From a virus (lineage: Duplodnaviria; Caudoviricetes), in IMG/VR virus record IMGVR_UViG_3300028129_000010, positions 9,178 through 73,177 of that record: 64,000 nucleotides of DNA. One strand, 5' to 3'. This document shows positions 1 through 64,000 of this stretch, piece by piece. Under the pieces are notes generated by a model. The model was given only the letters and a program-made list of their open reading frames with translations. It searched no databases and was not told where the DNA came from. The first letter of the stretch is position 1; each line of letters opens with the position of its first letter. The position numbers were made by a program, and so were the translations under genes.

Positions 1-108
1 TAATGCAAAGTTCTTAATAAGTGTATTATCATTACTAACTAATTTTCTCCTACCTGTAGGAGTTAATTTAGCTTTAAGTTCTATTGTTGTTCCAGTTAAA
101 AATCCCAT
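1..108 (-). CDS. Partial (5' end only) tail-collar/baseplate-type structural protein, paralog of the 121..2298 product
   Basis: Translated by hand from the ATG at 108: MGFLTGTTIELKAKLTPTGRRKLVSNDNTLIKNFAL, running off the window edge. Shares the KLT..GR.KL motif with the N-terminus of the 725-aa neighbour. Confidence 0.7.
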   Translation of the reverse strand, partial: MGFLTGTTIELKAKLTPTGRRKLVSNDNTLIKNFAL

Positions 109-120
109 AATTAAATTTTA

Positions 121-2298
121 TTAGAAATCCATCGCTAATTCAAGCATTATTGTTTTACCAGATTCTAAAGTAACTGGTTTACTTAATTTACCAATCATAA
201 TTAACGAACCAGTAGTATCATAAATACCTATCTCACTAACTCTAATGTCTGGTTCATTTACAGATGAATTATCTCTAGTTGTGTTTCCAGTTCTTTTAAA
301 ATCATCACCGTCAATCTCTAAGTTAAATATAGTCTTATATATTGTAGCACCAATATATGTTTCTAAATTACCATAGAAGAATCTTTCATCACCAAACTGT
401 AGTAAATCTGTATTGTTGTTTGGTGCCATGCTTAATGAATCTATAATACTGAATGTTGTTGAACCTGTAACAACGTTAGTGTCAATTAAGAAATCATTTG
501 CAGTAGGGTTTTGATTTTCTAATAACTTAGGGTCAATAGTTTCACCAGGGTTTGTAGTTATACCGCTAGTAGTGAAATCATAAACATTCCAACCATCAGA
601 TAATGGTCTTGTATTTATTCCAGATACAATCTGATATAATAGTTTAAATTCTCTAGCAGAGAATCCCATTCCATCATAACCAGACTTCTCTTCTTTTCTC
701 ATGTAAGGTAATAAATCAATATCAGATAATCTAAATTGAATATCCTTAGAGTTAGAAGTGTTATTAGTTATCTTAGTATAATATTGACAAGGTAGTGTAG
801 TTGTTAAACCAGTACCCGTACTATTTTCAAAAGTATATGTTAAATACATTGTTTCATTAGAATCTAACACACCATTATTAGCACCATTGGATGAACTAAC
901 CATGTTAGCGGCAAGTGATGGTAGTGTCCAGTTTCTATTTGATTTATATGACATTGCAGCAACAATCTCATCATCATCGAATACAACAGTCTTTAATTGT
1001 GTAAATACCTTACCAACAACTCTAGGTGTATCACTAACCATTGTTGGGTCTTCAATAAGGTCAACATATTTAATTTCAGAATCAGTAATTAATTTAGTTG
1101 TACCTGTAGCTATGAATGTCATACCCATTGTTGTACCACTCTCAGTCGAGTAGTCTCTTCTATGGTACATAAGGTCTGGTAAATGTAATTTAAGTGATTT
1201 ATTATTATCACCATCAATAAAGAAATACTCACCATAATAATTTGATATTGTGTTATTTGTATAATGTAAAATCGATATTGATTTTTTAACATTATCAATT
1301 ACTGATTCACCAGGCGTAGCACAAATGTCAGTATCATTCTCTGTATCACCAGAACAACCATAACTAAAGTATGGATACTTTTGACCAGCATACTCATTTG
1401 AACCAAACTTCTCATATGATTCATTAGGTGTTGCTACCGTATTATTAATACTAGTACCAGTCATACCAGCTAAGTTTTCACACCAAACATTATTCATGTT
1501 CCAAACAGGAACATCTGAACATGAAATATCACAACAAGATGAGAAATCTAAAACGTTAGAATTCCAATATGGTGTTGTGTTTTCAGAACCAAACCCATTA
1601 TATACTTCATTACTAGTGTAAACAATATATTCTGTTGTTGCTGTTGTTGAATTGACATTTGGTAATTCTCTATCAAGGGTTAATGTATCACCAGGTGAAA
1701 CTGTTGTACCACTTGATTGAATCTTATACCATAAGTGTGGTGTTGGTGTGGTGTTCCCGTTAACAACTTGACTACCAACTGTGTCGTTACCAATCTTTAA
1801 TAAGATATAATCACCGACATTATATGTTGCACCGCTATCAATAACTAGAGTAGTACCACCAGTAATACTTGAACCACTGATAGTTCCAAAATATTTTGTG
1901 TAGTCATCACCTGTTTTAGTTGTAAAAGTTGTGTGAGTTGAGTTTGGTGTAAAGAATCCTCTTTCAGTTGCTTCATTATTAACAATAGCTTTAATAGTTC
2001 TTATTTGGTTGGCGTTTAAGTTATTAAGATTGTCATTGTTATTACTATTTGCAGTAACAAAATGTCTAATATCTGGTTGTTGGTCGACAGGTCTAAGTAT
2101 TTTAGAAGTACCACTTAATGGTCCACCATAAGTTATTGATGATGATAAATCAAAATTACCTTCTCTATCGTAGTTAATTTCAGAATCACCAATTGCCCAA
2201 GAACTAAAATTTAATTGCCCTTGCGCTAATTTTTGCCTACCAACCTCTGTTAATTTTATATTAACGAAAGCACTTGTATTGTTTATAATGTAACTCAT
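121..2298 (-). CDS. Putative baseplate/tail-collar fibre-attachment protein (725 aa)
   Basis: N-terminal KLTEVGRQKLA...GDSEINY and C-terminal VSEIGIYDTTGSLIMIGKLSKP resemble tail-collar/fibre N-terminal folds split by a large S/T/G-rich insert. Lies in the structural operon. Confidence 0.55.
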   Translation of the reverse strand: MSYIINNTSAFVNIKLTEVGRQKLAQGQLNFSSWAIGDSEINYDREGNFDLSSSITYGGPLSGTSKILRPVDQQPDIRHFVTANSNNNDNLNNLNANQIRTIKAIVNNEATERGFFTPNSTHTTFTTKTGDDYTKYFGTISGSSITGGTTLVIDSGATYNVGDYILLKIGNDTVGSQVVNGNTTPTPHLWYKIQSSGTTVSPGDTLTLDRELPNVNSTTATTEYIVYTSNEVYNGFGSENTTPYWNSNVLDFSSCCDISCSDVPVWNMNNVWCENLAGMTGTSINNTVATPNESYEKFGSNEYAGQKYPYFSYGCSGDTENDTDICATPGESVIDNVKKSISILHYTNNTISNYYGEYFFIDGDNNKSLKLHLPDLMYHRRDYSTESGTTMGMTFIATGTTKLITDSEIKYVDLIEDPTMVSDTPRVVGKVFTQLKTVVFDDDEIVAAMSYKSNRNWTLPSLAANMVSSSNGANNGVLDSNETMYLTYTFENSTGTGLTTTLPCQYYTKITNNTSNSKDIQFRLSDIDLLPYMRKEEKSGYDGMGFSAREFKLLYQIVSGINTRPLSDGWNVYDFTTSGITTNPGETIDPKLLENQNPTANDFLIDTNVVTGSTTFSIIDSLSMAPNNNTDLLQFGDERFFYGNLETYIGATIYKTIFNLEIDGDDFKRTGNTTRDNSSVNEPDIRVSEIGIYDTTGSLIMIGKLSKPVTLESGKTIMLELAMDF

Positions 2299-2355
2299 AT
2301 CTTATAAATATTCTCTTTTACCTTATTTTAATAATAAATACTAAAAAATAAACAT

Positions 2356-5076
2356 TTAGTACGAATTATATGCATTTGTTTGTATTGTTATTTCATTAAC
2401 TTCACTATAAGCTGTAGTAATTATAGGATTACCACATAAATCTATATAACGTTTTTTATTTTTAACTCTATAGTATTGAGTATCACCAACAGAACCAGAT
2501 AAAGGAATTGTTGCTGAATATCCAACTTGGTTTATTGTATAGTCTACATCAGTACTACTTAATATAGTTCCAAAATTATCACTATCACTAATCTCAACAC
2601 TAAACAAACCTTCAGTTGTTTGTGGTGGTATTACTATTGACCAGTTAACACCAAACGATGTTGTAAATACATCACCAACTAGTGAACCGTTTGAATTATA
2701 GAATACATTAATTATATCACCTAGAACTAACCCACCTTGGAATATAATTCTCTTAGGATTACTAGTTGATAAGTAGTAATCTATATTGTTTGCTAACGTA
2801 ATACCATTTAATGTTACAATAACATCATTTCCTGGTACTACAGTATATGTTGTATAGAATTCATACCTACCAGTTGTTGTATTAAAGTAAACTGTTTCAC
2901 TACCTTGGTTATTTGTAGTACCACTTGTTATTGCTGAGTCTATGCTGTACCCATCGAACCTAATACCATTTTTTTCTTGGTTATTAACCAAAGCGTATGT
3001 TAACACATCACCATCATAAGTATCACCACTAAGTGTTAATACAGCAACAGTTTGAGCAGCACCTGTTATTGGTGCTATAGTTTGTATCGAATAGTCTTCA
3101 TTTTGAGAAAGTGTTAAACCATTTAATGATACAATATAACCACTATTAGCTAATGGCACATCATATTGATTAGTAGTACCATCAAGTATAAGACTATTAA
3201 CTATTAACGAACCTATTTCTCTATCACCACTATCAACTTCACCTAACAATGGTGTTTCAGCTTTTGTGAAACTTACAAGGTGAAAGTCCTTATACGGTTG
3301 GTACATTAAGTATTCAGTACCACTCTTTATAGGTGGACTAACTTTTCTATCACCATTTAAATTGGCAAACTGAGTACAAACATCGTGTATATAATAACCC
3401 TTAACTAAATAGTCACCATCTAAATCTAATGAACTAACTGGTACTGTAGTTGTGAAAGCACTAGTCCCACTAAAGTTAGACCAATAGAATTCTTCAGACC
3501 TGTATGATGGGTTACTAAAAAAGTAACCAACGGTTTTATTAAATTTATATATATCAAACTTAAATGTCGTATTACCTGTAAGACTATTTGTGTTTGCTGT
3601 AAATGTGAAGTCTAATGGTATAGTTGTTTGACCAGTTATTACGTGAACATTCGTATCACCACTAGTTAAACCGTTAAAATCTAAATCACAAACTATTTCT
3701 GTGTTACCACTACATGTTCCAGTAAATACACAAACCGTGTCTGTATAATTTAACTGAGTACATGTATATCCAGTACCACAAACATCTAAAGAGTAACCAG
3801 CTGGACATGAATATCCAGAAGATTCACCTAAATCTAATACCTGTATTCCAGTAGTACCACTAACCACATCACTCCTATAATCAGCTGTGGTAAATATTGT
3901 TACAGCACTCAACTGAGATTCGGTTGTCATACTAGTAAGACTAGAAATACCAACATTATATATTTCAGCACCAAATGACGCATAACTACCATTATTTTTA
4001 CCTTCCATCTCAATGATGTGTTTACCAGATGTTAATTGGACTTCAAATACCCTCCAATAACTAAGTGATTCTGTACCACCAGCAGCATTTTCAGATGTAA
4101 AAAACGTCTCTCCATCGAGTCTAAATCTAGCCCAATTATCGGCAGAAAGACCTATAGAATAAGTTCCACTTGTGTTTATATCAATACAAGCTGAAAATCC
4201 TATCCATTCTAAGTTTGGTTGTCCTATACCAGGTTCTGTTGTCCATATACCACAATTATTAAGTCTACCATAAAGAGTACTACCATTTGCATCCCATAAT
4301 TGATTTGTTGAGGAAGCATTAGGTGATATTGCTGTACCACCACTTGTTCTAAGTGTTGTTGAAGTACCTGTAAGAATATACGGTATTTCACCTGTAAGAT
4401 TAGTACTAAAAAAATGGGTACCATTATTGGCATAACCAGCATTAAGGTTACCAGTAGTCGCTGTATAAATTGTACCATTAAGTGTTGCGGCAGTTGTTGT
4501 TGTAAAAACACAACTATCGTCTTCTGGTGTTGGGGTGTATCCGACTGGGCATGAGCAGAATGTCTCACCTATAGTACTACCAGTTACTGGACAGTTATTA
4601 TCATAATTAATTTCAGTTACAATACTTAAATTAAAGTTTTTAAAATCTTTTTGATTTAATGTATATTGAGTACCGTTAATTGAATAGTCATATCCTAAAC
4701 TATCAAATGCTGTTACAACAGAACCAGTAAAACTACTTTCAGTTGCGGCATCACCTATATTTGATGAAGTATAAAATATATTAGAATAAACTAATTCACT
4801 ATCTTCATATATATTTGTACTCCATTCTATGTTATTAAAACATGTACCACTTAACTCATTAGATATGAAACAATCTGTAGTCGCTGTTAATACATTATTG
4901 TATGAAACACCACTTAAGTCACATGTTAGTTCAATACAGTCTATCTTACTACCACCAGTCATGGTAAATAAAGGGATATCGAATGTGCAGATATCTGAAC
5001 TAGTGTTAGGTAATGCTATTGTATGATTCCTAACATTATTTGTGTTTTGATTATATATTCTATCTTGATATCTCAT
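2356..5076 (-). CDS. Putative tail appendage/receptor-binding protein with PA14-like domain and EGF-like Cys motifs
   Basis: ORF track 2356..5088; the ATG at 5076, just after the upstream TAA, is the likelier start. GTYSIGLSADNWARFRLDG...LTSGKHIIEME is PA14-like; CSCPVGY and SCPAGY motifs flank it. Confidence 0.55.
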   Translation of the reverse strand: MRYQDRIYNQNTNNVRNHTIALPNTSSDICTFDIPLFTMTGGSKIDCIELTCDLSGVSYNNVLTATTDCFISNELSGTCFNNIEWSTNIYEDSELVYSNIFYTSSNIGDAATESSFTGSVVTAFDSLGYDYSINGTQYTLNQKDFKNFNLSIVTEINYDNNCPVTGSTIGETFCSCPVGYTPTPEDDSCVFTTTTAATLNGTIYTATTGNLNAGYANNGTHFFSTNLTGEIPYILTGTSTTLRTSGGTAISPNASSTNQLWDANGSTLYGRLNNCGIWTTEPGIGQPNLEWIGFSACIDINTSGTYSIGLSADNWARFRLDGETFFTSENAAGGTESLSYWRVFEVQLTSGKHIIEMEGKNNGSYASFGAEIYNVGISSLTSMTTESQLSAVTIFTTADYRSDVVSGTTGIQVLDLGESSGYSCPAGYSLDVCGTGYTCTQLNYTDTVCVFTGTCSGNTEIVCDLDFNGLTSGDTNVHVITGQTTIPLDFTFTANTNSLTGNTTFKFDIYKFNKTVGYFFSNPSYRSEEFYWSNFSGTSAFTTTVPVSSLDLDGDYLVKGYYIHDVCTQFANLNGDRKVSPPIKSGTEYLMYQPYKDFHLVSFTKAETPLLGEVDSGDREIGSLIVNSLILDGTTNQYDVPLANSGYIVSLNGLTLSQNEDYSIQTIAPITGAAQTVAVLTLSGDTYDGDVLTYALVNNQEKNGIRFDGYSIDSAITSGTTNNQGSETVYFNTTTGRYEFYTTYTVVPGNDVIVTLNGITLANNIDYYLSTSNPKRIIFQGGLVLGDIINVFYNSNGSLVGDVFTTSFGVNWSIVIPPQTTEGLFSVEISDSDNFGTILSSTDVDYTINQVGYSATIPLSGSVGDTQYYRVKNKKRYIDLCGNPIITTAYSEVNEITIQTNAYNSY

Positions 5077-5077
5077 C

Positions 5078-5602
5078 TTATATAACATTTAATTGTAGTG
5101 TGCTAGTACTGAAACAACCTGGACTAGTTATTACTTTAACATATATTAGTGCAGTTGCACTCACATATGATGATGTAGTTAAAATAGGTATTGTTAATGT
5201 AATATCTTCATACCATTCAAAAGTAGCTGTTGTATAATCAAATGGGGCAACACTAGATTCAGTTGAGTCTAGGTCAAAAGTAGACAAACCTCCACCCTCA
5301 TCAGCATTATCATATACTCCATTAAATATTGTTGGTGGTGTGCATGGTATTACTGAACTAGCTTCTGATACTTCTACAACTTTAAACTCACTATCTCTAT
5401 TATAACTAAGACCAAAATCTCTAGTCTTATTTAAATCTTCACTAGCAATAACCTTCATTAAGTTTTGTATATATGCCTCGTAACAACCAACTTCAAACCA
5501 ATCACCATAACCAAAAGAACCCTTAACTAGTTTAAACATACTAGTAGTGTCTTTTAAGTTATCAATTATATTTGCATTTATATTTTGTATTAAAACTGGC
5601 AT
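5078..5602 (-). CDS. Structural protein with C-terminal Flavobacterial adhesin-like beta-sandwich repeat (174 aa)
   Basis: STFDL...FEWYED...IYVKVITSPGCFSTSTLQLNV resembles repeats of Bacteroidota T9SS type-B surface proteins. TATTTATA lies just upstream of the ATG. Confidence 0.5.
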   Translation of the reverse strand: MPVLIQNINANIIDNLKDTTSMFKLVKGSFGYGDWFEVGCYEAYIQNLMKVIASEDLNKTRDFGLSYNRDSEFKVVEVSEASSVIPCTPPTIFNGVYDNADEGGGLSTFDLDSTESSVAPFDYTTATFEWYEDITLTIPILTTSSYVSATALIYVKVITSPGCFSTSTLQLNVI

Positions 5603-5614
5603 ACCTATAAATAT

Positions 5615-6682
5615 TTAAAGTCTAGAATAAAATGAAGACTCACCGTCATTATTAATTATATCTATTGTACCTAAAAATTCTGGTGAACAAGTGTGTTGCA
5701 TTTCCCATACACCAGTAACTTCTCTAGTTTCTCTATTACAATCAAATGTTTCCGTACCTCCAGTAGCGTTTGGTAGTGTTTCAAGTATAACACTAACCGA
5801 GTTGTCAGTAGACACCGCACTGAAAGGAAAATCGTTTGATGGGTCTTTCGCCCAATAAATATTATTGTGTCTATATTTATACTTCTGAGTATCAAATACA
5901 GTGTTTCTATATTCGTAAGTCGATTCCCATATTGTAGTTGCTGGAATAACTTGCTCTATTAAATCAACCCAATAATTATTTACATTTAAACCAAAGCTAT
6001 CCATATCAAAATAATCATATTGACTACTTTGATAAACTGAGAAATCTAATGCGTTGTATCTATATCTCTCATAAAGCATTTTAAGTGTCGGGTAAGCACT
6101 TATAGTTTGTCTATTCTTAACATCTATTAATTCACTACTAATAGTGTTTGTAAATTCTTCAACAGAATCAACTTCAACTAAATCAGTAGTTAATTTACCA
6201 CTAAGGTCTATACAGTCATCACCACATTGTGGTAATGGACAACAAGCTATGCCCCAATAATCCCTTTTCCATTGTTCTGGGTATGACCAATATGTTGTAA
6301 TTTCTTGACCGCTGAAATAATAAAATATTTCATTAGTGGCACACATCACTTCATTTATTAGTTGGGTGTAGTTATCATATATTTGAGGTGTTAACTCATC
6401 CATTCTGTATTGGTTAGCTAAATCCCAAAAGTTGGTATATCTGACATCTGTTGTCATTCCACTAATTGTTTGCCATGCTGTAGTGTAACCAGTACAACCA
6501 CTAAGACCAGGTTCAGCTGATAATGCCAATCTAAGTTCATTCATAGCCTTAACAAAAGCATCTTTAGTAGCTCTAGCGGTTGTTTGAAGGTCACTCCAAT
6601 CACCAATAAGTCTATAATCTTGGTTATCGCAACCAATAACATCGCTAACTGTATAATCACATAAATCAAAAAATAGTATCAT
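5615..6682 (-). CDS. Baseplate wedge-associated structural protein (355 aa)
   Basis: Long ORF in the structural operon; C-terminal YWVDLIEQVIPATTIW...YRNTVF motif recalls the C-terminus of large wedge proteins. Confidence 0.45.
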   Translation of the reverse strand: MILFFDLCDYTVSDVIGCDNQDYRLIGDWSDLQTTARATKDAFVKAMNELRLALSAEPGLSGCTGYTTAWQTISGMTTDVRYTNFWDLANQYRMDELTPQIYDNYTQLINEVMCATNEIFYYFSGQEITTYWSYPEQWKRDYWGIACCPLPQCGDDCIDLSGKLTTDLVEVDSVEEFTNTISSELIDVKNRQTISAYPTLKMLYERYRYNALDFSVYQSSQYDYFDMDSFGLNVNNYWVDLIEQVIPATTIWESTYEYRNTVFDTQKYKYRHNNIYWAKDPSNDFPFSAVSTDNSVSVILETLPNATGGTETFDCNRETREVTGVWEMQHTCSPEFLGTIDIINNDGESSFYSRL

Positions 6683-6694
6683 ATTGTATCTTGT

Positions 6695-8785
6695 TTATTC
6701 ACCATCACCTATTATGTATTTTTTTACCTGGAAATCTGGTATATATTTATTTGCAAATAAGAATGGTTTAATTGCTAGTATAGCTTCATTATAGGTTTTA
6801 AGTCTAGCATCCCTCCTAGCCCTTCTTGTTATTTGCAAATCTTCTATAAGGTTTGCAATGTCATTCGTACCATCACTTGTGTCTTCCCAATCATTTGTTA
6901 ATGGGTTCCAGAAATAATATGTTGCGGCTGAATATGGTTCAACACCTCTTATATCACCTGGATTACCAGTTATACCTGTAAGTGTTGTTAGACTATCAAC
7001 TACTGGTTGATATGTTACATCACTGCCACTAAACACAACATTTAAAGAATTACCACTAGGGCTAACTGTGTAATATTCAGTATATGCTGATGCATGATAC
7101 CAATAAACCATTGGTATATTCTTAATGTCAGCTATACTGTAACCACCTAATACAGATGTATCTTGTTGCAGACCACTAATACTAGTTACTGGGTATTCTG
7201 GATTCTGAGCGTCACTCCAACCTATAGACTTAATAAGATTATACTCGTTTAAATCTTTTGCATAACTATCTCTATTAGCCCTGTACAAAATAGATTCATC
7301 TTCATCACAACCATATAAATAGAATGGGTTGTATAATGATGTTGTATCACATGCACCAAACGTTTCAAAAATATCCTTAGTCCATATACCAGAATAATCT
7401 GTCATTGTATCATGTGGTAATGGGTAATCTACTATATTTTTAACAACATCACATGTTGCTGAATAAGAACATTCAACTGGATGTGAATAATACTCATCAC
7501 TAGTTATACCTGTTGTTGTACCAGTAGTTGCACTACAAGTAAGTATGTTATTATCTTGCATATAACACCAAATATCTTGTTCAACAGCTCTAGCTGGTGA
7601 AAGATTTAAATCAACTTCCTTAGTGTTAATAACTAATTTATGATGATTAACATCGTATTCTGCTGGTCTATATTTTAAATCATAGAACCTTTCATCCTTT
7701 GTATCTAAAGCTACCCATGATTTCTTATTATCAATAATCTTGGTTACTTCAAACTTAGGTGGTTCTGAAATAAATGTTTCAACATTATTAACAGTCTCAC
7801 ATCTCTTATTTAATTTAACTCTATCTAATAGTATTTGGAAATCAGTACATGTATTATTAACATAGAAAGCCATGTTGATATCCTGATTAATAATCTGATT
7901 AATCGTTTCTTGGTCACATATTGTTTTCTCAAACTTTAACCAACAAGAATCCCACCAACCACTAATTAGACTTTCTAGATTAGGTATATCTCTTTCTTCT
8001 TCTGGAACTATATCGTATATTTCGTTAGCTAAAAGTTTTAACAAATATTTGTTACAAGCGGTTTTTTCGTTAGTTTGTTCATCACAAAGGGTGTTTAATG
8101 TTGTATTTTGGTCACCTATTATAATACCTGTGGCACCACTACTGGATTTAATATATTCCCATAAGTTACCCTCACCAATATTAAATATATTTTCTTGGTA
8201 TACTGGTTGACTATCAACTTCAATAGCAAAAGAAATGCTGAAATTCTCAAACAAGTCAACATACGATGTACAAGAAGCTTCATTTGTGATTGTAGTTGTT
8301 TGACTTTCTAGAAATTCTATTTCTTCAGTTATTTCTTCATTTTCTCTTTCTAATTCTTTAATTACTTTTTTATAATATTCTATTTGTTCTTCAGCTTCAC
8401 TTCTAGAGTATATAGTATACTCACAATCTGTTGTATATAATTCTTCATTTATTGTTGCTTGAATCCCTTCTAATTCAGTTATCTCAGAGCAACCGTATAA
8501 TGTTGTGTTTGAACCGTGTGCGTTAAACCAAGTTTGATACGTTGATGACCCTAACACCTCTTCCCAATAAACAAGACCTCCATCTGTTAAACATAGTTTC
8601 TTGTTTATTGATTCTCCAGTTCCAGGGTCTATTGTACCATCTATTGGGTCATCTATTGGGACTCTCCCACCACAACAGTAAATACTATCGTGTATATCTA
8701 TGACTCTACCTGGGTATTCTGAAACTCCATAACAAACATCACCTTGTGTTTTACACCCTCTATTTGGTTCTACATCTTTAGCCAT
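6695..8785 (-). CDS. Structural protein of unknown function, Cys-rich with coiled coil (696 aa)
   Basis: Long ORF, co-oriented and tightly packed within the baseplate operon. Confidence 0.5.
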   Translation of the reverse strand: MAKDVEPNRGCKTQGDVCYGVSEYPGRVIDIHDSIYCCGGRVPIDDPIDGTIDPGTGESINKKLCLTDGGLVYWEEVLGSSTYQTWFNAHGSNTTLYGCSEITELEGIQATINEELYTTDCEYTIYSRSEAEEQIEYYKKVIKELERENEEITEEIEFLESQTTTITNEASCTSYVDLFENFSISFAIEVDSQPVYQENIFNIGEGNLWEYIKSSSGATGIIIGDQNTTLNTLCDEQTNEKTACNKYLLKLLANEIYDIVPEEERDIPNLESLISGWWDSCWLKFEKTICDQETINQIINQDINMAFYVNNTCTDFQILLDRVKLNKRCETVNNVETFISEPPKFEVTKIIDNKKSWVALDTKDERFYDLKYRPAEYDVNHHKLVINTKEVDLNLSPARAVEQDIWCYMQDNNILTCSATTGTTTGITSDEYYSHPVECSYSATCDVVKNIVDYPLPHDTMTDYSGIWTKDIFETFGACDTTSLYNPFYLYGCDEDESILYRANRDSYAKDLNEYNLIKSIGWSDAQNPEYPVTSISGLQQDTSVLGGYSIADIKNIPMVYWYHASAYTEYYTVSPSGNSLNVVFSGSDVTYQPVVDSLTTLTGITGNPGDIRGVEPYSAATYYFWNPLTNDWEDTSDGTNDIANLIEDLQITRRARRDARLKTYNEAILAIKPFLFANKYIPDFQVKKYIIGDGE

Positions 8786-8790
8786 AATTA

Positions 8791-9402
8791 TTAACTGATA
8801 CCATCATTGTTATATGCACTTTTAATTTTAACACCATCATACAGTTGAACGCCTTCACCAAAACTGTCAATATTAGAGGAGCTTTCGTTACATTCAACAA
8901 CATACGGTGTTTTTTCTAATTCTTCTATTAATTCTTTATACCTAGCAATAATTTTTTGATTTTCTTTAAGTTTTTCTGTTAATTTAGTCACTTGTTCTTC
9001 ATTAACATTTGATACTGTTGTAGTTGTTTCACTTGTTGCTTCAAGTAAATCGGCACAATCAAACTTAAACATATAATCAAATGATACATCTAAACAACAT
9101 GTTTGGTTTTCATCAATATTAAATAAAGTACCATGGTTACCTTCTGGGTTTAATATGATTTTAAAATCATTTTTACCTTCACTTTCTGTTTTCCATAAAC
9201 ATTTTTGATTAACTATATCAAAATTGTAACCTAAAGCTTCACAACAAGGTTTAGTGTTGATTCTATATGTCATATTCCTATTTTCATAATCAAATAGAAA
9301 AACAGAGCCACTAGTATCTTCAACTAGTGTTAACTTGTTACTTACTATACTTTTTCGTGTTAAACAACTGGTCCTATAATCTTTTAAATCAAACTTAAAC
9401 AT
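8791..9402 (-). CDS. Hypothetical structural protein with Cys pairs and coiled coil (203 aa)
   Basis: ORF in the structural operon; PCC and TCC motifs; KLTEKLKENQKIIARYKELIEELEK is heptad-like. Confidence 0.5.
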   Translation of the reverse strand: MFKFDLKDYRTSCLTRKSIVSNKLTLVEDTSGSVFLFDYENRNMTYRINTKPCCEALGYNFDIVNQKCLWKTESEGKNDFKIILNPEGNHGTLFNIDENQTCCLDVSFDYMFKFDCADLLEATSETTTTVSNVNEEQVTKLTEKLKENQKIIARYKELIEELEKTPYVVECNESSSNIDSFGEGVQLYDGVKIKSAYNNDGIS

Positions 9403-9454
9403 TTCTTTTATATAATTATCTTTTAATATACTTTATTTTGTCATTTAGTAAATC

Positions 9455-12199
9455 TTATTCATAAAGAGATTTAACAAAGCTAGGTATTGTTTCACTATTA
9501 CAATTAATCTTACCAGCTTTTCTATATCTAAATAGTTTATAATAATAATTAGTTTCTTTAGTTTTTCTTTCACCAAATTCAAATAACCCTTTTTCATTTA
9601 ATTTACAAGCATACCCATTTTTATTTGTATATGGGTCTAAAATAACTTCTGGGTTTGTATTTGTTGGACAGAAACATGAATCAGCTTCATTAACAACTCT
9701 ATTATTACCTTCTGGGTCTATGAATTTTAAGTAATAAAAACCATTAAGTTCGTATTGGTCTTGTATTGTTGGTCCAGCTAACTCCCACTTACAAGAAAGT
9801 GTACAACCACAACCCCTTTTACTAATATCTTTTATAATACCTGGTGATTGGCAACAAATGTAACCTGTATTTACTTCGGTTAATGGCATTCTACGAGTAG
9901 TTATTTGAGTGTTATCGTTCCCTATGAAATATGATGTTACATAATTTGTGTGTAGGTAAGAATACCCCTGAGCTTTCGCATCACAACATACTGGGTTTAC
10001 AAATTCAGTATTAATATAAAATGGCGTACCTAAATTATAAAATGTTTGTTGCCAGTAAAAGTAATTTTCACCTCTTATGGTAATATATTTATTTTCTGGG
10101 TCTAAATTAACATTTTCACAATCAACAACCTCCGTAGTTTCTTGCTTAAGAAGTGTTACATCAATAAAAAGTGATTCATCATCTTCTGGGACATCACACC
10201 CACAATCAGTTAATTCAGGTTCTGGACATAAATCTTCATCTATATTAGTTTCTAATAAAACAACATCTGATAAATCAGCACCATCAAAGCTCTGAGCGTC
10301 AACATAAGTGTTGCCACTATATTGATTCATTAAACCACTATTGTAATTTGTAAATAAATTTGTTGTTCCAGTAGTAACTGTTGTTGATGTAAGTGTAAAT
10401 GCCGAAAAATTAGGTATTATATTATCTAACTGAGCGATATATTCCTTACCGCTATCATATGGACCAACATGAGGGTTATTACCTACTAATGTGTATTGAG
10501 TTGCAGCTGAACCAGCTGTTTCTCTATACCATCCACCACCTTTTTGGAAGTACATATCTGGTGTATCTCTAAAAAACTTAGGATAACCTTCACTATCAAC
10601 ATTATAATTTTCTAAATCAGTATCTAAATCATTATATTCTAATACCTTATAGAATAAATCCATATCAATAGGTTCTTTAACCCTGTATATATACTCATTG
10701 AAGTTAATTAGACCATCTGGCGTACCAATTAATTTAAAAAAGAACTCAATAGGGTTTCTAGTACCCTTAGTTTTCCATATATGAGCTGAATTTAATACAA
10801 GTCTTCTCCATAATTCAACTTCAGCCTCTTGTGGTGTATATCCCCTACTATAACCTGGATATGTTGCTGTACCAACCTTCAAGTAGTTAGTTATTAAATC
10901 ATTACCAACTAAAGAAGATGTTAATTCCCAACCAAGTATTCTAGCTAAATACTTAACCAGTTGGTCTGGCATATTATTTTTCTTATCGTATGTTACAATA
11001 TTAGCGAATTTAATACCATCAATGTATTTTTTAATTTCATCAAACTCTCTACCATATATTCTTAGAGTTTTATTTACTTTTTCACCTTCGCTATCGATAG
11101 TACCACCATCACATGTTGGTGCTGTATCGAAGTCAGTTATAGAATCAGACGTTAAGAATCTAATTATTAAATCTGAACATGTAGAATCCTTAGCGTTTGT
11201 TACCTCTAATAAATCTGAAACATAATTTATGTACTCAGTAGTGTTAAAATCAATATTATAACCATCTGTTACTGGCCAAGTAAGTTTCTTACTAGTACTA
11301 ATTATATCACCACCATCCGTTTCAATTTTGTATTTATACGTTGAACTGTATTTTGGTGATGTAAACCTGTTTAATAGGTTGTTCTCAAACTCACTTAATG
11401 AATTAAAATATTTTTCCTCTGTTAATTCATTTGGTTTTATATGATATTCTATTTGTCCACTAGTAGAACCACTAAATGGGTCACCTATAACTCTAAAATG
11501 GATAAAGTCATCTGTATTACTAGTTGAACCTGTAAACTCTATAACGCTATACTCTTTATCATTAGTTAAAACAGAGTAACTATCATAACTAACCGATAAA
11601 TTTCTTAACATATTATCTTGGTTAAATGTGTTAAGGGTTGTACCGTTTTGCTTATAATTTATATTAAAATTATTAATTATAAAATTAACATCAACTCTAA
11701 ATGTAGAAGTGTCTGTTATAACATCATAAGAATAATTGTCAAAAGTATTACCAACTACCGTTTGAAAACCACTATCTCTTAATGGGTTTAAATATAATGA
11801 TGCTGGCCAATTAGTTATTATATTCTCTAAACTAACCCTTATGTATTCAGTTGCTGAACCAAAATAAGCAAAACTACATAATTCAGAACCGTCTAGGTTA
11901 AGAGTAGTTTTAATGTTATTATTTAATAATGTATTTGATGAATCGCTAGTTAGGTCTAAGGTTTGTAATGTATAAAATTTAGTAAATTTCTTCATACTAA
12001 ATAATCTACTTATTCTACCTTCAGTATTTACTGTAGTTACAAAATTACCAAACGTAAATGTTGAGTCAGTTCCGTCAGCATCACTTGTTAACTGATTACC
12101 AACTAAATCATCACTAAAGTTTCTATACTCAATTCCGTTATCGTAAAAAACTCTTTGAGCGTAACCAACTACTTTTATTCTATCATTATTATTAGGCAT
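9455..12199 (-). CDS. Baseplate wedge protein (P2 gpI / T4 gp7-like) with Cys-rich C-terminus (914 aa)
   Basis: QLVKYLARILGW...LWRRLVLNSAHIWKTKGTRNPIEFFFKLIG matches the gpI-type wedge signature (helical region ending K.KGT...I...F..IG). Confidence 0.6.
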   Translation of the reverse strand: MPNNNDRIKVVGYAQRVFYDNGIEYRNFSDDLVGNQLTSDADGTDSTFTFGNFVTTVNTEGRISRLFSMKKFTKFYTLQTLDLTSDSSNTLLNNNIKTTLNLDGSELCSFAYFGSATEYIRVSLENIITNWPASLYLNPLRDSGFQTVVGNTFDNYSYDVITDTSTFRVDVNFIINNFNINYKQNGTTLNTFNQDNMLRNLSVSYDSYSVLTNDKEYSVIEFTGSTSNTDDFIHFRVIGDPFSGSTSGQIEYHIKPNELTEEKYFNSLSEFENNLLNRFTSPKYSSTYKYKIETDGGDIISTSKKLTWPVTDGYNIDFNTTEYINYVSDLLEVTNAKDSTCSDLIIRFLTSDSITDFDTAPTCDGGTIDSEGEKVNKTLRIYGREFDEIKKYIDGIKFANIVTYDKKNNMPDQLVKYLARILGWELTSSLVGNDLITNYLKVGTATYPGYSRGYTPQEAEVELWRRLVLNSAHIWKTKGTRNPIEFFFKLIGTPDGLINFNEYIYRVKEPIDMDLFYKVLEYNDLDTDLENYNVDSEGYPKFFRDTPDMYFQKGGGWYRETAGSAATQYTLVGNNPHVGPYDSGKEYIAQLDNIIPNFSAFTLTSTTVTTGTTNLFTNYNSGLMNQYSGNTYVDAQSFDGADLSDVVLLETNIDEDLCPEPELTDCGCDVPEDDESLFIDVTLLKQETTEVVDCENVNLDPENKYITIRGENYFYWQQTFYNLGTPFYINTEFVNPVCCDAKAQGYSYLHTNYVTSYFIGNDNTQITTRRMPLTEVNTGYICCQSPGIIKDISKRGCGCTLSCKWELAGPTIQDQYELNGFYYLKFIDPEGNNRVVNEADSCFCPTNTNPEVILDPYTNKNGYACKLNEKGLFEFGERKTKETNYYYKLFRYRKAGKINCNSETIPSFVKSLYE

Positions 12200-12203
12200 A
12201 CAA

Positions 12204-13118
12204 TTATACGTTTGCTATATCATCAAATCCCTTAGTGAAATCAATGTTATTAAATCTATTTTCTTTAACCTCAAATAATGGTTTACCGTCAAACCTATCC
12301 TTAATTTCAAATAGGTTAAATTGTTTATAAATATCATTATTAAAGTTGTAGACAGTATAAATACCATCTTCAAGACTCTTAGTCTGATTACCAAATAATC
12401 CAATAGCTAATGACTCAACATCGTAATCAACCATTTCAACCTCTAAAACAAATGGTGTAAAAAATGTATTCGTTATTATTACATCCTGATTTGGTGTGCC
12501 AATGAATGGTAATACATTTGGTTTAACATTCGTAGGTGAAGACGGTGAAACTGTACAAAACACTAAATTAGACGAATCCTCAAACCTATATCTAATAGCT
12601 TTTTGACTTGTATCTGATAAGTTCTGATTAACAGGTTCTGATTTATTATTTGAAGTAATTATTCTAAAAGTATTTTTAATTTTTCTATCTTCAGTAGTTG
12701 TGTTTGTTGTAATATACTCAACCCTATAACCAATAAGATTATTGTTTTGGAATTTATCTAGGAATGGTGCTAAATTAATATCTGTTGTATCAAAAACAAT
12801 ACCCTTAACATCTGGAAATGCTGATAGTACACCACAATCTGAAATTCTAGTTCTTATTTCAACAGGTTTAAATACTATAGTGTATATCCCTTTATCACCA
12901 AATTCAGTTACAGGTAATCTAAGTGTGTATAAACCACCAAATATCTCAAATGTATTTGAGAGGTTATTTGGGTTATTAATAGGTATTAAATTACCAGAAT
13001 CTAGTTTAAAAACATTAGTATTTTGACTCTGCCTATTTGGTGCGTAAAACACAGTTATCTCCACGTCACTTGGTGACATGTCTGCGGGTCTAACTGTTCC
13101 GTAAATTCCTGTTGCCAT
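12204..13118 (-). CDS. Conserved phage structural protein, function unknown (304 aa)
   Basis: ORF in the structural operon with an upstream TATTTATA motif (13143-13150). Confidence 0.5.
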   Translation of the reverse strand: MATGIYGTVRPADMSPSDVEITVFYAPNRQSQNTNVFKLDSGNLIPINNPNNLSNTFEIFGGLYTLRLPVTEFGDKGIYTIVFKPVEIRTRISDCGVLSAFPDVKGIVFDTTDINLAPFLDKFQNNNLIGYRVEYITTNTTTEDRKIKNTFRIITSNNKSEPVNQNLSDTSQKAIRYRFEDSSNLVFCTVSPSSPTNVKPNVLPFIGTPNQDVIITNTFFTPFVLEVEMVDYDVESLAIGLFGNQTKSLEDGIYTVYNFNNDIYKQFNLFEIKDRFDGKPLFEVKENRFNNIDFTKGFDDIANV

Positions 13119-13153
13119 CTTTTATTAATTTTAACTCTTTTATATAAATATCA

Positions 13154-13939
13154 TTACTTTATTATTTTATAGTAACCATTACCATAATTTATTAAATCAG
13201 ACATATTCTTAATCTCACCCATCTGTAGGTGACTTTGGAATGCCGAATTTATACCTCTATCTATATCAACATCACTATACACTGTAGGTGTTGTTGTTAT
13301 ACCAAAAAGATATTCTTGTTTCGTTATAGCTGAAAGTGTTGTGTTTGTATTATTAAAACCTTCACCTTTATAATACATCTCAGTTACTGGTATGTCTATA
13401 TTACCATTAATACTATCTACTATAGGTCTTGTTAACCCACTATATGTTTTATAAAATATACCTCTAGTTTGATTTGGGTTATTTGGGTTTATTGTATAAC
13501 TATCATCACCACCAATAACATATGTAATTGGCATCTGATTATCGTCACTAACCACTCTGTCTACAGCTGTATATGAATTACCTTGGTAGTCGTCAACAGT
13601 ATTATTAGACATATTAAGACCTGGTTGATATACTTGTGTAAATGAATAAGATTTAACTAAATCTAATTTATCTCTGGTATACCCAGTTATAAATAAAGAT
13701 GGTGTGAAATAATCTGATAGTGTTTTATTTACATATCTAACATCTGGAGTGTATGGGTCCATTATTGTTGTTGTATTAGTGTCTGCTGTAAATTCTACAT
13801 TAGTACCAATACCCATATCATCCATATCTTGTTTGAAAAATACATTAACATAGAATGTTGTTGCGGTCATTTGACCCCAAGTATTCTTTTTCCTACTAGT
13901 GTAGTTATCTAATGATATTTTTCTTTTTATTATCTCCAT
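13154..13939 (-). CDS. Hypothetical structural protein (261 aa)
   Basis: Long ORF; its start overlaps the upstream stop (translational coupling). Confidence 0.5.
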   Translation of the reverse strand: MEIIKRKISLDNYTSRKKNTWGQMTATTFYVNVFFKQDMDDMGIGTNVEFTADTNTTTIMDPYTPDVRYVNKTLSDYFTPSLFITGYTRDKLDLVKSYSFTQVYQPGLNMSNNTVDDYQGNSYTAVDRVVSDDNQMPITYVIGGDDSYTINPNNPNQTRGIFYKTYSGLTRPIVDSINGNIDIPVTEMYYKGEGFNNTNTTLSAITKQEYLFGITTTPTVYSDVDIDRGINSAFQSHLQMGEIKNMSDLINYGNGYYKIIK

Positions 13940-14757
13940 TATTGAACCTTTATCCTATATAATTGTACTTGTACCTCCCTTTGGTTATTTGAATTAACAT
14001 TACTACTATAACCTTTATCTATGTAATATCTATACCCATCAACCTCTCTAGTTAATATATATTTTGTGTATAACCTATTGATAGGACCTGGTTCTATCAA
14101 TTCGTTTATTGGTAATTCAACGTCTGTACTCATTAAATTATGTGCCTCACCAGTCTTAGCGTTTAAAAAACTTGCTCTCATATATATCTCTTTACCAACA
14201 GTTGGTAATACTTCGTCTTTAAAATAATATAAAAAGAAGCCTTCACCGTTCTTATCTCTATTTTTAAGTGAATCACCAAGTTTAAACTCTAAGTTTATAT
14301 TGTTAGGGTCTTGTTCTGTTTCACCAATAAGTACCTTAGGGAATAGTGTTATAAAAAATAATAAATTTTGTTTTGTATTAGAATCACTATCATAAAAATC
14401 TAACCTTAAAAATGTTTTAGTAAATGAATTTTTAAGGTTTTGTATATCTTCTAATACAAACTCAGCATTACCCCATGTAGTTGTTGCATAATAATCTTTG
14501 TTATCATCATATAAGTTAACCACATATGTTACATCATCAATTAGATTTTTGTCAATATTAATTGGTAAGAACTTTACTTTTTCATAATCAATTATTTCAT
14601 TTATTGATTTCTTAACTTCAACATCAACAAATTCATTTTCAATAATCTCTGTTTGACCAGCTAAACCAGGGACTTGACTAGTAGGTAAGTTTATGTTGAT
14701 ACTACTATCATCATTTAATGGTCTAATTATTTTATACTTATTAACAAACATCTTCAC
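13939..14757 (-). CDS. Hypothetical structural protein (272 aa)
   Basis: Long ORF overlapping both neighbours in the operon. Confidence 0.5.
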   Translation of the reverse strand: MKMFVNKYKIIRPLNDDSSININLPTSQVPGLAGQTEIIENEFVDVEVKKSINEIIDYEKVKFLPINIDKNLIDDVTYVVNLYDDNKDYYATTTWGNAEFVLEDIQNLKNSFTKTFLRLDFYDSDSNTKQNLLFFITLFPKVLIGETEQDPNNINLEFKLGDSLKNRDKNGEGFFLYYFKDEVLPTVGKEIYMRASFLNAKTGEAHNLMSTDVELPINELIEPGPINRLYTKYILTREVDGYRYYIDKGYSSNVNSNNQREVQVQLYRIKVQ

Positions 14758-16468
14758 TATTTTTAGTTATAAACTTATCTGTTATTCTTTCACCTCTTGG
14801 GTCTGCTGGGTCATCTTTATCAGAATCACCCCCATAATACAACCCATATAAGTTAAATGGGTCTTGTCTTTTCATAACAAAACATATGTTATCATAAATA
14901 TAATGAGAATTGTTTGTGAAAGGATATTCTAATGTTTCACCATTAGCTAATGAAGCACCAATCGTTAATAAATCTCTCCAAATATACTTACCACCATTTA
15001 ACTCTTCAGAATAATCTGGTATATTACCAGTAGTAGCTGTATACCCTTGCTCTATGAAACTAGAATAAAGTCTTATAGGTATTTCATAATGTGGTTTATA
15101 CATGTACCCTTCTCTTCTAGGTCCCTTTGCTAATGTATTACTTTGTGTACTACTATCTCTTTTACTAGTGTTAAATCTATGTAACACATCACTAAGAATA
15201 TTCTCAACTAATTCAGTCTTATTATATTCAACAACATCACCGTAAAACTCAGTATCTGCTGATAGGTCCCCCATCTTTACATCTGGGTTTAATGGTGTGT
15301 GTGTTGTAAATGGTGTGGAACTACCATTATGTATTCTCCTTATATTAGATAACTTTATATCATTTAAGTTCCCAGATAGATATTCTAAGTCTAAACCAGA
15401 TTTAATTTTTGACATAAAGTTATCATCTCTAGTCTTAACAATCGTTAAATATAATTCACTTAATGGTCTACCTAAATTATCTTTAAGGTCAGATATATCA
15501 ACTTCTTTATTAAATGTTACTTGATAATTTTGGTCATTAAATATTGTGTTACTAAAAGCCAATGGGTCTATAGAATAATCTATATCAGTAAATTTTTTAA
15601 ACTTTCTTAAATAATACTCAGATTCATATCCATTCACATATCTAACCATTCTACCAGATATGGTGTTAGTGGTGATAACGGTTGGGTCTACATCTATTGC
15701 AAAATAATTTTCTTTATAATCACCATTATCTAACCCAACCCTCTTAACAGTAAATTCACCGTTTAATTGGTTATCACTCATAGCGCTAATTCTAACTTTT
15801 TCACCAGTACTTAATCCATGTCTTGTTGCGGTACCTAACGCAACCATTGATTTACCACCAACTTCAACCTCTTCAATATTAACGATTAATAAACCGTCTT
15901 TAACTATATGGTGTTGGTCATCAATGCTTGATGGATAAGTAATACATATATCCCAATTCTTTTTAGTATTTGAATTTAAATCAAACCTTTTTTTTGTTGG
16001 TTCGATATTAAAAAATTTTTTAATACCTGGTTTAGTTATATCTGGGTCTATAAACCCAAACCAACCATCTCTTTCTATTAAATTTTCATTTACAGATTCA
16101 AGATAATTTAGTTTTTTATACTTTGAATCAAATTGTTCATTAGAATACGCATTTCTTTTAAAAGTGTCTTGGTCGAATATATCAAGTCCATTACCATTTT
16201 CACTACCCCCATTATCAGAATCCCAGTTTGTGGTACCCGCTGGGTTCATTAATACGTTACTAAAAAGTGGGTTAATAGTAAAAATAAAACGATATCTAGT
16301 ACATAAATTTCTTTCAATATTAAGTTGTTCACCTACATTAAGAACATAGTTTATCTCACCTGGTGGTAATTCTTTGTCATTAGCAACAAAGTTTACATTT
16401 GTGAATGTATTTATATTCACATCACTCTTAGATTTACTACTATTTAAATTAATCTTCTTCCTTTCCAT
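14741..16468 (-). CDS. Hypothetical structural protein (575 aa)
   Basis: Long ORF, coupled start/stop with the 1328-aa gene. Confidence 0.5.
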   Translation of the reverse strand: MERKKINLNSSKSKSDVNINTFTNVNFVANDKELPPGEINYVLNVGEQLNIERNLCTRYRFIFTINPLFSNVLMNPAGTTNWDSDNGGSENGNGLDIFDQDTFKRNAYSNEQFDSKYKKLNYLESVNENLIERDGWFGFIDPDITKPGIKKFFNIEPTKKRFDLNSNTKKNWDICITYPSSIDDQHHIVKDGLLIVNIEEVEVGGKSMVALGTATRHGLSTGEKVRISAMSDNQLNGEFTVKRVGLDNGDYKENYFAIDVDPTVITTNTISGRMVRYVNGYESEYYLRKFKKFTDIDYSIDPLAFSNTIFNDQNYQVTFNKEVDISDLKDNLGRPLSELYLTIVKTRDDNFMSKIKSGLDLEYLSGNLNDIKLSNIRRIHNGSSTPFTTHTPLNPDVKMGDLSADTEFYGDVVEYNKTELVENILSDVLHRFNTSKRDSSTQSNTLAKGPRREGYMYKPHYEIPIRLYSSFIEQGYTATTGNIPDYSEELNGGKYIWRDLLTIGASLANGETLEYPFTNNSHYIYDNICFVMKRQDPFNLYGLYYGGDSDKDDPADPRGERITDKFITKNSEDVC

Positions 16469-19400
16469 TATGGTAAATTAATATATTGCTCTTTATTACA
16501 GCCATTATCATCTGTAATATCTATAACAGCAGCATTAACACCTTGTTTACTTAAAGATATTAGTTCTATAAAAGTATGTGAACCAGCACTAATATCATTT
16601 AATTCATCTATTGGTGCATCAGAAGGGTTAGTTATATAATCATAGTCATATAAATCAACATAATATGGTGGTGTACCACCATTAATTGTGAATGAAACTT
16701 CATATCCAGTACTTCCAGAGATAACTGAGGGTGTTATAGTAATAGCTGGTGGTTCGGTTATTGTAAACCCTTCTGTAACTGATTGGTTTAACGAGTCAGT
16801 ATATGTAACTTCGTAATCACCAGCATATAAATTAAATATTTGAGTATCACCTGTTAGTATGATACTTCCATTTGAGTCTTTCCATTCAATTGTTGAGTCT
16901 CCAGTACCACTACCATCTTGTGGATAAAGCGTTGCTGAACCTGTTTGGTTAAAACACGTTGGTGATTCACCTGAAACAGTTATACTAGGTAAGTCTGGTT
17001 CAGAAAATGATACTAATTCTTCACATTGTGTTTGTATTATACCATTATCTTTAACAACAACTTTATAATCACCAACACCTATATTAGAAAAAGTTGTACC
17101 CATTGCTACTGTTGTTGTGTTATTAATAAGGTTATTTGTGTCGTTATCATATAATTCATATGTGTACCCTGGCACACCACCTTCAACATCAATTATTATT
17201 TTACCATCATCTTCACCGTTTTTTGTTATAGGTTCAATTGTTACGTTACATTGAACACCAGTAGGTCCGCTTACTTGAAATGAACATTCTATTACATTAC
17301 CGACATTATCAGTAGTTTTAAGGTTATATGTTCCAGAATACAATTCAGTTATTGTTGTAATTCTACCGTTATTATTTATATTATTACTAAGTGGGTATTG
17401 TTGACCACCAAATGTTGGTCCATTCCATTCATAAGTTAATGGTTCAACACCACCAATAATTTCAACCTCAAGTGCACCTGTTGGATTATTACCATCATCA
17501 TCTGCTATTGAGTATTCTAGTTGGCATTGGAAGTTATCATCAACTTCCTTAATACAAGGTGTCAAAAATTCTTTATTTAACTTAGTTAGTGCAGTATTAT
17601 TAGACCTTAAACCAAAATAAAAATAATATGAGTTTTCGTATTGCCAAATAGAGTCACTATCGTCTGGGAAAACTCTAAAACTTCGATAGTTTTCATCATT
17701 GTAGTCGCTACTACTGCTACCATCAGCGGCTAGACTACCACTATCAATATAAACTAGAGGTACACTTGTACTCCCAGTTGAATTTAAATAAGAAAAAAGA
17801 CCTCTAACAAATGGGTTTTCAACATCTTGATTATTTATTTTACCGTTTATTGGTCCTTTACCTTCATCTTCTCTATTTTCATCAAGACCCATACCTAATT
17901 CACATAATCTTTTCACATTATTACAATTTCTATAGTCACCCTTTAGGTAAATTCCTATTGGAAATAGATACCCAAATTTAAATAATAATGTTTCACTATC
18001 ACTAATACCAGAAGTTTCTATTGTAAAATCTACTTTTTCATCAAGTAATGGTGGTATATTAAATGTCGTGTCAACTAAAAATCTAGACATCTGTGGTTTA
18101 CCTTCCCAGTCATATTTATTTATGGAACCTAAATTAATAATATCTGTAGCAAACAACTTATATTTACTGTGCTTTGAGTGTGATGCATAATATAATTCAC
18201 TATCAGGGGTTCTCTTTATATACCCTTCTTTTATCTTTTCTGCTCCACCATCACCAAAACTACTTAATGAATCAATATTACTAAAATTAAATTGTTCGGG
18301 TGATTGTGGGCAACTATCAATAATAAAATTATTTTTACATTTATTATCTATTTCACTATCATCATTGTAGTCGCCTAAATCTATATTACCACATTCTATG
18401 TCACAAAATTTTTCACCATTACTTTTATATTTATACTGTAATAAGAATAAATATAGAGAACCGTTAACCCAGTCATTATAAAAATCAAGTTTAAACATGT
18501 TTAAAGAATCTGCAAGACTAACAGCAGAACATCTTAAATATTCACCTACTATAATAGAACCATTTTCACCACAGGCTTTAGTACAATCAATCTTTTGACC
18601 AGCTTCATTATTTAGCTGGTAACAGTAGATTTTATTTGGGTCATCCTCACTCCCTGGGTCTCCATTGGCGAGCGACCATATAAAATATTTTACATTACCA
18701 CAGCTTAATTTAAAGTAAGGGATTAAAGAATCAGCTTGATATTTTTTACAGGCTTTTTTATCACAATCACTACAATCCAAATTTGGATTATTACATAAAT
18801 CACTTTTATCGATATCTGATAAATCAGCATCTAAATCTTCATAATAAGCTTTAGCACAATCAATATCAGTTTGATTTTCATCTTTTTGATATAATTTATA
18901 ACACCTACAAGCAGCTCTCTTTTTCTTATTAGTTGGCCACTGTATTAAACAACCTAATTTTTGTATTCCCCAAACTGCCTTAACTAATGGGGTTAATATA
19001 AGGTTTAATAAATATATTACCGACCTATTTAGTATCCAAACAATAGTAGTTATAGTGCTTAGTATTGCCAATAAAAAAAACGCTAAAACATCTACATTAA
19101 CATCAATTCTATTAAATGGGAATGGACTGTTACTCCCTGGGTCATCGGTAACTTTAATACCAATAAAATTTCTATTATCAATCTGCTTATTTGGTTGAAC
19201 TCTAGTTATTAGATTTTTAACACTATATAGTTTATTCCAAGATAATTCTGTAAAACTTTCATCTTTGGTTGTACTATCAAAAGTATAATCAGCCTCTTGA
19301 TGTGATTCTGGGTTGTTTGGTATCAAGAATTTAGCTCTTCTCCTTAATTTACCTTCTGTTCCTGAAACATCCATACCGATTCTAAACCTAACTTTTGATT

Positions 19401-20454
19401 TGGTAGGTATACCAATCTTAGGGTTATTAGAAGGAACTAATTCTCCAGATTCAGACGTTACCTTATATTCTAAGTTCATTGGTATCTGATAACACCAAAC
19501 ACCATTTTCATCAATAACCCTACCACCTTCAACATCATACCTTTCTATAGACCCTGTAGGTGTTTTCCTAATCATTTCAATTTTACCTGGACCAGTTGTT
19601 AATTCGTCCATTTTACCTAAATTTTTTCTAGGTCTACAATTCTTATTGACACTATTTTTTTCGCTGTCTGTAATAACAGAGCCCATAAATATAGCTACAG
19701 GGTTTATGTTTGTTAATAAATCAACATCAAGCCTTGTTATACCAATTTCAAATTGTTCTTCATCACCCCAAAATGGTATTACATTAACAGAAACTGGTGA
19801 TACTTTTTTTAATTGCACTGGTGTTACGGTTTCTTCTGTATTTTTAAATTGACTAGGTGATTTGAATAAGTTTTCATTTGACCCTTCACTAATTAAATTA
19901 TACGGTTTTTGACTTAAGAAACCTATGTCAGATAAATCAGCTTCAACATGTAGGTTATACGAACCAACTGGAATACCAAAAATCATATAGTCACCAGAAT
20001 CGTTTGTTGTAGTTGTAAACTTATAATATTTACAATAAATCATTTCACTTTCTGGGTTATCTTGTATTTGTCTTTTTGATTCAAATCTACCTACCGTAGA
20101 ATAACATTCGTCCTTACCTACATTGTTTGATGGTAAAAGACTATAAGGTAAACCTTCATCATCCTTATCAGTCACAACTTCAAATGGGTATAAACCAAAT
20201 ATTTCTGGGTCTAGTTTATCTTCTTCATCTATCGGTATAAAAATAGATACTTTAGCGTTAGGTACTCCAACACCATTATTAACTATTACTCTACCAATAA
20301 CAACACCATAGTCAGAACTAAACCTTCTATAGGTTTCATCTTGGGATATTTTTAACGACAAAACCTCAATAAAGTCAAAGTCTTGATTTATTGAGATATT
20401 AATATTTTGATTTACACCTCCTGGTGTTGTTCTTAACCTGATATTATTAGACAT
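16468..20454 (-). CDS. Large baseplate-associated protein: N-terminal carboxypeptidase-regulatory-like beta-sandwich, hydrophobic segment, Cys-rich region, C-terminal SprB-like repeats (1328 aa)
   Basis: GRVIVNNGVGVPNAKVSIF...TTTNDSGDYMIFGIPVGSYNLHV; about four repeats of the form G.I.V.GG.P.Y.Y.W...L..G.Y.V.V.D..C at the C-terminus. Confidence 0.6.
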   Translation of the reverse strand: MSNNIRLRTTPGGVNQNINISINQDFDFIEVLSLKISQDETYRRFSSDYGVVIGRVIVNNGVGVPNAKVSIFIPIDEEDKLDPEIFGLYPFEVVTDKDDEGLPYSLLPSNNVGKDECYSTVGRFESKRQIQDNPESEMIYCKYYKFTTTTNDSGDYMIFGIPVGSYNLHVEADLSDIGFLSQKPYNLISEGSNENLFKSPSQFKNTEETVTPVQLKKVSPVSVNVIPFWGDEEQFEIGITRLDVDLLTNINPVAIFMGSVITDSEKNSVNKNCRPRKNLGKMDELTTGPGKIEMIRKTPTGSIERYDVEGGRVIDENGVWCYQIPMNLEYKVTSESGELVPSNNPKIGIPTKSKVRFRIGMDVSGTEGKLRRRAKFLIPNNPESHQEADYTFDSTTKDESFTELSWNKLYSVKNLITRVQPNKQIDNRNFIGIKVTDDPGSNSPFPFNRIDVNVDVLAFFLLAILSTITTIVWILNRSVIYLLNLILTPLVKAVWGIQKLGCLIQWPTNKKKRAACRCYKLYQKDENQTDIDCAKAYYEDLDADLSDIDKSDLCNNPNLDCSDCDKKACKKYQADSLIPYFKLSCGNVKYFIWSLANGDPGSEDDPNKIYCYQLNNEAGQKIDCTKACGENGSIIVGEYLRCSAVSLADSLNMFKLDFYNDWVNGSLYLFLLQYKYKSNGEKFCDIECGNIDLGDYNDDSEIDNKCKNNFIIDSCPQSPEQFNFSNIDSLSSFGDGGAEKIKEGYIKRTPDSELYYASHSKHSKYKLFATDIINLGSINKYDWEGKPQMSRFLVDTTFNIPPLLDEKVDFTIETSGISDSETLLFKFGYLFPIGIYLKGDYRNCNNVKRLCELGMGLDENREDEGKGPINGKINNQDVENPFVRGLFSYLNSTGSTSVPLVYIDSGSLAADGSSSSDYNDENYRSFRVFPDDSDSIWQYENSYYFYFGLRSNNTALTKLNKEFLTPCIKEVDDNFQCQLEYSIADDDGNNPTGALEVEIIGGVEPLTYEWNGPTFGGQQYPLSNNINNNGRITTITELYSGTYNLKTTDNVGNVIECSFQVSGPTGVQCNVTIEPITKNGEDDGKIIIDVEGGVPGYTYELYDNDTNNLINNTTTVAMGTTFSNIGVGDYKVVVKDNGIIQTQCEELVSFSEPDLPSITVSGESPTCFNQTGSATLYPQDGSGTGDSTIEWKDSNGSIILTGDTQIFNLYAGDYEVTYTDSLNQSVTEGFTITEPPAITITPSVISGSTGYEVSFTINGGTPPYYVDLYDYDYITNPSDAPIDELNDISAGSHTFIELISLSKQGVNAAVIDITDDNGCNKEQYINLP

Positions 20455-20456
20455 AT

Positions 20457-20813
20457 TTAACTTTTAACATCATCCACATATAACAATTCGATTTCAGATT
20501 CATCTAATACACCATCGTCATCATCATCATCATCATCATCATCATCGTGTTCATCTTCTTTATTTTTTTTCTTAAACATATTAGTTAGTTTTGATATGTC
20601 TTTAGCAACATCCATAATACCGTTACTGAATGATACCTTAATTGACATATACAAACCAATAGGTATTGCTAATACTGTAATAATAGCAAATAAAAAAACT
20701 GATAATAAAATTCTTAAAACAAAATGTGTTACTTTGGTTATAGGACCTCTTTCAATCTTTAACTCATTTAAACTAGTAACACTATTATTCTTATTTTTAC
20801 AATTACAACCCAT
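20457..20813 (-). CDS. Small single-pass membrane protein with N-terminal CxC and poly-Asp tail (118 aa)
   Basis: MGCNCK; hydrophobic VLRILLSVFLFAIITVLAIPIGLYM; KKKNKEDEHDDDDDDDDDD. Confidence 0.55.
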   Translation of the reverse strand: MGCNCKNKNNSVTSLNELKIERGPITKVTHFVLRILLSVFLFAIITVLAIPIGLYMSIKVSFSNGIMDVAKDISKLTNMFKKKNKEDEHDDDDDDDDDDDGVLDESEIELLYVDDVKS

Positions 20814-20875
20814 AACTTAATTTTTATACCTTAATTATAACAATATTTAACCAAAAGTGAATAATACCGTATGAT

Positions 20876-22693
20876 TTACTTTACCCTTATTTTCACGTCA
20901 GTTTCTGGATATTTTATCTCAAACATACCTATTGGGTCACCGAAAAGTGTGTATTCACCCAATAAATCTATTTGTCTTGTTGCATCATCAATGTATGGTT
21001 GTGGTATCTCATTTGATGAGTATTTACCTTGACCAACCTTATTATAAACTCTAAGGTCAACAACATTTAAAACACCAGGAACATTATTAATATCCTCAAT
21101 TAGTTGAGCTAAATAAATGTTATCACCCATACCCCACTTATTTATATCAAAATAACTTGTTATCGTTGATATAGCTTGAGTTATTATTTCTGATTGTGAA
21201 AACTGCTTATCAACAAATAAATCAACTTCAAATCCTAAATTATATACTCTACCATTATCAACTTCAACATAATCATTAAGCATTCTATAATCAGATAAAT
21301 ATGTTGCTATATTTCTCTTAAGTGTTGTTGTTGATGTTGTACTTAATTTTGAACCGCTATCAAGAGTTAATGTATATATTTTAACCTTATTTTGTTCTTC
21401 GATAACATTATTTCTAAAAGGAATTCCAAATTCACCTGGCATTAATGCTATTCTTGTTTTATAATCTTCAATAGTTACACATCTTTCTTGAGATGCGAAA
21501 TTATATCTAACTAAGTTTCTTAATTCTTCAATACTAGGTTCATCTTTACCACCTAAAGCTGGTAACGGGTTATTTACTTTCAATGAATTAATTACTTGTT
21601 GGTTTATTGTAGTATTTGACCCATTAACAAACATTTCTTTTTTAGTTACAGTAGATATTGTGTTAGGTCCAACATTAGTGTCTGAACCACCACCAACTCT
21701 ATAAGAAATAAACATGGTTTTATTAGCACTAAGTGTAAGCCCTAACGCTGTATTATTAATAAAATCACCAATTCTATCAACCAACTGCTTATTTACGTCA
21801 AAATCACACAATGATGAAATATCTTCAGTACCACCACCAAAAATTATCTTAGTAAAACCATTATCTGTATATTCTCTTATAAATCTTTGGTCTATTCTTT
21901 TAAATTTACCTGGTTTTACTGTTGAATTATCACTTAATTTTGTATTATCTGGCACAAAAATTAAATCATCAGCTAATGCGTTAACCTCATACCATCTAAG
22001 GTCTTCATTGTAAAATTGACCTGTACTAGGTGTGGTTGTATAGTTTGTACCATCTAGCGTTATGATTGAATTAATAGATAAAACATTATCATCTGGTAAA
22101 ACAACCTCAAAGAATGGTCTAACATCAGCGGCACTTATAGTTCTACTGAATATCTTAGTTATACCATTATAAACCATTTCCCTCTTTGTAATAGTATAAT
22201 TTATTATGTTATCATTATTATCTAAATTAGGTACTACGAGTCTATTTGGTATTCCTCCAGTTGTAAATGGAGATGAGAAATCAATTTCTTCCATTGTTTC
22301 GAATATCTTACCAGCACCACTAACTTGAGCCCCAATAGATAATACTGGACAATAAGAAATATCAAACGTATCACCAAGTACTGGCACTGTTACTGAAAAG
22401 TCTACTATAGTTACTGACGGTTTCTTACCTGGGACTCTTAACCCAAAAGTTCTAGCCATAGCTAGTAATGAATTTCTTTCTTGAGCAAAATCGATTTGTG
22501 TCTCTTGGAACATTCTGTCAGTATGGAATGATAACATATCACCAACAGCAGCATTTAATTCTAAAAGCATCATACCAACTGACGCATCATTAAAATCATT
22601 AAAAATATCTGGGTAATATTCTCTTACAAAATTAACTAATTCTGTTCTTACATCAGCAAAGTTTCTACTATAATAATTTATTTTACGTGCCAT
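20876..22693 (-). CDS. Baseplate wedge subunit (T4 gp6 / P2 gpJ-like)
   Basis: MARKINYYSRNFADVRTEL...SVGMMLLELNAAVGDMLSFHTD...ETQIDFAQER; SYRVGGG...GG.DE...LRNLVRYNF.SQERCVT.EDY. Start moved from the track's TTG (22720) to the ATG at 22693. Confidence 0.85.
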   Translation of the reverse strand: MARKINYYSRNFADVRTELVNFVREYYPDIFNDFNDASVGMMLLELNAAVGDMLSFHTDRMFQETQIDFAQERNSLLAMARTFGLRVPGKKPSVTIVDFSVTVPVLGDTFDISYCPVLSIGAQVSGAGKIFETMEEIDFSSPFTTGGIPNRLVVPNLDNNDNIINYTITKREMVYNGITKIFSRTISAADVRPFFEVVLPDDNVLSINSIITLDGTNYTTTPSTGQFYNEDLRWYEVNALADDLIFVPDNTKLSDNSTVKPGKFKRIDQRFIREYTDNGFTKIIFGGGTEDISSLCDFDVNKQLVDRIGDFINNTALGLTLSANKTMFISYRVGGGSDTNVGPNTISTVTKKEMFVNGSNTTINQQVINSLKVNNPLPALGGKDEPSIEELRNLVRYNFASQERCVTIEDYKTRIALMPGEFGIPFRNNVIEEQNKVKIYTLTLDSGSKLSTTSTTTLKRNIATYLSDYRMLNDYVEVDNGRVYNLGFEVDLFVDKQFSQSEIITQAISTITSYFDINKWGMGDNIYLAQLIEDINNVPGVLNVVDLRVYNKVGQGKYSSNEIPQPYIDDATRQIDLLGEYTLFGDPIGMFEIKYPETDVKIRVK

Positions 22694-22732
22694 AACATTT
22701 CTTTTTACAATAAATATCAATATAACGATAAA

Positions 22733-22764
22733 TTTGTAAAAATAAATATTTTTAATTATATTTG
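22733..22764 (+). promoter_or_regulatory. Bacteroidota housekeeping-sigma promoter (-33 TTTG / -7 TAnnTTTG) for the Hef-like gene
   Basis: TTTG (22733-36), 20-nt spacer, TATATTTG (22757-64). Confidence 0.75.
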
Positions 22765-22798
22765 TTAATAGTTATAAGTACGTAACATTAGGAATGAT

Positions 22799-24424
22799 AT
22801 GAAAAAAAAGTCTCAGGAAGAATTTATTAAGGAAATTATGAATATCCATAGTGATAAGTATGATTATTCAAAAGTTAAATATATAAATAACAATACTAAC
22901 GTTATTGTTATATGTCCAGAGCATGGTGAATTTTTAAAAAAACCAATACACTTGATTAATAGGGGACAAGGTTGTCCTTTATGTTCAAGAGATGAGATAA
23001 GTTCTAAACAAAGAATGGGTTTAAATAATTTTATAACCAAAGCTAAAGAAATACATGGTGATAAGTATGATTATTCTTTAGTTAATTATAAAAATAATAG
23101 AACTAAGGTTAAGATTGTGTGTCCAGAACATGGTGAGTTTGAGCAATTACCAACTAATCATTTAAGAGGTAAAGGGTGTAAGTATTGTGGTGGAACTAGT
23201 AAAATGGATACAAAACTTTTCATAATTAAGGCTAAAGAAATACATGGGGATAAATATGATTACTCTTTAGTTAATTATAAAGTAAGTAGAGACCCAGTAA
23301 CCATAATATGTTCAGAACATGGTGAGTTTGAACAAACACCTAATAATCATTTATCTAAGGGTCAAGGTTGTCCAAAATGTTTAGGTAAGATAATTGACAC
23401 TGAAACTTTTATTAATAAAGCTAAGGTTATTCATGGAGATAAATATGATTACTCTAAGGTAGAGTATTCTAGTCAATTTGAAAAAATTAAAATAATCTGT
23501 CCAGAACATGGTGAAATTAACGTAACACCTCATTATCATATAAATGGGTTTGGTTGTAAATCTTGTTCTAATAGTTTGTCTTTATTAGAAAAGTCTATAC
23601 ATTCTTTTATAACTGATTTAAAAATTAATTGTATTGAAAATGATAAAGCAGTGCTTAACGGTAAAGAGTTAGACATATATATACCATCACATAAGGTAGC
23701 CATTGAATTTAATGGTCTTTATTGGCATTCTAATTTATTTGTTGATAATGACTATCATTTAAATAAAACTGAAGAATGTGAGAAGTTAGGTATTCAACTT
23801 GTTCATATATTTGAAGATGAATGGCTCCATAATGAAGGTATTGTTAAATCTAGAATTAAGAATATACTAGGTCTTACTAAAAATAAATTTTATGCTAGAA
23901 AGTGTGAAATTAAGGAAGTACCAGTAAAGGTTAAAACTAAATTCTTAAATGATAATCACATACAAGGTGCCATTGGTAGTAAAGTAAATTTAGGTTTGTA
24001 TCATAATGATGAATTACTATCTATTATGACTTTTGGTAAAAGACCTATATTAAATTCGTTAGAATTTGAATTATTAAGGTTTTGTAATAAATTAGATACA
24101 AGTGTTGTTGGTGGTGCTTCTAAGTTACTTAAACACTTTATTAAACATTATCAACCGAAAGAAATAATAAGTTATGCTGATAGAAGGTGGAGTCAAGGTA
24201 ATATGTATGAACAGTTAAAATTTAAGTTTATTGAAAATACACAACCTAATTGGTTTGTAGTTAAAGGTAAATATAGAGAAAATAGAGTTAATTATCAAAA
24301 ACACAGGTTAGTTGAAATGGGTTATGATAAAAATAAAACAGCTAACCAAATACTTAATGAAAATAATATGTATAAAATATATGATTGTGGAACTAAAAAA
24401 TTTACTTTATATTTACAATATTAA
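22799..24424 (+). mobile_element. Hef-like free-standing homing endonuclease: four Zn-finger-like repeats, PD-(D/E)xK (Vsr-like) nuclease, C-terminal GNAT/Mom-like domain (541 aa)
   Basis: Four HxDKYDYS.V.Y...C(P/S)EHGE...GC..C repeats; ELDIYIPSHKVAIEFNGLYWH; ELLRFCNKLDTSVVGGASKLL...ISYADRRWS.G.MY. Inserted antisense between two baseplate genes with its own promoter. Confidence 0.75.
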
Positions 24425-24429
24425 TTTTT

Positions 24430-24819
24430 TTAAATCTCTATAATGATAAAGTTTGTTTCTTGGAAAACACCCTCTGTAACTGTATAATCAATCCTAACCT
24501 TAGCAGCGTGTTCACTTCTTTCGCTTTGTTCAACACTAACTTCGTTTATTTGTAGGTTAGGTAAGTATTTTTTCACTGTTTCAGTTATTTCATTTTTTAT
24601 ATCGTTTCTAGTTAATGTATCGTTTGGTTCAAATATGTATTTTAATAAATTAGTTCCGAAGTCTGGCATATAAAGTCTTTCACCTTTCTTAGTTAGGATT
24701 AAATGCATTAGGTCTGACTTAATAGCCTTACTATCTTCATTATTTAATAATATGAAATCACCTCTATTACTTTCTTTAAATGGAAATGCTATATTTATAA
24801 ACTTACCTTTTTGAGCCAT
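24430..24819 (-). CDS. Baseplate wedge subunit / sheath initiator (T4 gp25 / P2 gpW-like, 129 aa)
   Basis: IKSDLMHLILTKKGERLYMPDFGTNLLKYIFEP...ITETVKKYLPNLQINEV is the gp25 family signature. Confidence 0.9.
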   Translation of the reverse strand: MAQKGKFINIAFPFKESNRGDFILLNNEDSKAIKSDLMHLILTKKGERLYMPDFGTNLLKYIFEPNDTLTRNDIKNEITETVKKYLPNLQINEVSVEQSERSEHAAKVRIDYTVTEGVFQETNFIIIEI

Positions 24820-24884
24820 AACAATTACTTTATAGATAAATATGATAATAAAAATTTTTGAAAAATAAATAGAACTATAAAAAC

Positions 24885-24918
24885 AAAAAAAGGGAAATCT
24901 TTCGAAATCCCCTCTTTT
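24885..24918 (-). terminator. Probable intrinsic terminator after nrdA
   Basis: Imperfect G/C stem around a CGAA loop followed by T7 on the minus strand. Confidence 0.5.
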
Positions 24919-24934
24919 ATTATCTTAATAACAT

Positions 24935-27103
24935 CTACGCAGAGCATCCACCACCCGCACAGTCGAACATTGAGTTCTCTGGTTTCTTAACAATATTAAC
25001 TTTTGCATTATCAGAAGCTGATAGTTTCTTATTCTTACCTAATTTGGATTCGGTTCTGGTATAATAAGCACCAGTCTTAAGTCCGTTTTTCCAAGCGAAT
25101 ACTAAAGCACTAGATATCTTACTGTATTTAGCATCTCTATGATAAACATTCATACTTTGGGATTGGTCTACGAATTTATTTCTAATAATAGCCAAATCTA
25201 ACAAAACTTTTTGTGGTATTTCCCAAACTGTTTTATATCTATACCTAATATCTTGTGGTATTTCTTGTATTTCTTGCACACTACCTTCATTTGCGATAAT
25301 TTGGTCTCTAATATCTGCTGTCCAAAGACCTAATTCATCTAATTCTCTAGCTAAGTATTTATTTACCACAATAAACTCACCATCACCAACCATTCTTGTG
25401 AATATATTAGATGTTACAGGTTCAAAACATTCAAAAGAACCTAAAAGTATAGCACTTGATGCCGTAGGCATTAAACCAATTAAAAGAGAATTTCTCATAG
25501 GAATTGGTACACCTTTTTCCATTGGAGACCATCCATCAACATATGTTTCACCTTTAGAATACTTAGAACCTTCCCATGCTGGGTAGTTTTTACCTTCTTC
25601 CATGGCTAATTCCATACTTTCTTCAACAGCAGCCTTATACATTGTTTCAAATATGTCATGATTCCATTGTTTAGCCTCTTCACTTTCAAAAGAAATCTTT
25701 TTCTTAGCAAAGAAATCTGCTAAACCAGCAACACCGACAGCAATTGCTCTTTGGTCTTCACCAGCTTTCTTACTCCAATCATCTGACCATTTATTATTAT
25801 CAATAACTTTATTTAATGCTCTTACTAAAACCTTAACAGATTTAGCAATACTCTTTAAAGAATCATGTTCAGCTAAATTAACTGATGCAAGTGTACATTG
25901 AGGTGTATACCCTGGTAAACTTGCTTGCATGATTTCAATACATAAATTACTTTGGTTGATAATACCGATATTATCTTGCATATTAATTTTATTAGCATTG
26001 TCTTTAAAGAAAACGTATGGTGTTCCACTCTCTACTTGAGAGCGAATAATAGAATCCCAAATCTTTTTAGGGTCAACTTCTTCACCCAACCCTAACATTA
26101 CTGCTTCATTATAAACTTCTTTAAATTCTTCACCATGAATTTCATAAAATGGTTTTAATCCCGCTTTTTTAATGTCGTTAGGACAAAATAAGTAGTATTT
26201 ATTACCATTTATTAAAGCATTCATGAATACATCATCTATGGTTACAGCAGTAAATAAATCTCTAGCTCTATTTAATTCTTCACCAATAGGTAGTCTTAAC
26301 TCTAAGAATGGTAAAATATCTTTATGCCATGTCGATAGATATAAAGCACAACTACCTGACCTATTACCTTGCTTAAAGAATCTCATTTTAGATTGTACCA
26401 TATCTGCAAATCTAACAACACCACCAGCATAACCTTTAAAACTACTTACCATGCTCTTAGAGCTCCTAAGTCTATCAATACAAAGACCAATACCAGAACC
26501 TTCTTTAGAACCATGAGCAATCTTATCTAGAGTAGCGTTAATACCTTCAATACTATCATCCATTAATGTAGTTAAATTACAACTAATTAAACCATTTCTA
26601 CCTTCAATACCAGAGTTTGATAAAATAGGTGTAGCAAAATTAACTTTTTTTTCGTATAGTTCATTAAGTAACTTTCTTCTTTCTTTAAAAGAATCTGGAT
26701 ATAAATGGTTTGCCACTCTACCGTGCATCATAGAGGGGATTTCAATAGGTTTTTTATCTTGATTTTTTTGGGAGTATTTTGTTAAAAATGTAGAAGCAGC
26801 AAAAGAGTCAAATTTTTCATCAACTTCTTTTGTTTCCACTTCAAGTATCTTAGCTTGTCTAGAGATAAGTATTCTACCACCCAATATAGCGTAATCTGGA
26901 TGTTCAATCTGTAAATCAGCAGATTGGAACGCTATAATCTCATCGATATCTGTAGCGGTCATCTCATCCTTAATATGTGGGACAACTTTTTGAAACAATT
27001 TATCAGCCTTAATATTTAAATCTTTAGATTGTTGTTTAATCCTAGTCAATATTTTATTAGGCATAAACGATTGTTTCGAGCCATCTCTTTTTATAATTTT
27101 CAT
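24935..27103 (-). CDS. nrdA: Ribonucleotide reductase class Ia, alpha subunit with ATP cone (722 aa)
   Basis: MKIIKRDGS ATP cone; ISCNL; QSNLCIE (N-C-E catalytic triad); CTLASVN; MPTASS; KTGAYY; C-terminal CAGGGC shuttle. Confidence 0.97.
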   Translation of the reverse strand: MKIIKRDGSKQSFMPNKILTRIKQQSKDLNIKADKLFQKVVPHIKDEMTATDIDEIIAFQSADLQIEHPDYAILGGRILISRQAKILEVETKEVDEKFDSFAASTFLTKYSQKNQDKKPIEIPSMMHGRVANHLYPDSFKERRKLLNELYEKKVNFATPILSNSGIEGRNGLISCNLTTLMDDSIEGINATLDKIAHGSKEGSGIGLCIDRLRSSKSMVSSFKGYAGGVVRFADMVQSKMRFFKQGNRSGSCALYLSTWHKDILPFLELRLPIGEELNRARDLFTAVTIDDVFMNALINGNKYYLFCPNDIKKAGLKPFYEIHGEEFKEVYNEAVMLGLGEEVDPKKIWDSIIRSQVESGTPYVFFKDNANKINMQDNIGIINQSNLCIEIMQASLPGYTPQCTLASVNLAEHDSLKSIAKSVKVLVRALNKVIDNNKWSDDWSKKAGEDQRAIAVGVAGLADFFAKKKISFESEEAKQWNHDIFETMYKAAVEESMELAMEEGKNYPAWEGSKYSKGETYVDGWSPMEKGVPIPMRNSLLIGLMPTASSAILLGSFECFEPVTSNIFTRMVGDGEFIVVNKYLARELDELGLWTADIRDQIIANEGSVQEIQEIPQDIRYRYKTVWEIPQKVLLDLAIIRNKFVDQSQSMNVYHRDAKYSKISSALVFAWKNGLKTGAYYTRTESKLGKNKKLSASDNAKVNIVKKPENSMFDCAGGGCSA

Positions 27104-27132
27104 AAATTTATTTTTTTTGTATTAGTTACTAA

Positions 27133-28092
27133 TTAAAAATCTGCATCATCAAAAATACCTACATTACTAGTAGGGATATCAACTCTAGTGTATCCACCAC
27201 CAGTTCTTCTTTCGAAGAAATTGTTTTTAGATGATAACCCAATCTTTTTCATAAAATCAAGTGGGTTTTTAGTTTTAAATTCTGTTTCACCAACAAAATC
27301 ATTTAAAACAACATCAGTTACGAATTCAACATACTCAACCATCATTTCTTTTGTCATACCTTGTAAACCGTCTGGTAGACTTTCCTCAACAAATTTCTTT
27401 TCAGTATCAAAACAAGAAAGAATTACCTCTCTTATTCTATCTTCAGATGGTTTATATTCATCCTTAATATAGTTTTTAAACATTTGTACTGCGAATTCAT
27501 AATGAAATGATTCATCTCTAAGGATAAGTTCATTCATTTCAGCTAATCCTGGCATCTTGTTTCTGCTTCTAAACCAGAATACCCCAGCAAAAACTGATGA
27601 AAATGCAATACCCTCAACGCAAGCAAAAGCGATTAGTTTTTCAACAAATGTACCATTATTTAACCAATTCTCAGCCCAAGCTGCTTTAGATTTAACCGCA
27701 TCGTTTGTTAACATTGAATTAAATAAGTCTGATTTTTCATTAGGGTCTTTAATATATGTGTCAATTAATAATGAGTATCCATTAGCGTGTACTTGTTCCA
27801 TGAACATCTGGTGGTTATAATAATATTTAGCTTCTGCTATTTCAACATTATCAATAACGTTATCACATAGGTTGTCAATAACTAACCCATCCGATATTGT
27901 AAAAAATGCTAAGATGTTTTTTAAATAAAACTTCTCGTCATCGTTTAATGATTCGTAATCATCTTGAGCTAAATTAACTTCTTCAGCTACCCAAGTTTGT
28001 TTTTCAGCTGCCTTGTAGGCATCCCATAAGTCTTGGTTCTTAATTGGGAAGATAGAATATCTTTTTTCTGTGTCTGAATTTTTTAAATACAT
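27133..28092 (-). CDS. nrdB: Ribonucleotide reductase class Ia, beta subunit (319 aa)
   Basis: W.AEEV.L..D; FFTISD; EQVHANGY; ACVEGIAFSS.FA; RDESFH; NFFERR..Y. Confidence 0.97.
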   Translation of the reverse strand: MYLKNSDTEKRYSIFPIKNQDLWDAYKAAEKQTWVAEEVNLAQDDYESLNDDEKFYLKNILAFFTISDGLVIDNLCDNVIDNVEIAEAKYYYNHQMFMEQVHANGYSLLIDTYIKDPNEKSDLFNSMLTNDAVKSKAAWAENWLNNGTFVEKLIAFACVEGIAFSSVFAGVFWFRSRNKMPGLAEMNELILRDESFHYEFAVQMFKNYIKDEYKPSEDRIREVILSCFDTEKKFVEESLPDGLQGMTKEMMVEYVEFVTDVVLNDFVGETEFKTKNPLDFMKKIGLSSKNNFFERRTGGGYTRVDIPTSNVGIFDDADF

Positions 28093-28113
28093 ATTTTTTT
28101 TAAAAATTAAAAT

Positions 28114-29541
28114 TTAATTATTATTTTCTGTGTCGCCACTTTGTCTATTAAGCATTGCTAATCTCATAGTGTTTGCTCTTTCATTTTCTCTCTTTTCTTT
28201 CATTTCATTGGTTTGTAAGAATGTCATACCTTGGTCTCCACCTTCGGTCATGTCAATCTTTATTCTACCATTATCAAAAACAATATCTTCGAATACAATA
28301 CCATCCTTACCAAATCTAGATTTAAGAATAGCCATATTAGCATGACCACTTTCTTTTTGGTCTAATGACTTAGCAATAGAAACAATGAAGTGTCCAATTT
28401 GACCCTTTTTGATAGAACCACCAATCATTGTTGAGTCAACTGTTTCGGCATTAATAGCACTCCTATTACCTTGTACCGCTGTCCATCCAGCAAGATTTAA
28501 TTCAGCTAACATAGTTTCAAATTGTCTCATAACATTACCTTCACCACTCCACTCATCATTAAATGATTTTGTTGGTACAACACAATCAATATAATCAACC
28601 AACACAATATCTGGTCTAAAACCTTGTGAAATTAATTTTTTAATATATTGCTTTATGTGTGGTATTGTAGTACCATCACTTGGGAACTTTTTCAACTTAA
28701 TAACACCTGGTTGTTCTTTCCTTCGTTTAGCGATATCAAAAACATAATCACTATTCTCAGATAAATCATTAAGTGTTATATCGGTATCTGGTTCTAAGTT
28801 GGCCCAACATGTAATATGTTTCCTTTGTATTACCTTTGGGTTGTCTTCGAAAAATATCTGTAAAACGTTTTGTCCTACGTTCTTAGCATGATTTGCTATC
28901 TTTGTGAACATTGTTGTCTTACCAACACCAAAAGCTGCTAAAATAACAGCTAATTCACCTTTAGATAGTCCACCATCCATGTATGAATCAAGACCATTAA
29001 TACCAGTCGGGATTGGTTTTCTAAAGTCTTCAGATAAAACATCTTCTAAATCATCGAAAACATCAATACCATCATCCTTATTCTCACCAACCTCTAAGGC
29101 TTTCTTAAGAATCTCTTCACACTTAATATAGTCATCTAAATCACCCTTATCAATAATCTTCTGAATCTCAACAACAGATTTTTTAAGTTCCTGTTGTTTA
29201 CAGAATTTCATTGCGGTGTCTTGTATCCTTAAACCATTATTAAGATTAGCATTTTTAACCATATCTAAATGGTCTAAATACATCTTCTTATCTATATCAT
29301 CATTAGCGTTAGCTAATACAATTGATTCTAAATTTACAATGTCTGGAATTGTACCATACTCATCATAATTATTAATGATTTCACTAGATAAAGCTCTTAA
29401 AAAACTATCATCAAAATAATTAGGTTTTAGTATATCAACAATAGACTCACCAAACTTTGGGTCAACAATGATTTGTTGTATAAGTCTGTATTGAAAGTCC
29501 TTACCTAAATAACCTAAATTTTCTTTATCTATTTTACTCAT
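28114..29541 (-). CDS. Replicative DnaB/gp41-like helicase (475 aa)
   Basis: TGINGLDSYMDGGLSKGEL; Walker A AAFGVGKTT; DIVLVDYID; WTAVQGNR; ILKSRFG. Confidence 0.92.
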   Translation of the reverse strand: MSKIDKENLGYLGKDFQYRLIQQIIVDPKFGESIVDILKPNYFDDSFLRALSSEIINNYDEYGTIPDIVNLESIVLANANDDIDKKMYLDHLDMVKNANLNNGLRIQDTAMKFCKQQELKKSVVEIQKIIDKGDLDDYIKCEEILKKALEVGENKDDGIDVFDDLEDVLSEDFRKPIPTGINGLDSYMDGGLSKGELAVILAAFGVGKTTMFTKIANHAKNVGQNVLQIFFEDNPKVIQRKHITCWANLEPDTDITLNDLSENSDYVFDIAKRRKEQPGVIKLKKFPSDGTTIPHIKQYIKKLISQGFRPDIVLVDYIDCVVPTKSFNDEWSGEGNVMRQFETMLAELNLAGWTAVQGNRSAINAETVDSTMIGGSIKKGQIGHFIVSIAKSLDQKESGHANMAILKSRFGKDGIVFEDIVFDNGRIKIDMTEGGDQGMTFLQTNEMKEKRENERANTMRLAMLNRQSGDTENNN

Positions 29542-29570
29542 TTTTTTAAAACTTATATTTAATAAATATA

Positions 29571-30134
29571 TTAATCTACTTTAAAGTCAGCCTCTTCTAT
29601 AACTCTTTTTAAGTCATGTTGCCCATACGTAGTTGTATAGTCATTTCTAGAAAAAGTTTTTTGAATTTCATCAATAATTTCTGGTATAATATCTCTGATA
29701 TTAACCGAATATCTGACATCAGTTTGGAACCAATTTCCAGAAAACACTGACTTAGATACAGTTTCTTTATCCACCTTAATTTCAAAAGTGAATAAATCTT
29801 CATTCTCAAAAATATCTTTTGTATCATTTTTACTAATTAAATATGGTTTATATTGTTTCCAACAAACCTCTTTAGATTGTTCTTTAAAGAAGCTAGGGAT
29901 AATACCCATATGACCGTATGTACCATTATGAATACCAGCAATATCATCCATTAACTCCTTCAATTCTAAAGAACCTATAACTTCATCATTATAGTTCTTA
30001 ACATCGAAAAGTCTTTGACAAATAATGTGGTCACTCTCTTGCTCATTTCTTCCGTTATTAATGTATAGTACAAACTCAAACCTAAAGTTTTCCCAAAAAT
30101 TCTTTCTTTTTCCTTTTTGATTTTTCATAAACAT
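29571..30134 (-). CDS. Hypothetical protein in replication block (187 aa)
   Basis: Co-oriented ORF between the exonuclease and the helicase. Confidence 0.6.
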   Translation of the reverse strand: MFMKNQKGKRKNFWENFRFEFVLYINNGRNEQESDHIICQRLFDVKNYNDEVIGSLELKELMDDIAGIHNGTYGHMGIIPSFFKEQSKEVCWKQYKPYLISKNDTKDIFENEDLFTFEIKVDKETVSKSVFSGNWFQTDVRYSVNIRDIIPEIIDEIQKTFSRNDYTTTYGQHDLKRVIEEADFKVD

Positions 30135-30138
30135 AAAT

Positions 30139-31197
30139 TTAATTTAAAATTTCATTATTTTTCTTTTCCCTTTCTATTAATTTTTTAAAGGGTAAAAGAT
30201 AATTATCATATCTACTTTCACCTAACATGATATCAATACCATCATCTTTAAGCATCTTGTAAACATTCTTTATACTTCTATCATCACTAAGTGGGTTATC
30301 TATAAGTTCATTTACTTCTTCAATAGCACTTTCAGTTAGAAGAGGATTTTCCAAGTCCACCAACTTTTTATTTATCTCATATAGTTGGTCACCTTGTACA
30401 CCATCTGTTATTCCATTAATGATGTTTGTTAGTACCGCAAGAGGTTTCTTTTTCTCACTTAATCTAACATCTTGTAATTCTTTAGCTCTTTCAATTATTT
30501 CATATAACTCCATTTTTTTCTCAGTGATTTTTGGGAAAAATTTAATAAGGGTTCCCTCACCAAGTCGTTTAACACCTTTTATACTATCACTCACATCACC
30601 TGTAAGTATCTTAACTAATGCAACATTTTCATAATGGTATTTGAAGTATTCATTAAAGTTCTCATGTGTTACATAAGTTTTTAAATCTAATAAGTACATT
30701 CTTACATCATTATTAACTAGTTGACATAAATCTCTATCACTTGTTACTATAGTGATTTTTTGATTTTCTTTCTTAGTTTTACAAATATAGGCAATAAAAT
30801 CGTCAGCTTCAACTTTTTCATCAACTAATTGTCTAATATATAATTCTTCTAGATAATTAAATACAACTCCTCTTTGCGTAACTTCCTCTAAGTCCTCTGG
30901 TTTTGTACCATTTATATAATCCTTACCTCTACCACTCTTGTAGTCTTTGTAGATTTCCCATCTTAATTTACCAGAGAATTCTCCATCCCAAAAAACGAAA
31001 ACCCTATGATAAAGATTTTCGTCTAATAATTTTCTTAATACAGTAATAAATTGATAGATACCACCGATATGTTGGCCTTTCCTATTGTATTCGTCTCTGG
31101 CACCGATAAAGCCCCTTTTATAAAGGGCATTACCGTCTACCAATAGAACATTTTCTGTTTGTATTACTTTACCGTTTTTTGGTGGTCTTCTTTTCAT
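30139..31197 (-). CDS. 5'-3' exonuclease / flap endonuclease (T4 RNase H / PolA N-terminal-like, 352 aa)
   Basis: LLVDGNAL; VFVFWDG; R...YKDYKSGR; EADDFIA; IVTSDRDLCQL; LTGDVSDSIKGVKRLGE. Confidence 0.93.
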   Translation of the reverse strand: MKRRPPKNGKVIQTENVLLVDGNALYKRGFIGARDEYNRKGQHIGGIYQFITVLRKLLDENLYHRVFVFWDGEFSGKLRWEIYKDYKSGRGKDYINGTKPEDLEEVTQRGVVFNYLEELYIRQLVDEKVEADDFIAYICKTKKENQKITIVTSDRDLCQLVNNDVRMYLLDLKTYVTHENFNEYFKYHYENVALVKILTGDVSDSIKGVKRLGEGTLIKFFPKITEKKMELYEIIERAKELQDVRLSEKKKPLAVLTNIINGITDGVQGDQLYEINKKLVDLENPLLTESAIEEVNELIDNPLSDDRSIKNVYKMLKDDGIDIMLGESRYDNYLLPFKKLIEREKKNNEILN

Positions 31198-31229
31198 TCA
31201 TATTAATTAGAATGTTAATAAAAATTGTA

Positions 31230-32327
31230 TTAAGCACTTGTGTCAGCCTTTTCTTCAACAACTTCTCTTTCAATTGTGAAATCAGCTGCTTCTGAATTAA
31301 GCCTAGAAAGGATATAATCCTTATGCTCTTTTTTGTAAGTATCAATTTTTCCTGGGTTCCAATATCCATGTGGTGTTGATGCTAATTTACCATGTTCTTC
31401 TACACCGTTAACTTGATTCTTTTCACATCTAACTTTAGTTTCAATACCAAACTGGTATGTCTCACCACCAGATGTAGCTTTCAATTTAACAGTTGAGTGA
31501 GTTAAGATACCACCAAAGTGAACAATAACTCTTGGTGAATAGAAAAACGCTTCTCCACCCTTGTGTTTGATAACTGTATTTATGTTGTCTAACCAAATCT
31601 TTTGAACAACAGCAAAAGTATTAGTATACTGTTTACCCATTCTTCTAGATGCTGGTAATCTATGGTTTACCAATGATTTAAATGCAGTCTCCATAGAACC
31701 AGCATTCCATTGATTATTGCTAGATTTAGACATAACTGATTGGAATCCATTAAGTGAACCTACAGAATCCCAAAGGAAACATAAATTTCTATCTAAATCA
31801 CCAACTTCTTGAGCGTCTAATAACTCAGTCATAAGTCTAGCAATGTCTTCAATAATAGGTTCAAATCTAAGTGGTTTAGTTCCAACTTTACCATTAGAGT
31901 AATCAACATTTTGGTAACGTTTTAAAAGGTCATCACCATTTAAGAAAATAAAGTCACCTTCATAATCTATAATCTCACCAGTCTCCTCATCAACAACTTC
32001 TTCAAATTGTACCCCGATATTTCTAGCGTGCTCCCAAGACCAGTTACCTTCAGTTTCCATAATAACTGGTAAATCACCAATCTTTTGTGCTCCAGCAACA
32101 GCTTCGTAAATAGCTGTAGATTTACCTGTATTAGAATATCCTCTAAATGATGTAAAATATCCTCTAGCTAAACCTGGAATCTTAAGTGCTTCATGAAATG
32201 ATTCTGATAACGGAATCCAAGTAAGGTCTTTCTCTTTAACAGTAATGTCCATTCCATTTGTCTTTTTAAAACTAGATAAATCAAAATTCTTTTTTTCAAT
32301 ACTTTTTTTAGGTGCTTTTTTAGCCAT
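31230..32327 (-). CDS. RecA/UvsX-like recombinase
   Basis: GLARGYFTSFRGYSNTGKST Walker A; ETEGNW; FLWDSVGSL Walker B; KGGEAFFYSPRV; CEKNQV. Likely start is MAKK (32327); the track starts at 32333. Confidence 0.88.
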   Translation of the reverse strand: MAKKAPKKSIEKKNFDLSSFKKTNGMDITVKEKDLTWIPLSESFHEALKIPGLARGYFTSFRGYSNTGKSTAIYEAVAGAQKIGDLPVIMETEGNWSWEHARNIGVQFEEVVDEETGEIIDYEGDFIFLNGDDLLKRYQNVDYSNGKVGTKPLRFEPIIEDIARLMTELLDAQEVGDLDRNLCFLWDSVGSLNGFQSVMSKSSNNQWNAGSMETAFKSLVNHRLPASRRMGKQYTNTFAVVQKIWLDNINTVIKHKGGEAFFYSPRVIVHFGGILTHSTVKLKATSGGETYQFGIETKVRCEKNQVNGVEEHGKLASTPHGYWNPGKIDTYKKEHKDYILSRLNSEAADFTIEREVVEEKADTSA

Positions 32328-32352
32328 AATCATATTAATTAAATTCTTAGTT

Positions 32353-32378
32353 AAAAAAGGTGACCCAAAAGAGTCACC
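32353..32378 (-). terminator. Intrinsic terminator after SSB gene
   Basis: Minus strand GGTGACTC-TTTT-GGGTCACC-TTTTTT. Confidence 0.8.
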
Positions 32379-32397
32379 CAGTTATAGTTTATAACCA

Positions 32398-33348
32398 TTA
32401 AAATGGTAAATCATCATCTTCTCCAGAATCATATGAAGAAGTAGTATTAGATTCAACAACGGCTGTTGCAACGCTAGGCGCTTCAGTTGTTGTTGTATTT
32501 TCTACAGTTGTATTTCTTGTATTTGTTGTATTAACATCATTACCCATAGTTAATTCAGAGTCTAAATCATCAATCTCATTCTGATTAACTTCAGCGTTTT
32601 GTTTTTCTTTAGATACAAACTTTTCCTTTTCTTTACTCCATACTGGAGTTTCACCACCAACAACGATTGCTAGATAATCATAGTTCCTAGTGCTATAAAC
32701 ATCTCTCCAAGTTCTTTTATCTGAAACCAAAGAATTTTTAGTGGTCTCATCTGAACTTAGTGGTACTGACTCAATAGGGTAAGTAATTGATTGTACAACT
32801 GGTCTATTGTTCTGGTCTCTTGCGATGTTAATTAATAAATCTCTACCAGTTTCGGTGTCTGTAATATCATGTTGTACAGCCTTAATAGCTCCCATGATTT
32901 TATCCATAGTACCAGTTTTTCTGTAATCGTGGTTAAATCTCCAAAACTTAACACCTTCAGATTCTTTGTCTCTGTCAATTACCTTAACTACATACATCAT
33001 TCTAGGCGAATACTTCTTAGCTAATTCTTTATCACTTTCTTTTCCTGTAGAAAGTAATGCTTGTCTAGCCTCACAAAATGGACATGCTTCACCTTCTTCA
33101 TGTTTAAGACAAGGAAATGTTTTCCACTCACCTTCAACTTGTGCTTTGTGACCCCATAATACCGTGAAAGATGTTTCTTGACCTTCTTCTGGTGGGAGAA
33201 TTCTAATTCTCTTAGTTTCTTGGTTTACACCCTTAGGTAAATAAGTACTGAAATAATTTTTCAAATCGTACTTTTTTGCAGTTGTTCTAGCCCCACCATT
33301 GTGAGAATTCTCATACTGCTTCATCATTGCTTCAAAAACGTTACTCAT
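32398..33348 (-). CDS. Single-stranded DNA-binding protein, T4 gp32-like (316 aa)
   Basis: RIRILPP; CLKH..GE.CPFCE Zn-like motif; YVVKVIDRD..GVKFWRF; DITD.ETGRDL.I; acidic C-terminal EDDDLPF tail. Confidence 0.85.
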   Translation of the reverse strand: MSNVFEAMMKQYENSHNGGARTTAKKYDLKNYFSTYLPKGVNQETKRIRILPPEEGQETSFTVLWGHKAQVEGEWKTFPCLKHEEGEACPFCEARQALLSTGKESDKELAKKYSPRMMYVVKVIDRDKESEGVKFWRFNHDYRKTGTMDKIMGAIKAVQHDITDTETGRDLLINIARDQNNRPVVQSITYPIESVPLSSDETTKNSLVSDKRTWRDVYSTRNYDYLAIVVGGETPVWSKEKEKFVSKEKQNAEVNQNEIDDLDSELTMGNDVNTTNTRNTTVENTTTTEAPSVATAVVESNTTSSYDSGEDDDLPF

Positions 33349-33394
33349 AATAATTTAATTTTAATTTTTGTTTTGTTATTTAATAATTTTTTTC

Positions 33395-33453
33395 GTAATA
33401 AAGCGTAATATTTATAATTTGTAATATTCGTATTAGTAATAGTTTTCGTAATA
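33395..33453 (-). repeat. Five GTAATA (TATTAC on coding strand) direct repeats in the SSB leader
   Basis: Copies start at 33395, 33405, 33421, 33436 and 33448; three are preceded by C. Confidence 0.65.
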
Positions 33454-33500
33454 TTCTTATTAATAATATTTTTGCATTATCATGAACATTTTTGTTATCC

Positions 33501-33508
33501 CAAATATA
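33501..33508 (-). promoter_or_regulatory. Bacteroidota -7 element (TATATTTG) upstream of the SSB/RecA/exonuclease operon
   Basis: CAAATATA on +; the -33 element is only partially matched (TTTA). Confidence 0.55.
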
Positions 33509-33602
33509 CTATAATTTTTTTAAAAGTAAAGTAGTTTTAAGATATTTTTTTATTCTTATTTACAAAGTTAACATATACTTTAACTTAATGCAACTATTAT
33601 AT

Positions 33603-33638
33603 AAAAAAAAATGGGAATTATTAAATAACCCCCATTTT
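33603..33638 (-). terminator. Intrinsic terminator after the 248-aa acidic gene
   Basis: Minus strand AAAATGGG...CCCATTTT followed by a T-run. Confidence 0.75.
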
Positions 33639-33663
33639 ATTATAGTTTTATAATTATATTTAA

Positions 33664-34410
33664 TTATATCTCATCTTCAATATAATCATTATCATCTAAT
33701 GATGTTTTCATATCAACTTCACTGTAATCAGAATCAACATCATCTTTAGTTAATAAATATTCTTTTGGTTCTTCTTCACCTTCTTTATCCATAATATCAT
33801 ACTTACCTTCTTGACTACCCCAGAAATCAGTTAATTTTAAATTATATGGATAAGAGTCAAGTGAACGCATTTCAATCTTCTCTTCTGGAGTTGGTGCTCT
33901 TTTTTCTAATTCACCTTCTAATGATTCAATCTTATCTGAAATTGCTTCCATTGACTGTAATTGCCCTTCAAGGTTTCCAACCATACTCATTAGTTGGTCA
34001 ATCTTTTCATTTGCAGCATCCGCTGATACTTTAGCTTCTTCTGAACCCTTAACTAATTCTGTTACGTCTAATTCAACTTCGTCACCAGATGGTTCTTCCA
34101 TGTCTAATTCAACTTCGTCACCAGATGGTTCTTCCATGTCTAATTCAACTTCGTCACCAGATGGTTCTTCCATGTCTAATTCATCTTCAGGTGCTTCTTC
34201 ATCACCAAACCCTAAATCTGCTTCAGGTGCTTCTTCATCAGATGGTTCTTCCATGTCTAATTCATCTTCAGGTGCTTCTTCATCTTCTTCATTCATACCT
34301 AGAATTAGATTTTCATCTTCTTCTTTATCTTCGTAGAATGAATATTCAGATATTAATTTAAATTTCTTAATTTCTTCATTAAGTAATTCTTTGTTTATTT
34401 TTTTTCTCAT
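33664..34410 (-). CDS. Highly acidic repeat-containing protein, possible head scaffold/internal protein (248 aa)
   Basis: ELDMEEPS(G)DE repeats, coiled-coil segment, N-terminal LLNEEIKKFKLISEY. Confidence 0.55.
   Translation of the reverse strand: MRKKINKELLNEEIKKFKLISEYSFYEDKEEDENLILGMNEEDEEAPEDELDMEEPSDEEAPEADLGFGDEEAPEDELDMEEPSGDEVELDMEEPSGDEVELDMEEPSGDEVELDVTELVKGSEEAKVSADAANEKIDQLMSMVGNLEGQLQSMEAISDKIESLEGELEKRAPTPEEKIEMRSLDSYPYNLKLTDFWGSQEGKYDIMDKEGEEEPKEYLLTKDDVDSDYSEVDMKTSLDDNDYIEDEI
34066..34183. repeat. Three exact 36-bp coding tandem repeats
   Basis: GTCTAATTCAACTTCGTCACCAGATGGTTCTTCCAT at 34066, 34102 and 34138, with no spacers. Confidence 0.9.
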
Positions 34411-34429
34411 CTTTAAAAACTATTTTTAA

Positions 34430-34615
34430 TTAGAAAAGAAGTTGTCTACCATCTTCTGTAATTATTTTTTTATTAATTCTTTCTACAAGGCTCTTATCAT
34501 CTTTAATTACACATGTACCAGAACTACAATCCATTTCTTGATTTTCTAATTGTTTTTGTTTTTCCTCGTCAGTTAGAAAATTATCTAATCCTTTTTTTAA
34601 ATTTTTATCATTCAT
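34430..34615 (-). CDS. Small hypothetical protein (61 aa)
   Basis: ORF with CxxxxC and C-terminal IITEDGRQLLF; TATTTAT motif upstream. Confidence 0.6.
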   Translation of the reverse strand: MNDKNLKKGLDNFLTDEEKQKQLENQEMDCSSGTCVIKDDKSLVERINKKIITEDGRQLLF

Positions 34616-34662
34616 ATCTAATAAATTTAATATATAGTTATACTAATAAATATATGAGAATA

Positions 34663-35064
34663 TTAAAAAATCCTCTTTATAGGGGATATGTTCAATGTAT
34701 CATTACTATATAATAATACTTTACCTTGATAGTCATCCCAATTGATTTTAACTGATTTATAATCTATATTACCCAAATAACCACCACTTTGTATTTCAAT
34801 CAGCTTATTTAATGCGTTAATGGTATAGATACAATCACCTTTCTTATGGATTGGTATTGCGCTTGGGAATAAATTTTTAAGGTTTAATTTTCTACCTTCT
34901 CTTATAACAAATTTAAATGTTACAATTAATTTTGATTCGTCATCTTCGTTTTTATATACAAAAACTCTATCTCTTGGTATTGAGAATCTATTTTCTAAGT
35001 AGTCTAAAAACCATTCAAGTCTTTCTGGAAATATAAAAGATGCTAATAATATTGTCTTATCCAT
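34663..35064 (-). CDS. Hypothetical protein (133 aa)
   Basis: ORF overlapping the upstream gene's stop. Confidence 0.6.
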   Translation of the reverse strand: MDKTILLASFIFPERLEWFLDYLENRFSIPRDRVFVYKNEDDESKLIVTFKFVIREGRKLNLKNLFPSAIPIHKKGDCIYTINALNKLIEIQSGGYLGNIDYKSVKINWDDYQGKVLLYSNDTLNISPIKRIF

Positions 35065-35653
35065 GTTTTCTTATCGAATATAAAACTGGGATAAACTTGA
35101 GTTCATCGTCAAGCATCCCTATGTTATTCTTATATTCTATAAGTATCTCGTTATTGGATAAAAAATCAATTGATGCAGTTTTAATCTTATCAATGAATTT
35201 ATCAACATCACCGTTAATGAATTTTATTTGTCTTAAATCAAAACCAAATATATATTTATCTGAATATATATAGAGCATCTTATCTGTAAGAAATGATATA
35301 TTTTTATCGAAGCTTTTTATTTTATCAAAAATCTTTTTGATTTTTCTTTCATTAAAAAGTATTACATCAACAAAGATGTATTCTATTGTATTCGTTAAAT
35401 GTTTATATGAATTTTCTATGAAGTAGAATAGGTCTTCTTCGAATAACCCTCTCTTTTCTTTCTTTGAGAACGTCCAGTAATTTAAATCATTTATTTTTCT
35501 ATCAATATAATTTAAATCACCATATGATTGTGTGGCATTATCTATGCCAATAACCAACGTTGGGATTCCTTCAATAATCTTATCAAAAGAATCCACAACA
35601 TTAAAGTTTTCATCTACCTTAATATTATCTATTGTTACAATATTACCAATCAT
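35057..35653 (-). CDS. Hypothetical protein (198 aa)
   Basis: ORF directly downstream of a consensus Bacteroidota promoter. Confidence 0.6.
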   Translation of the reverse strand: MIGNIVTIDNIKVDENFNVVDSFDKIIEGIPTLVIGIDNATQSYGDLNYIDRKINDLNYWTFSKKEKRGLFEEDLFYFIENSYKHLTNTIEYIFVDVILFNERKIKKIFDKIKSFDKNISFLTDKMLYIYSDKYIFGFDLRQIKFINGDVDKFIDKIKTASIDFLSNNEILIEYKNNIGMLDDELKFIPVLYSIRKHG

Positions 35654-35658
35654 TAAGG

Positions 35659-35690
35659 CAAATATAATAAAAAATAACTAAAAATACAAA
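35659..35690 (-). promoter_or_regulatory. Bacteroidota housekeeping-sigma promoter
   Basis: On +: CAAATATA (35659-66), 20 nt, CAAA (35687-90), i.e. TTTG-N20-TATATTTG on the minus strand. Confidence 0.75.
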
Positions 35691-36440
35691 TTATTTGTTG
35701 CTACCATTACCTCCACCTCCAGATTTTAAATCTGATGTGAAACTTAAGTCAGAAACTTCATTACTTAAATCCCTTTCTGAATATCCATATCTTGTACCGT
35801 TTTCACTTTTACCTGGTCCTTTACAACCACCACTTGATTGTTTACAACCACCACCACTTCTTTCTTTTATACATCTACAATCGTCTAGCTTTTCTGGGAA
35901 TGGTGCATAACCAGTTTTCCAAAGTTCAAAACCAGCACTCTTAATTTTTGGTCTTCTAATAAATTCATCAAATGGGAATGTGTATGGGTCTATTTTTCTA
36001 CCAGGTGAAATCCAATGATGCCCAGTAATATATTTTAAATTAGGTATTGATTCTTTTAAATCTAAAATTAAGTTAGCACAAGCCGTTATCTGTTGATTAT
36101 TAAATTTATTATTACCTTCAGTACCTAACATACTAAATGATATACCAATACTATAAGAATTAACAAATCTACCTTTAGGTCCGTATGAATTACCAGCATG
36201 ACTAAGTTTTCTAGTAGCTGGGGCACCCTGATATATCTTACCTTGTTTATCTATTAAAAAATGATAACCATAACCCTTACTTTTAAGTGTTGTAACATCA
36301 CTAGTAATACTAGCACCAGCAGTCCAATGTAATACAATAGTGTTAATATCATCTATATCCATACTTTTTTTATTTAAAAAATATGGTTGTATTAATTTAA
36401 AATCTTCATTTTTAACATTCTCAAATGGTTGTATTGCCAT
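35691..36440 (-). CDS. N-acetylmuramoyl-L-alanine amidase (Amidase_2 family; endolysin or virion lysin, 249 aa)
   Basis: IVLHWTAG; YHFLIDKQGKIYQ; SHAG; NSYSIGIS; ITGHHWISPGRKIDP (Zn ligands H, H, D). Confidence 0.88.
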   Translation of the reverse strand: MAIQPFENVKNEDFKLIQPYFLNKKSMDIDDINTIVLHWTAGASITSDVTTLKSKGYGYHFLIDKQGKIYQGAPATRKLSHAGNSYGPKGRFVNSYSIGISFSMLGTEGNNKFNNQQITACANLILDLKESIPNLKYITGHHWISPGRKIDPYTFPFDEFIRRPKIKSAGFELWKTGYAPFPEKLDDCRCIKERSGGGCKQSSGGCKGPGKSENGTRYGYSERDLSNEVSDLSFTSDLKSGGGGNGSNK

Positions 36441-36454
36441 AACATTATAATTTA

Positions 36455-39400
36455 TTAAATTATTATTCCTCCACTACTTTCTTGTAATGTAAAGTTACTA
36501 TCATAAACTTTTCCAGTTCTACCTTTTTTAGTTTCTACTTGATTTAAGTAACCTAAAAGACCACTAAATAATTCACTCTTAGTTATTAATGGTGTTTTTG
36601 TTCTTTTAACTCTAACACCCTTAAAATTAGTTTGCATATTGTGTGGTGTTATACTGTGAGTCACTTTAAATATATTATATGTACCTCTAAACATAGGCAC
36701 ATTTGATAATTGAAAGTACATGAATGGTTGAATCATAGCATTACCCATCATATCAACTTCACATGTGTATGCTCTATTTTGATATACATTCCATAAATTC
36801 TGACCATTATATGATGGTTTTGTTTTATCCCCTAATTTAGTTAAATTTTCAACAGTATTTAAACTTTCAAGTGTTGCTGTAAATTCGCTTTGGTCTAATT
36901 TAAGATTTTTGAAATATGACTGATTTTGTTTAGCGTAACTAACTAAGAAATAAGGTATATTCGTATTATTATCATTTTTCTCTGTTAGAAAATCATTTGG
37001 TAATTTTGTAGTTGAATATCCGTTATTATCATAATCAATAATAAATGAATCGTCTGGGTGTGATGAATCTTCACCCATATCTAAGTGATTAGATATTTGA
37101 CCAGAATACATACAAACAAATGAAGGTCCTTGAGATATTGATTTAGCCTTACTATATGGGTATGGTTTAAAAACATCTATAACATCATTAATATCACTAT
37201 AATTTATAAAATTAGGTAGAGGTATAAAGTTAAAGTTATTATCCCTTAATATTGTATCTAGTAAATTAAAGACTGATTTATTTGGTTTACCTAAAATTAA
37301 TTCTTTAACCATATATGGGTTTATATAAAATTTATCACCAATATCATTATATGACCTGTCAATAAATCTAAATGTATTAAATAAACCTTCTTTTTTAATA
37401 TTACTACTGCATGATGCTACTGGTAGGTTAGAGTCATTACCAGCAATCCATTTATTATATACTGAAGATAATTCCCTATATATTGTTAGTTTTATTAAAT
37501 CATCATCAATAGTATTAAATATTTGTTGTTCTATTTTATCTTGTTCTTTTTCTAATACTTTATCATAATCTTTAGCTAATGTTTTAAATCTAGATAAGAA
37601 TCCGTTTAGATATACATCAAATTGGTCTTTATTAACCCATAGTTTTGAATATCTTTTTTTTGTACTAATATAATTATTATACCTAAATATTTCTGGTTTA
37701 CCATTTAAAATCCAGACATATTCAGCTATTAAATTTTTAATTAAATCAGCACCTTTTGTTCCATTTCTATTTACTAGTGTAAATTGATAAGCATTAAGTT
37801 GGTCCCATGTACCCCATCCTGGATAATTAGCACTACTAATAAAATCCGCTTGTGCAGTAATATTAACATAGTTTTTAATACCATCACCTTGTGTATAAAC
37901 CTTATCATCAAAAATATTTCTTAAATCTGATACCTTAACTTTTTTAGTGTAATCTGTAACAAGAGCATTTGTTGGTTTATGTTGAATAATTTTTAAATCA
38001 TTATATAGTTTTTCCCATTCACTAAATTCCCAGTCCTCTGGTTTTTCAGTATATAATAATTCATATTGTCTTCTAACTTCAACAAACGCACCTTTAGAGA
38101 AATCTTGAAAAACTTTTTTAAATTTATCTTTAACTTCTTTTGGTAGATTTATAATAGTTTTGTCAATATCTGGATATTTGTCAGCTCCAATATTAAAATT
38201 CATACCAGATATTCTTTCTTCACTGGTTTCATATAGGTACTCATAGTACTTTGGTAATACTGTGTCTTCATCTTGCCATGGTAAAAAATATTTTTCTGAG
38301 GTGTTACCAGTAAACCTTAATATATCATTACCTTTTGAACCTTCTTCATATCTATAAATTATACCACCTATAAATGCACACCATAATTTAGGTGCTTTTA
38401 TGAATGACCCATAGTTTGAAAACAATCCCTTTAGTGTTGGTGAGTCGTCTTCTTCATAAAAAGATTCATCTTTATTTATTTCATTATATCTATCAAATAA
38501 ACTAACATCTATAGTATCATATGCATTAGCACTTAAATCACCAATATCACCTATAAGTCCTTGCCATCCAAAACTATGTAAGAATAAGAAGGCTCTAGCT
38601 TCATTAGTCTCTTGTTCATAATAAAATCTAGACCCAAATAAACTAAAATAACGTAAACCGTTTTGATTGGTTAAGTCATCTTGTATTCCAAACTCTATAA
38701 AAGGAACATATGTTTTATCTCTATTTTCAACACTATAATTTTTATGTTCTTCAGTTAAATAACCTAACAACTCTCTTTGTTTTACGTAATTATTTGGTTG
38801 TAAATCTTCGTTATTATTAGTATTGTAATTCCTAGAAGTTACAAGGTTAAAGTTTATACCATCATATTCTGAATTTAAATTATCATAATCATATTGATAA
38901 CGTTTTTTTAATTTATCATAACCATCACATAAGTATGTACCAAAATTATCAGCAAAAGACCCAACTCTTTGAGACCAATAAGCACATAATACTGATGATA
39001 CATTAGATGGTACATCTCTTTTTGGGAAATGTTTTGCATCTAATTTTCTATCTCTATCACCACCACCGCTTGAATCATATTGTATATCTGATATTTCAGT
39101 AGTTTTTACTCTACCGTTATAAGTGAATAAATCTGTACCTTCAGAATATGTATCAAAATCTTCTATAATAGCTGTTGGTTCAGGATATATTTCATTATAT
39201 GTTGGTTTTCTTAATGTAAATTGTTTTATATATGCTTCACTATCAACACCAAAAGCATTTAATATAGATTTTTTTTCTTTATCAAAAAATGTTGTAGCAA
39301 AGTCTGGTAATGTTCTTTGTTCTTCATAGTCGTCTTTATCAAGTATTTTAAAATATTCATCACTACCAACACTTGTTGTGATGCTTTTATTTGTAATGCT

Positions 39401-41746
39401 ATTAACATTACTATCAATAAATAAATATTCACTCTTTAACGCTGATAATTCACCATCACTTTTTAATTTATCACCATTCTTAAATATTTGACCATTAAAA
39501 CCACCATTAACTGGTAGTATAGCCATTTCACCATCACCTATTAAGTATCTGTATTTGTAGTATTCTCCTTTAATACTCGTATTATCATCAATATTTTCGT
39601 CAGTAAAAGATACTGTATTCATAACGTATTTACCGTTTATATCCTCATTCTTTTTTCCTAGGAAATTAGATATTAAATCTTCTATAGTATTTTTACCTTT
39701 TATTGTATCTACAATATCTCGTTTTTTTTCATCTTCAAAATCAACTATGGCGTTAAATAAATTTTCAGCTTCCATTTCACCCATTATTTCAGCCATTCTG
39801 CTACTGAATAAACTATAGTTAGAAACTCTTAAACCTAAGAATCCCCTTAATAGTAATGTTGTAACAGCTTCTTCCCAAACTGTTCTACTACCAACATCTT
39901 CTTTTAATGCTATTGTGTATGGGTTATTTTTTATTGCTGAATCACCACTTGATAAAGTTGTTAATTGAGTTTCTATTGGTGATATTGGATAAAAATTAGC
40001 CGCACTATTTTGACCTTGCGCATCTATTTCTTGAATATCTTCTTTAGTTTGTTCTATTAGTATTTTTAATAATTCCTCAACAAATTTAACTTCTTGCATT
40101 TGTGGTACCTTTTTACCAATCCATGATTCTGTAGAAGTTTGTTGTCCTTCAGAATCTTCTTTAGTTTCGTAATATTCTGGCCATGGATATACTTTATTTT
40201 TATCTGTATTATTTTGGTTTATATTATTATTCTTATCTTTGGTTAGAATATCCCTTATTTTCTGACTTCTTTCACCATCTTCGTATGCTTCTTTTGAAAC
40301 CTGACCTAACGTTTTTATAAAAACCTCAGAATGTGTTATTATCATTTTGGTTATATTTCTAATTGTTGGTTTAAAATTTAGGTTTTCTTCAGCTTTGGCT
40401 GCTAATTCATCAGCTAACGCTTCAGTTAATTTTTTATTTTGTTCATTTATTTTATCTTCTTTTTCATTTAATAATTTAAATTGATTTCTTAAATCAAAAA
40501 CATAAAATTCATTTGATTCTGGTGCGTAGTTTTTAACTTCTTTAGCTAATTCTTCATTTGAGTTTTTGGTTACTGAACCTTCTGCTGTGCTACCATTTAA
40601 AGAATTTATTGTTTTAGCCAATTCGTCTTGAGATTGTTTTGAAGCAGTTTTAGTGATAGGACCAATACCATCATCTTTAAAAGATGTTATGTCAGATGAT
40701 TTTATCTTTAAATCTTCACTTGAAACCTTAGTGTTAAACCCATCTTTTTTATCATCTAATAGTTTTATAATACCTTCTTTTTCTTTTTTTATTAAATTTT
40801 CTAAAACTTTATTATTATCTTTAACTTTCTTTTTTGATGAAAATACAATACCTAATTCAGTGTCAATTATATAGTCTCCAGTCTCACCCTTCATTGATTT
40901 CATTAGGTTAGTTAACCTTTCTCTTAGTCTGTTAATGATATCTATAGTTTCTTTTGATTCATCTAGTTTTTTTACATTAACATCATCATTTTTTATTTTA
41001 TCAAATTCTTCAGCTAGGTTTTCAACAGAATCCATGAATTCATCAATACTCATTAATTCTGGGTCTTTATCTGTTTCTTCTTTCCAAAGAACCTTACCCT
41101 TTTCAGTTTTAATTACAGCTCTAATAATACCTAAAAGCATATCAGTTAATAAAGCATATGTATAACCGATAAATTCTGTATTAATTTCAAAGTTACCAGT
41201 TTCACTATTAAAAACACTATTCCATTTATATAAGTGTAGACAATAAGTAACTGGTTTACCATAAAACCCCTTAACCTTTAATTCAAATATTGGGTATGGC
41301 ATATCAAAAAAAGCATTATATTTACTATGGTTACCTTGTTGGAATATTGCATTACCTCTGATATCAACAAATTTTATTGTTATTCTTGGGGTATATGCTG
41401 TATCAAAATTTATATGAATATTTTCAATACCAAGAGTTTCTAAGTCTCTATTTTGGTCATTTTTATCAAAGGAAGTTGTTGCATTAGTATAGTTTGTTGT
41501 TAAGTTATAAACATCTTTCCCATTATCATCAACACCAGTTTTGCTACCACCTATAAATTTAATAGGCTTACTAGCACCTTCCGAGCTATTAGTAACAACA
41601 CCATTATTAATAACACTTCTATTTTTTCTAACACTATTTAATTCAACATATATCGATAAATCTTCTGTTGAATATAATCTATTGTCATTTGGGTTTGGTT
41701 CAAAAACTAATAACCTATTTTTTCTTTGTGCTTCTTCTCTAGCCAT
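36455..41746 (-). CDS. Large baseplate hub protein (gp27/gpD-like termini, 1763 aa)
   Basis: N-terminal LGIENIHINFDTAYTPRITIKFVD; C-terminal YTCEVDMMGNAMIQP...GTYNIFKVTHSI....TNFKG is typical of hub/VgrG-like folds; follows the LysM-like gene. Confidence 0.6.
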   Translation of the reverse strand: MAREEAQRKNRLLVFEPNPNDNRLYSTEDLSIYVELNSVRKNRSVINNGVVTNSSEGASKPIKFIGGSKTGVDDNGKDVYNLTTNYTNATTSFDKNDQNRDLETLGIENIHINFDTAYTPRITIKFVDIRGNAIFQQGNHSKYNAFFDMPYPIFELKVKGFYGKPVTYCLHLYKWNSVFNSETGNFEINTEFIGYTYALLTDMLLGIIRAVIKTEKGKVLWKEETDKDPELMSIDEFMDSVENLAEEFDKIKNDDVNVKKLDESKETIDIINRLRERLTNLMKSMKGETGDYIIDTELGIVFSSKKKVKDNNKVLENLIKKEKEGIIKLLDDKKDGFNTKVSSEDLKIKSSDITSFKDDGIGPITKTASKQSQDELAKTINSLNGSTAEGSVTKNSNEELAKEVKNYAPESNEFYVFDLRNQFKLLNEKEDKINEQNKKLTEALADELAAKAEENLNFKPTIRNITKMIITHSEVFIKTLGQVSKEAYEDGERSQKIRDILTKDKNNNINQNNTDKNKVYPWPEYYETKEDSEGQQTSTESWIGKKVPQMQEVKFVEELLKILIEQTKEDIQEIDAQGQNSAANFYPISPIETQLTTLSSGDSAIKNNPYTIALKEDVGSRTVWEEAVTTLLLRGFLGLRVSNYSLFSSRMAEIMGEMEAENLFNAIVDFEDEKKRDIVDTIKGKNTIEDLISNFLGKKNEDINGKYVMNTVSFTDENIDDNTSIKGEYYKYRYLIGDGEMAILPVNGGFNGQIFKNGDKLKSDGELSALKSEYLFIDSNVNSITNKSITTSVGSDEYFKILDKDDYEEQRTLPDFATTFFDKEKKSILNAFGVDSEAYIKQFTLRKPTYNEIYPEPTAIIEDFDTYSEGTDLFTYNGRVKTTEISDIQYDSSGGGDRDRKLDAKHFPKRDVPSNVSSVLCAYWSQRVGSFADNFGTYLCDGYDKLKKRYQYDYDNLNSEYDGINFNLVTSRNYNTNNNEDLQPNNYVKQRELLGYLTEEHKNYSVENRDKTYVPFIEFGIQDDLTNQNGLRYFSLFGSRFYYEQETNEARAFLFLHSFGWQGLIGDIGDLSANAYDTIDVSLFDRYNEINKDESFYEEDDSPTLKGLFSNYGSFIKAPKLWCAFIGGIIYRYEEGSKGNDILRFTGNTSEKYFLPWQDEDTVLPKYYEYLYETSEERISGMNFNIGADKYPDIDKTIINLPKEVKDKFKKVFQDFSKGAFVEVRRQYELLYTEKPEDWEFSEWEKLYNDLKIIQHKPTNALVTDYTKKVKVSDLRNIFDDKVYTQGDGIKNYVNITAQADFISSANYPGWGTWDQLNAYQFTLVNRNGTKGADLIKNLIAEYVWILNGKPEIFRYNNYISTKKRYSKLWVNKDQFDVYLNGFLSRFKTLAKDYDKVLEKEQDKIEQQIFNTIDDDLIKLTIYRELSSVYNKWIAGNDSNLPVASCSSNIKKEGLFNTFRFIDRSYNDIGDKFYINPYMVKELILGKPNKSVFNLLDTILRDNNFNFIPLPNFINYSDINDVIDVFKPYPYSKAKSISQGPSFVCMYSGQISNHLDMGEDSSHPDDSFIIDYDNNGYSTTKLPNDFLTEKNDNNTNIPYFLVSYAKQNQSYFKNLKLDQSEFTATLESLNTVENLTKLGDKTKPSYNGQNLWNVYQNRAYTCEVDMMGNAMIQPFMYFQLSNVPMFRGTYNIFKVTHSITPHNMQTNFKGVRVKRTKTPLITKSELFSGLLGYLNQVETKKGRTGKVYDSNFTLQESSGGIII

Positions 41747-42056
41747 ATAATTCTTTATAAATGTTGACTGAATTTATATATCTGTCTATCGCATCTTCAA
41801 ATGGATATGGTATCCTTATAATATCTCTATCTTTTATTTCAAATTCTAATCCACCATATTGTGGATTAGCTAACAAAATAAGCCAACCATGATATGGGTT
41901 ATTATAATACCTTTGACTTAAAATGTCAAGCCTAGTTTCTCCAGTCTTATAAATAACAGTTTTATCATTAGAACCTACAGGTATTCTTATACCAGGTATT
42001 GGTTTCATTTCTCCATTATCTCTAAAAGATTCGTATCTATCAAAATATGTTGCCAT
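41739..42056 (-). CDS. LysM-like baseplate protein (T4 gp53 / P2 gpX-like, 105 aa)
   Basis: YKTGETRLDILSQRYYNNPYHGWLILLANP...IIRIP. Confidence 0.75.
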   Translation of the reverse strand: MATYFDRYESFRDNGEMKPIPGIRIPVGSNDKTVIYKTGETRLDILSQRYYNNPYHGWLILLANPQYGGLEFEIKDRDIIRIPYPFEDAIDRYINSVNIYKELYG

Positions 42057-42086
42057 AATTATCTTTTTTTATATTGTGATATAAGT

Positions 42087-45000
42087 TTATAGTATTATTG
42101 GTTGTCTATTTTGACCAACTTTTGTTGTTACAGAAATCTTATTATTACCATCAGAACTAGTAACAATAAATGAAACTAAATAATCAACATTTGATTCATT
42201 TTCTTTATAATCAATAATAACATTATTAACCTTATATTGACTAAACTTAACTGAAGTTAGTATTTCAAAATCATCCTTACCAGAAGTAATTGTTTCATCA
42301 CTTACAGGTACTTCAAAATATACCTTATCATTAATAGTACCATCTTCATTAAAAATAAGTTTTTCAACCCTTAATTTTTTAACTGTATAGTCTTGACTAA
42401 TATCTTTCTTGAGTTGTACGCCAATACTTAAACTATTAACACCACTTTCAACTAACTTTGCTGTTACAGGTTTTATTATATCATTTTCATATTGATTTAC
42501 TTGAGTATTTTCAGTCTTATTAGCTTCGTTATTAGATTCAACTTCTTGATTATTGGTAGAATCGTTTGTATTATTACTTAAACCTAATTTATTTTGTGGT
42601 TCTTCTAATGGTGTTTTTGGTGAATTTACTTTTTCACCTGGAACAAGTTCACCATAACCCTTACCTTCATCATTTGCTTGAAGTCCTTGTTTAATTTTAA
42701 TTCTATCAGCTCTTGCATCGTATATCTCAGTATTAGCAAAGAAGTTATATGATACAGCGTTTTGTAGTTTATTAATTGGGCCTTCTAAACTTGAGCCACC
42801 TATAAATGCAAAATTAATTGTTACATTAGCAATCATTGGTTGTACACCTACACCTTCTGGGTTTAAATCCCAAACAAGTGGTTCAAAGTCTAAAGACATT
42901 GAATCGATTGCTATCTTAGTATGATAAAAATCACCAATTCTAAGTATAGACACTGGTGGTCTACCAAAAGCTAAGTTATCAGGTATTCCTTGGTCATGTT
43001 TAGTAGGACCTTGTCTAGTACACTGATGTAAGAAATTAAGTCTTGAGTTAAATCCTTCTGGTGTTATACTATGAAATGATGGGTGAAAATATTTGAGTTT
43101 TTCTCTTATATTATCATAAACAAAATTATTATTCTCTTCTATCTTCTTAAAATAATGACATTCAGTAAAGAATCTACTTGCTGGTATACTAACATCAGAG
43201 AATGGATTAGTATTAGGGTTTTCGTATTGACTATCTATTAACTCATCTTCTTTTAAAGAAGCATCATAACTAATCGTAACTTCAACCTTTCTAGCTTTTT
43301 TACAACCTAATCTGTCTTGACCGTTATCACCAGAACAACCATCACCAACACTAACAGAACCAGAACCACTAGTTTTATATCTCTTATTAACTAACTTATC
43401 ATCAAATATTGAACTACCGTTTGGTGTTATAGTTACTTGTGTCATAACTTGATTTTTAAACCAATTTTCAACATTTTTAGCCCTTTCTTCAGATAAAGTT
43501 TGGTTATTACTTGAATTATCATTATTACTTGCTGATTGATTTCCTTGTGTACTTGCATAACCAGTTATATTAACTCTACAATACTTACACTTTTCAATCA
43601 TAAATGTATTTAACTCAGCAAAGAAATCATTATCTTTTATCCAACCCTCAGTTGTAACCCCGTCAATAGTTATAGGTTGTTTCCAACCATTAAGACCAAA
43701 ATTAGTATTATTAGGGTATACAAAAGAACCACCACCTACTGTACCATCACCAGTGGTTGTTCCATTTTGTTCCGTCATAGCTGAAACTGGTAATTTATTT
43801 CCACCACTATCTAAACCATCTTCATAAGTTATTGGTATTGAAGATTCGTCATTTGGGAAATAAACAGTAAAGGTAACATCTGGTGGAAGAGTATCATCAA
43901 CCTTTTCTGGTTTTTTAGTGTTATCTTTTTTCTCAATATCATCTCTTTGTTGTTGAGTTAATACTAGATTTCTAACATCTTCGTATTCTAAACAACCAGC
44001 AAAGAAAGACGCTATATCATCATTATCAAAATTGTCAGGAAAGAAGTTAGCATAATTTGGATGGTCAATAATAACTTTCCATGAAAGAGTTCCAGTTCTT
44101 TCAGTATTGTTGTAAGTATATATTGGTTCACCTCTACCTATAAAATTGCTTTTATCCCAGCTTACAGACGTTGTCTCGTTAAAACTGATGTCATATGGTG
44201 GAAACCACATAATTCTTCCTCTAAGACCACTTAACGGGTCTCCTGGACCCTTTTCACACTCTAATAGATTAGTTAAATCATCAGCCCATGCTAAATTCTC
44301 TATTGAGAACATATATCTTTTTATATCATCTAGATTACCTTCTTCATCTGTAGTTGGACCTATATTAACAAAACCAGTACTATTTAAAACTGAAGATTTT
44401 AAATTATTCGCGTTTGGTCTATTTGGGAAGTTTGGTCCACCAATAAGTCCAGAATGTTTTTGTAAGTCTTGTACATTGTTATATTTTCTAACTGGTGACC
44501 ATGTTCTACAAAATACATTATCATCTTCTGATGTATTCCCAGCAAGTGCATCAGCACTCAAAACACCAGAACCCTTAGATATTTTATTAGCAACTGTACC
44601 TACAGCTCTAACACCACTTTGTATTTCAGTTTTAGTTTCTTTACCGAAACGACCAGAAACAAGTGTTTTAATTTTATTATTTTTAAATAATTTTTGAGTC
44701 TTGGTTAAAATACTATTTTTATTTTCTGTTTTTAAACTGTATACACCATTAGTTGGTTTATTATTATTTTCATCACCCCAAATAAATTTACCTAAACCAT
44801 CATTATCACCACTTATGTTATCTTCACTCTCAGTAACATTATCGATTAAAGAAGGAAATCCTTCAGATATATCAGCTATATTTTCTAAATTACCACCATT
44901 GTTAAGTTTAGAACCATAAGCATATATTGAACCACCACTAAGTGGTCCTTGGTTATAACCTCTTCCAGTTCTTTCATCAATAAATTCTGGGACAAAACCT

Positions 45001-46043
45001 TGTCTTGCACCTTTACCTGTAAATTTAGGGTCTATATTTGCATTCATGTTAGCAAACATTTGTAACACTTGACCTTTACCAGTATTACTAATCATACTAT
45101 TAGCTCTAGTTATGTTACCTGTTTCATTTCCACTATCAGCTGCAAATATTGAAGATTCATTCCCTAAAAGACTAAATGGTATTTTAGCGCCACTCATTCT
45201 TTCTAATAAATCACCAGCTGTACCTAAAGTACCTTGACCTACTGTAATCTTATAATTTGGTACTATAAGACTATTACCTTTAGCAAGACTAATTGGGTTT
45301 AAATTAACTCTACCTAATGTATTTTCTTGTAACTCAAATGCTATATTATTACCAATAGCTGTTGCTAGGTATCCAGCAGCAAGTTGACCTAATCTTGTAT
45401 CATTTATTACACCTGTTGCAGTAAGTACTCTACCAGCTAATGAACTTCTAACATCAAAGTCAGATGTTAATCCACCGCCATTTGGGTCAAATCCAATACC
45501 ACCACCTTGAGTAACGCTACCAATTATATCTAACGGTTGAGTTGAAGGACCGCCAACATTTAAGTTATTATTTTCATCTAAATAAGAACCTGTTTGATTT
45601 CCAAATTTCTTATAAACTATATCAACTGGTGTTAACTTAGTAACATCTAAATATTGGTTGTTGATAACATTTGACTCTAAGTTATCTTCATTAGCTTCTA
45701 ATAATTGAGCAGCAATATTACTATAAGGTTCATTATTCCATACATTACCAGCAATTGTTGAATTTGTATTACCTGGAAGGAAATTAACATTATATTGTTG
45801 GTAATCAATATTATCACCTTGGTATTTATTAACAGATATATTACCATCCTTATAAAAAACACCATCATCTTCTATATTAGGTGAACTTTGGACTGATAAA
45901 GGTTGTGTTGATGGGTCTGCTGGATACCCAATACCAACTAATTCTGATAATAAACCATTATCGGTTATTGTATCAGTAATTACATTTCTATTAAGTAATA
46001 TATCCCTAAAAGTTGGTGATAACGTATTTATTCCATTTGGCAT
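42087..46043 (-). CDS. Tail-tube initiator/hub-type protein with inserted OmpA-like domain (1318 aa)
   Basis: WFPPYDISFNETTSVSWDKSNFIGRGEPIYTYNNTERTGTLSW is tube-initiator-like; VYFPND...ITGYAS..G...NQTLSEERAKNV...RKVEV is OmpA C-terminal-like. Confidence 0.6.
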   Translation of the reverse strand: MPNGINTLSPTFRDILLNRNVITDTITDNGLLSELVGIGYPADPSTQPLSVQSSPNIEDDGVFYKDGNISVNKYQGDNIDYQQYNVNFLPGNTNSTIAGNVWNNEPYSNIAAQLLEANEDNLESNVINNQYLDVTKLTPVDIVYKKFGNQTGSYLDENNNLNVGGPSTQPLDIIGSVTQGGGIGFDPNGGGLTSDFDVRSSLAGRVLTATGVINDTRLGQLAAGYLATAIGNNIAFELQENTLGRVNLNPISLAKGNSLIVPNYKITVGQGTLGTAGDLLERMSGAKIPFSLLGNESSIFAADSGNETGNITRANSMISNTGKGQVLQMFANMNANIDPKFTGKGARQGFVPEFIDERTGRGYNQGPLSGGSIYAYGSKLNNGGNLENIADISEGFPSLIDNVTESEDNISGDNDGLGKFIWGDENNNKPTNGVYSLKTENKNSILTKTQKLFKNNKIKTLVSGRFGKETKTEIQSGVRAVGTVANKISKGSGVLSADALAGNTSEDDNVFCRTWSPVRKYNNVQDLQKHSGLIGGPNFPNRPNANNLKSSVLNSTGFVNIGPTTDEEGNLDDIKRYMFSIENLAWADDLTNLLECEKGPGDPLSGLRGRIMWFPPYDISFNETTSVSWDKSNFIGRGEPIYTYNNTERTGTLSWKVIIDHPNYANFFPDNFDNDDIASFFAGCLEYEDVRNLVLTQQQRDDIEKKDNTKKPEKVDDTLPPDVTFTVYFPNDESSIPITYEDGLDSGGNKLPVSAMTEQNGTTTGDGTVGGGSFVYPNNTNFGLNGWKQPITIDGVTTEGWIKDNDFFAELNTFMIEKCKYCRVNITGYASTQGNQSASNNDNSSNNQTLSEERAKNVENWFKNQVMTQVTITPNGSSIFDDKLVNKRYKTSGSGSVSVGDGCSGDNGQDRLGCKKARKVEVTISYDASLKEDELIDSQYENPNTNPFSDVSIPASRFFTECHYFKKIEENNNFVYDNIREKLKYFHPSFHSITPEGFNSRLNFLHQCTRQGPTKHDQGIPDNLAFGRPPVSILRIGDFYHTKIAIDSMSLDFEPLVWDLNPEGVGVQPMIANVTINFAFIGGSSLEGPINKLQNAVSYNFFANTEIYDARADRIKIKQGLQANDEGKGYGELVPGEKVNSPKTPLEEPQNKLGLSNNTNDSTNNQEVESNNEANKTENTQVNQYENDIIKPVTAKLVESGVNSLSIGVQLKKDISQDYTVKKLRVEKLIFNEDGTINDKVYFEVPVSDETITSGKDDFEILTSVKFSQYKVNNVIIDYKENESNVDYLVSFIVTSSDGNNKISVTTKVGQNRQPIIL

Positions 46044-46120
46044 AATAAAATCTTTTTATTATAAATACTATGTTAACTAAAAATTTTAGAAAATAAATAG
46101 TTGATAAAATGAAAAAAATA

Positions 46121-46272
46121 CTATATATTATATAAATTATATTATATTAATTATATTATATAGTTATATTATATTAATTATATTATATAGTTATATTATA
46201 TTATATTATATAGTTATATTATATTATATAGTTATATTATAGTTAATATATATATTATATTATATATATAAT
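46121..46272. repeat. Almost pure A/T low-complexity tandem repeat (TTATA / TAGTTATATT units, partly 27-bp period)
   Basis: Only five G and one C in about 150 bp; TAGTTA at 46161, 46188, 46211, 46229 and 46240; non-coding. Confidence 0.85.
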
Positions 46273-46339
46273 ACAAAAATAATAGGATAAAACTTGAAAA
46301 GCAACTTTTTTATAAACTTTTTTTTTATTTTTTTTTAGA

Positions 46340-48868
46340 TTATCCAAATTGAGGGTTAGGAGTTAGTTTATTTTCATTTCTATTTCCAGCAATTCGTTGT
46401 GCTATCATTGATATTAATCTTTCTTGTGTATCTGGATTGTTAAGATGTTCCGCACCATCACCTTCAAACCTAATAGTTCCTTTAATATCATCAAATTTAT
46501 GTTTAACTTCTGATGAACCACCATTACCAAAATGCTTATCAGCAACTTTACTCAATTGGTTTTCTGATGTGGATGCCATCATAACATCATTAACTTTCAT
46601 AAATTTATCTCTAGGATTAAATTCTATTATAGCATCATTAGCTGATACTGTTTTTGCTTGTGGAATCATTGCTTGTGGTCCTCTTCCATTATTACCAGTA
46701 TCAGAGTTTTTACCAAATTCATTATAAAGGCCGTATAAAGCACCTAAACCACCACCAACTAAACCACCTAATGGACCAAGAAGCATACCTAATGAAGCAC
46801 CTGTTAAAGCTGAACTACCAACACCTAAAGCTTTACCAGCACCACTATTATAAAATTCTTCATCTTCACTACCTCTAAGATAATCCACTCCCATACCAGC
46901 TAAACCAAGACCCATACCACCAACAAGTGAACCCATGCTACCAGCTGCAAATCTAGAACCACCACCAGCCAATTTAGCTAATGTCTTATTGCCACCAAAC
47001 CTATTTAATGTAGCAGCACCTCTACTCATTCTAGAACCGCCTAAACCCATAAATCCAGTACCTCTAGAAGCAACACCACCAGCAACTCCAGAACCACCTC
47101 CGAAGCCACCTCCTAAGCCACCACCCATATTAAATCCCGTTCTGAGTAATTTACCAGTAGCTATCCAAGACGCAGCTTTAAATAACCCAATACCTAAAAG
47201 TGATTTAATAGGGTTTTCTATAATAAATTTACCGATACTACCAGCTAATTTAGCAGCCCCACCAGCAAAATTTCTAAGAGTAGTATAAAACCCTTCTTTA
47301 TTCCATTTCTCTTGTAAATCCTGTAATGGTTTACCTAAAAATTCTTTTAAGTCTTTAGCTACAGGAACTAATACTTGCTTAAGTGTCATTGTCAAGTCTG
47401 TAATAACTTCTTCAAATGTTCTTGCAGCTTTAGCCCTTTTTTCAAGTGTTTCTTTTTCATTTCTAATTGAATCTAATTGACTTGCTTCTAAATTTTTAAC
47501 TAATTCGTCTTTACCATCAATATTAATATAAAACTCACCATTTTTTAATTCAGCTACACTTGATATAAACTCCTTATCTTTATCTTCAAAATTTATTGGT
47601 GTTATTGAACCTATGGATTCTATCTTCTTTTGCTGAACAGCCATTTCTTGAAGTTTCTCAACACTAAGACCTGTCATCTTAGATATTTCCCTCATTCTAT
47701 CTCTTGCAAGACCTCCCATAACCTCGAAAGAGCCCGTCTCCTTGTTGAACTCAACAAATTCAGAGGTAGCCTTACCAATATCCTTAGCGAAGCCTTCCAT
47801 GTCATTTCTAGCCTTAAACATAAGTGTCATAGGGTCACCTAGTTTTGCGAACTCTCCACCCATTACAGATAGTTGTGCTGCCATTTCTATAGCACCTTCT
47901 GGTCTAAACACCTTATCAGCTAGACTGGCGATGCCATCCATATCTAATTTAAGTCTAAGAGCATCAGACGACATTTTACCTAATGCCTTAACACCACCCT
48001 TAAAGTTATATTTTTGAGCTAATTTAAGATTCTTTTGTAATGCTTGTGAAGCCGCTGCACCATTAACACCCATTTCACCAGCGATGTTCATAGTGTCTTC
48101 AACCATCTTAGCACTAGCTTCAGCACCAACACCAAAATTATCCATAGCTGAAGCCATACCTATAGCAAACTGTTCGCCAAGTCCAGTACCTTCAGCCATT
48201 CCAGCCATAGCTTTAAGACCACCTTCTGTAAGTCTTACACTTCTACCAATTTCTTTACTATAACCACCTTGTAATATTGCTAACTTTTTCAAGTTAACAC
48301 CCATCATTGTGGTACTATCAGCTGCGGAATATAAATTTTTTGAGAAAGAATCAAACTGGGAACTACCAAGAGCCATGCTTCTTGATGCGTTACGGATTTC
48401 TTTATCCATATCAAACACACCATAAGACCTAAGCTTATCCCAACCCCACTTTTTAACAAAGTTACCTGTTGAATTAGCTATTGATTTAAGCTTATTAGCT
48501 TCTTTAACTGATTCTTTTAAATTTTTAAGAGCCTCTTTATGTTCTTTGTTTTGTTGATTTAAGTAACCAATTCTAGATTTTATATATGGTTCCTGTTCTT
48601 TTAAGACAGCTAAAGTCTTTTTTTCTTGGTCGGTTAGTTTTGAAGCTTCTTTTTTTCTTAATTTAGTTAAAGTTTCTAATTCTTTCTCACTAGCCTTAAT
48701 TTGTTTTTGAGTATTAATTATATCCTTCTCTACTTCATTAATCTTTTTAGTAGCTTCATACCATTTACCAATACCCTTCTCAACTTCTTGAGAACCCTTA
48801 CGAACATCAGCTAAGTTTCTTTTAAACTTATCAAATTCGTCATTAAAATCTTTAAAATTATCAGCCAT
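46340..48868 (-). CDS. Tape measure protein-like (842 aa)
   Basis: Long coiled-coil/helical A/G/M/K-rich protein with Gly-rich hydrophobic C-terminal segments; located between chaperone and hub genes. Confidence 0.75.
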   Translation of the reverse strand: MADNFKDFNDEFDKFKRNLADVRKGSQEVEKGIGKWYEATKKINEVEKDIINTQKQIKASEKELETLTKLRKKEASKLTDQEKKTLAVLKEQEPYIKSRIGYLNQQNKEHKEALKNLKESVKEANKLKSIANSTGNFVKKWGWDKLRSYGVFDMDKEIRNASRSMALGSSQFDSFSKNLYSAADSTTMMGVNLKKLAILQGGYSKEIGRSVRLTEGGLKAMAGMAEGTGLGEQFAIGMASAMDNFGVGAEASAKMVEDTMNIAGEMGVNGAAASQALQKNLKLAQKYNFKGGVKALGKMSSDALRLKLDMDGIASLADKVFRPEGAIEMAAQLSVMGGEFAKLGDPMTLMFKARNDMEGFAKDIGKATSEFVEFNKETGSFEVMGGLARDRMREISKMTGLSVEKLQEMAVQQKKIESIGSITPINFEDKDKEFISSVAELKNGEFYINIDGKDELVKNLEASQLDSIRNEKETLEKRAKAARTFEEVITDLTMTLKQVLVPVAKDLKEFLGKPLQDLQEKWNKEGFYTTLRNFAGGAAKLAGSIGKFIIENPIKSLLGIGLFKAASWIATGKLLRTGFNMGGGLGGGFGGGSGVAGGVASRGTGFMGLGGSRMSRGAATLNRFGGNKTLAKLAGGGSRFAAGSMGSLVGGMGLGLAGMGVDYLRGSEDEEFYNSGAGKALGVGSSALTGASLGMLLGPLGGLVGGGLGALYGLYNEFGKNSDTGNNGRGPQAMIPQAKTVSANDAIIEFNPRDKFMKVNDVMMASTSENQLSKVADKHFGNGGSSEVKHKFDDIKGTIRFEGDGAEHLNNPDTQERLISMIAQRIAGNRNENKLTPNPQFG

Positions 48869-48891
48869 TAGAACTTATACTTAAATTAATC

Positions 48892-50439
48892 TTACTTTTT
48901 TTCTTTATTTTTATTCTTACTAGATTTAACTATTTTAATCTTACCTTCACCAATATCTACCAATTTTTTACCCTTATCTAGTTTTCCTTTTAAAATGACT
49001 TCATATATTTTGAAATTATCATTATCTTGTAATTCCTTTAATATATCTATTCTGTATTTAAAAGCACCACTAGTTCTTTTATCTTGAAAGTTAGTTGCTA
49101 GGTTAGGATAAATATCACCAGGACCTCTTTTTTTAACAATTGTGTAATATCTTCTACCTTCTTTCATAGGCATATCTTTAGTATTACTATCTGTAACTCT
49201 AAACTGAGTAAACTCAATCATCTTCTGTTCACCAGTTTTAAAATCCTTTAATAACTTTGAATTTTTTTCAGCTGACTTAAGCCATCCAGATAATTTTTCA
49301 TCAGCTGGTATAATACCTCTTTCTTTAGCAACGCCTATAAATTCTAAAAATGCGTTAGGTTTTCTCCAAAGAGCATTCCTAAGGATTTTATCATCTTTCA
49401 TGAATTCTTTAAACTGAGCTTCTATTTCATCATCAGACAAACCATTAAACTCATCTTCTTCAGAATCTATTTGACTCTTAATATCTGATGATATGTAATT
49501 ATCTATAGCATAAATTACAAAATCTTCTGACTTAGATTTAACATTACCACCATCTTCAGCACCACCAACATACTTTTTCATTTTTATATCAGCGTAATCG
49601 GGTTTGAATATAACTTTACCAGTTTTATCATCCTTAACTTCTTTAACCTTTAAATCTATATTTTTAGAGTCTAATTTAAATTCTATTTGATTACCAACTA
49701 ATTCTTTATACCTATCAGCCTCTTCACTTCCGTAAGCACTATCAATCTCCCAAGAAACACTACTTGAATCTTTACTAGTAACAATTAGATTTAATTGCCC
49801 ACCACCCTTAAATTCAAATAGATAAGTATTATCTAATTTAGACTCTCTAATAGTATTTAATAAATCATTTACAGCATCAGTTCTAGTATCTTCTTCAGTT
49901 GGTTCTGAATTATCTATATTATCTTGTCCAGGCTCTTCAATTGCACCAGTATCAACATTAACATTAAACTTAGCTTTTAAATTAGAATCTAAATTACAAT
50001 TTAAATCAGTACCAGCACCCTCAAAAACTTTAAAATCTTTAATTTTATTATTTTTTTGTTTCCAGTTTTTAACGTCTGATTTAATAGATTTTATAGAACT
50101 AGTATCCTTTATATTCTTATGTTGTTCAATATCTGCTGATAACTTACCATCACCTTGTAAACTAGAAGCAGTTAAGAACCAGAATTCATTCTTATGAACA
50201 CCATTATTACAATTAATCATTAATATTTGACCACTAAAAGCATCAATAACTTTGAAATGTAATTCACTACCACCCAATGTAGTAACCATTATAGCATCAC
50301 CAGCTTTGATTTTTCTAATAGCATCGGACATATTCTGTTCCAATATCAATCTATTATACTGGGATTCAGTAATAACTAACTTAGTTTTGGGTTTATTGAA
50401 TACCCTGTTATATTGTGATTCATTAATAACTAACTTCAT
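48892..50439 (-). CDS. Hypothetical virion-associated protein (515 aa)
   Basis: Tandem N-terminal KLVINESQYNR / KLVITESQYNR motifs; TATTTAT upstream. Confidence 0.55.
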   Translation of the reverse strand: MKLVINESQYNRVFNKPKTKLVITESQYNRLILEQNMSDAIRKIKAGDAIMVTTLGGSELHFKVIDAFSGQILMINCNNGVHKNEFWFLTASSLQGDGKLSADIEQHKNIKDTSSIKSIKSDVKNWKQKNNKIKDFKVFEGAGTDLNCNLDSNLKAKFNVNVDTGAIEEPGQDNIDNSEPTEEDTRTDAVNDLLNTIRESKLDNTYLFEFKGGGQLNLIVTSKDSSSVSWEIDSAYGSEEADRYKELVGNQIEFKLDSKNIDLKVKEVKDDKTGKVIFKPDYADIKMKKYVGGAEDGGNVKSKSEDFVIYAIDNYISSDIKSQIDSEEDEFNGLSDDEIEAQFKEFMKDDKILRNALWRKPNAFLEFIGVAKERGIIPADEKLSGWLKSAEKNSKLLKDFKTGEQKMIEFTQFRVTDSNTKDMPMKEGRRYYTIVKKRGPGDIYPNLATNFQDKRTSGAFKYRIDILKELQDNDNFKIYEVILKGKLDKGKKLVDIGEGKIKIVKSSKNKNKEKK

Positions 50440-50474
50440 AAAGATGTCTTTTTTATAATAAATATCTAAAACAT

Positions 50475-50510
50475 AAAAAAATACCCAACTATTTAATTAG
50501 TTAGGTATTT
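50475..50510 (-). terminator. Intrinsic terminator overlapping the chaperone-extension stop
   Basis: Minus strand AAATACCTAACTA-loop-TAGTTGGGTATTT-TTTT. Confidence 0.75.
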
Positions 50511-50769
50511 GTCCTGTTTTTAATTTAGACTTTAATTGTTCACCACCTATCCTTGTGGTTCTAGAACCCTTAGCGTTTTTATTCCTAGCACTCTGCATTT
50601 GCTCCTCCATCATTTCATTTTTCTTATTATTTTCATTAATAAGTGTTAATAAGAAAAACTTTCTTTCATGGGTTGGTGCTGATAAAACGTCTTGATAAGT
50701 CATACCTAAATGTTTTATACAAATATATATCTCCTCTAATAGTCCTGGTTTATATTCTGGCGTTAGGCC
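50497..50769 (-). CDS. Tail assembly chaperone C-terminal extension (T-like), probably reached by frameshift
   Basis: The frame of the 68-aa ORF is open upstream of its ATG (50703) through the T7 run: GLTPEYKPGLLEEIYICIKHLGMTYQDVLSAPTHERKFFL. Confidence 0.65.
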   Translation of the reverse strand, partial: GLTPEYKPGLLEEIYICIKHLGMTYQDVLSAPTHERKFFLLTLINENNKKNEMMEEQMQSARNKNAKGSRTTRIGGEQLKSKLKTGQIPN

Positions 50770-51874
50770 AAAAAAACCTTGGCGTAATGGGAAGAAACAT
50801 ATTTATGGACCCACCTCCAGGAGTCCTTACATCGATATTCATATCAATGCCACATTCTATCTTAGATATGTAATTTCTTAGACCTTGAGCATCTCCTACT
50901 CTCATAGAGTTTGCGAACTCTTTTATGTATGTTCTGTCTTTATTTCCATCAATATCAACTAACTGCCTTTCCAAAATAAGTGTTTGTTCTTCATTAATTG
51001 GATTATCTTTATTTTCTTCTACTAATTTCTCAAGATTCTCTAACTCACCAACTGTAAGCATCTTAAACCTAACAGTTTTTTTACTTAACGGTAATTCATA
51101 AGTGAAAAGACCATCAGATTCTGGCTCAACACTTAAATTAACCGTCTTAAGGTCAGATAAGTTAACTTCAGTCTCAAAAGGTTCATCATTCTCATCATAA
51201 GCTAATATTGGATACATTTCACCATACCCTGTAGCTCTAAGCCAAATCATAATTGCATTTCTATCACCAGGCACCAAATTCTCATACCTTAAATCTGGTT
51301 CAAGTAATTTTCTATTAATAAGAATCTCTAAAAATTCACCACTTTCAACTAAGTTTGGTGAAGTAAGAATATTTTCATCTGCTGTGGTTAAATAAGCAAC
51401 CTTAACACCTTTCTTTTTAGTTTTATATAATTTACCCTCAGAAGGTAATGGAATAACATCAAATGGTTGATTAAATTGAGGCTGACTAATAGATTCAATG
51501 TAAGCATCATTATTATCCTTATTAGGTTCTTCATTAGAATCACCAGAATTATTATTATTATTATTATTATTTGTTGGTGGTGGGGTTGTTGGAGGAGGTG
51601 TTCTATCAGCTCTCTTTTGTTCCATTTTTTTAGCTCTTTTCTCATCCATCTGTCTAGCAATTTCTTCTTGTTTTCTTAATTGCTCATCCCTATTCCTTAT
51701 TAACTCTTCATTATTCTTTCTCATTTCAGCAGCAGCTTCAGCTTCTTTTTGAGAACCATAATCTGTTTCAAGATTATTTTCACTAGCTAATTGATTAGCA
51801 ATTCTTTCACCAGTATCATTAGCTTCATTGATTTGTTCTTTTGTTGGAAAAACATTAGGTTTTACATCACTCAT
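50750..51874 (-). CDS. Tail assembly chaperone / T4 gp26-like baseplate hub assembly protein (374 aa)
   Basis: PFDVIPLPSEGKLY; YLTTADENILTS; LVPGDRNAIMIWLRATGYG; FKMLTV; ends ITPRFFWP. Confidence 0.7.
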   Translation of the reverse strand: MSDVKPNVFPTKEQINEANDTGERIANQLASENNLETDYGSQKEAEAAAEMRKNNEELIRNRDEQLRKQEEIARQMDEKRAKKMEQKRADRTPPPTTPPPTNNNNNNNNSGDSNEEPNKDNNDAYIESISQPQFNQPFDVIPLPSEGKLYKTKKKGVKVAYLTTADENILTSPNLVESGEFLEILINRKLLEPDLRYENLVPGDRNAIMIWLRATGYGEMYPILAYDENDEPFETEVNLSDLKTVNLSVEPESDGLFTYELPLSKKTVRFKMLTVGELENLEKLVEENKDNPINEEQTLILERQLVDIDGNKDRTYIKEFANSMRVGDAQGLRNYISKIECGIDMNIDVRTPGGGSINMFLPITPRFFWPNARI

Positions 51875-51943
51875 AATTAAAACGTTTTAATAAATTTTTA
51901 TATCCTAAATCTACTTAATAAATATCCTAAGTAAAGTTTTTTA

Positions 51944-51974
51944 TTGCTTTTTTAATCATATAGTATTATATTTG
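51944..51974 (+). promoter_or_regulatory. Bacteroidota housekeeping-sigma promoter for the 71-aa gene
   Basis: (A)TTG (51944-46), 20 nt, TATATTTG (51967-74). Confidence 0.7.
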
Positions 51975-51997
51975 GTTTAATATTAAAATTAATTATT

Positions 51998-52213
51998 ATG
52001 GAAATAAACGATATTAAAAAAGAATTATACAAACAAAAACCTACAGCTAACATTCTTTTTATTAGAAAAGGTGTTGCATATTACACAACAATAATTGAAT
52101 TTGAAGAACAAACACATTCTGTTAGATTTGAAGTACCTGTAGACGATATGGGTGATGCTGATTTTTTCCCAGAAATGGATGGTAAATTATTAATTAGGTA
52201 TATAAGTAAATAA
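51998..52213 (+). CDS. Hypothetical protein, moron-like (71 aa)
   Basis: Own promoter, A/T-rich leader and terminator; antisense to the tail operon. Confidence 0.75.
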   Translation: MEINDIKKELYKQKPTANILFIRKGVAYYTTIIEFEEQTHSVRFEVPVDDMGDADFFPEMDGKLLIRYISK

Positions 52214-52241
52214 AAAAAGACCTCTTAATTGAGGTCTTTTT
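52212..52241. terminator. Bidirectional intrinsic terminator
   Basis: A7-GACCTC-TTAATT-GAGGTC-T5 between convergent genes. Confidence 0.85.
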
Positions 52242-52254
52242 ATTTATTTTTTTT

Positions 52255-52890
52255 TTAATTACTAGGTATAGTACCGTTAGTTGTTGCTATATCACCACGT
52301 TTAGATTGACCCATGTATTCTAATTTATAATCAGTAATGGTATAATCTGCATTATTACCTTCAAGTCTACCTTTTTCTTTAAGATATAATTTTTCTTCTT
52401 CAGCTTTTCTTTCTGCTTCTGATAATTTATGGTCTTCTAGTTCATACCATGAACCCCTAGTTTTTGCAGCATAGGGTTGCATTGTCATTGTACCCCCATC
52501 ATCTGTTGCTAATGTTGCATATTGATTTGGTGAAGTAGGTTCTGCTACGTCTTCGGTTCCATAAGAAAATTTATAAACATGTGGGGTTTTCTTTTGACAT
52601 GAAGCGGCACCACCAACAATAGCACAAACAACTAAAGTTTTAGCTACAGCATCTTTATAAGATTTAAATTTTTCCCCAACACCTTTAATCAAATCTTCAC
52701 CTAACATATCTTCTTTAATCATTAGATTAATTTCATTTGGGTTAACACCTAATTTATCCAATTCAAGTTTAATAACATCTGGTATATCACTATTAACATC
52801 TTCATTTATTAAACCCTTTGAAGTCAAATATCTTTGTTCAGCTAATAAATTAGCCTTTCTCATGTTTTTTGTTTTATCAAATCTTCTCAT
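52255..52890 (-). CDS. Hypothetical protein with internal hydrophobic, lipobox-like segment (211 aa)
   Basis: MRRFDKTKNMRKANLLAEQRYL leader; KTLVVCAIVGGAASCQKK; TATTTATA upstream. Confidence 0.6.
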   Translation of the reverse strand: MRRFDKTKNMRKANLLAEQRYLTSKGLINEDVNSDIPDVIKLELDKLGVNPNEINLMIKEDMLGEDLIKGVGEKFKSYKDAVAKTLVVCAIVGGAASCQKKTPHVYKFSYGTEDVAEPTSPNQYATLATDDGGTMTMQPYAAKTRGSWYELEDHKLSEAERKAEEEKLYLKEKGRLEGNNADYTITDYKLEYMGQSKRGDIATTNGTIPSN

Positions 52891-52923
52891 AACAGTTTTT
52901 ATTTATAAATATTAACAATATAT

Positions 52924-52953
52924 AAAAAAAGACCCCTTAATTGAGGTCTTTTT
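52924..52953. terminator. Intrinsic terminator after tail tube gene (near-identical copy of 52212-52241)
   Basis: A7-GACCCC-TTAATT-GAGGTC-T5; 29/30 identical to the other copy. Confidence 0.85.
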
Positions 52954-52986
52954 AAAATATTTAAATGTTTTAATTTTAAAAATTAA

Positions 52987-53475
52987 TTAGAATAATAAAA
53001 TCGCTCTATCAAACCTTAAATCAGCTGTGATATCAGCGATAGCATCATCATCCATTGATAAGTCACCAAAGTTAACGTTAGTCAACATAGTTCCTTGTAG
53101 TAACCACTTTTCAATAACAACACCTGTTGGGTCAAGCATTTCTAAATCAACTTCTTTTTTATAACCAGCAGCATAACCTTGCCTACCAGTGATTGATTCT
53201 GATTGCAAACGCACCCATTCCATAATAGCTTGCGCAGCTGAAGGACCAATAGGGTCTCTAAATGTAACTGAAATTGATTCCCAAGTAAATCTACCGATTA
53301 CCCAGGTAGATGTGTTAAGAAATGGAATTTCTACTTCATTTTGTGTGATTGATGGTCTAGAAGCAGACGCTAACCACCATTCTTGAATACCTAATTCAGC
53401 TGGAAATCTTAAAAGCCATCTATTCTTTTTCTTTGGTTCGTACTGAAAGGGCATTTTCATCAATAAATCTGCCAT
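52987..53475 (-). CDS. Tail tube protein (T4 gp19-like, 162 aa)
   Basis: EPKKKNRWLLRF; ASRPSITQNEVEIPFLN...GRFTWESISVTFRD; YKKEVDLEMLDPTG.VIEKW.L.G...GDL.M. Directly follows the sheath gene. Confidence 0.92.
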   Translation of the reverse strand: MADLLMKMPFQYEPKKKNRWLLRFPAELGIQEWWLASASRPSITQNEVEIPFLNTSTWVIGRFTWESISVTFRDPIGPSAAQAIMEWVRLQSESITGRQGYAAGYKKEVDLEMLDPTGVVIEKWLLQGTMLTNVNFGDLSMDDDAIADITADLRFDRAILLF

Positions 53476-53620
53476 GTTTTATAATTTTTTTTCTTTTATT
53501 TATTATTCTTTATTAATAAATATGTGATTTGATTTTTTTTATCTATTTTATCACATTTTATATTTATTTTTTTTAATATTAAGGCTCAATTAAGAGCCCT
53601 AAGATTAAATATTATATCGA

Positions 53621-56461
53621 TTAAATATCATCGAAACTTGCACCAGTGTTCATAATGTTGAACTCAACACAAATGAATTCTAAAGCTCTTGTTGGTTTCA
53701 AGAAGATTCTACCACATAATTCGTTTCTATCTCTAGATTCTGGAGAATCATCAAGAACCACTCTAAAGTCTGTAAGACCTCTATCAGCTCTAATGTTATC
53801 TAAGATTGGGTTAACAAGACCTAAGAACTGGTTTCTTACGATATCATCATTTTGTTCGAATAACAATCTGATTGATACAGCAGAAATTAATTTTCTAGCT
53901 TGTAATAAAAGTCTTCTAACATTAATTCTATTAAGAGCAGTATCTTTAACTTGAAGTGTTTTGTTACCCCAAATCTTAATACCTTCTGAAGCGAAAGTAG
54001 CAATTGGGTTAACTCTACCATCGTAAAGAGTATCTCTTTCTGCAAGTGTTAATTTCTTTCTTGCTTTAATAGCTTGAACATCACCTCTGTTTACACCAGC
54101 AACTGCGAACCATGGGAATGAAATGTTGTCTGTAAGTGCAATGTTTCTTACTACGTCTCTTGTAGGTGGAACGTAAATGTAAACATTGTTTTCAGCATCA
54201 TTAATCTGAATCCAAGGCCAGTAAGTAGCTGTATAGTTAGAGTCAAATTGACTATCAAGTGTATCAACAACATCCTCTGGTAATAAAACATCACCAGCAG
54301 CATCTGTATCTGGAGTAGTAACAATATAAAGTGAATCCGCTCTATCTTGTTCTACCATTTCGATAGCTTCCTCTACTAAGTTACTATTATCAAAAGTATC
54401 GATACCTGGTGTAGAGAATATATTAACATTTGTAGCTTCTGGGTTTTTGAAAGTCCAAATAGCCTCTAAATATGCGTAGTAATCAGAGTTAATACCTGTA
54501 TCACCATTTGTTAATGCTCTTTGTGTAAATACATCACTTGATAAACCAGCTTGACCAGCAGTACCATTTATAATATACTTATCTCTATTTGTTCTTCTTG
54601 TTCTATGTACATCCCATCCATCAAAACCACCATATGGTGCGAATGTGAATTTTCTAGCATATACTTTTTCATAGTCAGTACCAACAACACCAGAATCACT
54701 CCTAAATTCAGCGTTACCTGTGTCAAATTCGTAAACTGGACTATAAGTACCACCAGTATTATTAATTACGATTTCAACATTATCAATAGTTGCACCAGTA
54801 GCGTCAACATCCATATGGAAACCTTTAGTTAAACCAGTCCATTCATTTAAATCACCAACTGTTGGAATACCCTTATAATCGAAAAAGTCTTGGTCAATAC
54901 CTTTAGTCTCAGAAAGACCTAAATAGAATTTTCTCTTATTTTCGAAAGCACCATAAGTTTGTTTATATTCAATTGTTGGTGTTTGAACTGAAGTGTTACC
55001 ATTAGTTTGGTAATCTCTAACTGGGAATCCTACGAAACCAGCTGGGAACGCATCAGAAGTATCTGATTCTTCCTCAAGTTCAATTAATACATAACTTGAA
55101 CGTGAAGCAAATTCACCATCAAGTGTACCAACTCTCTTAGCAACATAGTTATTAGACGTTGGGTCCATACTACATCTTGTAAATCTTTCAAATACTACAG
55201 GTTTAGCATCAGTATCATCATAAGCTCTGATTTCAATATCAAATTCTTTATCATTTAATCTAATATTCTTGATAGATATTTTAAATTGTCTGTTAGCAGC
55301 ATCACCATCAGATATTGTGTGAAGTCTGAAAAGTCTTAATACCTTATTACCTCTTAACTCAGACACAACCCAAGGACTAACCGCTGGTTGATATTCTTGT
55401 AAATAATCATTAAAGTCATCACCATAGTTAACTAATGAGTCAATATTAATACCTCTCACTTGGTCATTATCAATATAGTCTTCTAACATTTCACTAAATA
55501 ATTCTTCAACGAATAATGCAGTCTGACCATCTTGAGCAGCTCTACCTAATACTTTAGTAATATAATTATTTTTAGTCTTATCAAGTGATAATGAATACGA
55601 GAAATTACCTTGAGTTGTAGAATCACCAGTGATTGTGAAATTACCTAATACATTAGATTCAGCTGTTGTAACTGAAGGGTCAAACCCTATATCAGTAGAA
55701 CCTGTAATTTGATGTCTAACGAATTCATCAGCATCAACAGTTGCTCTACTTCTTAATAATGCAACAATCTTATCTTCTACATTTGAGAACCCAGCTCCAG
55801 AGTAGTGAACTGTAACCCCTGAAGTTGTACCAGTTTGTAAAGAACCAAAAAGTCCTTCAGCAACTACTTTATGATTAATACTAGCACCACTAAATGTATC
55901 ACCAGACTTATCGAAAACAGGTCCTATAAGTGTTGGTGTAGCAGCAGTTGAAGCTGTAGCTAAATACGCTAGTTCATTTGTTAATAAACCTTCATCCCAT
56001 AATGATTGTACTAATGGGTCACTAGAAACAACAGTAGTAAGAGTACCACTATCAGCAGTATATGAAATTAAAGTAGCATCTGTGATACCACCACCAGTAG
56101 TACCAGTAGTAGAACCATCTAAAGCTGCGTCAAGTGAAACACCCCAAGCTAAACCAGCATCATAACCAGAAAAACCAAGTACTCTTGTTACGAATAATTG
56201 GTTAGATTGTGATAAATACGATTTAGCGATGTAAGGTAATTCATATTTAGGCGCACCTGTATCTTTTATTTTTGTAGCGTTGAGCCCACCAAAAAATGAT
56301 GTGAACTCGTCATAGTTTGACACGAAAATCGGTTGGAAAGCTGGGCCCTTAGTTGTCTCACCAACTAAACCCAAAGTTGTTACACCAACTTGTCGCGTTA
56401 CGAAAGTTAAGTCTCTTTCTGAAGTATAAACTCCAGGACTTACAAATACCTTATCAGCCAT
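53621..56461 (-). CDS. Contractile tail sheath protein (946 aa)
   Basis: VSPGVYTSERD; GETTKGPAF; TYWPWI; WFAVAGVNRG; LYDGRVNPI; IWGNKTL...RINVRRL; IFLKPTRALEFI.VEF. Confidence 0.95.
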   Translation of the reverse strand: MADKVFVSPGVYTSERDLTFVTRQVGVTTLGLVGETTKGPAFQPIFVSNYDEFTSFFGGLNATKIKDTGAPKYELPYIAKSYLSQSNQLFVTRVLGFSGYDAGLAWGVSLDAALDGSTTGTTGGGITDATLISYTADSGTLTTVVSSDPLVQSLWDEGLLTNELAYLATASTAATPTLIGPVFDKSGDTFSGASINHKVVAEGLFGSLQTGTTSGVTVHYSGAGFSNVEDKIVALLRSRATVDADEFVRHQITGSTDIGFDPSVTTAESNVLGNFTITGDSTTQGNFSYSLSLDKTKNNYITKVLGRAAQDGQTALFVEELFSEMLEDYIDNDQVRGINIDSLVNYGDDFNDYLQEYQPAVSPWVVSELRGNKVLRLFRLHTISDGDAANRQFKISIKNIRLNDKEFDIEIRAYDDTDAKPVVFERFTRCSMDPTSNNYVAKRVGTLDGEFASRSSYVLIELEEESDTSDAFPAGFVGFPVRDYQTNGNTSVQTPTIEYKQTYGAFENKRKFYLGLSETKGIDQDFFDYKGIPTVGDLNEWTGLTKGFHMDVDATGATIDNVEIVINNTGGTYSPVYEFDTGNAEFRSDSGVVGTDYEKVYARKFTFAPYGGFDGWDVHRTRRTNRDKYIINGTAGQAGLSSDVFTQRALTNGDTGINSDYYAYLEAIWTFKNPEATNVNIFSTPGIDTFDNSNLVEEAIEMVEQDRADSLYIVTTPDTDAAGDVLLPEDVVDTLDSQFDSNYTATYWPWIQINDAENNVYIYVPPTRDVVRNIALTDNISFPWFAVAGVNRGDVQAIKARKKLTLAERDTLYDGRVNPIATFASEGIKIWGNKTLQVKDTALNRINVRRLLLQARKLISAVSIRLLFEQNDDIVRNQFLGLVNPILDNIRADRGLTDFRVVLDDSPESRDRNELCGRIFLKPTRALEFICVEFNIMNTGASFDDI

Positions 56462-56504
56462 TCTTTACTTATTTTAAATTTTTATTATTTTCAGTTATCT
56501 AATA

Positions 56505-56511
56505 ATAAATA
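56505..56511 (-). promoter_or_regulatory. Putative phage late-promoter motif TATTTAT (example upstream of sheath)
   Basis: The same motif occurs within about 50 nt of at least 13 other starts, including 2303, 5606, 13143, 22710, 24836, 46060, 50458, 52904, 53516, 56795 and 63889. Confidence 0.6.
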
Positions 56512-56535
56512 TGTAGTAAAAAACCAAAAGAATTT

Positions 56536-56558
56536 ATATGGTCTTAAAAAGACCATAT
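56536..56558. promoter_or_regulatory. Perfect 10-bp inverted repeat, candidate operator
   Basis: ATATGGTCTT-AAA-AAGACCATAT between the divergent sheath and RHH genes. Confidence 0.55.
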
Positions 56559-56612
56559 TTAATGAGCTTTTTTTCTTACTTTTGTCATACTTATATATAA
56601 ATACTATATATT

Positions 56613-56768
56613 ATGTCTATAAAACGTACAAAAAACCTTAAAATCACGCCAAACACACATAAGGCGCTTAAAGAATATTGTCAGGAAAACGGTCTTAAGA
56701 TGTTCGCATTTGTTGAAAAAATAATCAAGGAGTCATGTAAAAAACCAACTGACATTTATGGTGAGTAA
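56613..56768 (+). CDS. Ribbon-helix-helix DNA-binding protein (51 aa; missing from ORF track)
   Basis: Hand translation: MSIKRTKNLKITPNTHKALKEYCQENGLKMFAFVEKIIKESCKKPTDIYGE*. Alternating beta strand (KNLKI), helix A, G-L-K-M turn and helix B. Confidence 0.8.
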   Translation: MSIKRTKNLKITPNTHKALKEYCQENGLKMFAFVEKIIKESCKKPTDIYGE

Positions 56769-56805
56769 TTTTAATTTTTATTAGTATTATAACATATTTA
56801 TAAAT

Positions 56806-57990
<1,185 letters not shown>

Positions 57991-57995
57991 AAAAT

Positions 57996-58835
57996 ATGAA
58001 AGATTTAATAAAACTTTATGAAAACTTTTGTTTTTTAAAGGGTATCCCTTTTAAATTAGATGATAGTGTTAAGAGTTATGATGATACAACTCTTTTTTGT
58101 CCAGCTGGTATGCAACAATTTAAGGACAAATTTAAAAATCCTGACAACACCACAATAGCAAATATTCAATCTTGTATTAGACTTAATGATTTGGATGAAA
58201 TTGGTGATGGCACCCATATGTTACATTTTAAAATGATTGGGTTATTTTCTTTTGGTGAAATGACACTTAATGAGGCTGTTGATTTTTGGGTGGAGTTTAT
58301 TAGGGGTTACTTAGGTATAAAGATTGATTATGTTACGATTCATCCAGATAAATTTGATAATTGGAAGTGGTTATATGAACGTCATCGTATCCCTATTAAA
58401 TTAGATAGTGAATGTATTTGGTCTGATGGTGAAATGGGTGGTTATTGTACAGAGTTTTATCATGATAATGTTGAGATTGGTAATATCGTAAATACAATGG
58501 ATAAGTTTATTGATGTTGGTTTTGGATTCTCCAGAATTAATGATATTATTAATGGTAAAAATGAATTAACAAAAAACGATATACTTATTGACGCTATTAA
58601 CAAGATAATTGAATCTGGATTTAAACCAGGACCACAAAAACAAGGTTACATACTTAGGAAACTTCTCAGACAACTATATGTAGGTGGTGGTAGTATTGAA
58701 CACCCATTATTTACAAAAGAGGTTGAAAGACAAGAAAAGGCTAAGGTTAGATACGAAAGACTTAAAGATAAACATTCTGATAAACCAAAAGAATGGTGGT
58801 TTGATACTCATGGTATTGACTTAGACGAAATGTAA
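57996..58835 (+). CDS. Minimal alanyl-tRNA-synthetase-like protein (catalytic core plus trimmed helical domain, no editing or C-Ala domain; 279 aa)
   Basis: DDTTLFCPAGMQQFK (motif 1); QSCIRLNDLDEIG...HFKMIGLFSFG (motif 2); EIGNIV; IDVGFGFSRI (motif 3); GYILRKLLR; FDTHG. Confidence 0.85.
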   Translation: MKDLIKLYENFCFLKGIPFKLDDSVKSYDDTTLFCPAGMQQFKDKFKNPDNTTIANIQSCIRLNDLDEIGDGTHMLHFKMIGLFSFGEMTLNEAVDFWVEFIRGYLGIKIDYVTIHPDKFDNWKWLYERHRIPIKLDSECIWSDGEMGGYCTEFYHDNVEIGNIVNTMDKFIDVGFGFSRINDIINGKNELTKNDILIDAINKIIESGFKPGPQKQGYILRKLLRQLYVGGGSIEHPLFTKEVERQEKAKVRYERLKDKHSDKPKEWWFDTHGIDLDEM

Positions 58836-58884
58836 TCTAATTACCCTTAATTCAGTGTAATTAATTTAACACAACAGAATAATT

Positions 58885-59565
58885 ATGAATATAATATTAT
58901 TAATAAGAAGTTATGATAGAGGTAATTACTTAATAAATACGATATCTTCTATAATTAAATCAGATATTAATTTATGCGATAAAAGATACATATATGACGA
59001 TAACTCAAAAGATAAAATAGTAAAAGAAATATTAGAAGGAAAAGATTTAAAATTACCAAACAAAGAATTTGATGTAGTTATTGGTGATAAAAATTTAGGT
59101 TGTAAGTATTCATTCATAGAAGCATTAAAACATATTAAAAACGAAAATAAAGATAATAAAGATTATCTAGTTATTACTATTGATAATGATGTTATAGTCC
59201 AGAAAGACTGGATTAATAAAACATTAGATATGTATGATAAAATAAAAAATATCTTTAATACTGATAATTTTTTATTAACAGGTTTTAACCCAACAAACTC
59301 TCATTTAAACATGATTAAAGATTATGGTAATTTCTACCAAAAAGAAACTTGTGGCGGTATTAATTTAATATTCCATAGTAATATGATAGATTTTATTATG
59401 GAAGGATGGGAGAAAGGTGATAATGACTGGGGTGTTATAGATAAATTAAAAGAGAAAGGATTTCCCTTATTTTGTTTTAAAGAATCTATAATTAACCACA
59501 TAGGTAAGTTAGGTTTATTTTCAGGTAATTTGGGTTATGACGTAGATAAAAAATTTAAACCTTAA
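58885..59565 (+). CDS. Glycosyltransferase, GT-A fold / GT2-like (226 aa)
   Basis: IRSYDR..YL..TI.SI; IYDDNSKD; N.G; ITIDNDVIV (DxD); DWG; INHIG. Confidence 0.8.
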   Translation: MNIILLIRSYDRGNYLINTISSIIKSDINLCDKRYIYDDNSKDKIVKEILEGKDLKLPNKEFDVVIGDKNLGCKYSFIEALKHIKNENKDNKDYLVITIDNDVIVQKDWINKTLDMYDKIKNIFNTDNFLLTGFNPTNSHLNMIKDYGNFYQKETCGGINLIFHSNMIDFIMEGWEKGDNDWGVIDKLKEKGFPLFCFKESIINHIGKLGLFSGNLGYDVDKKFKP

Positions 59566-60197
59566 ATATCGTAACCATATTTTTTAGATATTCCTTTTAA
59601 TTCATTATATAACTTACTATTTTTAATATCATTTATTAAAGTTTCGTTATCTATTTTTATCACCTTTTCTTCTTTTTTTGTGTTTACCTTTTTATCTAAT
59701 GGTTTTATTTTTTTACCTAAAAATTTGGATAGTGAATCATAATTAATATCCTCTAAATTTAATATTAATCTGTTTAAATTATAACCCTCAATCATTTTAA
59801 TCCAACCAATGTAATAAGACATAGTTTTTTCAACTGAGGATTCATAATTTAAATCTACATATTTTTTAATTAATTGCACATATTCTGAGTTTTTCATATT
59901 TTCATCACTAAAAACATCTAATTCAACCCATGATTTAATCACATTTATTGGGTTTCTAACTATATGGATAAATTTTATATTTTCGTTATATCCTTTAATT
60001 GTTGTTATAAAAGGTACCGATAACCAACTACTCTCTGATTTTAAATTGCTAGTTATAATTTGTTTTCTATAAGATTCAAGTGTTGCTGGAACACCAAAAA
60101 CAGATTCGTGACCGCAACGAATATTATTCATAGTCAAAAGCTCTGACATAAATCCAGTCCCACTCCTACCTGTTCCAATAATTAAATAATCAATCAT
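59562..60197 (-). CDS. PAPS-dependent sulfotransferase-like protein (211 aa)
   Basis: IIGTGRSGTGFMSELL (5'-PSB loop); CGHE; IHIVRNP..VIKS (3'-PB); LEDI. Confidence 0.75.
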   Translation of the reverse strand: MIDYLIIGTGRSGTGFMSELLTMNNIRCGHESVFGVPATLESYRKQIITSNLKSESSWLSVPFITTIKGYNENIKFIHIVRNPINVIKSWVELDVFSDENMKNSEYVQLIKKYVDLNYESSVEKTMSYYIGWIKMIEGYNLNRLILNLEDINYDSLSKFLGKKIKPLDKKVNTKKEEKVIKIDNETLINDIKNSKLYNELKGISKKYGYDI

Positions 60198-60210
60198 ACT
60201 TCAAATTTTT

Positions 60211-63200
60211 TTAAAAATCCCAACCATCCCTTAAATGACATCTTACATAACCAAATAAATGTATTTGTTTACCATTTTTATATTTGTCTAACATAGTTTT
60301 ATAAAACAAGATATCCTCACTTGTATTACCTTCACTAACTACATTAGTCCATTTAACATCACATGTTTTTTTATGTGATATTAAACCAGGTGATTGTAAA
60401 ATCAAACTTCTTTTAACATAACTCCTAACCCACCTACTATCTAATCCATTAATCAAAGATGATTTATTAGTTAAATGTCTATCAAAAAGCACATTATAAA
60501 ATTTAACCTTATTAGGTGTTAATACCGCAAAATTATCCCACCAACATCTATTTATTATCCAATCTAAATTAAAATTATATTCCCAATACTTTAAAAGTAT
60601 CTCTAAATAATTTTTTGTTAAAAAATCATCACTATCCATATAAGTTATAATATCACCCTCAGACATATCAACACCTATTTGTCTAGGTTCACCAACATAA
60701 TTTATAGTTTCAGAGTCTTTTTCATACATTTTTTTTGAGCTATTCTCATATAACTTAAATTTAACTCTATCATTTTCCTTATAATTTTCATTATATAATT
60801 TTTCAGTAATTTTACAATTATCTGAAATAACAATTAACTCTGTATTCTTATTAGTTTGGCTTAAAAATGAGTTAACCGCCCTAATAAACTTTCTTTCTGG
60901 TTCAGTTCTACTCCCTGGGTAATCACCTAAATAAGATTGCATTACAACGGATATTTTTATACCTTTCTTACGATTGTAAGATTTTCTCCAATGCCCTACA
61001 TGATTATGTATAAAATATTCATCACATTCATTTTTGGTTAAATATTTTGGTTTATCATCTAACTTGTCAAAAACCTCACTTACAACGTCTGGACCAGTTG
61101 TATACAAAATGTCATAATCTTCCTTTATCTCTAAATCTTTTCTTTCCTTACACAAATCTAATATTTTTTGCATATTTTTAGAATGTGGTTTAGACATCAT
61201 AAAATAGTTTGAAATCCTAAGATTACATTCAGGTATATTATTTCTAATAGGTAATTTTTTAGTGGTTTCACAAAAATAATCATCAGTTGTTGTCTCCTCA
61301 AAAAATAAGTCTTCTAAATGATTATTTTCTTCATATGTTTTATAAAACCCTTTTTTACTTAATATATCTAAATCAACATATATACCACCAAAATACTTTA
61401 AAATGATATATCTAGCATAATCAGATTTTTGTATATTATGTACATAACCTGTGTAAATATCTACCTCTTCCTCATTCATTATTTTTAAAACATCACTTTC
61501 CCTCCAAAGTATTGTATGAAAGTTTGGGTTATATTTTTTAAACTCTTTTAAATCTGTTCTTGAGTTACTTGGGTATTCATTATCATATAACAAAAGTCTA
61601 TGAATTATTGGTGGTATTTTATCTTGATTCTTATATTCTTTTAAAATGTAATTTACCCCCATAAAATCATGATAAAAATCATAAGACACTTCTTCATTAG
61701 TTTCTTCTGAGTCAGACTTAATAACATCAACCAGTGAAGTCTTTGGTGATAATATCATACCTTCATTTTCCTTTAAGTATTCTCTAATTAATAGTTTATA
61801 ATTTTCACTATTAAATAAATCTTTTAAACCCTCATATAATTCAGACTTAAACCCAATATTTTTAAAATCTAAATTAGAATGTGCTATATAATCCTTTTTA
61901 AAATGAATAACCTTACGTAAAGTTTCATTAGTTAAATCTTTAACAAAACCAGTTATTATAGAATTATCATATAGTTTATCACTAAAATACTCAAATGTTT
62001 TAAATAATTCAACTAACCAATCTTGTCTCATTATTAAATCATTATCTAACTTTATTAAGTAATCACACTTAAAGTTATTATATAGAATATCTAAACCTAA
62101 TTTTTGATTTTGAAGTTTTGTATCTTTATTTGTTTTTGAAATTTTAATAGTATTAAATTTTGTGAATTTATAATTATTAATTAAATCTATAACATCTTTA
62201 GGTAAATGGTTATCACATATAAATAAAACTAATAATTTTTTATTTATAATCACATTATTTAAACTATCTAACATTTTTTTAGTTATATGATAATTATCAG
62301 TTATGTGAATAAATAAACCACTATCATATTCTAAATTAATATTTTGATATTCTTCTGGTGTGTAACCCTTATCATTTATTAAAACACCATCAAAAGAATC
62401 GAATAAAGGTAAATTGTTTTTAGTGTTAAGGTTGAAATATGAAACACCTTCGTATTTTTTACTATATTTTATTATTCTTTCATAAAGGTTATTATAACCC
62501 CATGTATTATCTGAATGGACTCTATAAACATAAAGTTCTGGTTTATATAAGACTGATAAATCGTCTTTTATATTTTCAATAAAAGTAGTATCTTCACCTT
62601 TTTTTAACGATGGATATAAAGTTTTAAGTTCGGACTTTTTATACATAAAAGAACCCTCCCAACCAATAAATGAAATTCTTTTACATTCTAATAATTCATT
62701 TTTTACATTATCATAAACTAACCAACTACTTAATATTGACCCATTTTTATTATTTATTTTTAAGTCTCTAAATTGTTCCCAAAGTCTTAAAGGGTGATAC
62801 CAATCATCATCGTCCCATTGACATACATATTCACCACTAGATTCATTTATAGATATATTTCTTAACTCACCTAAAGTTTTTTTATTTTTTGATGAATCTA
62901 CTTCAATAAATTTAATATCGATATTATTTTTAAATTCTTTAATTACCTTGTTTATCTCAGTATTATCGTTCTCGTAAATAATTATTAATTCCTTATTTGG
63001 GTATATTTGTTTATTATAACATGTTATAGTGTTTTTTAATAAATCATAACCATTTTTAGTGACACATAAACAAGATATTTTAGGTAATAAAACCATCCCA
63101 CTTTTTTTGTAATATTCTTTAGTATGGTTTGAATTTTCACTATAATTTAAATTTAATAAATCATGAATTGCCACCACTTTTTTTATGTATTCCAATGAAG

Positions 63201-63879
63201 AGTAATGTTTATCTTGCCACCAAGTACCATCATATAAATGCATTAAGTATGAATATTGAACGTTTTTTGAAATAACCCCATTTGATATTTCATAAAAAGT
63301 CATAGGGTTAAAATATAAATTATCTAAAATAGTTATTTCATTTTTATTTTCATATCTTTCATAAACCCTATTAAAAAAAAGAGGCCCAGTCATATTTAAA
63401 ACATCATCAGTATCGTTTGAATTAATTTTATCTGAATCTATGTTTCTAACAATATCATCTATCAATTCTTTTATAAAACTAGTATTAGGTTTGGAAATAA
63501 TTACAGCATTAGATAGAATATAGTCAGTGTTAAAATTTAAAGCGTTTTTCCTATCCTCCTCACATATAACAACATCATTTATATTCAATAAATCTTCAAT
63601 ACTCTTTAAAGGTAATACATCTAAATCAACATATATCCCACCAAATTTATAAACATATAAGAGTCTTATAAAATCTAACTTCATAACAACCCTATCAAAT
63701 TTATCTATAATGATTTTATATTGTGGAAAATATTTATTTACAAACGATTCATTAGTTTTATCACTATAGAATTTTACTTTTAACCCTTTATTTAATAAAA
63801 CCCACCTCTTTAAAATGAATTCTTGTTTTTCTGTTAAGTTTTCATCTTTCCAAGTAATATGTAATATTTTATTGTTCAT
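60211..63879 (-). CDS. Multidomain glycosyltransferase: GT32-like, GT2, GT2-like, GT32-like, GT2 (1222 aa)
   Basis: DxD motifs: GGIYVDLDV, EYVCQWDDDDW, DYLIKLDND, GGIYVDLDI, ITYMDSDDF; KISCLCVT and KISVVMQSY GT2 N-termini; IPPIIHR GT32 start. Confidence 0.85.
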   Translation of the reverse strand: MNNKILHITWKDENLTEKQEFILKRWVLLNKGLKVKFYSDKTNESFVNKYFPQYKIIIDKFDRVVMKLDFIRLLYVYKFGGIYVDLDVLPLKSIEDLLNINDVVICEEDRKNALNFNTDYILSNAVIISKPNTSFIKELIDDIVRNIDSDKINSNDTDDVLNMTGPLFFNRVYERYENKNEITILDNLYFNPMTFYEISNGVISKNVQYSYLMHLYDGTWWQDKHYSSLEYIKKVVAIHDLLNLNYSENSNHTKEYYKKSGMVLLPKISCLCVTKNGYDLLKNTITCYNKQIYPNKELIIIYENDNTEINKVIKEFKNNIDIKFIEVDSSKNKKTLGELRNISINESSGEYVCQWDDDDWYHPLRLWEQFRDLKINNKNGSILSSWLVYDNVKNELLECKRISFIGWEGSFMYKKSELKTLYPSLKKGEDTTFIENIKDDLSVLYKPELYVYRVHSDNTWGYNNLYERIIKYSKKYEGVSYFNLNTKNNLPLFDSFDGVLINDKGYTPEEYQNINLEYDSGLFIHITDNYHITKKMLDSLNNVIINKKLLVLFICDNHLPKDVIDLINNYKFTKFNTIKISKTNKDTKLQNQKLGLDILYNNFKCDYLIKLDNDLIMRQDWLVELFKTFEYFSDKLYDNSIITGFVKDLTNETLRKVIHFKKDYIAHSNLDFKNIGFKSELYEGLKDLFNSENYKLLIREYLKENEGMILSPKTSLVDVIKSDSEETNEEVSYDFYHDFMGVNYILKEYKNQDKIPPIIHRLLLYDNEYPSNSRTDLKEFKKYNPNFHTILWRESDVLKIMNEEEVDIYTGYVHNIQKSDYARYIILKYFGGIYVDLDILSKKGFYKTYEENNHLEDLFFEETTTDDYFCETTKKLPIRNNIPECNLRISNYFMMSKPHSKNMQKILDLCKERKDLEIKEDYDILYTTGPDVVSEVFDKLDDKPKYLTKNECDEYFIHNHVGHWRKSYNRKKGIKISVVMQSYLGDYPGSRTEPERKFIRAVNSFLSQTNKNTELIVISDNCKITEKLYNENYKENDRVKFKLYENSSKKMYEKDSETINYVGEPRQIGVDMSEGDIITYMDSDDFLTKNYLEILLKYWEYNFNLDWIINRCWWDNFAVLTPNKVKFYNVLFDRHLTNKSSLINGLDSRWVRSYVKRSLILQSPGLISHKKTCDVKWTNVVSEGNTSEDILFYKTMLDKYKNGKQIHLFGYVRCHLRDGWDF

Positions 63880-63929
63880 ATCTTTCTATATAAATATTAT
63901 CTTTTTAATTAAAATAATTTTAATACAAT

Positions 63930-63964
63930 AAAAAAAGGGAGTCCCGAAAGACTCCCCTTTTTTT
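63930..63964. terminator. Bidirectional intrinsic terminator
   Basis: A7-GGGAGTC-CCGAAA-GACTCCC-C-T7. Confidence 0.85.
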
Positions 63965-64000
63965 GTATATGAAATAAATTAATATTTACATATTAGAATA

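Follow-up and report, generated by a model that had tools for sequence, protein, structure and literature searches.

By analogy, the closest known counterparts of the locus described here would be the glycogene clusters of giant viruses and the virion glycosylation of mycobacteriophages. Fibril glycogene clusters of giant viruses hold multidomain glycosyltransferases (GTs) together with genes of sulfate metabolism (PMC9614988), the latter being present in the clusters of Moumouvirus and Cotonvirus (Megavirinae fibril; PMC9614988, PMC7826918), and in protein A064R of PBCV-1 a sugar O-methyltransferase domain is joined to two GT domains (PMC9614988). With mycobacteriophages, O-glycosylation of the virion was reported by Freeman et al. 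(2023, Cell Host Microbe; as cited in PMC12619734 and PMC12801897). Viral proteins that bear on other genes of the locus are Rki of RB43, a small phage J-domain protein (Perrody et al., 2012, as cited in PMC12619734), and TuAlaRS, the mini-alanyl-tRNA synthetase (mini-AlaRS) of Tupanvirus, which still charges tRNA-Ala and a microhelix (PMC10036535).

The window analysed here, a stretch of 64,000 nucleotides, derives from an uncultured marine jumbo myophage, and two gene cassettes within it adjoin the tail sheath gene. We propose, at a probability of roughly 0.55, that the region is a recombinational mosaic in which a variable junction of the phage carries two functionally separate accessory cassettes, one for glycan assembly and the other for independent host takeover. 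What has been observed comprises the genes present, the identities of their domains, the folds, the arrangement in operons, the mosaic breakpoints and the absence of co-occurrence.

Organization of the Locus

The genes described in an initial annotation of the window were all recovered as open reading frames (ORFs), and the features of the region are as follows.

53621..56461, minus strand: tail sheath gene, 946 aa (PHROG 23 tail sheath, E 2.6e-61); context, in neither cassette
56613..56768, plus strand: ribbon-helix-helix (RHH)-like ORF, 51 aa; weak RepB-RCR_reg match (E 0.0012), below cut-off
56795..56802, plus strand: promoter-like motif (A)TATTTATA, 3 nt ahead of the J-MT start codon
56806..57990, plus strand: J-MT fusion, 394 aa; J-like domain (HPD), poly-Asn linker, DOT1-type SAM methyltransferase (MT)
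57373..58832, plus strand: mosaic segment of 1.46 kb (MT domain and mini-AlaRS), common to L002-type phages and missing in L067
57996..58835, plus strand: condensed AlaRS, 279 aa (PF01411, E 6e-20)
58885..59565, plus strand: GT2, single-domain GT-A, 226 aa (PF00535, 35.6 bits); final gene of the plus-strand unit
59562..60197, minus strand: PAPS-type sulfotransferase, 211 aa (PF00685 Sulfotransfer_1, 26.9 bits vs cut-off 22)
60211..63879, minus strand: five-domain soluble multi-GT, 1222 aa (Pfam profiles and DXD motifs)
63130-63879, minus strand: multi-GT domain 1, GT32-like
62380-63129, minus strand: multi-GT domain 2, GT2
61600-62379, minus strand: multi-GT domain 3, GT2_226-like
60880-61599, minus strand: multi-GT domain 4, GT32-like
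60211-60879, minus strand: multi-GT domain 5, GT2
63889..63896, minus strand: promoter-like motif TATTTATA, 10 nt ahead of the multi-GT start codon
63930..63963, no strand assigned: terminator-like hairpin, strong and bidirectional (15-bp stem, T-runs on both strands)

Judging from its sequence, the 51-aa ORF is possibly a regulator heading the plus-strand unit. The hairpin provides insulation between the multi-GT unit and the gene past the window edge. Genes for the synthesis of nucleotide sugars or PAPS are not encoded within the window.

The promoter-like motif had been taken as a late-type signal that the two outer large genes of the region share with structural genes. As TATTTATA it shows no over-representation (26 copies in the window against 24 expected), and the enrichment holds for ATATTTAT, which, counted in gene orientation at no more than 60 nt upstream, precedes 13 of the 44 genes, compared with 1.4 under shuffling (none of 1000 shuffles reached 13); its reverse complement lies upstream of 1 of the 44. 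The motif is indeed common to structural genes (sheath, tube and baseplate) and to the J-MT and multi-GT genes, with ATATTTATTA upstream of the sheath gene and TATAAATA 11 nt upstream of the 51-aa ORF, but it also stands before a DnaB-like helicase gene, and hence a "late-only" timing is unproven. The J genes of three relatives (L067, L069 and L002) are preceded by the same motif as J-MT.

The Glycan Cassette

The multi-GT comprises five GT-A domains, each with a DXD motif, in the order GT32-like, GT2, GT2_226-like, GT32-like and GT2. Four of these exceed their Pfam cut-offs, while domain 3 was recognized only through its GT2_226 similarity and DXD context. With the 226-aa GT2, a paralogue of domain 3 with its DXD at residue 100, they account for the approximately six GT-A domains in two genes that had been predicted. 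The sulfotransferase gene follows the multi-GT gene in the same unit after a gap of 13 nt, and the GxGRSGT and RNPxxxxxS motifs of its product are invariant across five homologues. An AlphaFold model of this protein (pLDDT 88.5) returned 62 PDB matches at E <= 0.001; among the matches listed, all are sulfotransferases with heparan sulfate 3-O-sulfotransferases on top, and the modelled fold is confirmed as that of a sulfotransferase with carbohydrate sulfotransferases as best matches. No transmembrane segments were found in the GT2, the sulfotransferase or the multi-GT, and all three are soluble.

These three genes constitute a real, rare and conserved cassette. Their order and 12-13 nt spacing are kept in the metagenome contig L067, with protein identities to the window of 95% (GT2), 89% (sulfotransferase) and 71% (multi-GT). 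Full-length relatives of the multi-GT (48-71% identity) came only from metagenomes; none was found in IMG/VR, and no relatives of the glycan-cassette genes were found in 50,697 GenBank phage records. The cassette has a motif of its own and an upstream terminator, and it sits among tail genes. Given its conservation, the solubility of its enzymes, its position and the shared motif, the building and sulfation of an oligosaccharide in the cytoplasm is a reasonable reading, and a sulfated oligosaccharide made there is its most likely product. The six DXD-containing GT-A domains would add sugars in succession from nucleotide-sugar donors, with retaining GT32-like domains alternating with inverting GT2 domains, and the co-transcribed sulfotransferase would then sulfate the glycan with host PAPS.

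On circumstantial evidence, a virion protein is favoured as the target of this cassette. The putative acceptor would most likely be a phage structural protein, namely the surface domain of the sheath, the fibres or adhesins, and a sulfated glycan coat on the virion would result, by analogy with giant viruses and mycobacteriophages. The richness in Ser and Thr that had been attributed to the tail proteins is borne out by only three distal proteins, at 21-24% S+T, and by the sheath between residues 101 and 300 (20-32%), the tube protein being ordinary (12%). At the same junction in relatives, other GT cargo is located beside adhesin- or fibre-like genes: L069 has nine GT32/GT2 domains next to a mosaic 1088-aa protein, and in L002 a protein of DUF2827, a family of putative adhesin glycosyltransferases (bioRxiv 10.64898/2026.01.22.700529), adjoins LamG and DUF285/LRR proteins. 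A separate island of another relative, G004, holds three GT2 genes, two Sulfotransfer_2 genes and one GT25 + 2OG-oxygenase-like gene, and a collagen-repeat protein follows directly.

The J-Domain Fusion and the Condensed Alanyl-tRNA Synthetase

The prediction of a methyltransferase and a J domain in one gene proved correct; in the 394-aa protein, a DOT1-type MT (PF08123, 50.6 bits vs cut-off 23) stands behind an HPD-containing J-like N-terminus. The latter is 36-49% identical to stand-alone J-domain proteins of L002, L069 and L067, homologues that match Pfam DnaJ weakly; the J-like part of the window protein stays below the DnaJ cut-off. In L002, J and MT are two genes with a PrsW protease gene in between. 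The DOT1-type MT also gives weak TrmB/tRNA-MT matches, which, together with its fusion to a J-like domain, suggests a protein or RNA substrate.

The AlaRS paralogue had been described as catalytic-only. It is not; the 279-aa protein is a condensed version of the full aminoacylation domain, comprising the catalytic domain and a reduced tRNA-recognition domain. In VIA-align (Z 23.6), residues 1-279 of the AlphaFold model (pLDDT 89), that is, its whole length, were placed on residues 1-411 of an E. coli AlaRS fragment, and the whole model also maps to residues 59-458 of A. fulgidus AlaRS in its tRNA complex. Collinearity of the mini-AlaRS profile with AlaRS extends through the "PSNxxxGYVLRR" helix. 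No alanine-pocket residue varies among 25 members of what is a large family (about 1000 clusters at 90% identity); R62, W142, N163, V165, D173, G175 and R180 are invariant, and a C-terminal W-(F/Y)-D-T-x-G motif is conserved. Retention of the skeleton of the tRNA-recognition domain points to a tRNA rather than a sugar as acceptor. At other loci, the neighbours of mini-AlaRS are replication, tRNA or chaperone genes (RecA, 5'-3' exonuclease, DnaB, gp32, ligase, PTH2, Thg1, PNKP and a class II aaRS core), and in L005-type phages an RmlC-like gene overlaps its stop codon. The J-like domain, the DOT1-type MT and the condensed AlaRS would form an independent host-takeover unit outside the glycan pathway, in which the J-like domain may engage host DnaK while mini-AlaRS would make Ala-AMP and most likely charge tRNA-Ala.

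Mosaic Structure and Co-occurrence

The two cassettes part company at the DNA level. Positions 58857-63816 of the window (GT2, sulfotransferase and multi-GT) are 83% identical to L067, in which the J-domain gene abuts GT2 with neither methyltransferase nor AlaRS between, and the alignment runs to 57428 and resumes at 58857. Window positions 57373-58832, on the other hand, are 85.7% identical (blastn) to 9374-10837 of the phage contig L002, with flanks devoid of similarity, and L002 is without the GT2, sulfotransferase and multi-GT genes. These breakpoints identify the MT-AlaRS segment as a 1.46-kb insertion or deletion. The AlaRS is likewise kept without the glycan cassette in L003, L004 and L012, the last having only a 35-residue remnant of multi-GT after its AlaRS, and multi-GT is missing from five related phage records, one of them a 100%-complete, 279-kb genome with AlaRS; the six related junctions share ancestry, and their gene contents are not independent samples. 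Relatives of these GT and sulfotransferase genes were found within 10 kb of none of 24 other mini-AlaRS loci (tblastn and HMM search), and mini-AlaRS was found at 0 of 73 IMG/VR and 1 of 80 metagenome GT loci. In L069, a seven-domain GT directly follows AlaRS in the same direction, at a junction with different cargo in each relative, and the two are probably co-transcribed.

Alternative Interpretations

These distributions bear most heavily on the pathway originally envisaged, in which all five genes build an oligosaccharide and add sulfate, methyl and alanyl groups to it, mini-AlaRS being a tRNA-independent alanine donor. Clustering of the genes speaks for it, as do the apparent inclusion of GT2 in one transcription unit with J-MT and AlaRS, and the genes directly after AlaRS in L069 (multi-GT) and L005-type phages (RmlC-like). 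An aaRS paralogue that acts on a sugar is known in MshC, which ligates Cys to GlcN-inositol, and the joining of GT domains to a sugar O-methyltransferase in A064R (PMC9614988) offers a further parallel. The co-occurrence data nonetheless largely refute this model, which we consider very improbable: L067 holds the glycan cassette with MT and AlaRS cleanly missing, four relatives show the converse, the pairing was absent from the 24 AlaRS and 73 IMG/VR GT loci, and the MT-AlaRS segment stands out as a discrete indel that has its own closest relative. The tRNA-recognition elements of AlaRS, its replication and tRNA-processing neighbours elsewhere and the substrate suggested for the J-fused MT weigh in the same direction. 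Given the L069 adjacency and the L005-type overlap, some looser functional connection of AlaRS with sugar genes is conceivable.

It is conceivable, if rather unlikely, that during infection the glycan cassette serves to make or lengthen a sulfated polysaccharide carried by a lipid or by a glycan already present in the host envelope and leaves the virion undecorated, the aim being receptor masking (superinfection exclusion, fewer progeny lost to debris) or an altered infected-cell surface. Bacterial relatives of multi-GT are soluble multidomain enzymes of 1100-1750 aa (GT32-GT2-GT4-Anp1), and the polymerization of lipid-linked polysaccharides by soluble multidomain GTs in bacteria fits remodelling of the host surface equally well; those relatives, however, are orphans outside polysaccharide export clusters, and no flippase, ABC exporter, polymerase or initiating phosphoglycosyltransferase was found in or near the cassette. 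The GT32-like domains match Caps_synth weakly and below threshold (PF05704, 18.2 bits vs cut-off 24.5 for domain 4 of the window protein), a cut-off passed only by the extra GT domains of L069. GT cargo differs among close relatives, as expected under a surface arms race, and the GT-rich islands of marine cyanophages, usually interpreted as serving cell-surface modification (PMC12801897), add to this side; against it, tail and fibre genes surround both the cassette and its counterparts in relatives, the G004 island being beside a collagen-like protein. Glycosylation of modified phage DNA bases as a means of evading restriction is very improbable. Some phages encode GTs that attach diverse glycans to DNA (Pyle et al., 2024, as cited in PMC12619734), and the window has nucleotide-metabolism genes and a Mom-family protein, but the cassette is not linked to any hydroxymethylase or base-modifying enzyme, and it is dispensable in close relatives with shared replication genes. 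We know of no DNA precedent for a five-domain GT assembly line with a sulfotransferase.

Comparison with Known Systems

Within the proposed host-takeover unit, the J part of the window protein has the HPD signature in common with Rki of RB43, and both presumably recruit host DnaK; unlike Rki, it shares a polypeptide with a DOT1-type methyltransferase, the two being connected by a run of Asn. The phage mini-AlaRS is shorter than TuAlaRS (279 vs 461 aa), with its tRNA-recognition domain cut to a few helices, and it keeps the Asp-Thr-x-Gly in which TuAlaRS has Thr in place of Asp (PMC10036535).

For the glycan cassette, mycobacteriophages, as represented in the papers that cite the original work (PMC12619734, PMC12801897), likewise have GT genes beside structural genes; for the products of these GT genes, decoration of capsid and tail proteins with a resulting change in surface recognition is assumed or shown. 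These phages are small siphoviruses infecting Actinobacteria, with one or two GTs of a single domain and, according to the same papers, glycans on the C-terminal ends of their capsid and tail-tube subunits, whereas the window of a marine jumbo myophage encodes six GT domains and a sulfotransferase, and its tube protein lacks an S/T-rich tail. Unlike the giant viruses, the source of the window is a tailed phage of bacteria without sugar-nucleotide synthesis genes nearby, and the chlorovirus PBCV-1 proteins A064R and A111/114R have three transferase domains against five GT domains per chain here. The sulfotransferase model matches sulfotransferases of giant viruses, one of these matches being a 1202-aa Caps_synth protein from Megaviridae. 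As in the window, giant viruses encode soluble GT-A enzymes with several DXD domains per polypeptide; they build glycans on virion proteins in the cytoplasm, a process to which the window cassette may be likened from its genes, and they carry decorating enzymes (methyltransferases and sulfate-metabolism genes) alongside the GTs, with cargo that varies by clade (PMC9614988, PMC7826918).

Gene Organization and Promoter-Like Signals

The window, with a GC content of about 30%, comes from an uncultured marine jumbo myophage and encodes baseplate, tube and sheath genes together with a T4-like replication block of RNR, gp32, a DnaB-like helicase, a 5'-3' exonuclease and a RecA-like protein. Next to the sheath gene, a plus-strand unit of four genes and a minus-strand unit of two converge:

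53621-56461, minus: tail sheath gene, neighbour of both converging units
56613-56768, plus: RHH-like ORF, 51 aa, first of the four plus-strand genes
56806-57990, plus: fusion protein (J-MT), 394 aa, with an HPD-bearing J-like domain joined by an Asn run to a DOT1-type methyltransferase
57996-58835, plus: AlaRS-like protein (mini-AlaRS), 279 aa (Pfam)
58885-59565, plus: GT2 (GT2_226), 226 aa (Pfam)
59562-60197, minus: sulfotransferase, 211 aa (Pfam), 13 nt after multi-GT
60211-63879, minus: glycosyltransferase (multi-GT), 1222 aa (Pfam)

The stop codons of the sulfotransferase and GT2 genes overlap, and the multi-GT unit is insulated by a hairpin, strong and bidirectional, at 63930-63963. The gene inventory of the initial annotation was correct, as Pfam, a five-part domain split of multi-GT, and the model and PAPS motifs of the sulfotransferase all agree. 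The sheath (946 aa) is ~160 residues longer than that of the related phage genome G001 (789 aa), and the extra region (residues 101-300), with a Ser+Thr content of 20-32%, could conceivably serve as an acceptor surface for glycans. The proteins encoded at 121-5602 are S/T-rich as well. A Pfam census of the window ORFs in 1-36000 also recorded a Mom-family protein, a candidate for DNA modification; an OmpA-family domain; and a protein with SprB repeats, a Bacteroidota gliding-adhesin repeat and possibly a clue to the host. The "Moraphages" were considered as the lineage and rejected, these being freshwater phages without tRNA synthetases (PMC12619734).

As a word, TATTTATA was rejected as over-represented across the window (26 found, 24 expected). 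Counted in gene orientation and at most 60 nt upstream, ATATTTAT precedes 13 of the 44 genes, compared to 1.4 expected from shuffles (0/1000 of which reached 13), and its reverse complement occurs upstream once. The motif takes the strand-specific form (A)TATTTAT(A/T)(A/T) and lies 4-45 nt ahead of start codons (e.g., at 2303-2310, 5606-5613, 13143-13150, 46060-46067, 52904-52911, 56795-56802 and 63889-63896). Most of the 13 genes are structural; sheath, tube, baseplate, J-MT and multi-GT are among those so preceded, as is a DnaB-like helicase gene. It is common to the related contigs L002 (phage), L067 (metagenome) and L069, where it lies upstream of the J gene. The motif is read here as a genuine phage promoter-like signal common to structural genes; given the helicase gene, late-specificity is not implied. 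The T4-type TATAAATA was rejected as a late promoter, its presence in 2 of 44 upstream regions being at the level of chance.

The Glycan Cassette

GT2_226, the sulfotransferase and multi-GT constitute a conserved block (the glycan cassette) of three soluble proteins with their own promoter-like motif; the two GT proteins have six GT-A domains between them, and the third protein is a sulfotransferase of PAPS type. Split into five parts, multi-GT gave Pfam domains in the order GT32-like, GT2, weak GT2-like, GT32-like and GT2, with d1, d2, d4 and d5 scoring 36-45 bits against gathering cut-offs of 23; GT2_226 scores 35.6 bits. The third domain, d3, reaches 14 bits only and is paralogous to GT2_226, being homologous to it (E 0.001) and sharing with it a 'YL.I.D.D....DW' context. 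A DXD motif was found in the expected context in every GT domain, and all are assigned to the GT-A glycosyltransferases (Glycos_transf_2 or Gly_transf_sug), d3 by homology. No membrane-spanning segments were found in the cassette proteins examined. The five-domain architecture is unusual, since three transferase domains in one protein have already been termed rare (PMC9614988).

The sulfotransferase scores 26.9 bits against PF00685 (cut-off 22), and its PAPS-binding motifs, G8-x-G10-R-S-G-T14 and R81-N-P...S89, are invariant in the five known relatives. The PDB matches listed for its model (pLDDT 88.5) are all sulfotransferases, led by heparan sulfate 3-O-sulfotransferases (TMq 0.55-0.60). Pfam, the 5'-PSB and 3'-PB motifs, and the fold thus agree on a PAPS-dependent sulfotransferase, the activity being predicted. 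A word-indexed search of 5.8 billion proteins returned only those five relatives; none was found in GenBank phages, nor was a PHROG family. Structural matches of the model include proteins of cyanophages S-SCSM1 and P-SSM7 and of giant viruses; phage GT islands and phage-annotated sulfotransferases are already known.

The order, orientation and spacing of the three genes are conserved in L067, where multi-GT (71% identical) is separated by a 12-nt gap from the sulfotransferase (89%), with a convergent GT2 (95%), and the DNA is 83% identical over 4989 aligned bases; the conservation of the unit is judged from this one second genome found. Seven full-length relatives of multi-GT (48-100% identity) were recovered, from metagenomes only, with those at 48-54% located on contigs of 32-35 kb (P0123, P0126). 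No full-length multi-GT was found in IMG/VR, where single-sequence scans returned one GT2-domain match (L033) for multi-GT and nothing for the sulfotransferase, and a profile scan returned 73 loci, all single-domain GT2 or GT32 relatives at no more than 45% identity. Among 50,697 GenBank phage records, no cassette relative was found save a 144-residue GT2 match to multi-GT in two 735-kb huge-phage records. High-GC metagenome contigs (L070, L072, L087, L088 and L106) encode bacterial orphan proteins of 1100-1750 aa in which the same GT32-GT2 start as in the phage enzyme is followed by GT4 and Anp1-like domains; no polysaccharide export clusters were found around them. One protein of this set is rich in RTX repeats, and in L088 an adjoining 1660-aa ORF is also present.

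Separation of the Cassette from the Mini-AlaRS

The initial annotation had placed all five genes in a single pathway, in which a glycan built by the GTs would be decorated with sulfate, methyl and alanyl groups. The pattern of co-occurrence argues against this. Mini-AlaRS loci were collected from IMG/VR (23) and from one huge-phage record, and at none of the 24 did tblastn or six-frame HMM searches within 10 kb find a relative of any of the three cassette genes. Among 91 non-redundant proteins encoded near AlaRS, Pfam identified RecA, 5'-3' exonuclease, DnaB, gp32, DNA ligase and RNR, as well as PTH2, Thg1, PNKP, class II aaRS core, Clp, PrsW and DnaJ. In the 25 families listed, out of 42, a link to sugars was seen twice only, in a DUF2827 protein and an RmlC-like epimerase. 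No multi-GT was present in five related records, a complete 279-kb genome included, and their GT2 genes lie 30-60 kb or more from AlaRS. The contigs L002, L003, L004 and L012 carry AlaRS without glycan genes, and L067 carries glycan genes without methyltransferase or AlaRS. Approached from the GT side, the pairing was seen at 0 of the 73 IMG/VR loci, which also had no sulfotransferase, and at 1 of 80 metagenome loci, namely L069. On this gene-content evidence, the five-gene 'alanyl-glycan system' does not hold.

DNA-level identities indicate instead that the window is a mosaic of an L067-like backbone and an L002-like MT-AlaRS segment. Window positions 58857-63816 and 56778-57428 (the J gene) are 83 and 67% identical to L067, respectively, and the 1.46 kb in between (57373-58832) are 85.7% identical to L002. 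In L067, the J-domain gene lies directly beside GT2, with no methyltransferase and no AlaRS; the gene order in L002 is J, PrsW protease, MT and AlaRS, and the GT cassette is absent. The run of 11 Asn that joins the J-like domain to the methyltransferase (57373-57447) is the exact point where similarity to L067 ends and that to L002 starts. The J-MT fusion was apparently made at this junction, and it seems to be an incidental result of a recombination in which the PrsW protease gene seen between J and MT in L002 was lost. Its J-like domain has the HPD motif ('VTHPDK') and no Pfam DnaJ match at E <= 0.05; the J homologue of L002 scores 19.6 bits against the DnaJ cut-off of 27.8, and the best homologue has an E-value of 3.2e-6. 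The methyltransferase belongs to the DOT1-type SAM enzymes by PF08123 (50.6 bits; cut-off 23) and motif I ('DLGCGLG'), with weak tRNA-MT matches also. A Protein Atlas look-up of J-MT gave scores of 0.81, to be read as leads only, and the nearest clusters were stand-alone viral DOT1-domain proteins.

The contigs L069, L004, L012 and L002 have a common upstream synteny that ends in J and AlaRS, after which the cargo differs: L069 carries a 1686-aa seven-domain GT and two GT32 genes, L004 nothing after AlaRS, and L002 a gene for a DUF2827 protein with those for LamG and DUF285/LRR proteins behind it. Just after the mini-AlaRS of L012, a 35-residue remnant (L012:10879-10983) is 80% identical to the N-terminus of the 1686-aa GT of L069, which is evidence of a recent loss of GT cargo. 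DUF2827 proteins have been proposed to glycosylate bacterial adhesins in the cytoplasm (bioRxiv 10.64898/2026.01.22.700529). In view of this and of the differing cargo among relatives, the junction is interpreted as a hot spot of exchangeable GT cargo beside fibre- or adhesin-like genes. The nearness of GT cargo to AlaRS is positional. Since relatives that are otherwise syntenic carry different GT sets here, the junction stands out as a site of frequent surface diversification.

The Mini-AlaRS

In an alignment of 25 family members, all residues of the alanine/ATP pocket are kept, with invariant equivalents of R69, W170, N212, V214, D235, G237 and R242 (E. coli AlaRS numbering), and motifs 1-3 together with this pocket place the protein among the class II AlaRS. 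The helix 'PSNxKQGYVLRKLLR' and, at the C-terminus, the motif 'EWW(F/Y)DTxG' are likewise kept in the alignment; the family as a whole is large (997 clusters at E <= 0.001). In a profile search against solved structures, collinearity with AlaRS extended as far as the first helix for tRNA recognition. The AlphaFold model (pLDDT 89) matches the E. coli fragment with all of its 279 residues, which cover positions 1-411 of that fragment (Z 23.6), and it also matches positions 59-458 in the AlaRS-tRNA complex of A. fulgidus (Z 19.0). The tRNA-recognition domain is reduced to a few helices, with the Asp-containing C-terminal motif conserved; the position of the Asn that reads G3:U70 is Pro in the window protein, Asn being the family consensus. 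[quoted passage not shown] With this full-length alignment and a reduced tRNA-recognition domain, the description of the protein as catalytic-only was not borne out; the family motifs, collinear profile and model point to a condensed aminoacylation domain. The mini-AlaRS of Tupanvirus, which charges tRNA, has 461 aa (PMC10036535); that of the phage is much smaller at 279 aa.

The related phage genome G004 encodes a G3:U70 tRNA-Ala(UGC) 12 kb from its AlaRS, and no tRNA-Ala was found among the tRNA genes typed in G001 and G005 (6 of the 22 G005 matches were left untyped). At L024:10001-10829 (IMGVR_UViG_3300044846_005229; 279 kb, with terminal repeats), the mini-AlaRS is frameshifted at about residue 101 and the surrounding ORFs are unusually short, for which errors in sequencing, a pseudogene or a different genetic code could each be the cause; none of the typed tRNAs among the 22 matches of this phage (six untyped) is tRNA-Ala. 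A homologue with 56% identity in a 635-kb huge phage (L001; LR745206.1 355965-380768, at 11208-14227) is flanked on one side by a class II aaRS-core-like protein of 246 aa (tRNA-synt_2b) and on the other by a Thg1-type tRNA-His guanylyltransferase, apparently a cluster of miniature tRNA enzymes. The mini-AlaRS deserves study as a tRNA-directed enzyme, not as an alanine donor for glycans.

Function and Significance of the Cassette

The cassette enzymes would assemble an oligosaccharide sequentially in the cytoplasm, which would then be sulfated. Phage structural proteins are the favoured target on circumstantial grounds: tail genes surround the cassette and structural genes share its upstream motif, genes resembling those of adhesins or fibres adjoin the corresponding cargo in relatives, an island in G004 adjoins a collagen-repeat protein, and giant viruses offer parallels in multidomain GTs, sulfate-metabolism genes and structural matches to the sulfotransferase model. 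Multidomain GTs and sulfate-metabolism genes both occur in giant-virus fibril glycogene clusters (PMC9614988). A role in remodelling the host surface is the main rival, which is the usual reading of cyanophage GT islands (PMC12801897) and with which the soluble multidomain GTs of bacterial relatives would agree; the position among tail genes and the fibre-like neighbours lead us to prefer structural proteins. Glycosylation of DNA seems unlikely.

The G004 island (L034, G004:C1:154000-173000, ORFs 4536-18144) lies about 50 kb from the mini-AlaRS of this 205-kb phage. Three of its genes encode GT2 enzymes and two encode Sulfotransfer_2 proteins, while in a further one GT25 is fused to an OGFOD2-like 2OG-oxygenase domain. 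A gene for a collagen-repeat protein of 523 aa comes directly after them, and the island is a candidate phage system for collagen hydroxylation and glycosylation that recalls the collagen-modifying enzymes of mimiviruses.

More specifically, the five-domain 'assembly-line' GT, the helper GT2 and the sulfotransferase may build a sulfated-oligosaccharide coat on the sheath or fibres, with relatives altering this surface by swapping GT sets at the junction, a tentative proposal to which we assign a probability of roughly 0.3. If true, bacteriophage virions would for the first time be known to bear a sulfated glycan. Virion glycosylation by virus-encoded enzymes is established in chloroviruses, mimiviruses and some mycobacteriophages; to our knowledge, it is almost unexplored in marine phages, and sulfated virion glycans have been suspected only from the gene content of giant viruses. 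The cassette is compact, its three genes encoding six GT domains and a single sulfotransferase, and it provides a tractable test of phage sulfated glycans and their targets, because its products are soluble and could be expressed heterologously. The negative result on the pairing of AlaRS with glycan genes matters as well. Set beside the fibril glycosylation of giant viruses, a phage coat of the kind proposed would be the counterpart in a bacterial virus.

Follow-up and report, generated by a model that had tools for sequence, protein, structure and literature searches.

Alanyl-tRNA synthetase (AlaRS) is the textbook case of an enzyme for which tRNA identity is set by a single base pair of the acceptor stem, and its architecture of four domains is considered almost universal. 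To our knowledge, the smallest AlaRS forms with proven function are the engineered fragment 461N of E. coli and the 461-aa Tupanvirus enzyme. A 64,000-nucleotide stretch of viral DNA, referred to below as the window, contains a gene for a much shorter protein of 279 aa, which the initial annotation described as a minimal AlaRS encoded by a phage. The question is what such a protein does, and whether it can act as a tRNA synthetase at all. The viral setting itself is clear. The window encodes a tail sheath protein (PHROG 23, E=2.6e-61), a baseplate wedge protein, an RNR and a DnaB-like helicase, and it is therefore attributed to a large marine phage of the myovirus type.

The open reading frame begins with an ATG located 5 nt past the stop codon of a co-oriented upstream gene, ends with TAA, and is followed by a 49-nt spacer. 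A T4-type late promoter (TATAAATA) located before the upstream gene was considered and discarded, as the 26 occurrences of this motif in the window hardly exceed the 24.8 expected. Scans for sigma-70 promoters and terminators gave nothing exceeding chance, and PADLOC returned no match. The positions of the gene and of its functional elements are collected in Table 1.

Table 1. Coordinates in the window of the condensed AlaRS gene and its recognizable elements; E. coli AlaRS residues follow the equals signs.
Feature	Positions	Strand	Residues and remarks
Condensed AlaRS gene	57996..58835	+	complete ORF, 279 aa; catalytic core and remnants of the tRNA-recognition domain
Motif 1 region, TLFCPAGMQQFK	58089..58124	+	A37/M39 = A41/M43
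Motif 2, RLNDLDEIGDGTHMLHFKMIG	58179..58241	+	R62 (=R69), D65 (=D76), H74 (=H86), F78 (=F90) and M80 kept
Alanine/ATP pocket strands	58419..58490	+	W142 (=W170), E153 (=E183), E160 (=E209), N163 (=N212), V165 (=V214)
Motif 3, DVGFGFSR	58512..58535	+	D173 (=D235, alpha-amino group), G175 (=G237), G177 (=G239), R180 (=R242)
Recognition-domain helix, PGPQKQGYILRKLLR	58626..58670	+	P213 at the position of N303; R221, K222, R225 (=R310, R311, R314) kept
WWFDTHG element	58794..58814	+	D270 = D400, second G3:U70-reading residue

The family assignment rests on several comparisons. The Pfam profile PF01411 (tRNA-synt_2c) matches the protein with E=6e-20 and 71.7 bits, above the gathering cut-off of 30.3, while the score against the NCBIfam equivalog TIGR00344 (alaS) is 79.9 bits, below the cut-off of 457. 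In a phmmer search against PDB sequences, three collinear stretches were aligned to Aquifex AlaRS (residues 25-160, 213-247 and 276-322). The best PDB sequence matches are AlaRS catalytic fragments, and so are the top PDB structure matches found with Foldseek (TMq 0.76-0.78). The AlphaFold2 model, calculated from a 37-sequence family alignment, has a pLDDT of 94.7 and a pTM of 0.87. With VIA-align, 278 of its 279 residues superpose on the AlaRS fragment comprising E. coli residues 1-411 or Aquifex residues 1-400, with Z of about 25. GlyRS alpha, in comparison, superposes with Z of about 16 and over residues 1-205 only. The modelled protein thus has the fold of AlaRS and belongs to class II, with motifs 1, 2 and 3 present and in the order given by the initial annotation, and all the short sequence strings quoted there were located, including those in Table 1. 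Since 278 residues superpose on AlaRS from residue 1 to about 401-411, the connecting loops must have been deleted, and 279 phage residues span what canonical AlaRS spans in about 410.

The anatomy of the active site was analyzed in two alignments. The first comprises the window protein and 14 family members (15 sequences) aligned with residues 1-461 of E. coli AlaS (NC_000913.3), and the second comprises 37 sequences with identities to the window protein down to 28%. In the motif 1 region, T32, L33, F34, A37, G38 and M39 are invariant in the first alignment, and W142, E153, E160, N163 and V165 of the pocket strands are conserved in 15/15 of its family members. The motif 3 residues D173, G175, G177 and R180, the last being the motif-3 arginine, are invariant in 37/37 sequences of the second alignment, in which catalytic positions again make up the invariant columns, even at identities as low as 28%. 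In motif 2, D65, H74 and F78 are likewise invariant in the family. The phage protein retains every residue that takes part in ATP and alanine binding in the AlaRS of E. coli or Aquifex, so that an intact substrate pocket is predicted.

Motif 2 requires a more careful description, as the initial annotation regarded it as altered on the basis of the string THMLHFKMIG. This is correct for its second half, where the GGKH loop with K73 is deleted, R85 is replaced by T73, and E91 is replaced by K79. It does not hold for the catalytic arginine. The phmmer alignment, which pairs RHHTFFEM with THMLHFKM, gives the impression that this residue has been lost, and such a loss was rejected. The catalytic arginine, R69 in E. 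coli, lies upstream within CVRAGG and is kept as R62, which is invariant across the family.

The tRNA-recognition domain is reduced much more strongly. Two elements facing the acceptor stem are kept, namely the basic GY(V/I)LRKLLR helix and the D-T-x-G element. Alignment with E. coli AlaS also bears out the earlier reading of the two residues that recognize the G3:U70 pair: the Asp is conserved as D270, and the Asn is replaced by P213. The Asp is found in 15/15 sequences of the first alignment, and it gives way to N, E or G in some of the distant viral homologs. The ADHxR helix and a segment corresponding approximately to E. coli residues 336-384 (about 50 residues) are missing from the window protein. 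An ADHxR-type helix is still present in deep-branching family members, which suggests that the recognition domain may have been reduced in steps.

The polypeptide stops after the D400-equivalent element, and nothing in its sequence or structure corresponds to the editing (tRNA_SAD) or C-Ala domains, in agreement with the initial annotation. An ordinary split AlaRS, with these domains encoded elsewhere in the genome, was considered and rejected. No homolog of tRNA_SAD (PF07973) or of E. coli AlaRS residues 442-875 was detected in four related genomes (G001-G004), one of them 88% complete, or in the huge phage LR745206.1, and tblastn of the C-terminal half of E. coli AlaRS against the window found nothing; one of the searches for an editing or C-terminal piece had no positive control and is weak taken alone.

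A related possibility is that the protein is a catalytic subunit only, comparable to GlyRS alpha or to the alpha part of the split Nanoarchaeum AlaRS, and that it needs a separate tRNA-binding partner of phage or host origin. Its size and fold core resemble those of GlyRS alpha (~290 aa), which is dependent on the beta subunit (bioRxiv 10.1101/2023.05.29.542759), and N. equitans alpha alone is weak and not specific for G3:U70 (PMC10036535). The phage protein is also acidic overall (pI 5.4), so its intrinsic affinity for RNA may be low. However, the elements that read the acceptor stem are located on the same polypeptide, no protein-coding neighbour is conserved across clades, and no homolog of tRNA_SAD or of the C-terminal half of AlaRS accompanies the gene in the four relatives, in LR745206.1 or in the window. 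A dependence on such a partner is consequently considered unlikely.

The small size also raises the question of whether the gene is functional. Between the window gene and its 93%-identical homolog in a related locus (L083), dN/dS is 0.09 at a dS of 0.48, which is not saturated. The gene is under strong purifying selection, and a degenerate relic, named as a refuting outcome in the initial annotation, is excluded. More broadly, the protein could be imagined as a relic, decoy or regulator without catalytic activity, which would bind alanine, ATP or tRNA without converting them, given that it is unusually small and that several loops implicated in the handling of the tRNA 3' end, such as the K73 loop, are gone. 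This idea is hardly credible in view of the selection on the gene, the confidently predicted fold and the fact that precisely the catalytic residues are invariant in the 37 sequences of the second alignment.

The window protein is a member of a large group. A protein homology search returned 997 homologs at E<=1e-3, and the best 120 of the 997 are 259-309 aa long, at least 55% identical and mostly derived from marine and freshwater metagenomes. An exhaustive HMMER search of 1.84 billion representatives gave 46 clusters (50% identity) at E<1e-30, almost all of them below 330 aa, while canonical AlaRS in the same search reached only about 1e-17 to 1e-20. The source databases name the family members simply 'alanyl-tRNA synthetase'. 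In a maximum-likelihood tree, 35 of the 37 mini sequences lie on one side of a branch, with an SH-aLRT of 98 on the canonical AlaRS side. The proteins of about 280 aa form a distinct AlaRS family of about 1000 sequences, mostly in large and huge phages. In IMG/VR, viral contigs as long as 607 kb carry at least 106 relatives, and among the phages in GenBank only the huge phage LR745206.1 (634,780 bp) matches closely, with 56% identity. The species-representative genomes of prokaryotes yielded close homologs only from Rhizobium, Neorhizobium and Hoeflea (a few genomes) and from a single short MAG contig of Flavobacterium. The copies on the chromosomes of the three rhizobial genera are located in non-phage contexts that are mutually unrelated (the surroundings in L005 and L009 are not conserved), which shows that the family is not strictly tied to phage translation.

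The surroundings of the gene in phages provide an indirect indication of its role. In 60 viral loci analyzed with ARAGORN, the AlaRS gene is in many cases located inside a tRNA array, and 268 of 275 tRNAs are co-oriented with it. Genes for tRNA-Ala account for 11 of the 44 tRNAs within 1 kb of the AlaRS gene and for 15 of the 197 located farther off (Fisher p=0.002, after removal of near-duplicate loci; the remaining loci are still related and not phylogenetically independent). This enrichment is a moderate signal that is supportive rather than decisive. In many cases, tRNA-Ala genes are immediate neighbours of the AlaRS gene. The AlaRS gene is flanked by two tRNA-Ala genes in L123, is preceded by three such genes within 1.1 kb upstream in L137, and lies 68 nt from one in L140, while in the published LR745206.1 a tRNA-Ala(UGC) gene is located 408 nt downstream. 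Of the phage tRNA-Ala genes in the vicinity of the enzyme, 32 are well formed, and every one of these carries G1:C72, G2:C71, G3:U70 and the discriminator A73. A role in the charging of tmRNA was also considered, based on permuted-tmRNA calls beside the AlaRS gene in L088 and L091, and was rejected, since these calls overlap tRNA genes and are probably artefacts.

For the window phage itself, the tRNA set is inferred from relatives. In a search for tRNA genes, as proposed in the initial annotation, none were found in the 64-kb window, nor, in the five closest relatives, at up to 10 kb from the AlaRS gene. The close relatives G002 and G003 have sets of only 7-8 tRNA genes, which include a canonical G3:U70 tRNA-Ala(UGC) gene (positions 464-538 of L165 in G002 and 722-796 of L163 in G003). 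The 88%-complete relative G001 (232.5 kb; completeness from CheckV) likewise has a small set, and its contig ends just short of the tRNA-Ala position seen in G002. In the light of the tRNA arrays, the charging of phage tRNAs, one of several functions suggested initially, appears plausible.

A different suggestion of the initial annotation was that the replacement of Asn by Pro shifts or relaxes the acceptor-stem specificity, so that tRNAs lacking G3:U70 or other RNAs would be alanylated. Indeed, the Asn replaced by P213 is the residue in contact with U70, motif 2 has lost K73 and carries a substitution at R85, and the editing domain is absent. However, this site is variable throughout the family. 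Of 63 viral homologs, 41 have N at this position, 17 have P and 3 have H, and the two main residues alternate across the family. Enzymes of the Pro type adjoin canonical G3:U70/A73 tRNA-Ala genes in L088, L123 and L149, directly in the case of L088 and on both flanks in the case of L123. The relatives that share the PGPQKQGY string with the window protein (G002 and G003) encode the canonical tRNA-Ala(UGC) described above. In addition, the Tupanvirus mini-AlaRS, which has Pro at the Asn site and Thr at the Asp site, is still specific for G3:U70 (PMC10036535), and the phage protein has kept D270. Due to the alternation of N and P, the canonical tRNA-Ala genes beside Pro-type enzymes and the Tupanvirus precedent, the Asn-to-Pro exchange is no evidence for relaxed identity. 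A change in specificity caused by it is regarded as highly improbable.

The neighbours of the gene in the window point in another direction, and they have to be considered together with a proposal that the enzyme transfers alanine or lactate to a glycan. The AlaRS gene adjoins genes for a GT2, a sulfotransferase and a 1222-aa multi-GT protein. The protein could be a transferase that alanylates something other than tRNA (a glycan, a protein, a nucleic acid or a small molecule), with its own Ala-AMP or host Ala-tRNA-Ala as the donor. A precedent exists in AcmF, a truncated AlaRS-like protein that moves alanine from Ala-tRNA-Ala to another nucleophile (PMC12945691), and both the heavily trimmed recognition domain and the rhizobial chromosomal copies outside a translation context would fit such an activity. 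A tblastn survey of 79 related loci gave a different picture. Homologs of the GT2, sulfotransferase and multi-GT genes are absent within 10 kb of the AlaRS gene in 79/79 loci, including the 93%-identical relatives, and of the window's neighbours only the DOT1-like methyltransferase upstream persists, in no more than the four closest loci. Downstream of the AlaRS gene, the relative L083 (93% identical) encodes DUF2827, Laminin_G_3 and LRR proteins instead. In another clade the AlaRS gene is located between RecA and a 5'-3' exonuclease, close to ClpP, DnaB and RNR. No protein-coding neighbour, carrier proteins included, was found to be conserved across the clades of the family. The glycan island beside the AlaRS gene is a local, variable insertion, and the glycan proposal is not supported. 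Moreover, AcmF lacks most of the activation residues (N219Q, D232E), whereas N163, D173 and all the others are invariant here, and the genomic association is with tRNA arrays and tRNA-Ala. A function as a transferase of this kind is therefore judged improbable.

Taken together, the protein is best described as a putative free-standing, editing-free and extremely condensed AlaRS, which probably charges ordinary phage or host tRNA-Ala; confidence in this reading is somewhat better than even. The enzyme would form Ala-AMP and then pass alanine to the 3' end of tRNA-Ala. Recognition would involve the acceptor stem only (G3:U70 and A73), by analogy with the 461-aa Tupanvirus mini-AlaRS. In this way, phage-encoded and host tRNA-Ala could be kept charged during infection by large phages with their own tRNA sets. 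Mischarging with Ser or Gly may be tolerated, or host AlaRS or AlaX may correct it in trans. This reading is supported by the family and fold, the intact active site, the retention of D270 together with R221, K222 and R225, the selection on the gene and its spread, the tRNA context and the precedent of the Tupanvirus enzyme.

Several observations speak against it. The ADHxR helix, about 50 further residues of the recognition domain and K73 are lost, R85 is replaced by T, and the protein is acidic (pI 5.4). Neither the window nor the region within 10 kb of the gene in the five closest relatives contains a tRNA gene, and the rhizobial chromosomal copies occur in unrelated non-phage contexts. In the literature of the Schimmel laboratory, E. 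coli AlaRS fragments shorter than 461N are said not to aminoacylate, and 368N reportedly makes the adenylate only. Even 461N binds tRNA poorly (PMC10036535). It is also conceivable, with a low probability, that the enzyme of the Pro-type clade might alanylate a non-canonical acceptor, either tRNAs or tRNA-like RNAs without G3:U70 or a non-RNA acceptor provided by the variable neighbours. In that case, the protein would represent a repurposed synthetase core.

If the charging of tRNA-Ala is confirmed, the phage protein would be the smallest AlaRS in nature and one of the smallest synthetases of natural origin, relying on acceptor-stem reading alone. A natural AlaRS of 279 aa would delimit the parts truly needed for G3:U70-directed alanylation. 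As it combines a whole active site with two acceptor-stem-facing elements, it would also allow the 'operational RNA code' to be tested directly on a natural protein. In synthetic biology it would offer a very small scaffold. For phage biology, the family would be a specific and common addition to the translation toolkit of large phages, beside the tRNA arrays, and it leads one to ask how phages can live with an AlaRS that lacks editing. A literature search found no description of a phage AlaRS of about 280 aa, and Al-Shayeb et al. (2020) mention phage aminoacyl-tRNA synthetases in general terms only. The new elements of the present analysis are the statistics of the tRNA-Ala neighbourhood, the G3:U70 census, the census of N and P at the Asn site, the refutation of a link to the glycan island and the finding that near-complete relatives have no editing subunit.

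Among known systems, GlyRS alpha (GlyQ, ~290-300 aa) is similar in size, and its class II core, which is of the AlaRS/GlyRS subclass, is homologous. However, the phage protein has no match to PF02091 (Pfam, E<=1), and its C-terminal 75 residues match the helices of the AlaRS recognition domain and not those of GlyQ. GlyQ requires GlyS, whereas a partner of the phage protein was not found. AcmF of ascamycin biosynthesis (PMC12945691) is likewise truncated, AlaRS-like and devoid of editing and C-Ala domains. It has lost activation residues (N219Q, D232E), uses Ala-tRNA-Ala as the donor and is encoded in a biosynthetic cluster, while in the phage protein N163, D173, R62 and R180 are invariant and there is no such cluster. 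The small-AlaRS of CPR and DPANN organisms (bioRxiv 10.1101/2023.05.29.542759) is another naturally reduced AlaRS. It keeps the catalytic, recognition (ATL) and editing domains, in contrast to the phage protein with its partial recognition domain and no editing domain.

The closest structures are the E. coli fragments 461N, 368N and 1-441 (PDB 3HXU/3HY1; Z 25, TMq 0.77), which have the same ATP and alanine residues. These fragments are laboratory truncations from the C-terminus, whereas the phage protein spans E. coli residues 1 to about 411 by means of internal deletions. The closest natural counterpart is TuAlaRS (461 aa; Antika et al. 2023, PMC10036535), for which alanylation is demonstrated, while for the phage protein it is predicted. 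TuAlaRS belongs to a giant virus of amoebae and has Thr at the Asp site, where the phage protein has kept Asp. The phage protein belongs to a separate phage-borne family, in a tree calculated without the TuAlaRS sequence. The complete domain set of about 460 aa with full catalytic and recognition domains, as in TuAlaRS, is not present in the phage protein, in which about 130 further residues are removed inside both domains and the recognition domain is down to two elements. Nevertheless, both proteins are virus-encoded and free-standing, consist of an aminoacylation core with no editing or C-Ala domain, and have Pro at the G3:U70-reading Asn site, and both Tupanvirus and the close relatives of the window phage encode tRNA-Ala genes with G3:U70.

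A stepwise reduction of the condensed alanyl-tRNA synthetase (mini-AlaRS) is suggested by the sequence alignment of its family, because the deep branches still carry a helix that the crown group has lost. In the 37-sequence alignment A2, an ADHxR-type helix belonging to the tRNA-recognition domain is retained by the deep-branching members P0144, P0149, P0163, P0166, P0167, and P0216, and it is absent from the crown group, to which the window protein belongs. Chromosomal mini-AlaRS copies, present in addition to canonical alaS, occur in a handful of rhizobia (L003-L009; Rhizobium, Hoeflea, and Neorhizobium genomes). These copies are 53-56% identical to the phage protein, and their surroundings are non-phage and unrelated to one another: the Neorhizobium copy adjoins serA and a Tim44-like gene, and that of R. 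leguminosarum adjoins pdxA, Fe-ADH, and an ABC transporter.

In one clade of mini-AlaRS relatives (L133, L150, and L131), an unusual 88-nt tRNA lies 0.6-1.3 kb upstream of mini-AlaRS. Its acceptor stem has U3:A70 in place of the tRNA-Ala identity pair G3:U70, its variable arm is long, and its anticodon stem includes G.G mismatches. The tRNA-Ala(AGC) call may be wrong, or the gene may contain an intron or encode a non-canonical tRNA. L155, a 332-kb viral contig that also encodes a tmRNA and a distant mini-AlaRS, carries two CUA-anticodon tRNAs, which hint at TAG recoding in the phage represented by that contig.

Features in the window and in related loci
Feature	Position	Strand	Details
Baseplate wedge gene	window 20876-22720		flanks HNH gene
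HNH/homing-endonuclease-family protein	window 22799-24424	+	541 aa; PHROG 559, E=1.9e-145
RNR large-subunit gene	window 24935-27103		other flank of HNH gene
J-domain-like + DOT1-like methyltransferase protein	window 56806-57990	+	394 aa; directly upstream of mini-AlaRS
GT2	window 58885-59565	+
Sulfotransferase	window 59562-60197	-
Multi-glycosyltransferase	window 60211-63879	-	1222 aa
88-nt tRNA	L133:9338-9425, L150:9338-9425, L131:8567-8654		tRNA-Ala(AGC), ARAGORN
Two CUA-anticodon tRNAs	L155:8152-8438		called 'tRNA-Pyl'; in tRNA array

Within the window, the GT2, sulfotransferase, and multi-glycosyltransferase genes form an island (58885-63879) that looks like a variable accessory insertion beside the tail sheath gene adjoining it. 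Homologs of these three genes were found within 10 kb of mini-AlaRS in none of the 79 related viral loci searched. The HNH/homing-endonuclease-family gene, a single plus-strand gene surrounded by minus-strand genes, is probably a mobile insertion; its product also has a weak Mom-like region.

The pairing of a methyltransferase with mini-AlaRS is retained only in the four closest loci. In the 394-aa window protein, an 11-Asn run connects a J-domain-like N-terminus, which contains HPD, to a DOT1-like class I methyltransferase. In L083, the closest relative, this order is matched by three separate genes, which encode the J-domain protein, then a PrsW-family protease, and finally the 186-aa methyltransferase. 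Among PDB sequences, the 394-aa protein comes closest to DOT1 and to archaeal protein-lysine methyltransferases (aKMT).
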